Shown here piece by piece: positions 1 to 64,000 of a stretch of 64,000 nucleotides of DNA. The stretch covers positions 45,209,915-45,273,914 of the forward strand of contig NC_068990.1 of assembly GCF_001194135.2 (NCBI RefSeq). The letters are read 5' to 3'. A program made the position numbers and the translations under genes. How positions within the stretch are numbered: the stretch's first letter is position 1; each line of letters opens with the position of its first letter. The DNA comes from Octopus bimaculoides. Its lineage: Eukaryota. Below the pieces are notes generated by a model. It saw only the letters and a program-made list of their open reading frames with translations. It searched no databases and was not told the origin of the DNA.

Positions 1-294
1 AATGCATCACCTAGTCTTAGAATTGAAACCATGATCTTGTAATCATTAGTGCAACACACTAACCACTACACCATGTGCCATTACTAAGTAGAGACCAATG
101 AAATAAGTACCCAGATTAGTACTTGTAGTGGCGAGGATGTAATGTTATTGACTAATATCCTTTAAGGGGACACTAACATAGTTTGGTCACAGTCCAATAA
201 GTAAAGACCAATTAAAAAAAAGTTTTTAAAAGCAAAAATTAATATTTAAATAAATAAAATCTAAAATACATCTATTTTTTTCTCTTCTCAACAG

Positions 295-421
295 AAACCA
301 CCCCATCGATGAGCAAGTGCTTCGAGCAGCTGTCTATTATTTGGGTATGGCTCTCTGGGGGTCAAAGAAAGTGACAAGTCTCAGTCAGCCACCATCATCT
401 GTGTTACCTTCTTTTAGACAG
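295..421 (+). CDS. TSC2: Tuberin coding exon w1 (first exon in window; gene starts upstream)
   Basis: Pyrimidine tract + ACAG acceptor; 1 nt then NHPIDEQVLRAAVYYLGMALWGSKKVTSLSQPPSSVLPSFRQ, resembling TSC2 LRGAVFFVGMALWG...TSVLPSF; donor CAG|GTACTG; 127 nt. Confidence 0.95.
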
Positions 422-1950
422 GTACTGCTATTACTACTTTTAGTAATTTCTTTTTCTTGTGTTCCTTAAGTGTGTGTGTGTGCATATATATATGCATGCA
501 CAAAGATGTGTAGATGTACATAGATATGCTCATTTTTGCATGCATATGTGAATACAAGGTCATCAATGTGCACTTGTACGTCCATGTGTATTTGTATGTT
601 TGTAAGCATGAAAGTGTATATATGTGTTTCTTAATAGTACACTTTGATTGTTGGAATACTGTATTTTCCAGCATACAATTTGATGTAATATATAGTGTAA
701 ACATTCAAACATTGTCACTATTTTTACAAATCCTGCTGCATTTTACATGGAATTTTGATCCTCCAAAGACATCTTGGTGTATTCATTAACTTACCTTTTT
801 TGGCTGTAAATTTTGGTTTGAAAAATTCAACTTGTATACTGAATACTATAGGTATTATTTGTTTAAATCACAATACCTACAGTAATTATGAATAGAATGG
901 AAAACTTGAACTATATAGAGGCAGCATGGCTCCTGGTAAAGAATTTCATTTCAGAATCACATTAATTTATGTTTAATACCCCTGTGTAGTATCTTGTCAA
1001 GAAGAAAGTGTATTCTACTAAAACCTACTTGCTGACTAAAGTCTTGTGAGTGGAATTGCTAGATGAAAACTGTATCGAAGCCTGCTGTTTATATTCATTT
1101 GTCATTCTACATCTCTTTACCATACCAGCATGGGTTAGACAAATATATTATCAAGGCATTGGTTTACAGCCAGATCCCCCTCTTTGATCCAGTAAGGGAT
1201 CTTTCACACCTCTTTGAAGGCACAAAGCCAGTGTGGATGATCTATTGTCAGAAAAAGGGGAAATCTCCTCACTTGTAACTTGTGATTTTCAGAGAAGCAC
1301 ATATGTATACAAACAATGTGAATGTGCATGTGCACACATAATGAGCTTCTTTTAGTTCTGCTCTACCACATCTCTCACAAGACTTTGATTGACTTGGAGC
1401 TATAACTAGAAAACACTTGCTTGATGTGTTACATGGTGAGACTGAATCTGAAACCATGTGGTTGGGAAGCACACTTCTTATCCTCACAGTCATACCTGTG
1501 CTGTTTTGACCGTACAAGTATGTCTAGTTAAGAAGGTATATACGAGTGTGTATGTATCCACACATTTCATGGCTTCACTTGTCACTATCTGAGCCAAATG
1601 GTGATATTTTGTTTATGTTCCTTGTTGATATCACTACTGGTTGTTCTGTACTTTCAAAGACCAGTGGAATAATAAAAAAAAAAATCCCTTATTTAAAAAA
1701 AAAAAGTAAGTGTTGGTGACTGGAAAGGCATCCAATCATAGATACTACCTCAAATACATCCCTGTACAACCCATACTAGCTGTGGAAAAAAAAAAAAACA
1801 TATGATATAGTGTAGAGAAATATATTAATATCATGCAGTGACTACATACCTCTGGTGTGTGTGTATGTGTGTGTTTGGAATAAATTCTAAGTTTAGCTAA
1901 CTTAGCCAATGTAATTACTATTTCTATTGTTTTGTCTTCTTTTCTTGCAG

Positions 1951-2094
1951 GTACTAGATTGTGGAAGTCAACTAGTAGCATTTGAAGTCACTCTTAGTCT
2001 TGGTCATTTGGTGAAGAGATATGGTCAAATATTGACCTATGCTGGATGGGATATAGTTTTGGATATTTTAAGTACATTGTTGAAAAACCCTGAA
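1951..2094 (+). CDS. TSC2: Tuberin exon w2
   Basis: TTGCAG acceptor; VLDCGSQLVAFEVTLSLGHLVKRYGQILTYAGWDIVLDILSTLLKNPE; donor GTAAGT; phase 0/0, 144 nt. Confidence 0.95.
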
Positions 2095-2254
2095 GTAAGT
2101 ATTTAACTCTGATTTATTGTTCGCATTTGAAGTAGCTTCCATTCTTGTTAAATGTATAAGCCTACCATGTTTCTCTTGTGTCAAATATATTGAGATGCTT
2201 TTCTGTTTTATTGTATAGATGTAGACATGGCTATAGGTGCAAACATGGCTACTA

Positions 2255-2410
2255 TAAGCACAAGCATGGCTGTATGATTAAGAAGTTGGCTTCTGAACCA
2301 TGTGGTTTTGGGTTCAGTCCCACTGCATGGCACTTTGGGCTAGCCTCTTATACTAAGGCCCTGGGCTGACAAAAGCCTTATGAGTAGATTTGGTAGACAG
2401 GAAGGGTATT
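2255..2410 (+). mobile_element. tRNA-type SINE family A (representative; others near 920, 9200, 13040, 16735, 17556, 19020, 22300, 22525, 23065, 23700 on +; 1380, 10990, 32995, 44880 on -)
   Basis: Dispersed repeat with A-box-like TGGCTGTGTGGT, B-box-like GGTTCAGTCCC, then GGGCAAGTGTCTTCTACTATAGCC...; coordinates approximate. Confidence 0.8.
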
Positions 2411-3316
2411 TGGTCATAAAACTACTTCCTCAATAAACTCTCTCCAATCCATGCAAGCACAGAAAAGTGGACATTAAATGATGATATATATACACACATC
2501 ACATATATGTGTGTGTGTGTGTGTGTGAATGCACATGGCTCAGTGGTTAGTGTTAGACTCACAGTCATGAGGTAGTAAGTTTGATTTCCAGACTGAGCTC
2601 CGTGTTGTGTTCTTGAGCAAAACACTTTATTTTCACATTGCTCCAGTTCACTCAGCTATAAAAATGAGTTGCAATGTCATTGGTGCCAAGTTGAATCAGC
2701 CTTTGCCTTTCTTTTGGATAATATCGATGGCATAGAGAGAGGAGGCTGGTATGCATGGGTGACTGCTGGTCTTCCATAAACAAACTAGCCCAGACTTGTG
2801 TCTCAGAGGGCAACTCTCTAGGTGCATTCCATGGTCATTCATGACGGAAGGGAGTCTTTACCCTTTTTTTGTTTGTGTGTGTATGAGTGTGTGTTATTTA
2901 TAAATTACCTATATGTGAGACTTTGATTCTCTCATATCTATCTGGCATAGGTTGCATGGTTTGATAGGATACAATGAGCTGCATTGTCCTCCAGTGTCTG
3001 CTTTGGCATTGTTTCTACAGCTTTTTCTTTTCCTCTCCTTCCTGTTCTTTTCTTTTCTTTTCTTGCCTTGCAAGTTACTTGACAACCTCACTGATGCCAG
3101 CAATGCGAAAGAAGCATCCACCACACACAGTAAAGTGGCTGGCATTAAGAAGAGCATTCAGCCTTAGAAGCTATGCCAAAGCTGACAATGGAGCTCAATG
3201 CAGCTCTACAGCACATCAGATCTTGTCCAGCCATCCAACCCTTGCTGGCATAGAAATTGGACATAGAAAGCTGATGATGATGTTGGCAAATTGCATTAAT
3301 TTTATTTCTTTTTCAG

Positions 3317-3460
3317 TGGTCTCCGCCAAGCCAAGTGTCAATGGAAGAAAGCTTACACAGTATTTTGACAGATATCGAAACTCTTCAACTACATCGACTT
3401 TACAGTGGCTCTACGACTAAGTTATTTTGTATTATAGAATCTTGTGCAACAAAAAGACCT
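3317..3460 (+). CDS. TSC2: Tuberin exon w3
   Basis: TTTCAG acceptor; WSPPSQVSMEESLHSILTDIETLQLHRLYSGSTTKLFCIIESCATKRP; donor GTAAGT; 144 nt. Confidence 0.92.
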
Positions 3461-3697
3461 GTAAGTTGCTTCTTTGAAAATAAATCAGTAATTTCTTTTA
3501 CAATGTTGTTATTGCTGACAATTTGTTATAGAATCAAAGCATTGCTGTGTGGTAAAAAAAAATACTTTACAATCACATGGTTTCGGGTTCAATCTCGCTG
3601 CATAGCACCTTGGGAATGAATCTTACTACTGCCTTGAATCAAAACCACAAGCTTATAAGTTAAATTTTCAGAGTACACTATGCAGCAGCTCATTGTC

Positions 3698-3728
<31 letters not shown>

Positions 3729-4031
3729 CTATATTGAAGTAGGGTAACAGAATCAGCTTGTGAAACTTTGGTTATGTTCTGGTTAAAGTAAGTTCCAGTC
3801 AAATCTTTGAAGGCAGTGTTCCAGCACGACTGTAGTCAAATGTCTGAAGTCAGTAAAAGTTCTAAAAGAATTAAGATTTATTTTTTAAAATAAATGTTGT
3901 TTTTAGTAATGTTCTTAATTCTTGTACATTGTTGTAGAATCTTATAGAATTGTTATAAAAGTTGTTTTTTTACAGTTCCCAAAAAATCTTTATTCTTTCA
4001 AATCTAATCATTGGTATCCATTTTCTTGCAG

Positions 4032-4135
4032 GCAGCATCTGTAATATCTTTGATAGATCATACAGCTGAAAGTTTACATCCTGGAGAAGAGAATTGGATA
4101 GAAAACCTTCAGCAACTTTTAGAGAAATATTTTAG
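4032..4135 (+). CDS. TSC2: Tuberin exon w4
   Basis: TTGCAG acceptor; AASVISLIDHTAESLHPGEENWIENLQQLLEKYF(R); donor AG|GTATTT; 104 nt, phase 0/2. Confidence 0.95.
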
Positions 4136-5086
4136 GTATTTTTTTTTTAAGCCATGTATTTCTACAGCGAGACACCTGTTCCTACCCTTCTATCATACTC
4201 TTATCTCTCAACACCTGGCCCAAAGCCACCTCCCTCAATACTGCACTTCCTCACCTCAATCAAGGGCCTTGTCTTGCAAGTTACTTGGTGATCTCACTAG
4301 TGCTAGTGATATGAAAAAAGCACTCAGTACACACTGTGAAGTGATTGTTGTTGGGAATGGTATCAGGCCATAAAACCCATGTCAAAACAGACATTGAAGC
4401 TCAGTGAGTCTTCTAGCCTGTTGGATCCTGTCAAACCATCCAACCTATGCCGGTATGGAATACAGATGTTTGATGATGATGATGACAATGATTATACCAG
4501 TTTTTGTAAATTTAGAGTAAGTTAAGAACTTGGGTTAATTTAAACTAGCAACACCACCAAGCTTCCTTGGTGAGTAGGTTGCAAGATTTGTCAAAAGGCA
4601 GATGAACTCAGAAAAGCATGATAGGCAGACTTTAAATGATGATGATGAGGAGGAGGATGATGATGGTAGTGGTGGTGGTGGTGGTATTAGTGGTGGTGTG
4701 TGTGTGCATGAGGACTTAAAAATTTCTAGTTTGTCTACCAAGGTGGTAGCAAAAGCTACTAACCCAAGAAATGGGGAACCCTAATAGAAAATCCTGTGGT
4801 ATGTTGGTTATTGAGTTTATGACAAATGTCTGCAACAATTTTCTATTATCAGCATTTGGCTTCCCTCTTGGCTTGCAGAGACATGACAGGTATTGCAGAC
4901 TCATCAGACCCATCAAGCTATCCCAACATGAAAAAACACGGGGTCTTTACTTACTTTCATCATTGTCATCATCACCATCACCACCGTCATCATCATCATT
5001 TAACATATGCCTTCCATGCTAGCATGCGTGGGACTATACTTTACTATAAAAGAAATAAGTAAAATTAAACTAAACAAGTGCAACTC

Positions 5087-5134
<48 letters not shown>

Positions 5135-6136
5135 GAAGGGCATCCAGCTGTAGAAACTCTGCAAAATCAGATTGGAGCCTGGTATAGCCATCCGGTTCAC
5201 CAGTCCTCAATCAAATCGTCCAACCCATGCTAGCATGGAAAGCGGACGTTAAACAATGATGATGATGATATATATAAGACTTTGCCTATCAGCTTCAACA
5301 TATGACAGCTGAACAACCAGCTGTTAGACTACTCACACAGTAGGACCAGCCATATATTTTGGAAATGCTGATAATAGAAAGCTGTTGCAAACATTTGCCA
5401 CAAACTCAATGAAGGACCTTCTTCATGGTCACTCGACCTCCTATAAATAGCAGCCAAATTACTCTCAGATGACACTTTACTGTCTAAAGACGAACATATT
5501 GGATAATGTAGTCCTGGATACATTGTATCTGAAAATAAAATGGAGTGGTCAAAGCTGGAAAGGTCAAATCTGTGGTCTTAGATTAGCTAGATCAGGATAG
5601 ACCTGATGGCTAAACATCAACAACCTCATATCGCCATTTGTTTGAATTGCACATCTTTTCATTTGTAAATCATAGCATTCTTCGATCTGCCCTGATCATT
5701 TCTTAAGTCCTCCTCGAGTGATTTACCACTCCAACAGATTACCTTTCTACAGACACTCCTGATGCTTTTTCCACTTAGTATTCGCATTACATGTCCACCA
5801 CCCCACGAACCATGAGGGAGCATCTATAAGTTATTTTGATTTCTATAGAAAAGGCAGCTGAATCTCCTCCAAACCACATCATGCCATTAGATAATGTTGT
5901 CCTGGATACCACTAAATAGATGGGGATAGTCGCAGCTGGGATGCCTTTAATCTAAAGAGCAGCTTGAACAGGAGTTACCCTGGGGCTAAACATTCCCAAA
6001 CCAGTGCAGTTATCTTTATTCCACTCATTGGTTAATACCTTTAATGTTTAGCCTGTTTTTCAGACTTATGTTTAACTTTGCACATAAATTATTAGTTTTA
6101 ATAAGGTAATTTTAATTTTTGAAACTTATATTTCAG

Positions 6137-6218
6137 CCATGAAATCCGTACAGAAATCAGAATAAAGGCACTTGAAGTCCTCTCCAATGTGTTATCAGTC
6201 AATCGTCAAATGTATGAA
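6137..6218 (+). CDS. TSC2: Tuberin exon w5
   Basis: TTTCAG acceptor; HEIRTEIRIKALEVLSNVLSVNRQMYE; donor GTAGGT; 82 nt, phase 2/0. Confidence 0.95.
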
Positions 6219-7043
6219 GTAGGTGTTAGTTTCTCTCTCTCTTTCCTTCCTCTTCTCTCAAGAACTTTTAATTCAATTGTTAAACAGTTTTAAGATTGAA
6301 AAACAAAATCTGTTTGATTTTCTATTACTGCTGTGAACTGAAGAAGAAATTTCTATATGGTTGCTTGGCCCACTAAAAATAGCAGTGAAATCTGCCTCAG
6401 ATCACATTTTTTATCTTTAAAAAAAATGAACACAAAAAGTAATTTAGTTTTAACAACTGTGTTTGACTGCTATGTAGGATGGTCATGATTAATCATAGAT
6501 TTACTTGATCAGCTAAACAACTATAACTAAATAATAAAGCTATCAATGTAGGCAAAAAGATTTATATATAATGTTGGACACTATGCTCATCATTTATACT
6601 TTTCTCTAAGAGTGTTAGAAATACAATTCTTTCTCCTATAGGCACAAGGCCTGAACTTTTGTGGGGAATGGAGCTAGTTGATGACATAGACCCTAGTACT
6701 CAACTGGTACTTATTTTATCAATCTCAAAAGAATGAAAGGTTAAGTTGACCTCGACAAAATTTTAACTCTGAACATAAAACTGGAAGAAATGCCACTAAC
6801 CATTTGTGTCTGGTGTGCTAACAATTCTGTCAACTTAGTGCCTTAAGAGAAATAATGGAATGGTTAGTCAAGATAAAAAAGGAAAAAAACACAAAAAAAA
6901 CTGACCATAGACTTATGGACCATAGGCTTATGATCGGAGTTTTGTCAGAAATTTAACTCTAGCGCTCTCTGAATTTTCTGTTGATAAATTCAAAGTGTTC
7001 TTTGATAATTTAGTTATTCTCTTATTATTTCTCTTTGATTTAG

Positions 7044-7190
7044 GATAAACTTGTGGAAATTGTGAGCACATTTCTTCATCGTTTGGAAACTGACCCAGAT
7101 TCTGCTGTGCGTAAAGCTGGCGCTGAACTCTTGTTAAGTATTGTTCCTTACAGCCGGCATCATAAATACTTACTGGAAATAATTTATAGG
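7044..7190 (+). CDS. TSC2: Tuberin exon w6
   Basis: TTTAG acceptor; DKLVEIVSTFLHRLETDPDSAVRKAGAELLLSIVPYSRHHKYLLEIIYR; donor GTAAGT; 147 nt. Confidence 0.93.
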
Positions 7191-8029
7191 GTAAGTTACA
7201 CTTATTTCTACTGTACAAATTCAAAAAACATAAAATGGTTAATAACAGGAAGGCATCCAGCTGTAAAAACAAGGCCTCAATTAATTCATCTAATCTATGC
7301 TTGCATTAAAAAGTGGACATAAAAATGAACAAGTGTCATCCATTCCTTGCAAACAAAGAAAAGTAGCTACAAATACACTAAAATTTTAGCCATAATGTTT
7401 CTTCTCCCTCTCCCTTTTCCTCTTTTTTCCTTTTTTCTTTCTATCTCTCCCTCTTTCTTTCTTTTCCTCTATCTTATGTGCTGTATAAAAACAACATCAC
7501 TATATTAGGTATTGTCATTGTTTACATCTGCTGGTAAAGCATGTCTAGTCATTGAGTAGTTTGTTGTTTGAAAGAGCAAGGGGATAAAGTACCTTACTTG
7601 GATACAAGTAAGGGTACCCAGCCATAGAAGAAGTGTCTCATAGCTATTGCTGATGTTGTTGTACATGCCATGCTTTTCAAATTAGTTTAACATCCCCTTG
7701 ACATATTTGGAACATTTTGAAAATAAGAAACCATTATTAGTAAATTAAATAATTGTTTCGAATTTAGGCACAAATGTAGCAGTTTTGAGGGGAAGGGATC
7801 TAGTCAATACCAGCAACCCTAGTACATGACTGGTACTTTATTTAATTTCTCTCCACTATCACCACCACCACTAAAAGAAAAAAAATGAAAGGTACAGTTG
7901 ACCTTGACCGTGGCAGGATTTGAACCTAGAAAATAAAGAATCAGAAGAAATAATACAAGACATTTTGTCTGACACTCTAAGGATTCTGCCCGTCACTACT
8001 CTCACCATTTGTCATCATCATTTGAGGAG

Positions 8030-8514
8030 ACCTGTCAAGTCAAGTGAAATCGTAGTTGTGGCTGAAGAGGACAGCTGTGTAAAGAAGGGCCAATCTCTAA
8101 CTGTGGAGGGAACCTGTGAAAGAGATAGACCTAGGAAGACATGGGACAAGGTGGTGAAGCATGATCTTTGAATGTTGGACCTCATGGAGGCAATGACAAG
8201 TGACTGAGACCTTGGTGATATGCTGTGCTTAAGAAGGCTCATCAAGCTAAGTGAAATCGTAGTCGTGGCTGATGCTGGTATCACGTAACTGGCATCTGTG
8301 CTGGTGGCACATAAAAGCACCCGTGCTGGTGGAATGTAAAACGCACCCATTATACTCTTGGAGTGGTTGGTGTTAGGAAGGGCATCCAGCAGTAGAAACC
8401 ATGCCAAACCAGACTGGAACTTGGTGCAGCTCTGTAGCTTACCAGTTCTGGTCAAACCATCTAACCTATGCCAGCATGGAAAGCAGGTAATAAAAGATGA
8501 TAATGATGACGATG
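8030..8514 (+). mobile_element. RTE-type LINE 3' fragment with (GAT)n-like tail
   Basis: Translates EEDSCVKKGQSLTVEGTCERDRPRKTWDKVVKHDL, homologous to ORF ends at 47886-48077 and 52167-52349; ends in GATGATAATGATGACGATGAT. Confidence 0.85.
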
Positions 8515-8932
8515 ATCCATGCAGGTATCAGTTGGATGGGTTGACAGGATCCAATGAGGCCAAGGACTGCATCATGTTCCAATGTCTGCTTTGGGCATGG
8601 TGTCTATAGCTGGATGCCTTTTCTAATGCCAACCACTTTACTGGAGTGTCCTATGTGCATTTTTCATGCCACCAGCACTGTCAATGTTGCCATGTAGTTC
8701 ACAAGATTACAAATCCTGAGGGAGTGGGGTCAATTTTATGCTTTGGGATGAGGGGTCAAAGTATTGGATGCGAGGAGGGTGGAGCAGAACAAGTTCTTGT
8801 AGAAAAGCTACATGATTCCCATGCATTTAAATGAGTTTTTTTCTGTTTGTAATCATGTATTTACTTAATTCTGATTGCCAAGCCAGTTAATATTGCTATT
8901 TTTTTAATTACCCTATGAATTAATTATTGCAG

Positions 8933-9058
8933 GTAATAAAGAAACCTGTGCAGTTGTGGTTACAATCAATTGAGGGACAGAACGTCAAGCACCATTTAAA
9001 TGACCCTTTGGTGGGAGACACACGAGAACTTGTGAAAGCTATGGTGGACACTTTTAAG
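8933..9058 (+). CDS. TSC2: Tuberin exon w7
   Basis: TTGCAG acceptor; VIKKPVQLWLQSIEGQNVKHHLNDPLVGDTRELVKAMVDTFK; donor AAG|GTAAGA; 126 nt. Confidence 0.92.
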
Positions 9059-9775
9059 GTAAGAACAAAATTTTTCTTAAAACCTGCACTACAGTCTGTG
9101 TGTAGGCACGTGTGTGTGTGTGCACATGAAAAATATTAAATTATTATTTTTATCATGTGTGCAACAGTATTAGCTTACTACTCATGGTCTCACATTCATA
9201 GCTGTGTTTAAGAAGCTTGCTTCCCAACCATGTGGTCTCAGTTTCAGTCCTACTGTGCAACATCTAGGGCAAGTGTCTTTTACTTTAGCTTCAAGTTGAC
9301 CAAAGTCTTATGAGTGAATTTGATAGACAGATACCAAAAGAAACCCATTGTGTGTGTGTGTGTGTGTATGTCTGCATGTTCCAATGTCTTAATATCTTGT
9401 GATGGTTGTAAATGAGCTTCACCATCATACAGGTGATGTTTGTTTCCAGTCTTCCAGGATGAAATATGTCTGGACATCAGAAATGTTACTTTGCTTGGAA
9501 ACAAGTGAGAGTTGGCAGCAGGAAGAGTATCAAGCATAGGAAATCTACCTTAACAAATTCTTTTTAACTTATGCAAACATGGAGAACTGATTGTTAAATA
9601 ATGATGATACCATACCTGAAAATGTTTGGAGAATATACCTCTTGAAAAGTAGTTCGGTTGTAAATGTTCTTCTTATAATTAAAACAAATATTTCTTAAGT
9701 ACATTTAACCGTATCCATCCTAAATTCACAATATAGAATCATTTCTTAAATTTGTTGACTTTTCTTATTTTCCAG

Positions 9776-9898
9776 GCTAAAATTCTCAGTCCACCAGGTA
9801 GCTGTTGCCTTTGTATATATAATTTATTAGTACAGTATGCATCGTTCCAGTACTCTCACCCTTTATTGGTCACAACTGGTGGTGAAATCCGATGTAGT
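9776..9898 (+). CDS. TSC2: Tuberin exon w8
   Basis: TTCCAG acceptor; AKILSPPGSCCLCIYNLLVQYASFQYSHPLLVTTGGEIRCS; donor GTAAGT; 123 nt. Confidence 0.92.
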
Positions 9899-10003
9899 GT
9901 AAGTATATGTCAAATTAATTAATCTAATGGCATCATTAATTAGTAAATAATATTTATTACCACAGTTATATAAATTCTGTGTGTATATCTGTATATATAT
10001 TTT

Positions 10004-10325
10004 CATCATCATCATCGATTAATGTCTGCTTTCCATGCTGACATGGGTTGGACGGTTTGACTGGGGTCTGGGAAGCCAGGAGGCTGCACCAGGTTCCAGT
10101 CTGATCGGGCAGTATTTCTACAGCTGGATGTCTTTCCTAACGCCAACCACTCTGAGAGTGTAGTGGATGCCTTTTTTGCGTGCTACTGGCACAGGGGCCA
10201 GAGGTGGCTGGTATTGACCGTGATCGGATGGTGCTTTTTACATGCCACCGGTATGGGAGCCAGTCAAGGTGGCACTGGCATCAGCCACGTTCGGATGGTG
10301 CTTTTTATGTGCCACCGGCATGGGG
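10004..10325 (-). mobile_element. 3' tail fragment of the RTE/(GAT)n family (representative; similar copies near 5126-5270 +, 29477-29809 -, 30208-30360 -, 44240-44652 +, 57409-57860 -)
   Basis: Shared ~200-nt terminal block (...GCATCCAGCTGTAGAAAC...CCAACCCATGCTAGCATGGAAAGCGGACGTTAAACGATGATGAT) repeated many times in the window; coordinates approximate. Confidence 0.85.
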
Positions 10326-10635
10326 ACCGTGTGTATATATAAGGTGTATATGGGTATATATTTTTTTTTTGGTTCATAAGTTAAATTATTTGAAGTAATT
10401 CCACCTTCATATTAAAGATACTTGATCTTGAAATATTTTTTCTCATCATTCCTTCAGTGTTTGCATGTACAATCACACTCATACTCTAGCTATATTCATA
10501 AGTATGCACTCATTTAAACAACACTGTTACAGGCACATAACACACATATACAATATTTATATAAAATTGCAATAATCAACATTTATCAACAAGCAAACAC
10601 TTACGAAGTATTGACTTTTATATTTATCATTACAG

Positions 10636-10748
10636 ATAATTGAATGTCTTCTGTTATTACGCTGCAACAGTAAATACCAAATAGGGCTGGCAGAAACACC
10701 AGACAGCAGAAAAGTTTCTTATAGTCCACATCTGCTTTGTAAAATAAA
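10636..10748 (+). CDS. TSC2: Tuberin exon w9
   Basis: TACAG acceptor; IIECLLLLRCNSKYQIGLAETPDSRKVSYSPHLLCKI; donor GTAAGT; 113 nt, phase 0/2. Confidence 0.92.
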
Positions 10749-12297
10749 GTAAGTTTTCTCGTAACATTTTTTTTTTATGTCCACTTTTCTATGATATAAT
10801 GAGTCAGACAGAATTTGTTGAAGCAAATTTTCTTCCCTGTTTCCAAGTAAGGTAATATTTCCATGGCTAGACATGTTTTCAGGGAAGATTGGAAACAAAG
10901 GACACCACTTGCATGACAGTGATACTCGCTTACAAATATCAAGGCAAGGAAACAGAAATACACATAGACACACACACACACACATATACCTGAAGGATTT
11001 CTTTCGGTATTTATCTATCAAATCCGCTCACAAGGCATTGGTCAGCCCAGGGCTATAATAGAAGACATTTGCCTTAGGTGCCTCACACTGGGACTAAATC
11101 CCAAAATCATATAGTTGTAAAGTGAGCTTGTTAACTACACAGTCATATCTGCGTCTATATATTTTTTAAATATACTAATTGTGTATTTAGTGATTCTTTC
11201 ATCAGTTCTTTAGCAAGTACAGTGAAGGCTTTGTCTTATTTAGGAAATCTAATAAGACTAAAATTGACATTAAAAAGATATGTCTCCTGTACTTGAGAAA
11301 TTATTAAAATGATACTAGTCATTTCACAGTTGTTGCCTCTGGAACCCACTTTGGGGTTCTGAGAGACATCCTTTATGTTCTCACCACATACCTCCCAGAA
11401 CAAGTTGCTGGCTTATTGCTGGTTGTACTGGCATTTGGTGGAGGCTGCAGTGTATTTTTCAAATGGACTCCTCCACCTAAAATCTAAATGTGTCCCTTGT
11501 TAAATTATGCAACAGAAGATGCGCTTTGGTTGTTCTGTCAAATCCTTTCCATATTGAAATTTTTGGTGGTCTTATTTATGCCTGGCAGCATGCCAGTATT
11601 CATATTTGATCCACAAAATCTGGCAGGCAGACCTAAATAAATGGTTGTTTAATATCTTTAGTCTCAGTTTGTCACACTTGGGAATCCAGTTGGAAAGTCT
11701 AATGATGGCTGCTTCGGATTGGACCCTATGGAGGAGCTGTCTGAGTATTCTACCTCCATGACCTTCCCAGGAATATTGGGTGTAGAAGATGGATGGATGA
11801 ATATTAGCTATTGAGCTAATGTTCACCTTTCCTTGCCACATATTTTTAATTTGATATTTTTTTAATACTCCTGGAACTAAGTATGTTAATATGGACTTAA
11901 TAAACAAACAGTTTTTGCAGTCATAAATATAGTGTTATTGATGCAGTTGTTTCAAATGTGTTTTAATGCAAGATTAATTGTACTTGGTAATTAAAGCCAT
12001 ATAGACAACACCAGAATTTGAAGTTAATATTTAGTATATCTTCAAGGCAGCAAACTGGCAGAATTGTTAGCATACTAGGCAAAATGCTTTGCAGCATTTC
12101 ATCTGTCTTTACATTCTGAGTTCAAATTCCACCAAGGTCAACTTTGCCTTTCATTCTTTAAGGGTTGATAAAATAGTGCCAGTTGATAAAATAATGCCCT
12201 CCCTTGGAATTGCTGGCCTTGTGCCAAAATTTTGAAATCAATATTTAATATATTTTAGTTTCTTAAAAGCAACACTATCTTTCATTTCTGTTTCCAG

Positions 12298-12430
12298 CCA
12301 ACAGTATGGGATAAATCGAAGCCCACCTGCAACACCCACCCACCAAGCTTCAGCATTATCTGTTCAGAATTCAGTATCTGTTATTGATTTTTCACAAACC
12401 CTGCTACTTTTTAGTGATTGTCTGAAGCAT
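12298..12430 (+). CDS. TSC2: Tuberin exon w10
   Basis: TTCCAG acceptor; QQYGINRSPPATPTHQASALSVQNSVSVIDFSQTLLLFSDCLKH; donor GTAAGT; 133 nt, phase 2/0. Confidence 0.92.
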
Positions 12431-14249
12431 GTAAGTAATGTTTACATTTACTTCAATTATTAATGAACCCTAAAACCAAAATCATTTACCAGTTTTTTTT
12501 TTGTTTTGTTTTTTTTTTTTCTTTAATTTATTTTAAATGAATACCATCTTTGAAATAATTGAGTGAAAAAGATATTATTATACTTACTTCATAAATAACA
12601 ACAAAAAAAATCCTTGTTCTTTTTTTTTTTCAAAAATGTTTATGATTTTATGGAGTTTTCTTAAAATTTTGGTCACCAAGTTACATATATAATCATGTGT
12701 ATTTTAGTAGTATTTTTGTTTATATCAAACATTTTAAACACTTTAACTGCAAAATTAAATTTCATGGTTATTCCACAAATTATATTAAATATCTACTAAA
12801 ATATAGAATCTATTTTCTGCAAGTTGTGTTGCCTCAATAAAATTGACATATCTCAAACATGACACTGTTTTCAGCAAAAGATAGACTAGTAAATGAAACT
12901 GCTTTCAATAGTTAAAGGTAATGAAATTGTGAGCAGATATATTCGATTTCCACATTAAAACAATTAAAACAATTTTATAACTGAGGAAATCTTTGAAGAA
13001 GTCATTTCTTTAAATTTTATTGCATGTAAAGTAGGCACAGGTATGGCCATGACATGTGTAAGTTTGCTTCTCAACCAAATGATTAAGTTCTGGTCTCACT
13101 ATCTGATAGTTTGGGCAAGTGTCTCTACTATAGCCTCAAGTTGATCTTGTGAGCAGAATTTGATGAATTGGAACGATGCAGAAGCAAGTCATGCATACAT
13201 TGTGGTCTCCTGTCAAAGACAACAAATGATGGTTCCACATTTCTTGTTGAACTGTCTGCACAGATGATTTTGTTCACAGGAGTCAAATGCTTGTGCTGTA
13301 CATTAGCTCACTTCCTCCATCAAATTGACTTTGTGTGTACACCTACATATCAGGTGTTGAAGCAATCATGGAGCAATGTGGAAGTGAAGTGATTTGCTCT
13401 AGAACACAATGTACCACCTGGTCTGGGAATCAGAAGTATGATCTTGCAATCATGAATGTTACACCTTAAGCCCCATCATATATGTACATGCATATATACA
13501 TACATGTGTTTGAGTAGTGTAGTTTTGTAAAACAGTGCATTTCTTCACATCAAAATATAATTTAACCATTTAATAAATAGGAATTTGTAAATAAGTACTG
13601 TGATCAATATGAAGGTGCAGTTGCAAATTTGCTTTAATCTATTTAATAAGCTCTAACACTGATAGAAAGATGTAAAATTCAGTGTGTGGAATAGTCAATT
13701 AAGTTGATTGGTATTTATATTACCAACACCAAGGAACCAAGAGGCAAAGTCAGCTCCAGGTTTGTTTAGAACATAGAGCTGTGGAGTATTTTGTGCATTA
13801 TTTTACCAATTTGCCATTGACTGCCCACTGGTTGAATTCATATAATATATACCATTCTAGTTTAGAGAGGTTTTGTTGCATGTATATATATATAATACTA
13901 AAACTCAAAGTTTGTTTTCCTGCCATTTGATTAAGATGATAAAGATTACAAATAAAATGGTAATTTTCCCCTTTAAGAAAAAAAAAAAAAAATGAAATTG
14001 AAAATGTCGACACTTCAAAGAGTCATCGGTGGCTACTACTGTCTGTCCTTTTCCCTTACTTTCTTTTTTTTTTTTTTCCTTAATCATTGATACAACTTTC
14101 GAGTCCTGTTGACTGAAAGAAAGAAATTTTCCCTATATTTTTATGAGATATTTTTGGATCATGGGTACTTGCTTTTTTTCTTAAAGGAGAAAATTATTTT
14201 ATTTAAAATAAAATATTAATCTTTATCAAAAGGCAGAAAAATAGACAGA

Positions 14250-14750
14250 GAGACTAACTCTTTGTAGACAAAGATCAGTTGCAATGGGAGGAGTTGAATC
14301 TCATAAGAATGGGAAAACAAACAACAAATGGATTGTACTTTATAATGAAACTCTTTTAAGAGCATTCAAGTGTCACTGCAACGTTGAAATCGTTCTCTCA
14401 GTGAGGTCAGTTAAGTACATCATCAAGTACTCTCTGAAAGGAAATGACCAAGCTGCTGCTCAAATAAACAATGAGAATGAAATTAATCAATATCTAACGG
14501 GTAGGTATATTGGACCATCCAAAGCAATTGCATCCATTTTAGGATTTTCAGTTTATGAAAGAACACCTGCAATAGTGAGACTGCAAGTTCATCTCCCAGA
14601 TGAACCAAGAAATAATGAAGATATATATGGCTGTCAATGAACAACATTGACAATTTTTTTCGTTGCACATCAGTGATGACTTTGAAAAAACATGACTTTA
14701 TGCTGAAGTACTCATGTATTTTACTTGAAACTCTATGACCAGAATTTAAC
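14250..14750 (+). mobile_element. Helitron Rep/helicase internal fragment (degenerate)
   Basis: NNKWIVLYNETLL...CNVE...SVKYIIKYSLKGNDQA...EINQYLTGRYIGPSKA...ILGFSVYERTPAIVRLQVHLPD follows the Helitron helicase-associated consensus (DNRWIVPYN...HINVE...IKY..KY..KG.D...RY....EA.WRI.GF.+H.R.P.V.RL.VHLP); continues TTLT..F with stops. Confidence 0.85.
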
Positions 14751-14760
14751 TTTTGTTTTA

Positions 14761-14798
<38 letters not shown>

Positions 14799-14936
14799 TT
14801 GTTACTAGTTGAGGAAATTACATGACTGCTATTCAAAATATGACTGTTTATGTAATGACAAAATGTTTAAAACTGCAAACCATAAATAACGAATCACTTT
14901 ATCTGTTTTTTTTTTGTTTTTTGTTTTTTTCTTTAG

Positions 14937-15062
14937 GAAAGGGATTGGAATGTGTGGAAATGTTTTTTGAATCTTTTCCCAAACCTATTACGAAATAAAA
15001 CTTTAGTTCTGTCTGAGAGAGGACAATTGATTGATTTGCTGTGCCACAGTCTCTGCAATTTA
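14937..15062 (+). CDS. TSC2: Tuberin exon w11
   Basis: Long T tract + TTTAG; ERDWNVWKCFLNLFPNLLRNKTLVLSERGQLIDLLCHSLCNL (TSC2 E.DW.V...L..LP..L..K.L); donor GTAAGT; 126 nt. Confidence 0.95.
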
Positions 15063-16377
15063 GTAAGTATTACTTTTTACCTCATTTGTACCAGTTTGGG
15101 GCCTGAAATATTCTTATTTTCACTAATATACATCACTTGCTTTCAAGACACACTTCTTTCTTCTATGTCATTTCATTGAGATTTGATTTATTTCTTATTT
15201 AGCAAAGTTTCACTCACCAACTCCATACTTCCATCATTAGTTCTCAGATGAACAGCTTCCTCTCTTTGCTTCTTTGTATTGCTACTACAACTGCATCTAA
15301 TTCCTCTACATGGTCACTTGACCTGCTAGAAATAGCCACCAAATCTCCTGTAAATCACACATCACATTTCTAGAAAAGAAGACATTGGATAGTGTGGTTG
15401 TAGGTTCCCTGCACATTGACAAAAAATCAATGGTCACAACTGGAATGCCTTTGTTTGGGGATGACCTGGGGCTAAACAGCAACAATCCCTGCTTGAAACC
15501 ACTTTATGAACCTCACTACTTTTCCTCTCGTAAATTTTGTATCTTGCCCAAGAAACCTCATACTAAGCACTTTCCCCAATCCTCTAATTGTATGTCTTTT
15601 CCATCTAGACCCTCTCTGTCACCTTCACTACTTTTCCTCCTCCTCCTCCTCCCACTATGTTTCTTCTCCTTCACTCTTACAATGTTTCTCTTCCTCTTTC
15701 ATCACTCTTGCTGTGTCTCCTCCATCATCCTCACTATGTTTGCCTTTCTCTCCTTCCAGATCCTGCATTAAACGCTTCATCCAATCTTTTCTAACAGCTT
15801 CAACTTAGCTCTGGAATTTCTTCTGCTCCATCAACCTACAGATGTTCAAATGAAGCATCAATTTTGCCAGTCAGTTGTGACCTACAAAGGCCATCAGCAC
15901 AACCTCTCCTCTCCTCACTGACTGGCTTACAAAAAAAGTGATTATGAAGTATACACACCACATGCTGTGATGTTATGGTTCTGTAACACTCACCGTATGG
16001 TGTTCAGGTGTTCAAACCCAAGACAAAGCTTAAAAATCTCACAAACAAAGCACACACACTGTATGTTGTGGCATTAAGTCTCTATAAGAGTTCAAATCTA
16101 TAAGGCAGGGCATGTGACTCTTTATCCTTTAGCTTGTCACATTGACATATTCTTCTCTCATTTCACACTTGAATAGTGAATAGTAAACATTCAATTATAA
16201 AATTTATTGTCTGAACAATATCCAAATGTATTAATTTGCATAATTGATTCCACCAATAGCAGCATGAAAATAATTGACAAAGGATCCTTTATGTAGTCGC
16301 TCAACCTGCTTGAAATAATAGCCAAATCTCCTTTAAATCACACCCTATGTACTTAAAAAGAAAGAGATACATTAAAC

Positions 16378-16634
16378 CAGTGGTTCTCAACTAGGGTTCA
16401 CATGACCCTTGGGGCTGGAGGTCCACATAACATTTTGCTCTTAAAAATTTATGTGCAATAAATTGGCTATATTTCTATAATACAGAAAATGTTTTTAGAA
16501 TTTTTTATACAATTCCTAATAATATTTGATTATAGAAATGTAATAAGATTTTTTTAAAAACACTGAACACATATGAGGATCCAGTAGAATAGGAATCAAA
16601 GGGTCCATAGGCGAAAAATGGTTGAGAACCACTA
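16378..16634. mobile_element. hAT-type MITE
   Basis: TIRs CAGTGGTTCTCAAC / GTTGAGAACCACTA; 8-bp flanks CATTAAAC / CATTTGAT match 5 of 8 (decayed TSD); interrupts another dispersed repeat. Confidence 0.75.
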
Positions 16635-17096
16635 CATTTGATGATGTAGTAAGATATACAATATGGTTTATAGAAAAGGCAGGATGTTCATTGCTAGAAT
16701 GTCTTTGATGTTCTTTGCTAAATTGTCACAACATGGCTGTGTAGTTTATGAAACTTACTTTCCAACCATGTGGTCTCAGGTTCAATTCCACTGTGCAGTA
16801 CTTTGGGTAATTGTCTTCTACTATGGACCCAGGACAACCAAAGCCTTGTGAGGATTTGGGAGAAAAACTCTGTGTGTGGGTGTGCATGTACCCTTGTCCT
16901 GATACCTCTTTATTTTAATTAATTTTTATTTTAAATATTTTTTTTTACAGAACAGAAATTTACTTTATAAAAAAGGACAATGATAAAACATCTTATTTTT
17001 TAAAATTCAAACTGTTTTATTTAAATATTAATTTTTATACAGTTGCTATTCAATATCTTCACTATTGTTCCATTTCAAACTGTTTTTTGTTCTTAG

Positions 17097-17237
17097 ATCA
17101 CAGACCGTAATCTGGGTTTACCTAGAAAATTAATAAAAAGCCCGTCCAAGTTTACTACATCTGATTTCCAAGCTGCGGTATTTCCTGTCCTCAGTGCCAT
17201 AGTAACTTACCAGAGTGATTTACAAAGATCTCGACAG
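17097..17237 (+). CDS. TSC2: Tuberin exon w12
   Basis: CTTAG acceptor; ITDRNLGLPRKLIKSPSKFTTSDFQAAVFPVLSAIVTYQSDLQRSRQ; donor CAG|GTATAT; 141 nt. Confidence 0.94.
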
Positions 17238-17691
17238 GTATATATGTATTAACAGAAAATCTTTCTCTCACTGTTACCTGCATTCTTTTCTTTCTCACCA
17301 TACATACCTTATTTCTGTGATTATTTTCTATCTTTCTTTATTTCTTTATAAGTAACCAGAAAGGTTCGCATTGCATTATCTTTTGATACTTATGATAAAG
17401 GCAGATTAAAGAAAAGATCCTGGAAGATGTAGTTACAACAAAAGTTAGGCTTGAGACCTATCTTATTTCATTATGAGAAAAGCAATAGATATGTAGCTTT
17501 CTCACCAATGTTTATATCCTTTGCTCATCCCTTACACACACATATATATATACATGGACATGGCTGTGTGGTTAAGAAGCTTGCATAGTTTAGTTCCACT
17601 ACACAGCACTGTAGGCAAGTACCTTCTACTATAACCTTGGGCTGACCAAATCCTTATGAGTGGATTTGGTCAACAGAAATGTAAAGAAACC

Positions 17692-17752
<61 letters not shown>

Positions 17753-18248
17753 GTGTGTCTCTTTGGCCTGACATCACATGATGGTTCTAATTGAATAGTG
17801 GTTTCAAATTTTGGCACAAGGCCAGATATTTTGAGGGAGTGAGTTAGTCAATTACATTGACCCCAGTGTTTAACTGGTACTTATTTTATCGAGTTCTTAT
17901 TGAATATTACCATCATACAAGTAATGATGTATGTTTTCAGTCTTCCATGAAAAACATATCAGGCGAAAGGGAAATATTAGCTTGCATAGGAAAAGTTGAG
18001 GGTTGATGACTGGAAAGGCATCCAATAGTAGAAAATCTGCCTCAGTGTCTTCTGTATGACTCATGGAAATGTGAGCATTAAAATTATGATGATGACAGGG
18101 TACATTACTACATAATGTCTATTTATTAAAGCCCACTTACAACATATTGGCCAATCTAAGGCTATGGTAGAAAAGTGAGAGAGAGAGAGAAATTTTATTT
18201 CATTTGGTTATTTGTCAATTTTTAATATCCATTTTCTTTCAATTACAG

Positions 18249-18438
18249 ATGGAATTAATAAACTGCTTTAAGATAGGTCTGGTGTCAAGGTGTCCTCAGC
18301 TGTGTATGAATGCACTTCGAATGTGTGCCTTTGAGATGCCTGATGCCATGACAAGGTTTCTCCCAGATATCATCCTTTCTCTCAGTAAAATTTCTTCCAC
18401 TATCTATATGGGAATTCCTGTACTTACCTTTTTATCAA
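18249..18438 (+). CDS. TSC2: Tuberin exon w13
   Basis: TACAG acceptor; MELINCFKIGLVSRCPQLCMNALRMCAFEMPDAMTRFLPDIILSLSKISSTIYMGIPVLTFLS; donor GTAAGT; 190 nt, phase 0/1. Confidence 0.96.
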
Positions 18439-18476
18439 GTAAGTAGAACATCTCAACATTTCCTCTCAGAATTAGT

Positions 18477-18518
<42 letters not shown>

Positions 18519-20281
18519 GTGTGTTGTATTGTGTGCGTGTGTGCACATATGTATACACACATATATCCACATGTGCACACACATATATCCACACATGCAC
18601 ACACTCATACAGACACATATGTATAAACACATACATACATATGTGTGTGGGGTGGAAGATATTCTCTCAAAATCTTGACATTCTGGTTTGAAAAATGACA
18701 TGCTTTTGAATATAGATTACTCTGGAATGTATTGATTGATAGCAGATGTCATATTGATTTATAAGTTATTGTTTTTTTTGAATAAGCATAGTTTCAAATT
18801 TTTTGATTTTCACACTTCCTCCATGACAATTAATAATAGTATTAGCAAAGTGAAATTGGTTCATCTTTGTATTAAAACTGTTTGTATAAACAACACACTG
18901 GATCTAGCATCTCACTCTGCAGTGTTCACTATTTCCTACCAGGATATTGCAAAGTATGTAGACAACTCATAGCAGCATATTGATGATAATAATAGTAATA
19001 TATGTATAATGATAGTATGTGAGGACACGTGGCTTAGGGGTTAGGGTGTTGCACTCGTGATTGCAATTTCAATTCCTAGACTAAGTGGTGCATTGTGTTC
19101 TTGTGCAAAAACACTTCCTCTCATGTTGCTCTGTGATCACTTCAACACCTGACGTATGGTACACCATGCACCTGTTCAGGCAATGTTGATTTGACAGAGA
19201 GAGAAACTAATGTATGGCACATACATTTGATACTATAAACAAATCATTTGTGCAGGTTGTTCGGCAAATGCTCATACGTCATCTTCAACAGGAGAGTTCA
19301 TCATTAACTATAATTGTTTTCATTGACAACCCTCAATTTGGGTACTAAATCATTGATACTGTGGTGTTAAACTCAAGTGATGGCCCACATATATGATGTT
19401 GAACTATGAATCAATGACTGTCATTTGCTGTATTGCACTAAGTTCTGTGGTGATAACTCTGATGTATGAATGTTCTACAGTATAAAACTAAATTAATAGT
19501 GACTTGCTGTTTCCATCAATACTGCCTTCAGTACAATTCTCAAAGGTGACACTTTCTCCTAAATTCAGCTGTGTTCCTCAAAATTCTATGATGCAGAATA
19601 CAACCTACACTCAAGAAGCATAACTAACCTACACCTAGAACTACTCACTGGATAATGTGCCAAAGGGACTCACTTGGAGAGATTCAAGGACTCTTTGGAA
19701 CAGTTCCTTAATGCATGTGCGGCATACAGGCAACCATCCAGTCATTTTGTGATACACTGCTATCAGATAATTTTCCTCTTAAGAAAGACCAAAAGACTAT
19801 CCATGAGAAGTGGTGACTTAAATAGAATTGGAATTCTGTTAAGGATATTGATGATGATACCAACCCCACCACCAACTGAATACTTATCCACAAAGACCGT
19901 TTTCTTCCTCTATGAGGCCTGTGCTTCTTTGAAAGATAATTCCTGTTGCTAGATGATGTCAAGAAAAACCTTGATTCTTTTATTTCTTTTAATGGCTGCT
20001 AGTCAGCATAATTAGTAAAGTGTTGGACAAAATACATTGTGTTCAGAAGTTTACTTTGGCTTTTAACCATCTGAGGTCAATAAAATAAGTATCAATTGAT
20101 GAAATAAGTACTGACATTAATATATTCAACTATAGCTGAGAAGGCAGTACTCTGTCATAGTCATGGCCAAAAAACTGAAACCAGAGAATAAGAAATAGGA
20201 AGAAGTACCAAATAAAGCAGTGTATTACAAGCAGTGGGAGCAGAGAAAAGAATGTTGTAACTTCCACAGCAACTAACACTA

Positions 20282-20502
20282 TGAAGGGGTCCTGAAATGT
20301 TCCTGGCTTTGGATAAAAAAAGAAAATGCAAGAGGATCAATTAATTATGATTTTATTTAACATATTCCCTGCCTCAGATTCACACACTTTTTGCAACAGC
20401 CTTTCAGTTTTTCTAAGCCCTGTAAAAGAATTCAGGAGTTTGGGCTTCCAACCAGGCCTTTTGTGATACCCTTAAAGCCAAATACTTTTCAGCATCCCCT
20501 CA
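20282..20502. mobile_element. mariner-derived MITE (~220 bp)
   Basis: ~29-bp imperfect TIRs (TGAAGGGGTCCTGAAATGTTCCTGGCTTT / AAAGCCAAATACTTTTCAGCATCCCCTCA) each flanked by TA. Confidence 0.85.
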
Positions 20503-20597
20503 TAAGCTTCGTTATGATTTAATTAGATTTCTATTTTAATTTGTGTATGCCAATTTAAAGCTGATATTTTCAATTTCTTTTTCTTTTCTTTTCACAG

Positions 20598-20691
20598 CAA
20601 TTGTTCGTTTTCCTAATCTGTATATGAGTTTTACTTCTGACCAGTATTTGAGCATTTTTGCTATTGCAATGCCTTATACAAATCCCTTTAA
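20598..20691 (+). CDS. TSC2: Tuberin exon w14
   Basis: CACAG acceptor; (T)IVRFPNLYMSFTSDQYLSIFAIAMPYTNPF(K), matching TSC2 FAI.LPYTNP.K; donor GTAAGT; 94 nt. Confidence 0.96.
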
Positions 20692-21653
20692 GTAAGTTTT
20701 ATCCATCTCTTACATTTTTGTAAAGTTTGATATATCATTATTTCAATTTAAATCTAATCATCAATTAGTTTTAAAAATTGTCTAGAAATGCTGATGTAAA
20801 TGATAGAAAATACATTGACTTCATTTTTCTGGTGAAACTATTTCTGTTGATTTGGAAATTAATCCCACTTTACTAGTTATGAATTCTATTTTGTAAGTAA
20901 CCACACAGTTGTTTCAGGTTCTGTCATACAATGTGGCACCTTGGGCACCTCAGACTGACCAATGCTTTGTGAGTGAAGTTTGGTTGATGGAAACTGTATG
21001 GAAGCACTTTGTAATATATTTGTATATGTGTATGTATGTGTAAGCATGCATGCATGTTTGCATTAGTATTTGTTTCTATGTGTTTCAGACTGACACTGAG
21101 CAATGCTGCTTTGTTTCCATCTATAAACTATACAGACTTCTGTTCAGTAATTTTGTTGGTTTCTGTGTGAGGCCCATAGGAATAAAAAATTTCCTTACTT
21201 GAAAAAACAAAAACAAAAAAACAAGTAAAGGTCGGCAACAGGAAAAGCATCAAGCTATAGAGTACTGTCTAAATAAATCTTAACCCATGCTAACAGGGAA
21301 AGAGTGGACATAAAAAAAAAAACATTGGTTACTTTGACAAGTAAGGGGGTAAAAATAAGATCTCTCTCAATGTCTCCCCATATAACACTTATGTCCCTCT
21401 TTAGTGAGAGCAATAATCCTTGTGCTTTTCACATTCAACCGTCCTATTATATCGGTTATTAATTTCTATTAAATCTCTGTACTCCCAATTGCAATTGTTG
21501 TTTTCCACATTTCTTGTAGTCTTTTCATTCCCTGCAATAGTTAATTTTATTTATTGTTTTTTGTTGTTTTTTTTTTCAGTTACATCTACAACAGTTTGCT
21601 GTATAATTTTGATTGTAATTTAATTCCTCTTTATTTTATCTTTACTTGATTAG

Positions 21654-21756
21654 ATTCAGTCATTTTATGGTCTCATTAGCATATCATGTGATAGCTGCTT
21701 GGTTTACTCACTGTCGGGTTGAGTGGAGGTGGCATTTTGTAAAGTATGTCCAGAAA
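21654..21756 (+). CDS. TSC2: Tuberin exon w15
   Basis: ATTAG acceptor; FSHFMVSLAYHVIAAWFTHCRVEWRWHFVKYVQK (TSC2 LAHHVIAMWFIRCR); donor GTAAGT; 103 nt. Confidence 0.96.
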
Positions 21757-22030
21757 GTAAGTTGATAGTTCTTTTCCAATTAAATAATTTAATAATAATG
21801 AAGATGATGATGATGTTGATGATATATCCAAAATATAGATCTGACTAAATTATTGATTAACTTAATTGTTCTTAATGAGATAGACGGTAATACGTAGGTA
21901 AATGATCTATGTAGTAACAAATTTTTGAATTTGTAAGAAAAAAATTCTCATAAATAATTCCTATTACCTTAGAATTTAAATTTCAATAAAATTTGTTTTT
22001 TAATTATAATTTTGTGCTTGTGTTTTGTAG

Positions 22031-22173
22031 AGTTTGAGTAGATATGTACAGCAAGAATTTGAAGAAAATGCCAAGCAAAGATTAAAGAACTGTGATACTA
22101 GTCACAGCCCAGGGAGCAGTAACAGTGCCATCCGAGCTCGTGCAGGAAGTTGTGAATCTGCAGATAAAACAAG
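22031..22173 (+). CDS. TSC2: Tuberin exon w16 (contains RxRxxS motif)
   Basis: TGTAG acceptor; SLSRYVQQEFEENAKQRLKNCDTSHSPGSSNSAIRARAGSCESADKT(R); donor AG|GTAAGA; 143 nt. Confidence 0.92.
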
Positions 22174-24182
22174 GTAAGATTTATATTATCTGCAAGAAAA
22201 GCTTTAACGGATATTTAACATTGATGAATCATCCTATGAGCTGTTAGGCCATTAAGGCATCATGACTGACTTTGTCTTGGCAGGCTTCACTGTGTGGGTG
22301 GTTAAGAAGTTCATTTTACAACCACATTGTCCAGGGTTCATTCCCACTGTGTGATACCTCAAGCAAGTGTCTTCTAACATAGACTTGGGTTGTTTCATAC
22401 CTCGTGAGTGAAATTTGATGTAAGCAGTTTGGAAGACTATTGAAGATTAAAATATATATGTGTGAATATATATATACATGCACACACACACACATATTCA
22501 TTCATTCATTCATTCATTCATGACGGTGCATGGCTTAGTGGTTAGGGTGTTGCAGTCAAGTTGGCAAGATCATGGTTTCGATCTCCACACTGGGCATTGT
22601 GTTGTCTTCTTGAGCGAAACACTGCATTTCACATTGCTCTGCAATCATCTCATCATCTAACATGTGGCACATCATATACCTGTAAGGGTATTGACAATGT
22701 GATAGAGGGAGCAGGCTTATGTGAACACAAACATTTGATCACTATAAACAAATCATCTGTGTGGTTGTTCAGCAAGAAATTGCAGAGCCTGCATATATCA
22801 TCTTATGACGGGAGAGTCCATGATATAGATATATAGATAGAGTGAGAGAGAGATATATATAAAAGAGTTGAATTAAGTCCTGTTCTAATGAAACACTCAT
22901 CAATTTTACAGTGCTACTACTGTTTACATTAATAACCTATTTCTACCCCTTGAGGCACATCCACTAAGTGGTTTGGGTCATTTGAGAGTTAAATATGTCT
23001 GTCTCATTGCTCAGTATTGAAAAATTAACGGTACAATCCTCATACAGGAATGGTAAATCTGTGACTGCAGGTATGGCAGCATGGTTCAGAAGTTCAGTTT
23101 GCAATCATGGGATCCTGGTTTTAACCCCACTGTGTAGCATCTTGGACAAGTTTGTTTACCATAGCCTCATGTTGACTCAAGCCTTGCAAGTGAATTATGG
23201 ATAGATGGAAACTGTGTAGAAGCCTGTTGGTTGAATTGTATCTTTAATTTAAAAGTCGAGCTGTCACACTGATTTGGTTTGAGAATTACATCAAGTGTAT
23301 TCATGCCTGTGGAATATTCTACCGCTTGTATGTTAATCTAATTAGCCATTTAGCTAATCAGACAACTGAATGTTCATTTCCAAAACTGACTGAACTTCCA
23401 TCAGTGACCGACATCATCATCATCATCATTTAACATTTTCGTTCCATATTGGCATGGTTTGACAGGAGCTGGCAAGTCAGAAAACTGTGCGAAGCTCTAC
23501 TATGGCATGGTTTCTACAGTTGGATGCCCTTCCTAATGCCAACCACTTTATAGAGTGTACTGTGTACTTTTTACATGGCATCAGCAGCAGTGAGGTCACC
23601 AGATAATTTATAAGCCAAGACCCCTCAGCTATAAGAAAATATATATAATAGCAATAAATTTTAAAATAGAAGAAATTTAAATAATTAAGATTATACATAG
23701 GTGCAGGAATGATCATGTGGTTAAAAAGTTTGCCTTGGAACAATGTGGTTTGGGGCTCATTCCCATTATACTGCATCTTTAGCAAGTGCCTTCTACTATA
23801 GCCTTGGGCCAAGCTTTGCCTTGTAGATGCAAACTGTTTGGGAGCCCATCATACATATATGTATGTGTATTTTTGTATTTGTTTGTCACTGCTTGACAAC
23901 CAATGTTGTAACCTTGCTTTTGGCAAAAGAGATTGATAGAATAAGTACTAAACTTATAAGAATAAGTACGGGCTGATTTGTTTGACTAAAACCCTTCAAG
24001 GTAGTGCCCCCACTTGGCTGCAGTCCATCAATTGAAACAAGTAAAAGAATAAAAGTGTATTTTTATTTCCTGTATTAACTCTCTAAATAAAAATGAAATG
24101 GAAGAAAAAAAAGCAAATTATTGATTTATGTTGAATAATTAGATACATATTAGTTTTCTCATTCCTTTCTGCTTGTAAACAG

Positions 24183-24335
24183 GCGGCGTTTTAAATATGG
24201 ATCGTCTTTACAAGAGTCTTCAACTAACCTGCCTATCAATGAGAAAACGTACCAGTTTCACATGGAGTTAACTGAAACCTGTGTAGATATGATGAGTCGC
24301 TATACTCATGCAAATTTTGCTGCTGTCCCCAAAAG
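24183..24335 (+). CDS. TSC2: Tuberin exon w17
   Basis: AACAG acceptor; [50 protein letters not shown](R) (TSC2 HLELTETCLDMMARY); donor AG|GTATGG; 153 nt. Confidence 0.96.
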
Positions 24336-25890
24336 GTATGGCTTTCAATTACATTTTACTCATTAGCATTTAAACTGGCTGTATTCAGCCCAAATATTCT
24401 AGATCCAGTCTCACATGTGCACTAAAATATCATTCTAAAAATAAACAATATCATTAAAATATTGAAACTGTGAGATAATGCATAATTAACCCTTGTGTAA
24501 TCATATTTCTGTTGAACTACATTGCTTTGTTGCAATTAATTTTGAAATTAATGAAGAATTTAGTGAAAACTCTGTCATTATTAAGCTTATTAAATTAATA
24601 TGGAACTTAACAAAAAGTTTTAATTTAGATAGCTTTAAAACATGAAATTTATATCTTGGAACCATAAGTGGTCTTGGTCAAGTTGGTATCAAAAGAATTG
24701 ATTTGAAACAATGTTATATAAACATTACATCTGACAGTAATCTAAATATTAAATGATTAAAATAACTTAACCATCATTCACAGGTATGAATGGCATGGTT
24801 TCATGTACTATGCTGATTGTTTGAAGTACCAATTTAATTGTAGCAGACATAAAGACCTTCTCAGCTCTCTCACGCTTGATCCAGGAGCAAAACATCAATG
24901 TTGTAACTGATGAAGGAGAGAGAAACCTGCACTAGAACTCAGCTGGTACTCATGTTCACCTGAGTAGATTGGAGCAACATGAAATGATGTGTCTTGCTTG
25001 AGATCATGATGCATTGCCCAGTCCAGGAATCAAACTTACCTACCTTATGATCATGATCCCAACATCCTAATCCCCCTTAAGCATATTTATAACTGGTCAA
25101 ATTCCAAATATGGTCTGACTTGATTTTATATCATGCCTTTTGTGAACAATATACAGGGGATTGGATTTAGATTTCTATTTAGTCCTTCACTGTGTGTGAT
25201 AAAGGAATGTCCTGGTAGCAATAAATGACATGGGGTATTTCTTCCATTACACCTACTCAAAAACAATTTAATGGTTGTAATGACCATCCTCCTCTTTCTC
25301 ATCATCACCACCATCATTACCATTGTAAGCTAATTAGAGAAGTGTTTCATGGTCATTTAACCTTCTAGAAATGGCATCCAAATCTCCTTCAATTCTCATG
25401 CCATTATCTTAAAGAATGACACATTCCCCAGTAATATAAAAACAAAAGATAGAATGACCATGGCTAATATGCTTTTGACCTGGAGTTAAACTTCATCATC
25501 ATCATTATCCTTACTAACATTGTATCGTTATTAAAAAGAGGTTGTGTAGGTTGGAAAAAGTAGAGCAGACCAAACATTTTGCTGAGTTTAATTATATTTC
25601 TTCATATTCTCAGTTCAAATTTTTCAAGGGCGGAGAAAAAGAGAGGTTTACTTTGTCTCTCATCCTTTTTGGGTTGATAAAGTTAATACCAGTCTAAATA
25701 TTGTCATCAATTAAACTGATCAGACCACTTTTTCTTAAATTCATATATTTATTTTGTGTGTGTACCAAAGTTAGAAATTGCTGTTTTAAAAGTTGCCCAA
25801 AATTTGCCATTGAAACTATTAACTATTACAAAAAAAATAAATTGTCATGTTTTATTTATTGACATTTTCCTGTTTTGATATTTTTTTCAG

Positions 25891-26324
25891 ACCACCTTTG
25901 ATAGAATTTTTACTTGCCGGTGGTCGCTCAAAATCCTGGCTTGTTGGACACAAGATCATTTCCATCACCACAAGTGGTGGCGGTAAGAAAGTTGGTTCAC
26001 TTGGAGTTTGTGAAAAATGTATCATGTTGTACAGGCAAGCTTGGGAAGACAGTTCAGCAAAGAAAGCCAAACAGACAGCTAAAGAGAAACAGCGTCATAA
26101 ATTGGCTGGATTATACACACGTAGCAACAGTCACATTGAGCAGACACATCATAACACACACAATAGCAATGGGTCAGAAGATATAGTGGGAGAAAAGAAA
26201 CGAGCGGTAGACGACATGGGGTTGCTGGATTCAGACCAGTCTGTTTTTTTAGACGAAAACGATCCTTTGGTTGAAAACCAGAATATGAAAACTTTTTTTC
26301 AATCTAGTCCACATATCCTTCCAG
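25891..26324 (+). CDS. TSC2: Tuberin exon w18
   Basis: TTTCAG acceptor; [31 protein letters not shown]... (TSC2 [24 protein letters not shown]) then a divergent insert; donor CAG|GTAAGT; 434 nt, phase 2/1. Confidence 0.95.
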
Positions 26325-27019
26325 GTAAGTTGAATTCATAGACTTTTCATTCAAGAAACATTAGTGAAGTAATTTTTAATTAAAAAAAAATTTTTCTTCA
26401 TATTTAGTTTATGTTGCTTTGTTTCGTGAGTTCAAAAGCACATTAGGAGTTAACTTTATCTTCTTTTTTGTTATCTTTCTGGGATTGATAAAGTAAGTAC
26501 CTGTAATACAGTAGAAGGAGGGGGGGGGGTAATTCAGTTGACTATATCTACCCACCTTCAAGCACCAAGAAATGTGTAGCTGGATTGACACAACCATTAG
26601 AACATTAGGCAAAATGTTTCGTGGTATTTGTTCTAGCTCTTTACATTCTAAGTTCAAACCCTGCCAAGATCAATTTTGTCTTTCATCCTTTTGGGGTCAA
26701 TGATATCAACTAGTACCCTATCATCAAAATTGATGGCCTTGTGCTTAGTGGTATTTCGTCCATCTTTACATTCTGAGTTCAAATTCCACCGAGGTTGACT
26801 TTGCTTTTCATCTTTTTGGGGTTTATAAATTAAGTATCAGTGAAACACTGGGGTCAATGTAATCGACTAGCCCCCTCCCACAAAATTTCAGGCCTTGTGC
26901 CTATAGTAGAATGGATTATTATTTTTGTTCACTTCTGATTTATCTATGTGCTGTCTCAGCTCCATCTCACAGTCTAGAGACACAGCACTTTCCTCAACAC
27001 ATGGGCTGTCCCAAGTATT

Positions 27020-27490
27020 GCTGCTGTCTGAATGCTTCCTAAGAAGTTTGGTATTTGCAGCTTTTGGTGCCAGAATATTACTCTTTTCAATATGGTTCCC
27101 AAGTACATCAATCAGAATAGGTACCACACTCACTTTTGAGCTTCAATAGATTCTTTTCATTTCCAATCTTGGTACTTCTTGCCTTTCTTGTCCTCTGTTT
27201 TAATATTTTGGTCTGCAGGTATAGCTACATTGATGTGAGTCCATTCTTTGGACTCTTGCAGTAGAAGAGTGATATCTGGTTGGTTATGATGCAACTTTTT
27301 GTGTGTATATATTGGCATATCCCATGTAAGTCTCTGCTACTGGTAAAAGTTGGTGCTTATACCACTTGTTAGAACATTCTAACCCATATTTCTTGTACAA
27401 TTCCTAGTGTATTCACACTACTACTTTGTGATAGCATTTTTTGTATTCTTTTTTGGGTAGTTTGAGCATCCACTAATTATATTCTAACTA
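27020..27490 (-). mobile_element. R4/Dong-like non-LTR element, restriction-like endonuclease (RLE) remnant
   Basis: Minus-strand pieces IISGC..., WDMPIYTHKKLHHNQPDITLL, NVAIPADQNI, KKYQD, VVPILIDVLG follow the RLE pattern (HI.SGC, NRPD, D.A.P.D.N, KY, V.P.VIG.LG); multiple stops and frameshifts. Confidence 0.75.
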
Positions 27491-27742
27491 TCGTATTATT
27501 ATTATTATTATTATTATTATCATCAATGTAAAGTCCATCTTCCAAGCTGGTATGTGTTGGACGATTCAACAGGAGCTGCTAAGCTTGAGTACTGCACCTA
27601 GCTTCACTGTCTGCTTTGGCATGGTTTATATGGCTGGATGTCCTTCCTAATGCCAACCACTTTAAAGAGTGGACTGGGTGCTTTCTATATAACACCAGCA
27701 TGTAAAGTAATAATAATTATTTATTTACTTATTTGTTTCCAG

Positions 27743-28093
27743 AAGAAAAGAGTTCATCATCTTCCAGTACGATGTTCTTGCCAAATCAGTGCAACTGTTG
27801 GACTATTGGTTGGGCTGAGGTGCGTATCCGCTCCCCTAGCGGTAGCATTTCATGGATGATGCGGATCGAAAACAGCCTAAACCCTTACAGCTGCCCCAGC
27901 GATCTTCCAGTAGCTGACATCAGTGTTCTACAGATACCTGTACAACAACAGAGTCAGTTCTTCAAGAGTCGGGAGAAATGTTATAGTAGTGGTACATTTA
28001 GCGACGATGAATATGAGAACCATTCCACACAGCAGACATCTTTAGACCAGGAACTAAAGCATCATAGAAACACAGATTTTACAAATAAAGAAG
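27743..28093 (+). CDS. TSC2: Tuberin exon w19
   Basis: TTCCAG acceptor; ...QCNCWTIGWAEVRIRSPSGSISWMMRIEN... (TSC2 [22 protein letters not shown]); donor AAG|GTAATG; 351 nt, phase 1/1. Confidence 0.95.
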
Positions 28094-28535
28094 GTAATGG
28101 ACTTTTTTTTTTCTTTTTCTCTCAGTCTAGTCACTCTAGTATCATCATTTAATGCCCACTTTTCCTTGCTTACATGGGTTGAACAGAGTTTAATGAGACA
28201 GATTTGATACAGCTGGATGCCCTACCTGTCATCACTCATAACTTTTATATAGCAAGGTAATATTTCCCCATGGCCAGACTTATTTTTGAAGAATATTGGA
28301 AATGAATGACATTCATTTACAACAATGCAATAAGACAAAGAGCGGCAAACACTTTCTCATATACACACGCATACACACACACACATATACATACATGCAT
28401 GCATACACACATACATATGATAGAGTTTGTAGTTTTATCTCAACCTTAGAAATCAGTGATGAATTATGATTTTCTCTTTCTCTTTCCTCATTACATATTT
28501 TTGTATTAAACTGTATTATTCAAATTTTTTTCCAG

Positions 28536-28612
28536 ATGCAGCAGCTTCCAGTCCTGAAGAAGAGGAGGAAGAAGAGAAGAAGAAGCCTTCAGGTAGCAAT
28601 GCTCAGGAACAG
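28536..28612 (+). CDS. TSC2: Tuberin exon w20 (acidic low-complexity)
   Basis: TTCCAG acceptor; (D)AAASSPEEEEEEEKKKPSGSNAQEQ; donor CAG|GTTGGC gives the phase 0 needed by the next exon; an alternative donor is possible after 28592. Confidence 0.75.
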
Positions 28613-28840
28613 GTTGGCATCAAATGTTTGGTTTCAGTTAGATTTGATCTTGAATTCTCTGTAAAACAAATTTTATTTTATGTCTCCTCAAGCTTGTTTT
28701 ATGACTGTAGATTTTAGAATAATTTGAACAGCTACTGATATAATTGTTGCCTATTTTTATGTTGTATTAAATAGCTTTATGGAACAGATGTAGATAGAGA
28801 CTTCATTGACTTGTAATATTCTATGCAGTGTTGTATAATA

Positions 28841-29896
28841 CAAGGTGTCCCAAAAGTCACTGATGGGTTTCAATTTTTAATAACTTCCTTAACTTCACAA
28901 ATAAATGCACAAAATGTTGATACAATATAAAGGACATAATGGAAATTAATATGCACAAGTCAAATTTTGCAACACCACTACATCACATATGAAAAATGAC
29001 ATCACTTAAATGGCAGCCATTTTTGGCATTGAATGTGAAGGCCAGTTGACATTGCTGTAACGGGAGACTATTCTCTCTCCAAAGCACTGCCGTAGCAACT
29101 GCATTGTTTCTCTTGCAGTATGTGCAGTTGCCCCATCTTGCTGGAACCATGTGTGCGGTCTACTTTGAATGGCCTTTATGTTCCCCAGACTTGACTAGCT
29201 TGGATTTTTTCTTGTGGGGATATCTGAAAGAGAGGGTCTACATCAACAAACTGGAGACCCTGGTGCAACTGAAGGAGAACATCATAGAACATCATAGAGA
29301 AATCATAGAAGTGGAGTCTGAAACTCTTGAGGGTGTTATGGTGCAAGTTTTGGAAAGAGCAAGGGCATGCGAAGCTGAAAATGGTTGCCATTTAAGCAAT
29401 GTCATTTTTCATATGTGTTGTAGTAGTATTGCAAAATTTGACATGTACATATTAATTTCCATATGTCTTTTATATTCATCATCATCATCATCGTCGTTTA
29501 ACATCCGCTTTCCATGCTAGCATGGGTTGGACGATTTGACTGAGGTCTGGTGAACCAGATGGCTGCACCAGGCTTCAATCTGATTTGGCAGAGTTTCTAC
29601 AGCTGGATGCCCTTCCTAACGCCAACCACTCANNNNNNNNNNTTGGCAGAGTTTCTACAGCTGGATGCCCTTCCTAACGCCAACCACTCAGAGAGTGTAG
29701 TGGGTGCTTTTATGTGCCACCGGCACAAAGGCCAGTCAGGAGGTACTGGCAACGGCCACGCTCGAAATGGTGTATTTTACGTGCCACCCGCACAGGAGCC
29801 ATGATGATGATATTGTATCAAAATTCCATGCATTTATTTTTAAGTTAAGGAAGTTATTAAAAATTGAAACCCATCAGTGACTTTTAGAACACCCTT
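28841..29896 (+). mobile_element. Internally deleted Tc1/mariner element with ~185-bp TIRs and a nested retroelement tail
   Basis: TA flanks at 28839-40 and 29897-98; left TIR 28841-29024 mirrors 29378-29476 plus 29810-29896; transposase C-terminus WPLCSPDLTSLDFFLWGYLKERVY...RARACEAENGCHL. Confidence 0.9.
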
Positions 29897-30380
29897 TATA
29901 TAGGTGCAGCTTGTTCAAATGGGTAACAAGTTTGTTCCATAGTCTCCAGGTCCTAGGTTTGATCTCACTGCATTGCATTTGGGGAAAATGTCTCTTACCC
30001 TTGCCTTGGATCAATCTACTCCTTGGGAGTGAAGGTAGAATGTTTTTGTTCATAGCCCTTGGTTATTCTTGATCAATTAAGGATAACCTGGAGTTAAACA
30101 TCAATAACAAAAACTTGTGTAAGATTGTTGAACCATTGCTGATTCTTAGAATTGAACCTAAACATTTTGGGTTTCAAGATTTCATTCACATGAAATCATG
30201 ATATTCATCATCATCATCATCATTTAGTGCCTGTTATCCATGCTGGCATGAGTTGGATGGTTTGACGAGGCAAGCAGGAAGGCTGCACCAGATTCCAGTC
30301 TGATTTGGCATGGTTTCTACAGCTGGATGCCCTTCCTAACACCATCCACTCTGAGAGTACATGTATACCCTGTCCCCCCC

Positions 30381-30411
<31 letters not shown>

Positions 30412-30689
30412 GTTCACACAGACATAGGTATCCACAGAGATGATCACATTTGCTCACACATACAGCCACACATGGTCACTTTCATATAGACATATTATTC
30501 AAGCATATACATACAGCATGTTATTAGACCAGGCTGTTTCTGCTATTATTCATTAAATATTTGTAAGAATCACTATTTCCAACATCATTGGTCTTACTGA
30601 TATACCACCACTACTACCAACACGACCATCTTTATCAATACCATCACTTACCAACCTATTTCTTCCTTAGTCATCACAGTCAAGAATTA

Positions 30690-31290
30690 GACTCTTCTAA
30701 CCATTAACAGGTTCATGTACCCTGGCAGAACTCTCTCACGAATCCTTCATACTAACAATAAAGTCAATACCAAAAGTTCCAAAGTTAACACTGCCTTCAG
30801 TAGACTTTGTAAAGATGTCTGGACCAGCAGGGATCTTGGCCTCTAAATCAAGTTGATGTTCCACAAGGTTTTGCTGTATATTACTAAAACCGGAGTGTTT
30901 TAAAGACGGTGTGACAAGAATCTTAGTAAATTCTACCTGAATTGCCTATGCAAAATGCTGCACATACATTGGCAAGACAAAATTCCAGGTAATGAGGTCC
31001 TTAATCATGTGGTGTTGTGCAGCCATGCTGGTCTGGTCACGACCAGAATAAATGATGAACAACTTTCTAGACATCTTTTCTGTAGTGAGTTGAGATGGGA
31101 GAAACTATCATTTGATGGACAGTACAAATAAGAATATTCTCAAGGCCTTCAGCATCAATCCAAAGTCATAAGAGAGCTTCGTTACTGCATAGTCTACCTA
31201 GCATAGTCGCATTAGAAAAGGTACCATAACATATGAGCAAACCAGAAGCAGACACACTGAACAAAATACGGAGCTGATTATGTCCAGTGC
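30690..31290 (+). mobile_element. Old RTE/BovB-like LINE 3' fragment
   Basis: Degenerate translation includes F.Y.G, AF.RL.KDVW, F.LNCL.KMLHIHWQDKIP.NEVL and a WSGH motif typical of RTE post-RT regions; many stops. Confidence 0.6.
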
Positions 31291-31741
31291 TGCTCGCACA
31301 TTCACAAAGAAAGAACTTTTATCAAAACCTGTTCTTATCAACATTGCCATTGTGTTCATCATTGCCACCATCATATATTACAATCCGTTAAGGAAGCCTT
31401 GATGCAGTTACATAACCTGCTTAACATATCAACCAAATAGTCCTCAAATCACATCTTACTGTTCTTGAAAAAGTAAGAATCTATTGACTAATGTATTCTT
31501 GGATTCATTATGTTTGAGATGAAAAAAGCAGAATAGTCACTATTGTAATGTCTTTTATCATAGGCTTGCTTAATCAGGGCTGGCCTGGTGTTAAACTACA
31601 GAACAACAACAACATCAGTCATCATCACATTCTCGCACTATATATTATCACCATTACCATTATCCACTAAAGTCATCCAACCACAACCACCACCAGTTCT
31701 ATATGTAATATTCATGTAAATCTTTGCTTTTTTAATTTCAG

Positions 31742-32182
31742 CAAGGAGGCAATCCCGTTGAACAGAAAGTAAAAGTGCTGAAGAAGAGTACCTCATCTCC
31801 ATCACTGTTGTCTGTGAGTAACAGCTGTAGTAGTTGTGGGGGTGGGTCAGATGCTGCAGCTGAACCAGGTTGTGTCAGATCAGGCTCACGGTCAAAAGAC
31901 AGACAGCTTAAGGGCACATCCACTACAGATGGCAGTATGGCATCGGGACTCACTCGGGTGAGGCCCATCTCTACAGCACCAATTGAGGCATCAGCCAGTG
32001 GAGGAAGTAGGTATTTTGAGGACTTACTGCGAAGTATAAGACGGCAGTTGAATCTGTCGACTAAGAATTCGGACTCACAATATGACACTAACCAACAGAA
32101 TCAGACATCCAGTCAGTATTATCATCAACAACCAATGACAGCACCAGCTGGAACCCAGTTACTTAGTCATACCGCTTTCCCA
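31742..32182 (+). CDS. TSC2: Tuberin exon w21 (Ser/Gln-rich disordered region)
   Basis: TTTCAG acceptor; GC-richer open frame QGGNPVEQKVKVLKKSTSSPSLL...SHTAFP; donor CCA|GTTAGT in phase 0 just before an in-frame stop. The 3' boundary is inferred from phase. Confidence 0.75.
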
Positions 32183-33168
32183 GTTAGTACATGAAGCTTG
32201 CCTGTTGGTGTCTTAAATTTTCGTCTAATGCAGTTGTCATCTCATTTTATTTTCGTTTCATTAGTACTTTTTCTTTATGTCTTGCTAAGTTTTTCATATT
32301 AGTACATTTTCCTTTTGTTTTGCTAAGTTTCGATATTGTGTATTTGTTGTTTTTGGTACCTTATATTTAATTGGTGTTGTTCAAAATAGCTATGTTTGGC
32401 TTATTTTATATGTTTTTAAACGTTTTATTTCACAATTTGTGAATAGTAGTGCCATTTGTCAAATGAGATTCCATTTGAATACATTGTGCCAATTCTTGGT
32501 ACAATGTATTCTGACAGCAAGTATCTTTTTTTTTTACCCGTGTTTATGTCCTTGGAGCCTGGTGTAGCCATCTGGTTCGCCAGTCCTCAGTCAAATCGTC
32601 CAACCCATGCTAGCATGGAAGGCGGACATTAAACGATGATGATGATAGGTATATATACACACCAGTGAAAGATTATATATATAATCATCTTTATCATCAT
32701 TTTAATGTCCACTTTTCCATGCTTGCATGGGTTGAATAGAGTATATTGAGATAGTCTTTTCAATGGCTAGATGCCCATCCTGTTGCCAACCCATACTTGT
32801 TTTCAAGCAAAGTAATGTTTCCCCATGGCCAGGCATGTTGTGCAGAATATTGGAAATGAATGACACTGCTTGTATGACAGTGACTATCATTTACAACTAT
32901 CAAATAATATGAAGACAAGGAGACACAAACATACACTCTCTCTCTCTCTCTCTCTCTCACACGTGCACACACACACACACACACACATATACACATACAA
33001 GTTTCCATCCACCAAATCCACTTACAAGGCTTTGGTTTGTTCAGGGCTATAGTAGAAGATACTGCCCAAGGTACCATGCAGCGGGATTGAACCTGAAGCC
33101 TGTAGTTAGGAAGCAAATTTCTTAAACACATCCATTCCTGTGCCCGTACTTATATATATATATATACA

Positions 33169-33215
33169 TACTAGCAGAGATACCCGGCCTTGCTCGGGAT
33201 TAAAATGGCATAGAT
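33169..33215 (+). mobile_element. Possible Helitron-like 5' terminus
   Basis: TACTAGCAGAGATACCCGGCCTTGCTCGGG directly after a (TA)n run, with a CCCG/CGGG hairpin, resembling 5' ends of metazoan non-autonomous Helitrons; only a short stretch is visible. Confidence 0.4.
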
Positions 33216-33490
33216 TTTTATTGCTTTACTTGTTTCAGTCATGTGACTGCAGCCATGGTGGAGCACAGCCGTTGGTCGAAGAAATCAACCACAGGAATTA
33301 TTCTTTGTAAGCCTAGTACTCATTGTGTCAGTGTCTTTTACCAAACCGCTAAGTTACAGGAATGTAAACACAGCAACATCAGTTGTCAAGCAATGGTGGG
33401 GGTACAAACACAAGACACAGGCACACACATACACAAATATACACATATATACGACAGTTTTCTTTCAGTTTCCAAGTACGAAATCCACTC

Positions 33491-33710
33491 NNNNNNNNNN
33501 NNNNNNNNNNNNNNNNNNNNNNNNNNNNNNNNNNNNNNNNNNNNNNNNNNNNNNNNNNNNNNNNNNNNNNNNNNNNNNNNNNNNNNNNNNNNNNNNNNNN
33601 NNNNNNNNNNNNNNNNNNNNNNNNNNNNNNNNNNNNNNNNNNNNNNNNNNNNNNNNNNNNNNNNNNNNNNNNNNNNNNNNNNNNNNNNNNNNNNNNNNNN
33701 NNNNNNNNNN
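33491..33710. other. Assembly gap (220 N); 10-N gaps also at 29633-29642 and 59584-59593
   Basis: N runs. Confidence 1.
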
Positions 33711-35297
33711 NATATATATATATATATATATATATAGTACTGCAGCATAATATAATGACTAGAGAACTTAAAAATTTCACTCACAAATTGTTAATCAATT
33801 ATAGGCATTGATAGAAGAAACTTGTCCAATGTGCTGCCAAGTGGGATTAAACCTGGAATCACTGAGTCAGGGAATAAGCTTCTTAGCCTCAGTGCCATAT
33901 CTTTGCTTGTATAAGTCTATGGCACAGAGGTAGGCTGACCAAACAAATCATTGGATCAGTAGTTCTAGCTGTAGCCATTCCATCTTGATTTTGGATCTTG
34001 CTGTCATTAAATATAGGGTTTAAGCCATGTGGTATCTATTTTGATAATGGTAAGTAGTTTATTGAAGGAGATTTAGCTGCTACATTGAGCACATCAAATG
34101 ATGGTATTGAAACTTTATCTCCTGGCAGCTGAATCTCTTCTCATTGCTGTTGTCATTGGTGTTTGTATCATTGGTGTTTCTCTTTATCTCTCACTCTCTC
34201 TCTCTCTCTGTCCTCATTTTTACTTCCATTTAGAAATTTCTTTTATTCTTTTCCTTATTTTTGTTTCTTTTTCTTTCTTATTTTAGTTTTCTTTCCTTTT
34301 CTTTTTTTAGTTTTCATTTATTTGTTTATTTGTAGACTATTGTGGATTGCTAAAATAGTAGAGCCAGAAACTCTATTTTGTTTACTGTCCCAATGTCTTG
34401 AATTCAAATTCCAAAGAAGCCAATTTTGTCTTTTATCTTCTTATTAAGTTGATATGATAATTAACTATTAGTATACTCAGTTTTATCTAGTTTCCTACAT
34501 ACCTTTTGTTCATCCAGTTTTCTGTATGAAAATTTCAACACCTCAAAAAAAACAAAAAAAAAATTAGAAGTAAATTTAACAATTTTTGTGTTTTTAAATG
34601 ATTAAAATGGCTCTTCTGTGAATTCATTGCTTCACTTCCAACCTCATGGTCTCAGATAATTTTCACTTGCTAGATAAATATAACTCTGAAATGATGATTT
34701 AGTTTATTTGGAAGAGGTCTTTTCGCAAGTCACATTGCCTCAATAAACTTAACATATCTCGCGACATTTCTCGGCAAAAATTAAGATTTGTATATAAAAC
34801 TGCTTTCTGCATTTAAAGGTAATGACAGTGTAAGTGGATACATCTGATTTCCACAGTAAAGGGGTTAATTATTCTGAGAGGTACAAGGAAGAGAAAGCTT
34901 CATGGCTTTTAAAATTTATCTTGAGGACAGAATAGCTTAAGTAATACAGGTAACAGATGTTGGATCCAGTAGAATTCATATTTCGCTTTTAGCATAAAAA
35001 ACCGTTATTTCCTTCATAGATAATTACCTTGTGATTTTTCAGTGACCATGAAAAGAATTTTAATTACTTTGAAATTCAACTTTGATATTTGTCATTCCAT
35101 TTCTTGATAGTTTACTTCAAAGACTCATTAATCCTTTTACTGCAGGAATTAGATGTATCCATTCAAAATTTCATTACTCTTAACTGCAGGAAGCAGTTTT
35201 ATAAATCAGTTTATCTTTTGTTGAGGAGTGTCATAGTTGAAACTATTTTTGTGTTGAGGTAGGTGCAAGGATAACTCTGTGGTAAGAAGCTTGTTTC

Positions 35298-35511
35298 TTA
35301 GGCCAGCTGGCAGAAACGTTAGCACAATGGGTGAAATGCTTAGCGGTATTTCGTCTGCCGTTACGTTCTGAGTTCAAATTCCGCCGAGGTCGACTTTGCC
35401 TTTCATCCTTACGGGGTCGATAAATTAAGTACCAGTTACGCACTGGGGTCGATATAGTCGACTTAATCCCTTTGTCTGTCCTTGTTTAGCCCCTTGTGGG
35501 CAAAAAAGAAA
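35298..35511 (+). mobile_element. Young tRNA-type SINE family B copy with 15-bp TSD (older copies near 12050, 26600 on +; 6650, 7770, 45520, 53440 on -)
   Basis: A-box-like TGGCAGAAACGTTAG, B-box GAGTTCAAATTCC, CpG-rich; flanked by TAAGAAGCTTGTTTC at 35283-35297 and 35512-35526. Confidence 0.9.
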
Positions 35512-36725
35512 TAAGAAGCTTGTTTCCCAAACACATGTGTGTTTGTGTCTGTGTTTGTTCCCCACCACCACTTGACAACCAGTGCTGTTGTGTTTACATC
35601 TCTGTAGCTTAGTGGTTTGACAAAAGAGGCCAATAGAATAAGTATCAGGCTTTAAAAAAATTGAAGTACTGGGGTTGACTCATTCAACTAAAATTTCTTC
35701 AAGGTGGTGTCCCAGCACGGCCGCTGTCTAATGGCTGAAACAAGTAAAAGATAAAAGACATATGAAGTCTATTGTGGCAACATCACTTGTAGAAAACATC
35801 AATTCTATTTTTGTGCTAGATATTTAACATCCTTACTGAAATATGAAATTTAATTTCACAGTTAAAAGGTTAAACAGGCAGGTTTTAGTAGGTTATTTTA
35901 CCACTATTTAGGAACCACTGAAATCTTTCATCTTCATTTATGGAAATTTAGGATGAAACTGCTCCAATTACATGTGTCAAAGCTTAAGTGTAGATTTGGT
36001 TTGCTTGGAACTAATCTCCATTCAATGATACTTATGTTTTTCATGTTACTCTCCTTGGTTATTAGTATTAGCAGTATTTTTTATTCATTAAGATCACAAT
36101 ATTTGTTTATTCAGTCAAATCTGACTTTTATTGCTCCCCATATGATCATGTTTTCTTTTCAAATTACTTCATTGTTAGAAAGAATATAAAAGTCAATATA
36201 GGGTGTGTGTGTGTGTGTAGGTCTGGTGGTACAAATGACAAAAATAGAACTCAGTATTTATTTTCTATAAAGCTTCATAAATGACTCAATAATTTAGAGG
36301 TATTCATCAGTCTTTTGATAAACGCATTGCACAAAACTAGGTCTTTCAGTTATGTATGTAGCTTTACAACCCCCCCCTCTCTCTCTCTCCCTCAGCTACT
36401 CATGTAGCATTTTAGTAATTTTTAATTTCCTTCTTTACAAACTCTTGCAAGGCAAGAATCATTTCATGATTCTCTTTTCTAGCTTTGTTTCCTCTTGTCC
36501 TCTGTCATTTTATATAATTTCTTCTCTTGCGTGTTTTTTCTCCTTGGTTCTCTATTTAATACCCTTTCATTTATGGTGAAAATTTTTCAAATTAACACCA
36601 TTGAATTCTATGGTCTTCCATTTTACATTGCCTTTTCACAATATTTCTCATGTCTGGTTCTCTAATTCTTTCTTTTATATTCACTACAACCTGTACATAT
36701 CTAACCAGTTGCCCAAAGCAATGTA

Positions 36726-37606
36726 CGAGTTGGTATCAAAAAGTTCTCAGACTAGTTATGTTTAATAAAAAATAGCTTACTTAAGTTTTAACATCATTTC
36801 TTTCAAAATACACCAGCAATACACCAGTCCCAGCCTTCCTGCCACTTTTGGAATCTGACCTGGAAGTCATTTTCTGTAAGCGAGTCAAGGACCTTTTGCA
36901 ATTTGCTCTTGATCTCAACAACAGTGTTAAAATGGCGACCTTTGAGCTGCATTTTCATCTTGGGGAAGAGATGGAAGTACACAAATGCTAAATTTGATGA
37001 ATAGGGCAGGTGCGGAAGCAATACCATGTTGTTTTTGGTGAGAAACACGAGTGAGGTGACAGGGTATGTTGTCGTTGTGAAGAATCCAATTCTTTGTACT
37101 CCACAGATTTGGTTCCTTTCACTGAATGTCCTCCCTCAAATGCTTCAAAATGCTGTTGATTGTCCTCCAACGATACTCATGCACAAGTTGATGAATTTTC
37201 TCCATATTTTTGGGGGTGACATTTGTGGCAGGTCTTCCAGATCAATCATCATCTTCCAGGGATGTTCTTCTGCTTTTGAAGCACTCATGCCACATGAAAC
37301 ATTATGTACTACCCATTGCCTCATTACTGTAAGCTTGTCAAAGCATGCTCAATGTCTCTGTAGCAGACTTCCCAAGTTTAACACAAAATTTCATGTTGGC
37401 TCTTTGTTCCAACTTCTTCATAACAAAAATCACAGATTACAGCATACATGTGAACACAAAAACACAAATTTCACAACTTACAAAGTAAACACTCGGCATG
37501 CTGCTTCATGAAGGTCACTGCTAGTTCTCACCATGTATGCAACTGTGTACTGCCATCTGTTGGTGCACTAAAGAACTAATCCAGGAAAGTTTTTGATACC
37601 ACCTTA
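36726..37606 (-). mobile_element. Internally deleted mariner transposon
   Basis: ~30-bp imperfect TIRs (CGAGTTGGTATCAAAAAGTT / AAGTTTTTGATACCACCTTA) with TA flanks at 36724-25 and 37607-08; minus strand encodes N-terminal EQRANMKFCVKLGKSATET...SGRP and C-terminal PHLPYSSNLA...LFPKMK..LKGRHF...WQEGWDWCI; central DD region missing. Confidence 0.92.
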
Positions 37607-37609
37607 TAA

Positions 37610-38200
37610 CTCTTCTACATTAGATGTTCCAATCTTCCATAACAGTCTTCATATTCTCTATCTTCCATAAGTTCATTGATATATGCTCTTCTTATTCTGC
37701 TGATATCTGTATATCTGTGCATAAATTCCCAGAAGAGATTGCTAGACATTTTATCCTTTCTTCTCTAGCAGTATCCTGCATAATATGTTCTTTCTCTGAT
37801 TGCTGAGGTGATGGTAGGAAGAGACTGCCTTATAGTCACTGCTTTGTAGGGTGTTGCTGACCCAATTCAGGAATCCTTTACTTCTAGTAAATTAGGTAAC
37901 AAGATTCTAAAATAATCTTGATGTTACATATACAGACATAGTATGTACGTATGGCTCCAAGGAAGCTATAGGATGCTGTTCAAACACTGCTTTGTATAGC
38001 AGAAATAGGTGTAAGCCAGTGAAGGTGATTATGTGACTCCTGCTCTTGTTCCATTCATTAATTGATGCCATACTCTGTACTCTCTAAAGCATAGTTATAT
38101 TGAGTCCTAACAACTGGTTATTAGTACTGCTATATCTAGGCAAAATCATCATACTGAGATTAGATAAGATAATCTAATCTCAGTATTGTAAATGAAATCT
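37610..38200 (-). mobile_element. Very degenerate LINE 3' fragment (RTE-X-like)
   Basis: Minus strand reads SLPTITSAIRERTYYAGYC...NLFWEFMH...AYINELMED, similar to the L..I...I..RRL.FAGHC...LLLW.P.H...TYID.L..D pattern. Confidence 0.5.
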
Positions 38201-38226
38201 AAAGCAAATACATCACCATGTATATG

Positions 38227-38265
<39 letters not shown>

Positions 38266-38597
38266 CTGTTCTTGTACAGAATGTCTATTATTGATTCATC
38301 ATTAATAATAAATACCTATGGATGGTGTTGATATCTTCTAAAGCAAGAAATCTGACACATGCAAACACACAAACTTGAAGTAGTCCTCTAATTTATTTTT
38401 ATTTACTCTGCACTTAATTTTACTTTTTATTTTATATTTTATTTTATTTTATTTGATATTCTCATATCAGCTGCAGCATGTATTGTTTTTATTTCATTTT
38501 ATTGTAATTACAGTAATGATTATTATAATTATTGTTATTATTAATATATGTCATGGTGTAATGTTTGCATTAACTCTCTCACCAACCAAAATTGCCC

Positions 38598-38817
38598 TTA
38601 ATCCTTTCGGATTTAAACTGGCCATAATCCAACCCAAATATTCCATGTTTTGTGTTCAAACTAGCCAGATCTGGCCTCTCACACCTACCCTACAATGTTA
38701 TTCTAAAAATAAACTTTCACATCATCAAAATCTCAATGCTATGAGATAATGCATAATTAATACAAAGCAGGGTGAATAAATACATTTGCCAGAATAATCT
38801 GAATGCTGAAGGGTTAA
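38598..38817. mobile_element. TTAA-ended MITE (related copy in opposite orientation at 56188-56417, partial copy near 24355-24490)
   Basis: Ends TTAATCCTTTCGGATT / AATGCTGAAGGGTTAA; the body recurs in the window. TTAA ends suggest piggyBac-type mobilisation (inference). Confidence 0.65.
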
Positions 38818-40442
38818 ATTAACCTCTTTGCACTTCCTTATGATTTATTGCAATATATTAGCACAAATATAGGCAAGATAGTTTTAACATAGCTATATGG
38901 AAGATAGTTTTATTGCAATAGTTCTAAATGGTTAGCAAGCATTAACATGTATGGTGTTAATTGAATTAAACTTCCTTGTTTCATATTTTCTCATGGTGAG
39001 AGGGTTAATCTCTTATTTTTTAAATTTAAAAAAAAAATATTTTCAGTTGATGTAAAATATTTTAAAATATTTTTTTAAATATTTTGTAATATAGCTGTCA
39101 ATTAGCTTCATGAAAATAATTTAGATTCAGTTAATTCATTTATATGGTTAATCTAATTCACTGTCACCCAAAATGTTAATTTCAGACAATCTTTTACATT
39201 TATTTGCTAAATTTTTGTAATTGAGTAAATTGTTCTTTTTATTTATATAATGTTGAATTTCTAATGAAATCTTGTTAACGATGGAAAAGGTAGTATTGGT
39301 GGAACATTGAACAAAATCTTTTGTGGTATTTGGTTATGAGACTACATAGTTAAAGTTCAAATTTCATGGAGGTTAATTTTACCTTTTTTAATCCACCCAG
39401 GGTTGAGAAAGAAATTATCCAGCCAAGTGCTGGGATTGGTTTTTATCAACTGCTACCTCCTCCACAACTTGAGCTCTTATACATTATCATCATTTTCATT
39501 GTTTAACATCCATTTTCCATGTTGGATGGTTCAACAGCACCAAGCTCCAGTGTCTGCTTTGGCATGAATTCTATGGCTGGATGCCTTTCCTAACACCAAC
39601 CACTTTACAAGTGTATACTGGGTGCTTTTGTTTTTTTTTCATGGCACCAGCACTATTGAGGTTGCCAAGTCACAAGACAAGACCTTGCAACTGAGTGGGG
39701 AGTGTAGTATTGAGGGAGGTGGTTTTATGCCAGGTGATGAGAAGTTAAACTATGATTGAGAGATAGGAACAAGTGTCTTGCTGTAGAGGAGATAGATGGG
39801 TACTTCAGTTGGGAAAAAGGTAGATTGTTTTGAAGATGTGTTAGGTTATACCCTCAAGTTGCAGGAAAGTGAATATAAGAGAGAAGTGGTCAGAGGATCA
39901 AACAAGGTGAATGGAATGGTAGGTTTGTGAGAATGTGAAAGGAAACTGGCAGATGGATAAAGATAAACGCAATGAATGGTGAATATGGGTGAAGCATGGT
40001 CAATGATGAATATCAGTTTGGGTGTGGGAAGAAGGTAGGAAATAGAAATGGGTCGGGGAGGTAATAGTTGGCAACAAAGATGATCTGAAGTGTGTGTGTG
40101 GACAGAGTACAAGAGAGATGCACAGGAACAATTCAGAGGCACATAGAAACCATGCTAAAGCAAACACTGGAGCATAATACAGTCCTTGGAACCATCAGGT
40201 CCTGTTAAACTGACCAACCCATACCAGCATAGAACATAGATCTTTAATGATGAGGGTCATAAGGATGATATAACTTTTAGCATTTATGCTTAAATAAAAT
40301 TCTATGATAATAAGAAATGGTAGTGCTAAACGTAAGACATGAAGGTACTGTAATTGTTATTCAAACTTTTGAAAATGAAACGTATTCAAGACTATTTAGA
40401 AGGCATATTCTCATTAATCACAATTTTTCTCAAATCATTTAG

Positions 40443-40841
40443 TATTCTCAGTCACAGCTGCAACAAGTCCAGCCGAAACGCCAACAAACTCCACCTTTGC
40501 CAATTCCAAGTAGTTACTATAATGATGATCCGGGATACAGACCAAGACTAATGAGTATGAAAGTGGCACCGACTCATGTGGATCCTGATGATTTTGATGA
40601 GCATGGTTCTTTAGAGTCCATAGTTCCACACAGGCCACGTGGTCAGACGATATCAATTCCATCACCACACCACACCTACCAGAACCTAAAGAAAGTGCAG
40701 CAAGACAGTCAACAGAAGACGAAAGAAGAAAAGGATGAAGTAAAGGGTGGTATTGACCCCAGCTTTGTCTTTCTCCAATTGTATGATGGGTTAATATTCT
40801 TGTCACCTCCTGACATTCCTTTGCTATTACCCAACAATCAG
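40443..40841 (+). CDS. TSC2: Tuberin exon w22 (RPRGQTIS motif, start of GAP-proximal region)
   Basis: Encodes ...HRPRGQTIS...KGGIDPSFVFLQLYDGLIFLSPPDIPLLLPNNQ (TSC2 RPRGYTIS and GINPSFVFLQLY); donor CAG|GTGAGT. The start could be 40443, 40452 or 40458 (all in frame). Confidence 0.9.
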
Positions 40842-42388
40842 GTGAGTTTCTTTTTTTCTTTACATATTAATTTCTTTTGGCTAGACATAATTTAAAGCGT
40901 GTGAAGGGCCAAATGGATTGGGTATTGATCCAAAAATTCACTGGATCATACTTGAAACTGCCGTCACATTGGCTATGATTGAAATACTTAATACACAGTG
41001 GCTGAGTTCACCTAATTATGAGTAGGCTCTGTCAGGTGACACAGTACTTCACTGCTATAAGCCAGCAGCAGCACTGTGAAATTGATGAGTGTTTTCAAGT
41101 CTTGCAAGGCTCAATTAATGTCTTCCTGTTGACATGAAGAAAGCAATGGAAAACTAGTATATCCTGCTGATTGGAAAACTGGGCTGTTGGTAGTCTTTGA
41201 TTACTGGACTAACAACAACCATCAGATACATGGTACTCAAAAGGCTCTGATATTCCTGCCTTTCCTTAGAGCAGGAGTTCTTAATTATTTTTATGATTTC
41301 AGCACCCCAAAGCTCAATATATTTTTATGATTCCAGACCCCCAAAGCTCAATATATCCCACTATTCCTTCATCAGACTGTTGAAATCACCATGATCTCTG
41401 CCAGTCCCATAAGGTTCCTGTATGGCTGCCAAAGATGTTGATGGCTTAGTTTTATTTTATATAAGGTGTTATAATGTGGATCCTTGTCCACTTGTATGTT
41501 GTCATTGGCACTGTAATATTTTTGTTGCCACTGTTATGTTGGGGCAGTATTCTGCATCTTATTATCTTTGACTCGTCTATCGTGCTATTGCTGATAGCTC
41601 TGCAAGACAATGACTTTGAAACATCTCCCTTGACGTAACTAGAACTCGTACAATGACTCTACTTCTACTGACCCCCTACAATGACTGATTGACTTTATAA
41701 TCGCCTCATACCACTTTGTCATGTGGGAAGGAGTGTACCATTTTCACTACAAACTAAGGTTTACCTGAAATAGAATAGGGACAAAGGATTTTTCTTTTAT
41801 CTTTTTTTTTCTGTACAAAATGATACTAGAGATAAAGTCATGTATCCCCAGCCTTTGATTCCTATACCTTTGGTTAAGAACTACTGCCTTAGAGAACAAA
41901 AAATTGCTTACTTCTTGATCCATATAACTTATCCATTCTTTTCTATCAATGTGTTAACAAGTACTCTGACAGATTGGTGATTCCAGGAGCTGGTTTCAGT
42001 ATTTGGAGGTAACACTTTTGTGATTCTGCTTATGTCACTAATACTCCTGAAAGGTGAATGGATGTCACACTATCTCTTTCCCCTCCGTCTTTAAAATTGA
42101 AATTTTTGACGGTACTGTCAGTCTTCACTTTGATACTACTTTATTGGTCTCTGTTGTTCTGTATTTTCTGTTGTGTGCCATCATGTGCTTGCACATATAC
42201 ACAAAGTAATGGCATATATAGGTATGTACATATGCATGAATGACAGTACAAAGGAGTCATGAGAGAAAACTGAGCTAGTATAAATATTTAATCTATATAG
42301 AAGGGAGCAATTTAGTAAATAAGTACCATAATAGCTTTCAAACAATTTTTCTTGAATAATTTGTGTTTCTTTCATTTTTATTTCACAG

Positions 42389-42475
42389 GATACACAACGA
42401 TCATTAGATATCTTAGACTTTATTCCATCCTATGAAACGCACAAAATTGGTGTGTTATATGTTGGTGAGAATCAG
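42389..42475 (+). CDS. TSC2: Tuberin exon w23 (GAP domain start)
   Basis: CACAG acceptor; [29 protein letters not shown] (TSC2 [21 protein letters not shown]); donor GTAAAT; 87 nt. Confidence 0.97.
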
Positions 42476-42689
42476 GTAAATGAGTTATTTAATTTTTTCT
42501 TGTATTTGTTATTATTGCTGTTGTTGTTGTTGCTGATGTTGTTCAGTGAGCTGGCAAAGAATTGTTAGGATACCAGACAAAATGCTTAGTAACATTTTGT
42601 CTCTCTTTATGTTCATGTTTCAGAACCAGTTTTAACATCCAGGCATTTGTGTATTGCAGAATGGCAGAAAGTCCCATGGTTACAATTTT

Positions 42690-43340
42690 CAATGAGAGTT
42701 GAGATTGTATTAATCCCCAATCACCTTATTTTGTCAATGCCAGCTTTTGGGTGATGCACACAATCAATTTTCTTCAAATTTCAGATTTTGACATCACCTT
42801 TGTTGAACTCAGGGGTGGATCAGTTTGTAACATTGAAGCTATATGTGATTACAGGCACGGCCAGTGTGCTTATGGCCTCAATTTTGTTTTTGGCATTCAA
42901 CTTGGGTTTTCAGAATATCTCTTACTCTCCAATAGCACTGTTTTCTTATCTTTTCTCTCATTAGTGAATATTTGATCCCATCTCTTTCACGTATTCCTAG
43001 ATATTTATAACAGCCCTCAGGTTCTAATTCTTTTATTTCAGTATATCTATCTATACTGGTGTTGCATATATTTGATGAATTTCCCTTGGTAAATATGGCC
43101 TTGCTGGATTTGTCAAGCCCTAATTCCATTTTGAAGTAATCACTAAATTGAGTGTGTGAAAGAGTATCTGCAGTTGTTGATCACTTTTTGCAAACAGTTT
43201 TAAGTCATCCATAAGGAGAAGTTGATTGACGTTTTTTCATACCACTTGTGTCCATAATTTGTTTCATTCAGGATTTTGCTTATAGAAAGTAGTGCTAAAC
43301 AGAATAACAAAGGAGATAGCAAGCCTCTTTGAAAGATCCC
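42690..43340 (-). mobile_element. R4/Dong-like non-LTR reverse transcriptase remnant
   Basis: Minus strand: LLSPLLFCLAL, LMDDLKLFAK (YMDD motif), ELGLDKSSKAIF, YKYLGI.E.DGI, MREKIRKQCYWRVRDILKT, KNKIEAISTLAVPVITYSF; frameshifted. Confidence 0.85.
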
Positions 43341-43974
43341 ATAATAAATATTAATATCAACTTTTCCTAACTTTATTGTTGTAGCGTCAGTATTGAGAAT
43401 TCATGTTGTTTTCTATAGTTTCATGATATAAAATACAAAATTCCTGATTACTCATGAAATTTTGAATACTTCCAGGCATTCCTCTTTCCAGCTGTTAGGA
43501 AGACGATCAAAACCTTCTTATAGTTTATCCAGGCCACTAAGAGATGGTTTCTTTTCCTGTAGTGACAATTGTCAAGAATCATTTTCTTAATCAGCAGTTG
43601 ATCCCTGCATCCATATGACACATTTACAACGCTTTTGTTCATCAGAGAAAATGTTAGTTGTTGTTGTTAGCTTTATAGATCTTCTTATTTATGTTTCAAT
43701 ACATTAAAGTGTTTCATTATGTCTAGTTTTGTACCATATTAGTTAAGGGTGTTTAAAACACAATACTCAAACTTGTTTCATTGTTGGAGATTTCAGTTAT
43801 GTCTTTGATTTCATTCCATAGTTAATGTTGTCTGAAGCCTAACACTGAAATATACAATGCTCCAATAGGCAGAAAAAAATTACAGATTACTATTCCTCTT
43901 TACAATGCTGACAACTATTTTTTTTTTAATCTAGAAACTATATTAAACTATTTTCTTTATTTGTCTTTCACCAG

Positions 43975-44164
43975 TGCAATAGTGAAGTAGATATTCTATC
44001 CAACCAACATGGATCAAATCGGTACCAGAAGTTCATAGAAAACTTGGGACAACTAATACACTTAAAAGACACAGATGGAAAATGTGTTTTTCTTGGTGGA
44101 CTTGATGGACGGGAAAAATCAGACGGCCAATTTACCTACAGCTGGCATGATGAATTCATGCAAG
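43975..44164 (+). CDS. TSC2: Tuberin exon w24 (GAP domain)
   Basis: ACCAG acceptor; [63 protein letters not shown]; donor AAG|GTAAAC; 190 nt. Confidence 0.97.
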
Positions 44165-46821
44165 GTAAACACATAGTTATTAATTCTAATAAACTACTTC
44201 TTTATTCTGTGTATTTTGCTAATTTATTTTATTAGTATTCCACCATTCGAGTATAGTCGATGCCAGTCCCACCAGACTGGCTTCTGTCCTGGTGGCATGT
44301 AAACTGCACCGTATGAATGTGGTCGATGCCAGTGCTAGTGGCATGTAAAAAGCGTCATTCGAGCATGGTCATTGCCAGTGCCACCTGACTTGCTTCCATG
44401 CCAGTGGCATGTAAAAAGCACCACTTGAGTGTGGTCAATGCTAGTACCACCTGACTGGCCCTCATGCTGGTGGCATGTAAAAAGCACCCACTACACTCTT
44501 GGAGTGATTGGTGTTAGGAAGGGCATCCAGATGTAGAAACCTTGCCAGATCAGATTGGAGCCTGGTGCAACCTCCTGGCTTGCCAGTCCTTAGTCAAACC
44601 ACCCAACCCATGCCAGCAAGGAAAGCGGACGTTAAATGATGATGATGATGATGACTAGTAGCTGTACCCATCTTTACCTGGATTTATTAATGCGTAAAAT
44701 GAATAGAATCACAGGAACTCATATTTTGGATAAACTACTTTCTGAAACTGCTGGCAATTTGTCCAGGGATGTTGATTCCATCAAAATTATTGCATCCAAG
44801 CAATTCAGAAGATACTTTAACTTGAACTTCATATAAATGTGCATCATCATCATTTTATATCATATATCTATATAACAAGTGCCTTACAGGTTCTGTTTGC
44901 CGAATCCACTTACAAGGCTTCAATTGGCTTTGAGCTATAATAGAAAACACTTGCCCAAGGTGCTGTACACACAAAACTACATGGTTGAGAAGCACGACCA
45001 TACCTGTACCTATATCTACACATGTACACAAAGAGTCATACAAACACACACTTATATATTCGCACAAATACATGCATATGTACGCATGTATTCATAAGCT
45101 TGTGTATGTATTTTTTTAATGAGGTATGAAAAGTATCTTAAGTTAACACAAGACGTTTCAAACTGTAGTGCTCAGTAGTGCCCACTGTTCTTAGTTTTCC
45201 CTCCAAGAACAAAAACAAACAAATTTCATAAGAAAAGTTACATGATTTCTTTTCTTTCAAAATATCCCTCTGTGCAAACTTTCATCTACCTTAGTTTAAA
45301 ACTGTGACATTTTAGCTAGAAAAGCATGCAGGATGTTCCAGTTCAAATCTTGAATTTCTGTATTTCTGTGTATTTTACATTCTTCATTTTGAACCCAAAG
45401 AAGATAGAAAAACTGTTGAAATATTGTTCAGTTCAATAAACAGTCAATCTGTGTTTATTAAATATCATATCGTACTCCTCTTATTATGTTAATAATGATA
45501 ATAATCCTTTCTACTATAGGCACAAAGCCTGAAATTTTGTTGGGAGGGTGATAGTTGATTACATTGACCCTTGTATTCAACTAATACTTGAAAGGATGAA
45601 GGGCAAAGTCAACCTCAGCAGAATTTGAGCCCAGAATGTAAGGAGCCAGAAGAACTTGCAGTAACTTTGTAGAAGGAACTGGTTGGTAAAATCAACTTGA
45701 CTGGTACCTTATTTTATCAACCTTGGAGATATGAAAGACTAGGTTGACCACAGTGGGTTTCAACTTATGACATAAATGACCAAAAGAAATACTGCAAATA
45801 ATTTTGTCTGACATTCTAATGATTCAGCCCATTCTGCATAATAATAATTAAGAAGGGCAAGAGGATTATATTCAGGCTGACACAAAGCCACAATAAGGAT
45901 GTATAAAACTGAAAATATTTCTGTATGTTCAAAGTTGTTGGCCACAGTTTTGCATGTAGGTGGATGTAAGTTTTCATAGAGGTATATCTTTCAAAGGAAA
46001 AACTTACAAGCTATGTAACTTTATTTTCTCCCACAAAAAGTTGTTCTTTTTTTTTTTTTGTTTCTGGCGGAAACTAAAAGTATTGTATACTCCAAGCAGG
46101 GCAGTAAAAATTGGAAATTTTTTCATATTTAGAAAGATAATTAATTTAGAATAATTATGTAAATTAGAAGAGCATTTTGAAGACAATGCAGGTTGTCTGA
46201 GAAAATATTTTTAAAATGTATGTAAAAACAAGACATTGTTTTAGGTTCTGTATTTATTTATTTGTTTGCTTACTTTGCACATTATTGTGAAGTTCATCTT
46301 AAACCATCTGGATGATTTGCATGCAGTAATTTTGAGAAAATCAACATTTTCAGATGAATTGAAGATTGTCTATCGCTTTTTAAGCCAATTTATCCAAGTA
46401 GTGAACTTCTGGTTATATTTATTTTAGTTCTTTTAGAAACTCAACAAGCCCTGGTACAGCTTATATATATATTTTAATCAAAGCATTTCAATATTGTAGG
46501 TCCATTTAAGCGAATCTTTCCAACTGATTTCAAACTGGATATTAGATAGCATATTTATTTCATACTAACCATCTCCAAAGAGCATGTGTGTTTAGACTAC
46601 TGCCCTGTTATCTAATGTCCAGTGTGAAACTGGTAGATAAGATAAAATGGATTTCTAACAACATATACTTTGATTAATATATCCTCTCTATTGACATACA
46701 TATGAGTGCTTATTTTATTGACTTATAGATTCTTAGAAGAAATGCAAATACACACATGTATATATAAATTAATTATAATAATCATTGCTAATGTGACTAC
46801 TTGTTTTTTTACTTGTTTCAG

Positions 46822-46961
46822 TCATCTTCCATATAGCCACATTGATGCCAAACATGAAAAATGATAAACTTCGAAATAACAAAAAACGTCACATTGGTAA
46901 CGACTATGTGAATATAGTGTACAATAATAGTGAAGAGGACTATGCAGTAACTACTCTACGG
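46822..46961 (+). CDS. TSC2: Tuberin exon w25 (GAP catalytic helix, Asn thumb)
   Basis: TTTCAG acceptor; (V)IFHIATLMPNMKNDKLRNNKKRHIGNDYVNIVYNNSEEDYAVTTLR; KKRHIGND corresponds to TSC2 KKRHLGND; donor GG|GTCAGT; 140 nt. Confidence 0.97.
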
Positions 46962-47220
46962 GTCAGTTCTTTACATTCACTGTTTTCCTTTTTGATGCTT
47001 TAAATGAGTTGTAAGAATATTATACTTTGTTACTGTATTGAGTATGTTTTCTTCTTGTTTGTAAACCCAAGTTTGTGTCTATATAAAATTTATGAATATG
47101 GGTGAGTGTGTGTATGGACAGGATGAAGTGGTGAGAAAGGATCTTCAAATGCTGGACCCCACTGAGGAAATGACAAGGGACTGGGAGATGTGGCGATTTA
47201 CTGTACATGAAAAGACACGT

Positions 47221-49805
47221 CATCATCATTTAGCATCTGTTGTCCATGCTGGCATGAGTTGAACAGTTTGACTGGGCTGGCACACTGGAACGCTGCACCA
47301 GATTCCAGTCTGATTTGGCATGGTTTTCTACAGCTAGATGCCTTACCTAATGCCAACCACTCCGAGAGTGTAATGTGTGCTTTTACGTACCACTGGTACA
47401 GGTGCCATTTGCATGACATCAGGGTCCGTTTATGTACCACTAGCACAGGTGCTAATTTGTGTGACACCAGTATCTACCATGACTGCGATTTTGCTCACCT
47501 TGATGGTTCTTCTTCTCAAGCATGACATAATACCAAAGATCTTAGTTGTTGCCTCCATGAGGCCCAACACTCAAAAGAAACTCAGCCACTTTGCCTCCGT
47601 GTCGCCCAACGCTCAAAAGGAACTCAATCACCTTGCCTCCATGAGGCCCAACACTTGAAAGGAACTTAGTTACTTTGCCTCTGTGAGGTTCAACACTCAA
47701 AAGGAACTCAGCCACTTTGCCTCTGTGAGGCCAAACATTCAAAAGATGTTCTTTATGTGCCACCATGCACTTGGCTTGACAAGTCCTCTCAAGCACAGCA
47801 CATCGCCAAAGGTCTCGGTCACTAGTCATTGCTTCTGTAAGGCTTAAAGTTCACCACCTATTCACATGTCTTCTTGGGTCTACCTCTACCACAGGTTCCT
47901 TCCAAAGTTAGAGATCGGCACTTCTTTATACAGCTGTCCTCGTCCATATGCATCACATGACCATACCAATACAGTCATTTCTCTTGCATACCACATCTGA
48001 TTTCTCTTATGCCTAACTTTTCTCTCAAGATGCTTACACTCTGTTGAACATGCACACTGACATTGCACATCTAGCAAAGCATACTGGCTTCATTTCTTGC
48101 AAGTTTATGCATGTCCTCGGCTGTCATAGCCCATGTTTCACTGTCATGCAGCATTGCTGTTTGCACACAGGCATCAAACAATCTGCCTTTCACTCTGAGA
48201 GAGAGGCTCTTTGTTGCCAGCAGGGGTTGGAGCTCTCTGAACTTTGCTCAGTCTGATCTTATTCTTACAGCTACACTCTCAGAGCATTCACCTCCACTAC
48301 TAACTTGGTCACCTAGATAACGCAAGCTATCTACTATCTCTAGCGTGCTCCCTCTGGCAGTTGATGGAGTCTATTTTCTGCACATTTTCAGTGTTTATTG
48401 TACCTGTGTACCTTCCACATATAAAAGTTAGTCTCCCTGTTAACCTTCCTATGATGTTGCTGCCCCTTTTATATATCCAAAACTTAGACTGGCTGCATCT
48501 TATGGAGTTTCTGCCTACACCTTTTCTACAGATTGAGCAGGTCCATCTACTTCAAGGGATTTGTGATTTATCTGCCTTCCTACTTATTAAGACTTTGGTT
48601 TTTGCTAGGATAACTCTAAGGCCTTTTAATTCTAGACCTTGCTTCCATACCTGGAACTTCTTCTCTAGTTCAGCTATTCAGCTATAAGACCAAGGTCATC
48701 AGCATAGAGGAGCTCCCAGGAGCAGCCTCTCTTGAATTCTTCTGTTATTGCCTGGAGGACTTTGATGAACAAGAGGGGGCTGAGGACTGATCCTTGGTGA
48801 ATCCCTACTTGTACCCTGAATTCTTCGCTGTACTCATTGCCCACTTTCACCTTACTGGTAGCATCCCTGTATGAGGCTTGTATGGCTCTCACCAACCACT
48901 CATCTATCCTTAGTTTCCTCTATGATCACCAGATAAGGAATCAGTGGGGTCTCTGTCAAAAGCTTTCTCCAAGTCAACAAAAGCCAAATACAGAGGTTTA
49001 TCATTGGCTAGGTATTTCTCCTGAAGTTGCCTTACCAGAAATATAGCATCAATGGTGCTTCTACCTGGCACAAAACTAAACTGCATCTCATCTAGACTAA
49101 CTCCCTAATTAATTTGGCTATGACTCTCTCTCTCTAACTTTCATCACCCGATCCAACTATTTGATACTTCTGTAATTATTTCTGTCTAAGGCATCACCTT
49201 TATCTTTGTAGCAGTTGACTATGGTGCTGCTACACCAGTCATTGGGTATGACTCCTTCATGAACCACCTGATTTACAATACAGGTGGCTTGACCATAACC
49301 CAAACTGCCAGATATTTTAAGCATCTCAGCAGGGATTCCTGATGGGCCAAGAGCTTTCCCTTTCTTCATATCCTTAATTGCTTTATCTACCAGGATTTGG
49401 CAGGCTCTCTTCCTCTCATTCATTCTCCACATTCAGCAGTCTTTCATAATGGCATCTCTAAGCCTCTTTCTTTGCAGATTCATTAAAAGCAGGTGCACCA
49501 TCATCCATGCAGACACATTTCTCTCCTATGACATCACAGTTTTCTCTCACACACTGTCTTGCAATCTGAAATAATTCAGTTCTTTTGTCTTCATGACACT
49601 GAACATAGACAAACTTCTTCTCTGCTTTTCCTTTGGCTAGATATACCTGTCTCCTAGCTTCCCTTCTGGCTGTCTGATACAGTTCCCTGTTGCCCCTACT
49701 CTTCCAGGCCTGTTTCTTTGCTCTAATGGCCCTGTCTACAGTATTGTTCCACAACCACATTACCCTATGTGGAAGTCTGTTTGCTCACAAACTCTAACTT
49801 ACCAT
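47221..49805 (-). mobile_element. 5'-truncated RTE-clade LINE (~2.6 kb) with decayed RT ORF
   Basis: ORF pieces WLWNNTVDRAIRAKKQAWK, KKGKALGPSGIPAEMLK, QVGIHQGSVLSPLLF...WELLYADDL, post-RT region, 3' UTR and (GAT)n tail at 47221; stops and frameshifts. Confidence 0.93.
47549..47745. repeat. 42-bp tandem repeat, ~4.7 copies, inside the LINE 3' region
   Basis: TTGCCTC recurs at 47549, 47591, 47633, 47675, 47717. Confidence 0.92.
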
Positions 49806-50070
49806 GGTTTTAAAAATTGAACTTTAGACATACTTTGTGTGAGAGGAGTAAAAAAAACTTTTTAAAATATTTTTAATTGCTTGATAAAACATTTTTAGTC
49901 GTTTGATATTTTATTTTATCTTCGTTTATTAGTTTTTTGGTAGTATGGCACACTTTAGAATTTTTACGAAGTTTTAGTCATTTATATTTATCTTTTTGAT
50001 AGGCTGTTCTATTTGTATTTTATTCGCATATATATTTTTACCATCTGTGTTTTTATGTATATGTATATTT

Positions 50071-50410
50071 TTACCTCCGCCAAGGAAGGAGGTTATGTTT
50101 TCATCGGCATTGGTTTGTCCGTCTGTGTGCAAAATAACTTAAAAAGTTGTGAACGGTATTTGATGAAACTTGCAGAAAAAGTTGGTAATGTGGTAGTGAT
50201 CTGGGAATTTATATTTGTTATATTTACTTTACATGAAGTATTACAATGTTATGTTCTTTGATTATCTCCTTTGAAAACACTTTCGTTGTTTCCATGTAAC
50301 CTATGGTGGCGTTGCTGATTCCAAAGTTTATTTTCGTTTTTCTATTAGTAATTTTACTCGTGTATCTATCTTAAAATGAGCTTGGCAGAGGTCTGTGCTC
50401 TCCGAGTGCT
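50071..50410 (+). mobile_element. Helentron-associated non-autonomous element (HINE/DINE-1-like)
   Basis: Subterminal IRs ACCTCCGCCAAG (50073-84) / CTTGGCAGAGGT (50381-92), 3' hairpin GTGCTC-TCC-GAGTGC, T-rich flanks on both sides. Confidence 0.75.
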
Positions 50411-50462
50411 TTTTTAGTTTTTTATATGTTTAAGAACCATGGTGATATTTATATATGATTAA

Positions 50463-50499
50463 ATATTTGAGGTATGGTGTTATACCATACCTCAAATAT
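50463..50499. repeat. Perfect 16-bp inverted repeat, 5-nt loop
   Basis: ATATTTGAGGTATGGT-GTTAT-ACCATACCTCAAATAT. Confidence 0.9.
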
Positions 50500-50634
50500 C
50501 GTTGACTCGAATTTAATGTTTGTTCTATGACCAATGTTTCTTTATCTTTGTCTCATTTACATTTGAGCACTTCTTTTTTTGCAGTCCTGTATACCCTTTT
50601 GTTTCTATTAGAAGCGACAAATATTATTTCTTGT

Positions 50635-50665
<31 letters not shown>

Positions 50666-50718
50666 GAATATAGTCATATCTTTGCAGAGTTTTATTTTTA
50701 ATTGCTCTTTCATTGCAG

Positions 50719-50806
50719 AGTGAATTCAATTTTGTAAACATTATCATAGAACCGTTGGACTGTAACACTAATGCAGTCAAAATAGTTACCAGAGAAAACC
50801 AAAATG
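50719..50806 (+). CDS. TSC2: Tuberin exon w26 (GAP domain)
   Basis: TTGCAG acceptor; SEFNFVNIIIEPLDCNTNAVKIVTRENQN (TSC2 GQFNFVHVIVTPLD); donor G|GTAAGA; 88 nt, phase 0/1. Confidence 0.96.
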
Positions 50807-51444
50807 GTAAGAATTTCATGGTTTTCTCTTCGATTATTCTTGTTAAATTTGATTTTTTTTTTTTCTTAAATGAATTATACCAGATTCATATCATTATATT
50901 CTTTTATAAATTATGGTTTGCTTGTACTTTTTCAACTTAACCATTGGTAGCCTTAACAGTAATAGTAATAACTAGCAGTGGTAAATAAGAATAATAGTGA
51001 ATAACTAAAAATTCCATGGTTATTTTGAAAACTGTAAGATGATTTGAGGTTTATAAAGAACTATAGAATATGTAATTTGTTTTGAAATATATTTTTTCTG
51101 AAACAAATGATTTTTGAGTTAATGAAAAAGTTCATTTGTGCTGTAATGAAGATATAGTCGCAGGAGAGAACATCTTTGAACGTTATATCCTTTGTTATAC
51201 ACCTGTCACTCTTCTACCTTGAAGATTGTTATCTGTTAGTTTTAACTGGCATATCTGTCTATTATTCTGCTATGGTATGACTATCCTGTAGAGCATAGGT
51301 TCTCAAAGTGAGCGTTGCCGCCTCTCCAGGTAGGCGCTGGTGCTAAAGGGGGCAGTGGCAGGGGGACAGTAGAGAAAAAGGAGGCATTGGGAGGAAGGTA
51401 GTAGATTGGGAGATGCTATGAATTTATTATAATATTATTATAGT

Positions 51445-53118
51445 CATCATCATCGTCATCATTTAATGTCTTCTTTCCATGCTAGCATGGGTTGGATGAT
51501 TTGACTGAAGACTGGCGAACCAGATGGCTGCACCAGGCTTGAATCTGATCTGGCAGAGTTTCTACAGCTAGATGCCCTTCCTCACGCCAACCACTCAAGA
51601 GTGCAGTGGGTGCTTTTACGTGCCACCGGCATGAGGGCCAGTCTGGCGGTACTGGCAACGGCCACGCTCAAATGGTGTTTTTTATGTGCCACCTGCATAG
51701 GAATCCGTCCAGCAGCACTGGCAATGACCTCCCTCGAATGTTTTGTTCACGTGCCACCGGCACAAGTGCCAGTAAGGCGACACTGGTAATGATCACACTC
51801 AAATGGTGCTTTTTACGTGCCACTGGCATGGAAGCCTGAGAGCTGCTCTGGCAGTGATCACGCTTGGATGGTGCTGTTAGCGACTGGCACAGGTGCCAGT
51901 CATCGAATTTGGTTCAATTTCGATTTCACTTGCCCCAACAGGTCTTCGCAAGCAGAGTTTAGTGTCCAATGAAGGAAGGTTGGGATGGGTGCCAGTCGTC
52001 GAATTTGGTTTGATTTCGATTTCACTTGCCTCAACAGGTCTTCGCAAGCAGAGTTTTGTGTCCAAAGAAGGAAAGGTACGCATAAGTGGGCTGGCTACAC
52101 CCCTGGTAAAGGCCACGGGTTATGGTCTCACTTGTCTTGCCGGGTCTTCTCATGCACAGTATATTTTCAAAGGTCTCGGCCACTAGTCATTGCCTCGGTG
52201 AGGCCTAATGTTCGAAGGTCGTGCTTCACCACCTCATCCCAGGTCTTCCTGGGTCTGCCTCTTTCACAGGTTCCTTCAACTGCTAGGGTGTGGCACTTTT
52301 TCACATAGCTATCCTCATCCATTCTCGCCACATGACCATACCAGCACAATCATCTCTCTTGCACACCACAACTGATGCTTCTTAGATCCAACTTTTCTCT
52401 CAAGGTACTTACACTGTTGAGTATGCACACTGACATTACACATCCATTGGAGCATACTGGCTTCATTCCTTGTGAGCTTACGCATGTCCTCAGCAGTCAC
52501 GGCCCATGTTTCACTGCCATGTAGCATGGCTGGTCGTACACATGCGTCATACAGTCTGCCTTTTACTCTGAGCAAGAGGCCCTTTGTCACCAGCAGAGGT
52601 AAGAGCTCTCTGAACTTTGCCCAGGCTATTCTTATCGTAGAAGCTACACTTTCAGCGCACCCTCCCCCGCTACTGACTTGGTCACCTAGGTAATGGAAGC
52701 TATCAACTACTTGTAGTTTTTCTCCCTGGAAGGTGACAGAAGCTGTTCTCTGCACATTTTCAGTGTTTATTGCTCCTGAGCATTTACCACATACAAAACG
52801 TAACTTCCTAGTTAACCTTCCTTTGATATTACTGCACCTCTTATGTGTCCTTAGCTTGCACTGGGTGCATCTTATAGAGTTTCTACCTACGCCTTTTCTA
52901 CAGATCGAGCAGGGTCATCTACCTGAAGGGGTTTGTGGTTTGTCTACCTTCCTACTTATTAGGACTTTGGTTTTAGTTAGGTTGACTCTAAGGCCCTTCA
53001 ATTCTAATTTTTGCTTCCACACCTGAAACTTCTCCTCTAGTTCTAATAGTGACTCAGCAATTAGAGCAAGGTCATCAACATAGAGGAGCTCCCAGGGGCA
53101 TCCTGTCTTGAATTCCTC
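51445..53118 (-). mobile_element. 5'-truncated RTE-clade LINE (~1.67 kb) nested in the hAT MITE
   Basis: PWELLYVDDL, VVDSFHYLGD, KGRLYDACVR.AMLHGSETW, WYGHVARM...GRPRKTWDEVV; (GAT)n tail at 51445; TATAGT flanks at 51439-44 and 53119-24. Confidence 0.92.
51895..52080. repeat. 96-bp tandem duplication in the LINE 3' UTR
   Basis: GCCAGTC[A/G]TCGAATTTGGTT...GGTCTTCGCAAGCAGAGTTT units start at 51895 and 51991. Confidence 0.9.
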
Positions 53119-53867
53119 TATAGTATTGTATACAAATTATATAATTTTGTATTAAATATCAAATGATTCATAGTATATATAAATTAGTAAAATATAAAAT
53201 ATTTATTTATACATAAAAATAGTGGTGGGGTGTTGAGGGTATTATGTGGCCATGAGGTGGGGGGAGCAAAAAGTTTGAGAACTTTTGCTGTAGAGCTTTA
53301 ATAAATCTTAATGCACTGTATTCATAACATCCTTGGCTAAGCTTGAACCCATAGTCAAAGTGAATGCAGTATTGTAGCTACTCCATTAAGTTGAGGATTC
53401 TAAAATAATTTTATTCTGAATAATAATTCTTTCTGATATAAGCAAAAGGCTTGAAATTTGGTGTGAGAGAGTTAATCGATTACATTGACCCCAGTGCTCA
53501 ACTGGTACTATTTCATTGACCCCAAAAAGATGAAAAGCAGTCAATCATGGCAGAATGAACTCAGAACGTAAAGATAGTCAAAATGCTTGGCAACATTTCA
53601 TTCAGCATGCTTAACAATCCTGTCAGCTTGCTTCCTTAATAATAATAATAATAACAACAACAACAATTTCAAATTTTGGCAAGAGGCCAGCAATTTTAGG
53701 GGAAAGAGGAGACTAATACAGAATTACTCTCAATAATAATTCTAATATAGACACAAAGCCTGATATTTAACAGCAGGGGTTTAGTCGATTACATTGACCC
53801 CAGTGCTCAACTGGCACTTACTTTATTGACCCCAAATAGTAATAATAATAATAATAATAATAATATG

Positions 53868-54168
53868 ATTAAACCTTGGGAGAGGCATTATGCCGGTAAT
53901 AAATGCACGCACTGGTTCAGTCCTTTATTAATTTATATAGTTTTTTGTTAAATTATTTCATTGCACTCTTGCAATCTCTTCAGTAACTTGTCTCTCCACT
54001 TCCATTTATTTTGAATAAATAAATAAATAAATGGAAGTAGAGAGACAAGTTACTGAAGAGATTGCAAGAGTGCAATGAAATAATTTAACAAAAAACTATA
54101 TAAATTAATAAAGGACTGAACCAGTGCGTGTGTTTATTACCGGCATAATGCTTCTCCCAAGGTTTAAT
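53868..54168. repeat. 301-bp near-perfect palindrome (144-bp arms, 13-nt loop)
   Basis: 53868-54011 is the reverse complement of 54025-54168 with 4 mismatches by manual comparison, all transitions. Confidence 0.97.
54049..54089 (+). ncRNA. Minimal type I hammerhead-ribozyme-like motif (mirror copy on - strand at 53947-53987)
   Basis: GTTA-CTGAAGA-G-ATTGCA-AGAG-TGCAAT-GAAA-TAATT-TAAC: stem I GTTA/TAAC, CUGANGA box, 6-bp stem II, GAAA box. It lacks the C that normally pairs with G10.1, and stem III is minimal. Confidence 0.4.
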
Positions 54169-55291
54169 TGTATTTCTTTCAACACACGTATCCACGTCAA
54201 GAATCTTGCACACGAAATAATAATATGCCCTGATGCATATAATAATAATAAGCCCAGGCAGTGTCTCTCATGGCTTTTGATCTTAATTGATTGGAAGTGT
54301 TATCATGTACATGTTTCGTTTTGGTATAAAAGTTGGGCTACAGCAAATATTCTGCTCAGTACCACAGATTTGCTTGCCAGTTGCTTGACCTTAACCAGTT
54401 GAGCATGTCTCTTAGTGGCTGACAATATACGCATCTCTGATCATGAGCAGAAGTAGTGGAGGAGCATCATAATCATATGCTGAGGAATTCTTTGGATTTG
54501 AATAATTCACTTCTGGAAACATATGTGTTTTGTTCATGGTCCTTAAACAAACTTTATTCAGGGACCTTTTGAGCAGAATGGGCTACTCGACCTGAAGAAA
54601 ATTCTAACTGATCCCCACCTGCAAGGTCATGTGCTGTTTTATTAATGAGATCACCATATCGCACATGTATGGTTCTGATGCATGTACCTGGTGTACATTA
54701 GACAGGTAGTCATGATGGGTATATTGGGCTTCATATATTTGTACCCCTGTGTCACTTCAATAGCGTGTGCTGCTCTCTCACTCAATAATAAAGGCTTCAG
54801 ATTTTGTCTGAGGCCAATCATTTCAAGGGGAAGGTATTAGATGATTCCATCAAACCCAATTTTATTTTCCGTTTGGTTTTTACATGTTCTACTACTGCAT
54901 CCTTGCTAACATAGTTCTATTCCATTTGCACAACAAAAATTTTGACATCTCAAAAAAATAACTGGAAAGTGAGTCTAACAATTTTTGTGTTTTTAAAATT
55001 ACTGAAAATGATTTTGCTGATGTAATTACTTTAGTTTCCACACCCATTCTTGGATCAAGATGCTTGCTACACTAGTAAAATTCCATAAAATAAAAATGAT
55101 AAAAATAAATGACTTTATGGATTATTTTCTATTGCAATTTCAGTAATTTACAATTCTGACTGTAAATATCTTCTTTATTTTAGTATATATGTAATGTGTG
55201 TGTTATATATAATATAGCTTTATTTTGATATCTAATGTAAATGTAATAAGTTAACTAACAATTGTTTTTCTTGTTTTCTTTCTTCTCTTAG

Positions 55292-55318
55292 CTGCTGTCA
55301 AAGACGTTATAACGTCTG
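55292..55318 (+). CDS. TSC2: Candidate 27-nt symmetric (phase 1/1) microexon w27 adding AAVKDVITS
   Basis: ACTAAC branch-like motif at 55254-55259, ~30-nt pyrimidine tract, TAG acceptor, TG|GTAAGA donor; no stop in the required frame. No homology or transcript support available here. Confidence 0.65.
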
Positions 55319-55367
55319 GTAAGATTCTACATTTTTATTTTTATTTTTACTTCTCTTACTTTATCTA

Positions 55368-55750
55368 CTGTATATACTTGTAGATAGGTCACACCAGTGG
55401 ATAGGTCGCACCCTAAGTTTGGGGTTGTCAAAGTAGGTATTTGCGGTTGACTTGCAGATAGGTCGCACTATAATCTGGGGAGTTACATGGCCCTTTTTTT
55501 AATGTAAATGCAACTAATATTTGTTAGATATTTTCAAATATTCACCTTTATTTCAAAACTTTGCTTACAAATATTAAGACATTTTCATGGAAGTGACTTT
55601 ATGAAAGTAATCTAATTGATAAATCAACTCAACTACTGATACGTTGCTGTCTACTTCAGTTCCTTGTGATATTGAGTGGATAGGTTGCACTCCTGATTTG
55701 TATTGAAATTTTTGGTAAAAAAAGTGCAACCTATCTGTGAGTATATATGG
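55368..55750. mobile_element. pogo/Tc2-like MITE
   Basis: TA-flanked imperfect TIRs CTGTATATACTTGTAGATAGGTCACAC / GTGCAACCTATCTGTGAGTATATATGG, with internal repeats of the ATAGGT[CT]GCAC motif. Confidence 0.75.
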
Positions 55751-56843
55751 TATTCAGTTGTTATTTTTAAATCAAAACCTATTTATAAAGTTTTTTTCTT
55801 TCTTTTCAAAGTCTTGGTCACAAGTAGAAAAGCAGTACTTGTGGGTGTTTACAGGGCATTTGAAAGTCGTGAGAGGAAGAGATAGAGTTATGTCAGATTG
55901 AAAACCTGGCTTGAATACTTACAACAGAATAGATTCCACTAAAGGCACATTTAGTTACGTGGTGGTGATTGTTGTTTAGTCCCAGGTCATCTCTGATCTG
56001 GCAGATTTATAGTCAAAGGCACTCCCTGTGTGCAAAACCTGTTTTTTTCTTTTATTTTTGTTTATCAAACTTAGAGTATTTAGAACTAGATTGCCTGATG
56101 TTCTGTTTCTAAATGGAGAGATTTTATCGCTGTTTTAAGCAGATCAAGTGATGGTGTACAGGTGTATTCATTAACTTGCTATTGCAGTTAACTCGTTAGC
56201 ATTCAGATTACTCTGTCAAATGTAATGCTTATTTATTCACATTGTTTTAATTTAATCATGCATTATCTTGTAACTTCAAGATTTTGGTGATGTGAGTCTG
56301 CTTATTTTTAAAATGACACTGTAGGGTAAGTGTGAGAGGCCAGATCTGGATGATTTGAACATAAAAGAAGTAGAATATTTGAGACTGACACAGCCAGTTT
56401 AAATGATAAAAGGCTAACTATACATCAGTCCTGATTCAACAAAAAAACTTTAATCGTAAAGTATTCCATCTGTGACATCTTGTCATTTATTCAGGCCCAG
56501 TACTGGATAATTTTTAGATTTATTCTTACACGTATAGGATGTAAATTGAGTGAGACCTGGCTGCTGTTTCTAGCAAACTAAGTAGCCACCTGAAGGTTCC
56601 CCTCATTGAATGGTTTGACAGGAGCCAGAGGACTGCAGCAAGCTCTACTGTCTGCTTTGGCATGGTTTCTGAATGCCCTTCCCAGCACCATCCACTTTAA
56701 AGATAAACATACTGGATACTTTTTATATGACACCAGTACAATTAATTAAAGACAATTTTTTTAATTATATAAATACTCTCATTTTACTATCATGTTCCTC
56801 TCAGGAAATAATTCCATTTCACTTATTGTTTTCTTTCTCTTAG

Positions 56844-56932
56844 ATATTGCTGAATCTTTGGGACAAGAATCCAAGACAATTTCCGACGATAAATTAGCTG
56901 CTTTGGTTCGGCTAATGGCAATCCACTGTAAT
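56844..56932 (+). CDS. TSC2: Tuberin exon w28
   Basis: CTTAG acceptor; (D)IAESLGQESKTISDDKLAALVRLMAIHCN (TSC2 [20 protein letters not shown]); donor GTAAGT; 89 nt, phase 1/0. Confidence 0.95.
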
Positions 56933-58016
56933 GTAAGTATAAGAGTTAGTAAATAATTTTGTTTTGGAGTATGAATGAAATATATACTTTCTCTCTTTGT
57001 GGTACATGCTGAAATGCTCTCTTGCACCCCAGATTAAGAATCAATAGATTAGAGTATCTGCTTCATTTATTCAAATTTTTGTTCAGTATACAATATACAA
57101 AATATCAGATATTGGATGAAAACTAAAGAAATTTGAATTAACTTGGAAAATAATCATACATTCATTTGTCATGATATGATTATCGGTTATCTACATTCTG
57201 TTTTTAGTTTTTAACTCTTTCATGACTATATGTCTAATGAATCATATTGGATATGTATTTCAATTAGTTTTGAAAATAATCAAACATTTCGGAAGGATTT
57301 AGTAACTTAACTTTATCATAATTTGGTGGTTGTTTGGACCACTAACTTCAAAGATTTTGAAATAAAACTAAAATAGAATTAAAATGACTGGCTTTCATTG
57401 AGATAATTATCATCATCGTTTAACGTCCACTTTCCATGCTAGCATGGGTTGGACGATTTGACGGAGGACTGGTGAAACCAGGTGGCTACACCAGGCTCCA
57501 ATCTGATTTGGCAGAGTTTCTGCAGCTGGATGCCCTTCCTAACGCCAACCACTCCGAGAGTGTAGTGGGTGCTTTTACATGCCACCGGCACGAAGGCCAG
57601 TCAGGCAGTACTGGCAACGGCCACTCTCAAAATGGTGTTTTTTACGTGCCACCTGCACAGAAGCCAGTCCAGCGGCACTGGCAACGATCTCGCTTGAATG
57701 ACTTTTCATGTGCCACCAGCACAAGTGCCAGGAATGCAATGCTGCGGCCCAAATGCCAGGAAGGTGACGCGGGTAACGATCACGCTCGAACGGTGGTGCC
57801 ACCACGATTTCGCTTGCCCCAACAGGTCTTCGCAAGCAGAGTTTAGTGTCCAATGAAGGAAATGAATCTTTAAAATGAGTGGTCTTTGTATCATTGGTCA
57901 GATGTGGTCTAGTGGATTAATATCAAAAAGCTTAAACAAGCATATACAATTTTATTAACTTTTGCATACAAAAATAAGAAAATATATATATTTACTATAC
58001 AATTACTTTATTTCAG

Positions 58017-58214
58017 TTGGCATCTATGGTCCTTTGGAGACAGAAAAGTAACCCTAAAGATCCTTTTGCATCTAATTGGTTGGAACGTCTAAGACACATG
58101 AAACGACTACGTAGTAAAGTAATGGAGAAATTGAAAACAGCTGCCGACGAGAGGGCTGGCTATGATCGGACTGAAGCAAAAGTTTTTCATGAAGATTTCA
58201 CGGACTATTCCTGA
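58017..58214 (+). CDS. TSC2: Tuberin terminal coding exon w29
   Basis: TTTCAG acceptor; LASMVLWRQKSNPKDPFASNWLERLRHMKRLRSKV...FHEDFTDYS* (TSC2 YPSKWIARLRHIKRLR and C-terminal EDFTEFV); TGA stop. Confidence 0.96.
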   Translation: MASMVLWRQKSNPKDPFASNWLERLRHMKRLRSKVMEKLKTAADERAGYDRTEAKVFHEDFTDYS

Positions 58215-58502
58215 AGATTTAATCTTTCTATAGCACACTTCTCCTTCTTCCATTCTACATCAGTCATTTTTTTTCCTCTCCCTTTCTCTCTCTCTCTGTT
58301 TCTCTCTATCTCTCTCTCATATCTGTCAACCCTCTCCTTTTTATTTGCATCATTACCATTTTCCATCTAGAAATCATTCTTGTTGCCAAAATGCTGGTGA
58401 TGTGTTTTCGTTTTTTTTTTTCCCTGTCTCACCAGTACCTCACCTTACATATATATATATATATATGCGTATATAAATATATATATATACATATATTTGT
58501 GT

Positions 58503-58593
<91 letters not shown>

Positions 58594-59069
58594 TATATAT
58601 ATATATGTATGTATATGATATGACTCTTTTTTTGAGAGCGTGGCTGATTTGAACGTGTGTCTTCTAATTAATGAAAGAAGAGAGTAAACGAGCTCAGCAA
58701 GTCTGCTAGACTTTTCAACCCTACTCCAGCTAATTCTGTAACCATGGAAATAGGCAAAAATGGTTGTGTGACATGTCTGTCTAAATAGAACTGACCCCAG
58801 AACCTTTAACTGTGGTTGATATTTGTTTGTTTTGTTTTTCTTACATCTCTCTTTCTCTCTCAACTTGTACCCTCCCATCACCCCTTCTGTCACCCACCCC
58901 CTTCTATAAAAAAAAGCAAACCTTCCCCTCACCCCACCCTAACCACTGTATGCCCCCAAACCATTCAGAAACTTCTCTATTCTATCTGACCCTGGAGCAA
59001 ATGAAGGAATTGAGTTCTTTCTTTGCTTTTAGTTGATGAGAATTAAAAAAAGGAAAGACAAATGAAAAA

Positions 59070-59689
59070 TGTGTATATGCATGCATGTATATATGTGTGT
59101 GTTTACATAAATATATATATATATGCATATTTAAACATACATACATATACATACATGTTTACATATAAAAGGATTAGCCAAATTCTTGTCAACTTTTCCT
59201 GCTTCTTTTCTTACAAATTTTGTACATAATATCATATATATATGTATGTATGTGTGTATATATACATATATGTATGGGTGTATATACATATATGTGTGTA
59301 TATACATGTGTGTATATACATATATGTACATATACATATATATACATATTCATATATATACATGTGTATATATATATGTATATATATATATATATATATA
59401 TACACATGTGTGTATGTACACACACATATATATATATATATGTATGTACACATATGTGTATATGTATGTATATACACATGTATGTATATACATATAAATG
59501 TATATATATGTATATATGTACATATATACACATGTATATATATACGTATATATACAAATATATGTATGATATACACATATATANNNNNNNNNNTATATAT
59601 ATATATATACATACGTATATACACATATATGTATGTATATACACATATATGTATGTATATTCATATATGTATGCATGTATATACATATA

Positions 59690-59751
<62 letters not shown>

Positions 59752-59870
59752 TATATATGTACTATGTGTGTGCATGTCTAAGTATACATATACACTCATG
59801 CACACACACACACATATATATATATATATAATATGTAGGTATGTGTACATCACACACATAACATAAATAA
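59070..59870. repeat. Compound (TA)n/(CA)n/(TG)n low-complexity tract (other microsatellites near 5090, 17699, 18480, 38229, 58513, 60730)
   Basis: Directly visible dinucleotide-derived sequence. Confidence 0.95.
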
Positions 59871-62800
59871 CACAGCAGAATGGAAACAAACAAACTCAAA
59901 GTTTAAAGATAATACAGAAAAATAAAGAGACCTGTATAAAAAAAATATTTCCTCCTCCCTGCTAATTTTACCACTGGAAAGATGTCAATACTTACTATTT
60001 TGATTAGCTTTCAACCCTTAAGTTCTGTTTTTTTAATTTTTACCAGAAAATATTGATATCTTTTTACATTGGATATAGAAATTGTAAAAATGAGCATAAA
60101 TGAAAATATAATGAAGACAAAGTATTGAAACAGAAATCTAGCTCTAAAGTTTATAACTAAATTTCTGTTAGTGTATGTGTGGCTAGTTTGTACATATAGT
60201 GTATGTGTGTGTGTGTGTGTGTTTTGTATAGAATAAAAAAGTATGTAAATGTATATCTATGTATGTTTGTGTCTATATGAATATATATATATGGGCTAGC
60301 GTATGTATGCATAAATGACTGTTCTATGTTGATATATATATATATACACACACACACACATATTTATACACACATACATAGTTTTAATGTATGTATTGCT
60401 ATTACAATAATGTATCTATATGGAAGTACTCTGTGTATGTATGTGTGTGTGTGTGTGTGCGTGTTTTTTTTTATGTATGTATAATTATATATATGTGTGT
60501 ATATTCGCACATACATGAACATAATTGTACCATGTAGATTGATATATATATCTTCGTGTTTACATTGACATGCCCTTGTATAAATATAATTTATATCTAA
60601 GTGTTATCATGTAGTATGTATGCTATATATATTTTGTACTTCCATGCATAATAGTTTATATATGTGTGGGTGTGTAATGTTTCTAAATATATAAAACTTG
60701 ATTATGTTATGTTCAAGAGTATCCATTTTGTGTGTGTACACACACACACACACACACACACATACATGCATATATATATATATAGGTGTGTGTGTGTATA
60801 TATATACACACACACACACACATACACACACATGCGATAGTTGAATAAATGGTTTATATATGCATGATGTATTGAATGTGCAGATGTAGTTAATATGTAT
60901 ATATTTCATCTACCTTAATTTGTTCTAAACTTGAAAAGGAAAAAAAAGATTTTTATTTAAATTAAATTACGACGAAACCCTGATTACTAATTCAAATTTA
61001 TTAAGTGTAAAAAAAATTTTCTACTGACTTGTCATAATTATTTTATTAAAAAAAAATACCAGTTGAATATTTTTATCACTTTAAACCTCTCCTTCCCACA
61101 TGCTATCCATGCCAACTGTGTATGTAGAGAGAAAACAGATAAACAAACAACCCCAGGAAAAGACACTCCCTCTTTTTCCTTTCCTTTTTTTTTTTTCACA
61201 GATTAAAAAGATATTTTCCCTGTTATTATTTTATTTGCTATAACCAAATTTGAACCTCTTAAGTTCGTTATGGTTAAATAACAGCAACGAGACTCCTATC
61301 TCATTATTCTTTTCTTCTTCTACTTGTATATGCTACTTCACTTGAAGAGATGGATGAAATTAGAGGGTAGGCGGAATATGAAAAGGAAAGCCACATGGGG
61401 AGGGTGGGAGTATTGGAATAAAATTACTTTAAAATTTTTGACATGTAGTCTTAAAAGGACTTCCAGATATGATCTCCAAATTGAATACAGTATTAATGTT
61501 TTGTTATTGGATCTCCCCACCCCAATATATTTATTATACATATATATAATTATGTGTGTGTGTGGGTGTGTGTATGTGTGTGCGTGTGTGCATATATGCT
61601 TTTTCCTTTTCTTTTGTGCTTAAACAATCACATAATCACCCCTCTCTTCCCTCCTCCTCTCTTTCACTTTCTCTCTTTCTCTCTGCCTCTTTTCTTCATT
61701 TCCATGATTGATGGACAAGTATTGCAGCTTCCTCTTGAAATGATATCTGTATTTAGTATGTTTCCATTGTTCCTTAAAATTTGGGAGTAAGAAATTACCT
61801 AACTATTTTCATTCAATGTTGTTTTTATTTTATTTATTTATTTTTTTTCAAACTAATCCCCCTTTAAATATTTACTTTATCTTAATGAATCACTAGTGAA
61901 AGGCTAATGAAATATGAATGCTGATTATCTGTATATCAGGTACATCAGCAAGGCTACTCTCTTGTAATATCAAATGGAACAAATTCCAAGTGAATCTAAT
62001 GTGTCTCCTCCTTGTTAACACTATGATTAGACTAAACAGTAGCAAGAGTAAAGATTGATGTTTAGTGACATAGTGGCATATACTTTATATAAAAACAAAA
62101 AAACATAGATAAACATGACACTGTAAGGGAGAAGATGTGTAATGCAAAATGAAGGGTTAGGTTTATTTTATATTTTGCCATTAACCTTGATAATAAAGTT
62201 ATTTAGTTTATCAGTTACTCCAACAAATGAATTTAGTTAAGTGTTTGTGGAATGGTTATCCTATTTTTGAGAAGACTAAAGTTTTTAAGGTTTAATTTTG
62301 TGTGTATTTATAATAATATATGAATATATCTTACAGAAAATGTGTTGGTATTAAAGTTATTGAAAGCTGTTTGGGTGAAGTTTATGTACGACAATATCAC
62401 TTTTGTTATCTACAGTATATTAAATATTAACACAAAATTAAGTATATGAAGCTAAGTTTAAACTGACAGGAATTTGAACTGTAGAAAAACACTGAGTATA
62501 TTTGGTATAATTAGTTTAGTTGCACTTACTATAACTTTGATTTAATTGAAAACTAATTTAGTTATGTTTTCTGAAAATAGAACAGGCAATGATAGAAGAA
62601 ATATTTGTTCTTATTACTAGGATTAAATAACAGATATTGTTTTTTCATTCTCTTCACTCCTTTTCATATCAAGAGTGGGTACATAATTGTTCAAATAGTT
62701 AATGATATAGAACATTTAATTTATTTTTGAACTCCATAATTTTATAGTTTTTGTAAAAAGAGAGAAAAGAAAAAGAAAAATACATGAAAGAAAAGTTATT

Positions 62801-64000
62801 CTAACTTATAGCCATTTTGGAAACGTGACTTGTTGAAAGGTTTTCCCTAAAACTGTATCTGCCCTTGCAGTCATTGAAAAAAAATTGATTATGCAAATTA
62901 TTGAACATTTTGTATCTTGAATAAAAAGAAAGACCTGCAAGAGTGCCTGAAATACTTTATAACAGTTATTGAGAAGCTCATGAATTAACAATTTTTGTGT
63001 CTGAGGCATTGGTTATTCAGTGAAATTATGAAACAAAAGTTTGGACAACGAATGTTAGCAATTTACAAGTAATTATTCTTTAGTTCTTCCTTATTCATTT
63101 CATCCTGTTAACTTCAGTTCACTTGATTAACAGTACTGTCCTGTTTTGGTAGATGGCTTAAATGTTTGTGATGTATACTTTCAACTTTTAGTTTACAGTT
63201 AAAATTTAAAAACAAAAAGAAAAAAATTTTGCCCACAATTTTGAATTTATTCTAAATTACGTTTAATGAAAAGGAAATGGGGCTAGTGTTTCTGTTATAA
63301 GATTACTGAAATTAAATCAGAAATAGCCAATAATCTAGATAATGTATATATCTTACTTAATATTACACTAAATATTATTTCATATAATATTTGTCTGATG
63401 TTATCATCTCTAATTGATGAGTACCACCAATTCCTTACATGCAAATTGATTATGATTTCTTGTTGAAGCTAATTCCTTTCATCGTACATTGCTAAACCCT
63501 TGAAAAATAGTTATGAACATCATACTGTCTTGTTCTACTTCTCCTTTTCTCTCTAAGAAAAAAATTAATTTATGATGTTAATTGATAATTGTTTTGTTAG
63601 ATAGTTCTTGGTTACTTCCTAAAATTATGGTTTCAAATTGCCATGCAGTCCCACTAATGCAGATTCACTACTTTCTAATGTGTCATATAATTCAGTTTGC
63701 TGTGAGTGTTACTAGAAAATATCTTCACCAAATTTGCTTGTTGTCACTATGTTTGATTATTGCCATTAATATGTTTGCTTGTTGCTTTCATATATTTGCT
63801 TATTTGTCTTATTCTTATATATCAGTTTAAAGTGCCTAAGTATGTCCCCTAGAAGTGCATAATTATCATCCTCAGTATACTGTCATTTCTGCAACATTGT
63901 GTTGAGTCTTGTGGAATGGTAGTCAGCCAAATTGTCTGAGATAAATCTAGAGAATAGTTAATACATCATACTTAAAAGCTTTCTAGACCTATCCTTTGTG

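What the first reader, a model, noticed from the sequence alone, without database searches (positions are those of the whole stretch)
53868..54168. 301-bp near-perfect intronic palindrome in the TSC2 GAP-domain region
Seen: two 144-bp arms around a 13-nt loop with only 4 mismatches. On the TSC2 sense transcript three would be G-U wobbles and one an A-C mismatch, so the pre-mRNA can form a ~145-bp duplex about 1.1 kb upstream of the microexon candidate. Established: long dsRNA, and A-C mismatches in particular, are ADAR substrates, and coleoid cephalopods edit RNA extensively. Inference: a recent fold-back duplication, possibly an inverted Penelope-like pseudo-LTR, creating an editing hotspot, small-RNA source or cruciform.
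Basis: partly seen in the sequence, partly recalled or inferred. Interest (0 to 1): 0.7.

Follow-up and report, generated by a model that had tools for sequence, protein, structure and literature searches.

The report
Intronic hairpin-forming palindrome in TSC2
A real, evolutionarily young 301-313-bp near-perfect palindrome sits deep inside an intron of the TSC2 (tuberin) gene; it is most likely a small fold-back transposon copy or a local inverted duplication, it can fold into a roughly 150-bp RNA duplex, and nothing here shows that it has a function.

Summary
The arms are 53868-54011 and 54025-54168 (144 nt, 4 mismatches) around a 13-nt spacer, and they extend to 150 nt (53862-54174) if a TG/TG double mismatch is tolerated. 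Chance is excluded (RNA fold -243.6 kcal/mol, z = -36.5).

TSC2 lies on the + strand. The palindrome sits about 3.06 kb into the 6.0-kb intron between two Rap-GAP-coding exons (50719-50806 and 56844-56932).

All arm differences are transitions with no indels. Arm divergence (2.8-4.0%) is about a fifth to a quarter of intron divergence to a related species (14%), so the structure is young and probably not an assembly artefact.

Its origin is unresolved:
- The ends allow TTAA or TA target duplications, as in palindromic "fold-back" MITEs. These sites are themselves palindromic, so they do not discriminate.
- No second copy exists in the 64-kb window or in any searchable collection.
- A local fold-back duplication seeded at the central (ATTT)/(AAAT) run remains a serious rival.
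- The Penelope pseudo-LTR idea has no support (no hammerhead motif).

Editing, small RNAs and cruciform formation are plausible but untested. This is an ordinary kind of feature, of low interest.

The parts
53862..54011 (+). Left arm of the palindrome. The outer 6 nt (53862-53867) pair only if a T-G/G-T double mismatch is allowed, and 53862-53865 (AATA) are also in register with the upstream (TAA)n run.
54012..54024 (+). 13-nt spacer TGAATAAATAAAT. It lies inside an (AATA)4.8 microsatellite (54014-54032), whereas the left arm ends in only (ATTT)2. An alternative register gives a 5-nt loop (TGAAT) plus two extra AAAT units on the right side. On the sense RNA the loop region carries overlapping AAUAAA hexamers.
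54025..54174 (+). Right arm (core 54025-54168), the reverse complement of the left arm. It contains A54039, the single A-C mismatch, in a UAG context.
53869..53872 (.). TTAA at the outer end of the left arm. It is a candidate target-site duplication, either TTAA or the inner TA at 53870-71. A further TA at 53864-65 is another candidate. These sites are palindromic and cannot be told apart from arm sequence.
54164..54167 (.). The matching TTAA at the outer end of the right arm. The alternative TA sites are 54165-66 and 54171-72.
53735..53865 (+). Context: a truncated copy of a dispersed SINE-like repeat (about 53735-53839), followed by an (AAT)10 microsatellite (53835-53865) that abuts the palindrome.
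50719..50806 (+). Upstream TSC2 exon (SEFNFVNIIIEPLDCNTNAVKIVTRENQN), with an AG acceptor at 50717-18 and a GT donor at 50807-08. It is part of the Rap-GAP domain.
56844..56932 (+). Downstream TSC2 exon (DIAESLGQESKTISDDKLAALVRLMAIHCN), with an AG acceptor at 56842-43 and a GT donor at 56933-34. The Rap_GAP profile continues through it.
55292..55318 (+). It has a polypyrimidine tract plus AG acceptor and a GTAAG donor. Its phase is compatible with both neighbouring exons, and inclusion would insert AAVKDVITS. It starts 1,118 nt downstream of the palindrome. Its use is not shown.
   Evidence: phase worked out

Best explanation
The palindrome is most likely one copy of a small, non-coding, palindromic ('fold-back') DNA-transposon derivative. 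This is the MITE type in which the whole element is two long terminal inverted repeats around a short AT-rich centre. It would have inserted at a TA or TTAA site at the edge of a (TAA)n microsatellite, in the middle of a 6-kb TSC2 intron, after this species split from its sequenced relative.

**How it behaves**
- It has no coding capacity (shown).
- It is transcribed passively as part of the TSC2 pre-mRNA because it lies in an intron in the sense orientation. The position is shown; the transcription is inferred.
- The intronic RNA can snap back into a roughly 150-bp, almost perfect duplex (shown by folding).
- Such a duplex is the standard substrate for promiscuous A-to-I editing by ADARs. A54039 (A-C mismatch, UAG context) is the best single candidate site. 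The excised intron could also feed Dicer. Both points are inferred from established ADAR and dsRNA biology and are not tested.
- At the DNA level it is an AT-rich short-spacer palindrome capable of hairpin or cruciform extrusion (inferred).

**Likely effect.** It is about 3.06 kb from the upstream splice site and about 2.7 kb from the downstream one (1.1 kb from a possible microexon). Its net effect on TSC2 is most likely neutral.
For: **The structure is real and is not an artefact of chance**
- establish the palindrome and its folding.
- All 4-6 arm differences are transitions and there are no indels.
- Two TG/TG double mismatches look like independent CpG-to-TpG decay in both arms.
- This is the signature of evolution after formation, not of sequencing or assembly error.

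**It is young**
- Arm-arm divergence is 2.8-4.0% (Kimura two-parameter (K2P) distance 0.029-0.042).
- Intronic divergence to related-species contigs L001/L002 is 14.2% (K2P about 0.16).

**It is non-coding**
- Only ORFs of at most 49 codons cross the arms, with no Pfam or database relatives.

**The ends fit a transposon**
- They read ..ATG-A-TTAA-ACCTTGGG...CCCAAGGT-TTAA-T-TG.. .
- TTAA (piggyBac-like) or TA (Tc1/mariner-like) duplications fit in three registers. No longer duplication fits any register.

**Comparable elements are known**
- Whole-element fold-back MITEs with TA or TTAA targets are an established class: PALTA1/2/4_CE, PALTTAA1/3_CE, Hairpin, Mirza (PMC3814204).
- Tc1/mariner, piggyBac and MITE insertions are reported as recently active in Octopus vulgaris (PMC13282606).
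- Mariner-like remnants occur in this same window.

**The arm is not copied from nearby sequence**
- It has no similarity to anything else in the 64-kb window.

**The dsRNA criterion is met**
- It meets the published criterion for ADAR substrates, and A54039 has the preferred context.
Against: **No second copy was found anywhere.**
- There is none in the window, including a search for the 20-nt terminus with 3 mismatches allowed.
- There is none in the protein collections that do hold octopod-like Logan contigs.
- There is none in metagenome, prokaryote-genome or viral contigs.
- The defining multi-copy property of a transposon family is therefore untested. These searches had little power for a short non-coding animal repeat.

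**The target-site duplications do not discriminate.** TA and TTAA are palindromic and common in this AT-rich DNA, so they cannot be separated from arm sequence.

**Complementarity runs past the TTAA.** It continues for 5 of 7 further positions, which would happen by chance about 2-5% of the time if TTAA were the true end.

**The termini match no transposon in the window.** They do not resemble those of the mariner-like element at 28.8-29.9 kb.

**The CpG argument fails.** A higher inferred ancestral CpG content of the arm (observed/expected 0.74-0.95, against 0.25 for the window) is not significant. In the window, 14-26% of 150-nt windows have at least 3 CpG.
Confidence: 0.5

Rival explanations
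1. The palindrome is a local fold-back (hairpin-primed or template-switch) inverted duplication of unique intronic sequence. A nascent or broken 3' end in the (AAAT)n run annealed to the complementary (ATTT)2 a few bases upstream and copied about 145-150 nt of its own strand. It then rejoined the original template at ..AAT|TGTATT. One arm is therefore ancestral intron and the other is its copy.
For: - The centre is exactly the short self-complementary microsatellite pair that such priming needs: ATTTATTT ... AAATAAAT with a 5-nt TGAAT loop in one register.
- No unambiguous target-site duplication exists.
- No other copy of the arm was found anywhere.
- Complementarity runs 6 nt beyond the TTAA into what looks like the end of the (TAA)n run.
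- A 3-nt microhomology (AAT) links the spacer end and the outer end of the right arm.
Against: - Template-switch events of this length (about 145 nt), inserted precisely next to their template, are much rarer than transposon insertions in repeat-rich animal genomes (general knowledge, not tested here).
- The observed centre needs two extra AAAT units to be added afterwards.
- A 3-nt AT microhomology is expected by chance.
- The absence of other copies is weak evidence, because no cephalopod genome could be searched at the DNA level.
Confidence: 0.3
2. The palindrome is an assembly artefact: a de Bruijn-graph or gap-closing 'hairpin' in which the assembler turned back through a short inverted repeat. 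The real locus would have only one arm.
For: - The scaffold is a gapped assembly, with N runs at 29633-42, 33491-33711 and 59584-93.
- At least one gap is flanked by duplicated sequence.
- The centre is a short self-complementary microsatellite, where graph traversal can flip strand.
Against: - The arms differ at 4-6 positions, all transitions and mostly CpG-type. Artefactual arms built from the same reads would be identical.
- The 2.8-4% difference is too high to be two haplotypes of one arm.
- The right arm joins a unique right flank that continues to the next exon rather than retracing the left flank.
- No N run lies within 5 kb of the palindrome.
Confidence: 0.05
3. The palindrome is a functional RNA element that is maintained by selection. 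It could be a hairpin-RNA/endo-siRNA locus, or an intronic 'editing inducer' that recruits ADAR to neighbouring TSC2 exons or influences inclusion of the 27-nt candidate exon 1.1 kb downstream.
For: - On the sense strand 5 of 6 mismatches are G-U wobbles that preserve the helix. The sense hairpin is slightly more stable than the antisense one (-243.6 versus -236.9 kcal/mol).
- Hairpin-only matches to many miRNA models appear in Rfam.
Against: - The G-U bias is not significant (5 of 6, one-sided p = 0.11). It is equally explained by C-to-T bias on the non-template strand.
- All Rfam matches are far below gathering score, hit unrelated plant and animal families on both strands, and reflect only 'perfect hairpin'.
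- The arms match no gene that could be a target.
- The structure is younger than the species split, so it is not conserved.
- It is more than 1 kb from any splice site.
Confidence: 0.05
4. The palindrome is two inverted pseudo-LTRs of a Penelope-like retroelement. A more general version is two copies of one retroelement fragment inserted head to head.
For: - Penelope-like elements are present in octopus genomes (PMC13282606) and can have inverted terminal repeats.
- Reverse-transcriptase fragments lie in the same intron, at 52315-52755 (-) and 48674-49760 (-).
Against: - There is no hammerhead-ribozyme match at E <= 1 in 52.5-55.5 kb, and none at gathering score in the window.
- The nearest reverse-transcriptase fragment is 1.1 kb away and is separated by SINE copies.
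- The arm shares no sequence with those fragments or with anything else in the window.
- A 13-nt spacer leaves no internal region.
Confidence: 0.03

Closest known systems
Palindromic / fold-back MITEs with TA or TTAA targets (PALTA1/2/4_CE, PALTTAA1/3_CE, Hairpin, Mirza; cited in PMC3814204), and MADE1-type mariner derivatives
   Same: - The whole unit is two long inverted repeats around a short centre.
- It is about 300 bp, AT-rich and non-coding.
- Its ends are compatible with TA or TTAA duplication.
- It lies in an intron and forms a long hairpin when transcribed.
   Different: - No second copy and no autonomous partner could be shown.
- The duplication is ambiguous.
- There is no sequence similarity to any named family. 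No repeat library was available to test this, so the names are recalled or cited from literature, not matched.
Inverted-repeat SINE/Alu-type intronic dsRNA that is hyper-edited by ADARs
   Same: - It is an intramolecular reverse-complement pairing within a pre-mRNA intron.
- It far exceeds the >=50 nt / >=80% identity criterion used across metazoans including octopus (10.1101/2020.01.19.911685).
   Different: - Here the two arms are 96-97% complementary and only 13 nt apart, rather than two separate repeat copies hundreds of bases apart at 70-90% identity. One search lists 13 inverted pairs of that looser kind (spacers 147 nt to 4.7 kb, identity 70-92%) in this window.
- Editing itself was not observed.
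Palindromic AT-rich repeats (PATRRs) and other short-spacer palindromes that extrude cruciforms and break
   Same: It is a near-perfect palindrome a few hundred bp long, about 33% G+C, with an AT-rich centre and a short spacer.
   Different: - No instability, polymorphism or rearrangement is shown.
- The 13-nt asymmetric centre may already be a stabilising change.
Drosophila-type hairpin-RNA (hpRNA) endo-siRNA loci
   Same: It is a long, near-perfect inverted repeat that could be diced into siRNAs.
   Different: - hpRNA arms derive from, and target, a specific gene. These arms match nothing.
- There is no evidence of its own promoter or of small RNAs.

Membership tests
Fold-back / palindromic MITE (non-autonomous class II transposon) | Terminal inverted repeats | tested here: met
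   The arms are 144-150 nt at 96-97% complementarity and make up the whole unit.
Fold-back / palindromic MITE (non-autonomous class II transposon) | Small size and no coding capacity | tested here: met
   The unit is 301-313 bp. ORFs crossing the arms are at most 49 codons and have no Pfam or database relatives. The only hits from the representative search are spurious matches to bacterial repeat proteins.
Fold-back / palindromic MITE (non-autonomous class II transposon) | Target-site duplication flanking the element | tested here: inconclusive
   TTAA (53869-72 / 54164-67) or TA fits in two other registers. All are palindromic, so they cannot be separated from arm sequence. No duplication of 5 bp or more fits any register.
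Fold-back / palindromic MITE (non-autonomous class II transposon) | Multiple dispersed copies with different flanks | not testable with these tools
   There are zero further copies in the 64-kb window. No collection on hand allows a DNA search of a cephalopod genome. The scans that were possible found nothing.
Fold-back / palindromic MITE (non-autonomous class II transposon) | Termini shared with an autonomous element of the same genome | tested here: inconclusive
   The only transposase-bearing element with intact ends in the window (mariner-like, 28838-29899) has unrelated termini. The rest of the genome was not available.
Penelope-like element pseudo-LTR | Hammerhead-ribozyme motif in the terminal repeat | tested here: not met
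   An Rfam search at E <= 1 over 52500-55500 returned only miRNA-hairpin models, one Listeria sRNA and one snoRNA. No hammerhead was found. Nothing reached gathering score in the whole window.
Penelope-like element pseudo-LTR | Repeat flanks a reverse-transcriptase / GIY-YIG coding region | tested here: not met
   Only 13 nt lie between the arms. The neighbouring ORFs have no Pfam hit.
ADAR hyper-editing substrate (intramolecular pre-mRNA dsRNA) | Reverse-complement alignment of >=50 nt at >=80% identity within +/-2 kb on the transcribed strand | tested here: met
   The duplex is 150 bp at 96%, with a 13-nt spacer, on the TSC2 sense strand. The criterion comes from 10.1101/2020.01.19.911685.
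ADAR hyper-editing substrate (intramolecular pre-mRNA dsRNA) | Clustered A-to-G differences between RNA reads and genome | not testable with these tools
   No RNA-seq data were on hand.
microRNA precursor (any Rfam family) | Score at or above the family's gathering threshold | tested here: not met
   The best match is MIR2630 at 92.8 bits against a threshold of 144. About 15 unrelated families match on both strands, driven by structure only.
hpRNA / endo-siRNA locus | Arms homologous to a target gene, and 21-22-nt small RNAs | tested here: inconclusive
   No homology of the arms to anything was found. Small RNAs are not testable here.
Cruciform-prone AT-rich palindrome (PATRR-like) | Near-perfect palindrome of several hundred bp, short spacer, AT-rich | tested here: met
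   The unit is 313 bp, the arms are 32-33% G+C, and the spacer is 13 nt and AT-rich. DNA hairpin energy is -161 kcal/mol. Extrusion or instability in vivo is not testable here.

The most novel reading that the evidence does not exclude
The hairpin could be a selected sense-strand RNA element rather than a neutral scar. For example, it could be an intronic 'editing inducer' that recruits ADAR to the TSC2 pre-mRNA, or a structure that modulates use of the phase-compatible 27-nt candidate exon 1.1 kb downstream. Helix-preserving G-U substitutions, rather than A-C mismatches, would then have been tolerated on the transcribed strand. The evidence does not exclude this, but the G-U bias is not significant and the structure appears younger than the split from the nearest sequenced relative.
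Probability: 0.04. Interest if true: 0.6.

Novelty: new member of a known kind. Interest (0 to 1): 0.2.

Why it matters
The consequences are modest.
- If real and transcribed, this would be one of the longest and most perfect intramolecular dsRNAs a pre-mRNA can carry. It would be a convenient natural test substrate for ADAR hyper-editing, intron-derived siRNA production and palindrome stability in an animal lineage known for heavy RNA editing.
- Its presence or absence among close relatives would date it and reveal how it formed.
- For TSC2 itself no effect is expected, because the palindrome lies more than 1 kb from every splice site and encodes nothing.
- Repeat-rich genomes contain many inverted-repeat hairpins, so on its own this would not surprise a specialist.

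Tried and rejected
1. **Other copies of the arm in the window.** A word-7 BLASTN search and a 20-nt terminus search with 3 mismatches found none.

2. **Relatives through translated ORFs in the 5.8-billion-protein collection.** That collection does hold genomic contigs of a related species (P0001/L001). The 92-aa ORF reaching into the right flank and the 42-aa arm ORF gave nothing. As a result, no protein near the palindrome could be used to pull the orthologous intron.

3. **Exhaustive HMMER search with the arm-encoded 31-mer.** It returned 4 hits. The three examined are bacterial repeat proteins with a PW-K-D-YAGN motif whose scores add up over repeats; the fourth had no aligned stretch. All were rejected as spurious.

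4. **Exact-pattern scans.** Two arm 21-23-mers against JGI metagenomes, and one each against prokaryote genomes and viral contigs, gave 0 hits. This was expected, because these collections do not target animal DNA.

5. **Rfam.** Only sub-threshold hairpin look-alikes appeared.

6. **Reconstructing an 'empty site'.** I tested whether the right flank continues the truncated SINE on the left. It does not align with the 3' half of the SINE. The right flank is unique in the window.

7. **CpG content as a clock for 'recent arrival'.** The ancestral arm looks CpG-richer than background, but 14-26% of 150-nt windows are as rich. This was rejected as evidence.

8. **Strand bias of mismatches as evidence of selection on the RNA.** It is not significant.

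9. **Comparison with the mariner-like element in the window.** The termini are unrelated.

10. **Identifying the species of the Logan/ENA runs through the literature.** No paper cites those accessions.
Full report
**1. The observation**

Reading 53700-54350 shows the palindrome directly. The repeat finder reports arms 53862-54011 and 54025-54174, 150 nt, 96% complementary, 13 nt apart.

- 53997C/54039A
- 53905G/54131T
- 53904T/54132G
- 53884G/54152T

Just outside these arms there is a second T-G/G-T pair (53866-67 / 54169-70). Four more complementary bases follow, and then complementarity ends.

The + strand folds into one uninterrupted hairpin:

| Molecule | Energy (kcal/mol) | Control |
|---|---|---|
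| + strand RNA | -243.6 | shuffles -60.1 +/- 5.0, z = -36.5 |
| + strand DNA | -161.2 | z = -37.3 |
| - strand RNA | -236.9 | z = -33.8 |

Chance is excluded. No other long, high-identity, short-spacer inverted repeat of complex sequence exists in the window. The other long 'inverted repeats' are TA/CA-type microsatellites near 58.4-59.5 kb, or pairs of dispersed repeats at 70-92% identity with spacers of 147 nt to 4.7 kb.

**2. Gene context**

Stop-free + strand segments from 40 to 58 kb, when concatenated, match human tuberin. The PDB matches are 7dl2 and 9ce3, at E = 4e-60 and 5e-60, over tuberin residues 1411-1642 of the 7dl2 chain. They also contain a full Pfam Rap_GAP domain (profile positions 1-184 of 185, E = 1e-37).

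The palindrome lies between two exons with canonical splice sites:

| Exon | Peptide | Acceptor AG | Donor GT |
|---|---|---|---|
| 50719-50806 | ..EFNFVNIIIEPLDCNTNAVKIVTRENQN | 50717-18 | 50807-08 |
| 56844-56932 | DIAESLGQESKTISDDKLAALVRLMAIHCN | 56842-43 | 56933-34 |

The Rap_GAP match runs through both exons into the next one at about 58020-58208. 'Intron in the GAP-domain region, sense strand = + strand' is therefore correct.

The intron is 6,037 nt. The palindrome starts 3,055 nt from the donor and ends 2,669 nt before the acceptor.

It has a polypyrimidine tract plus AG and a GTAAG donor. Its phase is compatible with both neighbouring exons, and inclusion would add AAVKDVITS. It begins 1,118 nt after the palindrome. 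Its use was not tested.

**3. Anatomy**

- **Composition.** The arms are 32-33% G+C.
- **Centre.** The spacer TGAATAAATAAAT lies in an (AATA)4.8 run (54014-54032), while the left arm ends in only (ATTT)2. In another register the loop is 5 nt (TGAAT) and the right side carries two extra AAAT units. The centre has therefore probably changed by slippage since formation.
- **Left flank.** The palindrome abuts an (AAT)10 microsatellite (53835-53865). This follows a truncated copy (about 53735-53839) of a SINE-like repeat that occurs at least eight times in the window.
- **Right flank.** It is unique in the window.
- **Ends.** They read ..AATA-TG-A-TTAA-ACCTTGGGAGAGG ... CCTCTCCCAAGGT-TTAA-T-TG-TATT.. 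.
- **Target-site duplications.** A systematic scan of all boundary registers finds only TTAA, TAA/TTA, TA, AT and TG as possible flanking direct repeats, and nothing of 5 bp or more. TTAA and TA are palindromic and lie inside the complementary region, so they neither prove nor exclude a duplication.

**4. Age and mutation pattern**

All 4 differences (6 with the 150-nt arms) are transitions, and there are no indels.

The two TG/TG double mismatches are most simply explained as CpG dinucleotides present in both arms that each decayed to TpG. This is an inference. Every such change is a C-to-T on the + strand, which is the non-template strand of TSC2. That is why the sense RNA keeps G-U wobbles rather than A-C mismatches.

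The bias is not significant. It is 5 G-U to 1 A-C (one-sided p = 0.11), and 2-4 of 2-4 CpG events fall on one strand.

Arm-arm divergence is 2.8% (4/144) to 4.0% (6/150). Two Logan contigs from a related species (L001 and L002, runs SRR11869390 and SRR11869385) align colinearly to window 25115-26667. They differ by 14.2% in the non-exonic part and by 4.0% in the exon.

Barring conversion between the arms, the palindrome is therefore about one fifth to one quarter as old as that species split. This predicts that the relative lacks it, at least in this form.

**5. What it is not**

- **Not a coding element.** ORFs across the arms are at most 49 codons, with no Pfam match and no relatives. The four hits of the exhaustive search were rejected as spurious: the three examined are bacterial repeat proteins matched through a short repeated motif, and the fourth had no aligned stretch.
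- **Not a known RNA family.** About 15 unrelated miRNA models match the perfect hairpin on both strands, all far below their gathering scores. Nothing in the whole window reaches a gathering score.
- **Not a demonstrable Penelope-like pseudo-LTR.** There is no hammerhead motif, no internal region, and no similarity to the reverse-transcriptase fragments in the intron.
- **Not a derivative of the mariner-like element at 28838-29899.** That element's termini (TA|CAAGGTGTCCCAAAAGTCAC..) are unrelated.
- **Unlikely to be an assembly artefact.** Artefactual arms would be identical, whereas these differ by evolution-like transitions. The right arm also joins a unique flank that leads on to the next exon. 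Only reads can settle this.

**6. Origin: two live hypotheses**

*(a) A fold-back MITE.* MITE families that are 'essentially foldback structures' with TA or TTAA targets are well documented: PALTA and PALTTAA families, Hairpin, Mirza (PMC3814204). Tc1/mariner, piggyBac and MITE insertions are reported as recently active in Octopus vulgaris (PMC13282606). The size, AT-richness, lack of coding capacity, TA/TTAA-compatible ends and the lack of any local source for the arm all fit.

*(b) A local hairpin-primed or template-switch inverted duplication.* The centre is exactly the short self-complementary (ATTT)/(AAAT) pair such an event needs. No unambiguous duplication exists. Complementarity runs a few bases beyond the TTAA. 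No second copy was found.

The tools at hand cannot search a cephalopod genome at the DNA level. The protein-based routes found nothing near the palindrome, so the two cannot be separated here.

On prior frequency, transposon insertions vastly outnumber 145-nt template switches in repeat-rich animal genomes. That prior rests on my own knowledge. On that basis I rate the possibilities as follows:

| Explanation | Probability |
|---|---|
| Fold-back MITE | ~0.5 |
| Local inverted duplication | ~0.3 |
| Assembly artefact | ~0.05 |
| Functional RNA element | ~0.05 |
| Retroelement-derived | ~0.03 |

The remaining ~0.07 is left unassigned.

A CpG-content argument for 'recent arrival' was examined and dropped as non-significant.

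**7. How it most likely works**

- **Shown.** It sits in the sense orientation in a TSC2 intron and can form a 150-bp duplex with five G-U pairs and one A-C mismatch.
- **Editing (inferred from established ADAR biology).** Such a duplex exceeds by far the criterion that marks A-to-I editing regions across metazoans including O. bimaculoides (reverse-complement alignment >=50 nt, >=80% identity, within +/-2 kb; 10.1101/2020.01.19.911685). It would therefore be edited promiscuously.
  - The duplex has 100 adenosines, and 69 of them have a 5' U or A.
  - A54039 is the single A-C mismatch and lies in 5'-UAG-3'. This is the preferred neighbour and mismatch context (PMC12940819). It is the best single predicted site, and editing there would close the helix with an I-C pair.
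- **Other inferred properties.** The excised intron hairpin could be diced. The DNA could extrude a hairpin or cruciform at its AT-rich centre.
- **Not tested.** None of these inferred behaviours was tested.
- **Effect on TSC2.** The nearest splice signals are more than 1 kb away, so an effect on TSC2 expression is not expected.

**8. Verdict**

The Penelope suggestion is unsupported, and the choice between 'fold-back duplication' and 'fold-back transposon' is open.

This is a new instance of a familiar kind of feature, and its interest is low. It is a tidy natural substrate if someone wants to look at hyper-editing or palindrome stability in this lineage.

Noticed in passing
window 55292-55318 (+): A 27-nt candidate cassette exon lies in the same intron. 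It has a strong polypyrimidine tract plus AG acceptor and a GTAAG donor. Its phase is compatible with both neighbouring TSC2 exons (G|CT..TCT G|AT), and inclusion would insert AAVKDVITS between ..TRENQN and DIAESLG.. inside the Rap-GAP region.
   Followed up: partly
window 28838-29899: A mariner-like DNA transposon remnant has roughly 90-110-nt terminal inverted repeats at 88-89% identity, flanked by TA. It carries a transposase C-terminal ORF (29104-29520, ..CSPDLTSLDFFLWGYLKERVY..). A second mariner-like C-terminal ORF lies at 36803-37048 (-). Neither is recognised by Pfam at E <= 0.01.
   Followed up: partly
window 29590-29690 (N run 29633-29642): A 10-N gap is flanked on both sides by the same roughly 45-nt sequence (ttggcagagtttctacagctggatgcccttcctaacgccaaccactca). 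This looks like a gap-closing duplication inside a very abundant dispersed repeat, whose translated motif LAEFLQLDALPNANHSESV recurs at about 47.3, 51.6 and 57.5 kb.
   Followed up: no
window 6642, 12044(-), 17814, 26638(-), 35348(-), 45520, 53440, 53735: There are at least eight copies of a roughly 230-nt SINE-like repeat (..GTCGATTACATTGACCCCAGTGCTCAACTGGTACTTATTT..GAACTCAGAACGTAAAG..). Some carry (TAA)n/(CAA)n tails. Two partial copies sit in tandem just upstream of the palindrome.
   Followed up: partly
whole window; intron 50807-56843: There is strong CpG depletion. Observed/expected is 0.25 over the window and 0.36 in the intron, at 35% G+C. This is consistent with germline cytosine methylation of this gene body. 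Both inferred CpG losses in each palindrome arm are C-to-T on the non-template strand.
   Followed up: partly
window 48674-49760 (-) and 52315-52755 (-): Reverse-transcriptase-like ORF fragments of non-LTR retroelements lie antisense to TSC2 (RVT_1 at 27 bits, just under the cut-off). One is in the intron upstream of exon 50719-50806, and the other is in the same intron as the palindrome.
   Followed up: partly
window 54014-54032 (+): The hairpin loop and inner stem carry four overlapping AAUAAA hexamers on the sense RNA. These form a potential cryptic intronic polyadenylation signal, although most of it would be sequestered in or beside the stem.
   Followed up: no
window 58400-59900: A very long compound (TA/CA/TATG-type) microsatellite tract containing a 10-N gap (59584-59593) follows the exon at about 58020-58208 (the last TSC2-matching segment mapped here). 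It accounts for all the other 'long inverted repeats' listed for the window.
   Followed up: no
L001/L002 (Logan SRR11869390, SRR11869385) and L003 (ENA ERZ26693861): Genomic contigs of a close relative are colinear with window 25115-26667 at about 85-86% DNA identity. A contig from a more distant relative matches at 73-78% in exons and has shorter introns. These runs are the natural place to look for the orthologous intron.
   Followed up: partly

Follow-up and report, generated by a model that had tools for sequence, protein, structure and literature searches.

The TSC2 gene and the exons around the studied intron

The window, that is the whole stretch of 64,000 nucleotides of Octopus bimaculoides DNA under analysis (contig NC_068990.1, positions 45,209,915 to 45,273,914 of the forward strand), carries on its plus strand a gene that we identify from its sequence as TSC2 (tuberin). 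Two constitutive exons of this gene bound the intron of interest. The upstream exon (50719–50806, +) encodes SEFNFVNIIIEPLDCNTNAVKIVTRENQN, ends with AAT G|gtaaga in phase 1, aligns to human TSC2 and shows 72% nucleotide identity to an mRNA of a relative (contig L004, see below). The downstream exon (56844–56932, +) begins at the phase-1 acceptor ttag|AT, encodes (D)IAESLGQESKTISDDKLAALVRLMAIHCN, is followed by the donor gtaagt and is 73% identical to the same mRNA at the nucleotide level. The last coding exon (58017–58214, +) encodes LASMVLWRQKSNPKDPFASNWLERLRHMKRLR...DFTDYS followed by the stop codon, and served as the query that recovered the molluscan orthologues. The spliced C-terminus matched the human tuberin chains 7dl2_A and 9ce3_A with E = 1e-57 and the Pfam family Rap_GAP (PF02145) with 161 bits. 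KKRHIGND, the catalytic Asn-thumb motif, was invariant across the TSC2 alignment; the human thumb residue is N1643 (PMC13478581).

Some 23 additional exons of TSC2 were mapped along the plus strand of the window. The probe was a human TSC2 sequence; it served for exon finding only, and each match was judged by its own alignment score. Two more exons, at 8942–9038 and 22029–22168, were missed by the human-protein probe and were revealed by alignment of mRNA L004 (87% and 79% nucleotide identity, respectively). Human TSC2 has an intron at the studied position as well, presumably a short one. Since c.5068G, the first base of the D1690 codon, is the final base of human exon 39 (PMC12480980), the position and the phase of this intron are common to window and human TSC2. 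A preliminary description of the locus, made from the DNA letters, had stated a human intron at this site without a corresponding exon; this proved correct, exon 39 ending at c.5068 (PMC12480980). Human TSC2 thus has only an intron where window TSC2 carries a 27-nt exon.

Coordinates and splice signals of the candidate microexon

The preliminary description had proposed a frame-preserving microexon from an ACTAAC motif, a pyrimidine tract, TAG, 27 nt and GTAAGA, located between the donor at 50806 and the acceptor at 56844, both of phase 1. Each of these elements was found in place, and both exon junctions confirmed the surrounding phases. The branch-point-like motif ACTAAC lies at 55254–55259 (+), with 55258 as the putative branch A; 33 nt separate this A from the G of the acceptor, without any AG in between. 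By itself this motif is weak evidence, because CTRAY occurs within 50 nt of the acceptor in just 4 of the 20 real acceptors of TSC2 in the window. The polypyrimidine tract at 55262–55289 (+) consists of C or T at 26 of its 28 bases and includes four UCUU motifs; it is directly followed by the acceptor TAG, which ends at 55291. The 27-nt segment CTGCTGTCAAAGACGTTATAACGTCTG (55292–55318, +) is free of stop codons and has phase 1 on both sides. Its donor GTAAGA (55319–55324, +; 7.8 bits) is preceded by CTG, and the same intron hexamer is present at the donor of the upstream exon. The segment is therefore flanked by canonical AG and GT dinucleotides and a pyrimidine tract at usable strength, as a spliced cassette microexon would be.

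The reading AAVKDVITS results from the G of the upstream exon plus CTGCTGTCAAAGACGTTATAACGTCTG, while the last G of the microexon opens an Asp codon that is finished downstream. With inclusion, the translation runs ...TRENQN, AAVKDVITS, then DIAESLGQESKTISDDKLAALVRLMAIHCN; skipping restores GAT (Asp) at the junction. Because phase 1 is present on both sides, the frame is kept either way, and translation of both spliced versions gave TRENQN-AAVKDVITS-DIAES and TRENQN-DIAES, just as had been predicted. A second good acceptor, ctctcag|GAAATA, was noticed 39 nt before the true acceptor at 56844; the intervening sequence (56805–56843) is open and in frame, and its retention would lengthen the protein by GNNSISLIVFFLL. 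This acceptor is probably a decoy, the open frame arising from translation of the pyrimidine tract.

Several other features of the window were recorded. A MITE-like element at 55366–55752, whose 29-nt inverted ends show 76% complementarity and which holds GATAGGTYGCAC four times internally, starts 48 nt downstream of the microexon donor, indicating that the downstream intron is not tightly constrained. At 53913–54124, a near-perfect hairpin of ~210 nt resembled, on both strands, miRNA precursors of many unrelated families, with no match reaching the gathering score of its family; most likely it represents an inverted-repeat (MITE-like) intronic element rather than a miRNA gene. The last intron contains a GC-rich (~55%) insertion (57306–57861) that is absent from genomic contigs of a congener (L001–L003, 85–88% nucleotide identity). 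Similar GC-rich stretches at ~47200–48700 and ~51300–53000 share recurring ORF-like translations (...LAEFLQLDALPNANHS...), which suggests a recently active repeat family. Microsatellites of the TA/CA type are very abundant across the whole window, and N runs (assembly gaps) at ~33530–33700 and ~59580 lie within microsatellite-rich sequence.

Splice-site strength, composition and uniqueness

With a generic splice matrix, the acceptor ranked 13th among 3486 AGs and the donor 22nd among 3803 GTs on the plus strand of the window, and no other AG–GT pair at most 60 nt apart matched both scores on either strand. Fifth-order Markov simulations yielded 0.2 such pairs per 64 kb; requiring a length divisible by three lowered this to 0.067, and an open phase-1 frame as a further condition left 0.027. 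Gene-specific matrices were trained on 20 acceptors and 18 donors of window TSC2, with leave-one-out scores for comparison. On this scale the microexon acceptor (14.5 bits) exceeded all 20 real acceptors, and the donor equalled the median of the real donors. The combined score of 22.2 bits was the best of 207 phase-compatible open candidates in the intron, the runner-up reaching 12.2. The splice sites of the microexon are thus at least as strong as those of the neighbouring constitutive exons.

Composition pointed in the same direction. The GC content is 44% compared to 29% in the flanks, and the 27 nt contain two CpG dinucleotides; the observed/expected CpG ratio in window TSC2 is 0.51 for exons and 0.22 for introns. 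The in-frame codon log-likelihood ratio of 2.93 bits falls within the top 4% of intronic and the top 20% of exonic windows, corresponding to a density ratio of ~3. A second-order Markov exon-versus-intron score ranked the segment among the highest 1.5% of intronic 27-mers (highest 0.25% within AT-rich context) and peaked exactly on the microexon. Splice signals alone lent moderate support to a real exon, and signals plus composition would have made it roughly an even bet, because microexons are rare per intron; the question was settled by comparative data.

The 27-mer and all of 54500–56200 are unique in the window except for one 47-nt match elsewhere, which ruled out a repeat or transposon origin of the microexon. 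Recursive splicing was rejected as well, since GT is not the first dinucleotide of the exon and joining the exons does not regenerate a 5′ splice site. We found no intronic RNA gene overlapping the microexon, and among the phase-compatible candidates of the same intron there was no convincing second microexon, such as an equivalent of the 15-nt bivalve exon described below.

Transcripts of a cephalopod-grade relative

Used as a query against 1.84 billion representative proteins, the last TSC2 exon retrieved P0018, a TSC2 of 1735 residues from a cephalopod-grade relative that shares 64% identity with window TSC2 (abalone and mussel: 37–39%). This protein is coded by eight uninterrupted Logan contigs (assembled mRNAs) of 5.5–6.8 kb from at least four sequencing runs (SRR8281680, SRR29271478, SRR7369732, SRR29271462). 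Its junction reads ...TKESKK-ADAKEVITA-DIAEALG, with ADAKEVITA in place of AAVKDVITS. In mRNA L004, exactly 27 nt lie between the orthologous exons, and 19 of the 27 are identical to the window microexon, which is the same level of conservation as in the flanking exons (72% and 73%). Contigs L004–L007 bear the 27 nt at the junction, demonstrating that the orthologous exon is present in mature mRNA, and all eight contigs represent the included form. The genomic contigs L001–L003 of the congener end ~1.25 kb short of the microexon.

Inserts in bivalves and abalone

TSC2 of the bivalve Potamilus (...LQAKE-VPFKDHITT-DIAEILG) contains a nine-residue insert at exactly the same junction, and VPFKDHITT shares K, D, I and T with AAVKDVITS. 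The two inserts align with a BLOSUM62 score of 16; a fraction of 7e-4 of the open intronic 9-mers in the window score as well. A further bivalve mRNA (L010) encodes VPFKDSITT by the 27 nt TGCCTTTCAAAGACAGTATTACAACAG, of which 17 are identical to the window microexon, including TCAAAGAC. Two bivalve mRNAs from the same or a sister species (L008 and L009) carry an extra 15 nt, ATTTGAGTGAATCAT, just before the 27 nt. This addition alters the split codon from Val to Leu, so that DLSES-LPFKDSITT replaces VPFKDSITT. L008 (at about 590–610) and L010 are otherwise near-identical, the difference being the 15 nt. ATTTGAGTGAATCAT has the appearance of another phase-1 microexon, shorter still, at this bivalve site. 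The bivalve isoforms were assembled from runs SRR18452364, SRR18748344 and SRR18452402.

A related case was found in the abalone Haliotis rufescens, where the computed RefSeq models X1 (XP_048258608.1, 1773 aa) and X2 (XP_048258610.1, 1762 aa) of tuberin-like differ solely by the 11 residues EPYEFKGQIST at the junction. As in the window, it is the same gene with the same phase logic and the same insertion point, after ...TLQTKE and before DIADILG, and the motif K-x-x-I-S-T is related to K-D-V-I-T-S. The abalone insert is longer, however (11 residues or 33 nt, compared to 9 residues or 27 nt), and its N-terminal part has diverged. The first residue of every molluscan insert (A, A, V, V, D, E) is encoded by a codon that begins with G, as a phase-1 split codon with an upstream exon ending in G demands. 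From the isoform pair, the mRNA pair and this codon rule we infer that the insert probably corresponds to a separate exon in bivalve and abalone, too. The genes span 106 kb in Potamilus and 252 kb in Haliotis.

Taken together, the molluscan inserts follow the pattern x-x-[VAF]-K-[DEG]-x-I-[TS]-[STA]. The annotated TSC2 proteins of Lingula, Owenia, Tubulanus, ant, spider, lobster and human have no insert, a set of outgroups that includes brachiopod, annelid, nemertean, arthropod and human TSC2. Annotated TSC2 P0010 has 21 additional residues, VNKELLKALQTLLSFYFHSTQ, a few positions downstream of the site (equivalent to 56844–56870 of the window), which looks like intron read-through in the gene model rather than a homologous exon. 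The molluscan sequences were reached only by an N-terminal query and by the query with the last exon: the 67-residue junction peptide gave no protein matches, the C-terminal 234 residues returned only distant TSC2s, all lacking the insert, and two metagenome scans, one for a degenerate pattern of the microexon and one for a pattern of the upstream exon, were negative. The preliminary description had named conservation in cephalopods and other molluscs among its checks, and orthologous or homologous inserts were indeed detected in the relative, in two bivalve lineages and in Haliotis. Its proposal of a lineage-specific exon, by contrast, did not hold in the cephalopod-specific sense, because the exon also occurs in bivalves and a gastropod and is thus common to three molluscan classes.

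Position in the GAP domain

In the translated construct the insert comprises residues 169–177, while the Pfam Rap_GAP envelope extends from 36 to 236. The microexon therefore lies inside the GAP domain of TSC2, as anticipated. The structural placement was taken from a predicted model of the homologue P0002 (local pLDDT 60–86), in which the strand NRVFIDCK precedes the junction and the short helix ELDEPLGHVK comes after it; a short strand and then the long C-terminal helix complete the order. According to this model the insert sits in a loop at a strand-to-helix junction. Loop length at this site varies among eukaryotic homologues, and the skipped form already corresponds to the normal loop length of other TSC2s. 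A preprint on the Rheb-bound TSC complex names as Rheb contacts the catalytic helix α3, the β2–β3 loop and the helices αN and αC leading into and out of the GAP domain (bioRxiv 10.64898/2026.07.14.738392); the insertion loop is absent from these named elements. It is located ~17 residues before the long C-terminal helix of the model, which we take to be αC. An effect of the insert on Rheb-GAP activity is thus possible, albeit purely inferred.

Alternative explanations

Three other readings of the locus were considered. The segment could be a chance pseudoexon, i.e. a T-rich tract and a fortuitous GTAAGA in an AT-rich intron that are never spliced in. Decoys of like strength can arise, with an estimated ~0.03–0.09 expected per 64-kb window; one minus-strand pair even outscored the candidate in summed score with the gene-trained matrix, and the in-frame alternative acceptor at 56805 illustrates how easily open decoys form. 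A pseudoexon does not account, however, for orthologous 27 nt at the exact junction in the mRNAs of the relative, conserved like the flanking exons, nor for the homologous bivalve peptide (p = 7e-4) or the exon-like content scores, and we regard this reading as very improbable. Somewhat more probable, but still unlikely, is a cephalopod-lineage-specific, neural-enriched microexon of the kind regulated by SRRM4/eMIC, a reading that takes up the lineage-specific, possibly neural isoform of the preliminary description. The exon conforms to the length range (3–27 nt) and frame preservation of neural microexons; with its 27 nt, symmetric phase and insertion into a loop of a signalling protein it resembles them. 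Neural exons confined to single lineages also arise repeatedly in the same genes, and some of them, as in DOCK3/4 and spg, lie in the catalytic domain of a GTPase regulator (bioRxiv 10.64898/2026.09.05.749416). On the other hand, the exon is shared with bivalves and a gastropod, its acceptor is very strong rather than weak, and there is neither a UGC within 150 nt upstream of the acceptor nor a GCAUG within 300 nt on either side. A motif scan bore out the earlier remark that the pyrimidine tract lacks UGC: the nearest upstream copy lies at –159, and the sole one nearby is inside the microexon (positions 2–4). UCUU motifs are present in the tract, but are usual in any such tract. A neural role is hence unsupported by the sequence, given the missing UGC and GCAUG motifs, the strong splice sites and the exclusively included form in the mRNAs of the relative.

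The most serious competitor is a real exon that is effectively constitutive in cephalopods, always included and without an isoform switch, so that the nine residues would be a plain part of the protein. In its favour, the splice sites equal or exceed those of the neighbouring constitutive exons, and the mRNA contigs of the relative run unbroken through the exon in eight of eight cases, which would be unlikely for a de Bruijn assembly with abundant skipping. An exact skipped version of P0018 was not found in a collection of 15 billion proteins, although a search restricted to exact full-length matches is weak evidence of absence. Against this reading, the RefSeq models of abalone include a skipped isoform at the same site, and the bivalve varies in its use of the extra 15-nt exon, marking a splicing-variable spot in molluscs. 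We consider constitutive inclusion a strong contender, with a probability slightly short of even.

Proposed interpretation

The conclusion that carries the least doubt is that 55292–55318 is a genuine 27-nt coding exon of TSC2, older than the split between cephalopods, bivalves and gastropods; we hold this to be very likely. The inclusion of this exon in O. bimaculoides would follow from orthology and splice signals. The exon lies within an old phase-1 intron, which in human TSC2 interrupts the Asp1690 codon, and with phase 1 on both sides it behaves as a frame-neutral module that can be included or skipped. Inclusion adds AAVKDVITS between the last long β-strand of the Rap-GAP fold and the short helix DIAExLG, some 17 residues ahead of the C-terminal helix. 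In O. bimaculoides the exon is probably included for the most part, given the strength of its splice sites and the fact that the relative yielded the included form only. For regulated skipping in this species we see roughly an even chance, the remainder being an effectively constitutive exon. Across molluscs, the site is variable in splicing, because both forms are annotated in abalone and a second tiny exon is used variably in the bivalve; the variants comprise a 27- or 33-nt exon and an additional 15-nt exon in the bivalve.

TSC2, the product of a growth-control gene, forms the catalytic part of the complex that chiefly restrains mTORC1. It is conceivable, though rather unlikely at present, that the site represents an old mollusc-specific alternative-splicing module in the GAP domain whose isoforms are unequal in Rheb-GAP activity or in how the GAP domain is allosterically coupled to the helices of the dimerisation domain and to TSC1. 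If true, molluscs would hold a splicing-level control of mTORC1 that other animals lack. No alternative exon inside the TSC2 GAP domain came up in the literature searched, and among the listed papers that mention both microexons and TSC2 none dealt with this site. The cephalopod, bivalve and gastropod classes diverged several hundred million years ago. The conserved core K-[DE]-x-I-[TS] with the same length and phase across the three classes, optional in at least one of them, therefore implies that a surface loop adjoining the C-terminal helix region has been under selection. The two forms would provide a natural isoform pair for probing this part of the GAP domain, and for work on how splicing evolves the exon is a clean case of an ancient microexon confined to one clade. 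In practical terms, the TSC2 gene model of the O. bimaculoides genome should contain the microexon.

Comparison with known systems

The bilaterian neural microexons controlled by SRRM4/eMIC resemble the window exon in that they measure up to 27 nt, are symmetric, insert into loops of signalling proteins and show old conservation; the window exon differs from them by the lack of a UGC enhancer, by its strong acceptor and by its limitation to molluscs. NF1 exon 23a is a 63-nt in-frame alternative exon in the GAP-related domain of neurofibromin that occurs in vertebrates and alters GAP activity, as measured. Like the window exon, it preserves the frame and is located in the catalytic domain of a tumour suppressor with GTPase-activating function; unlike it, it belongs to a RasGAP fold with an arginine finger and has a measured effect. 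Human TSC2 itself contains exons 25 (129 nt) and 31 (69 nt), both of them centrally placed and preceding the GAP domain. Both are in-frame alternative exons that are dispensable for basic function (PMC4843954). Microexons within a catalytic domain of small-GTPase regulators, in this case DHR-2, are also present in DOCK3/4 and Drosophila spg (bioRxiv 10.64898/2026.09.05.749416). Their hosts are guanine nucleotide exchange factors, however, while TSC2 is a GAP, and these exons arose convergently in insects and vertebrates, whereas on present evidence the window exon had a single origin within the molluscs.
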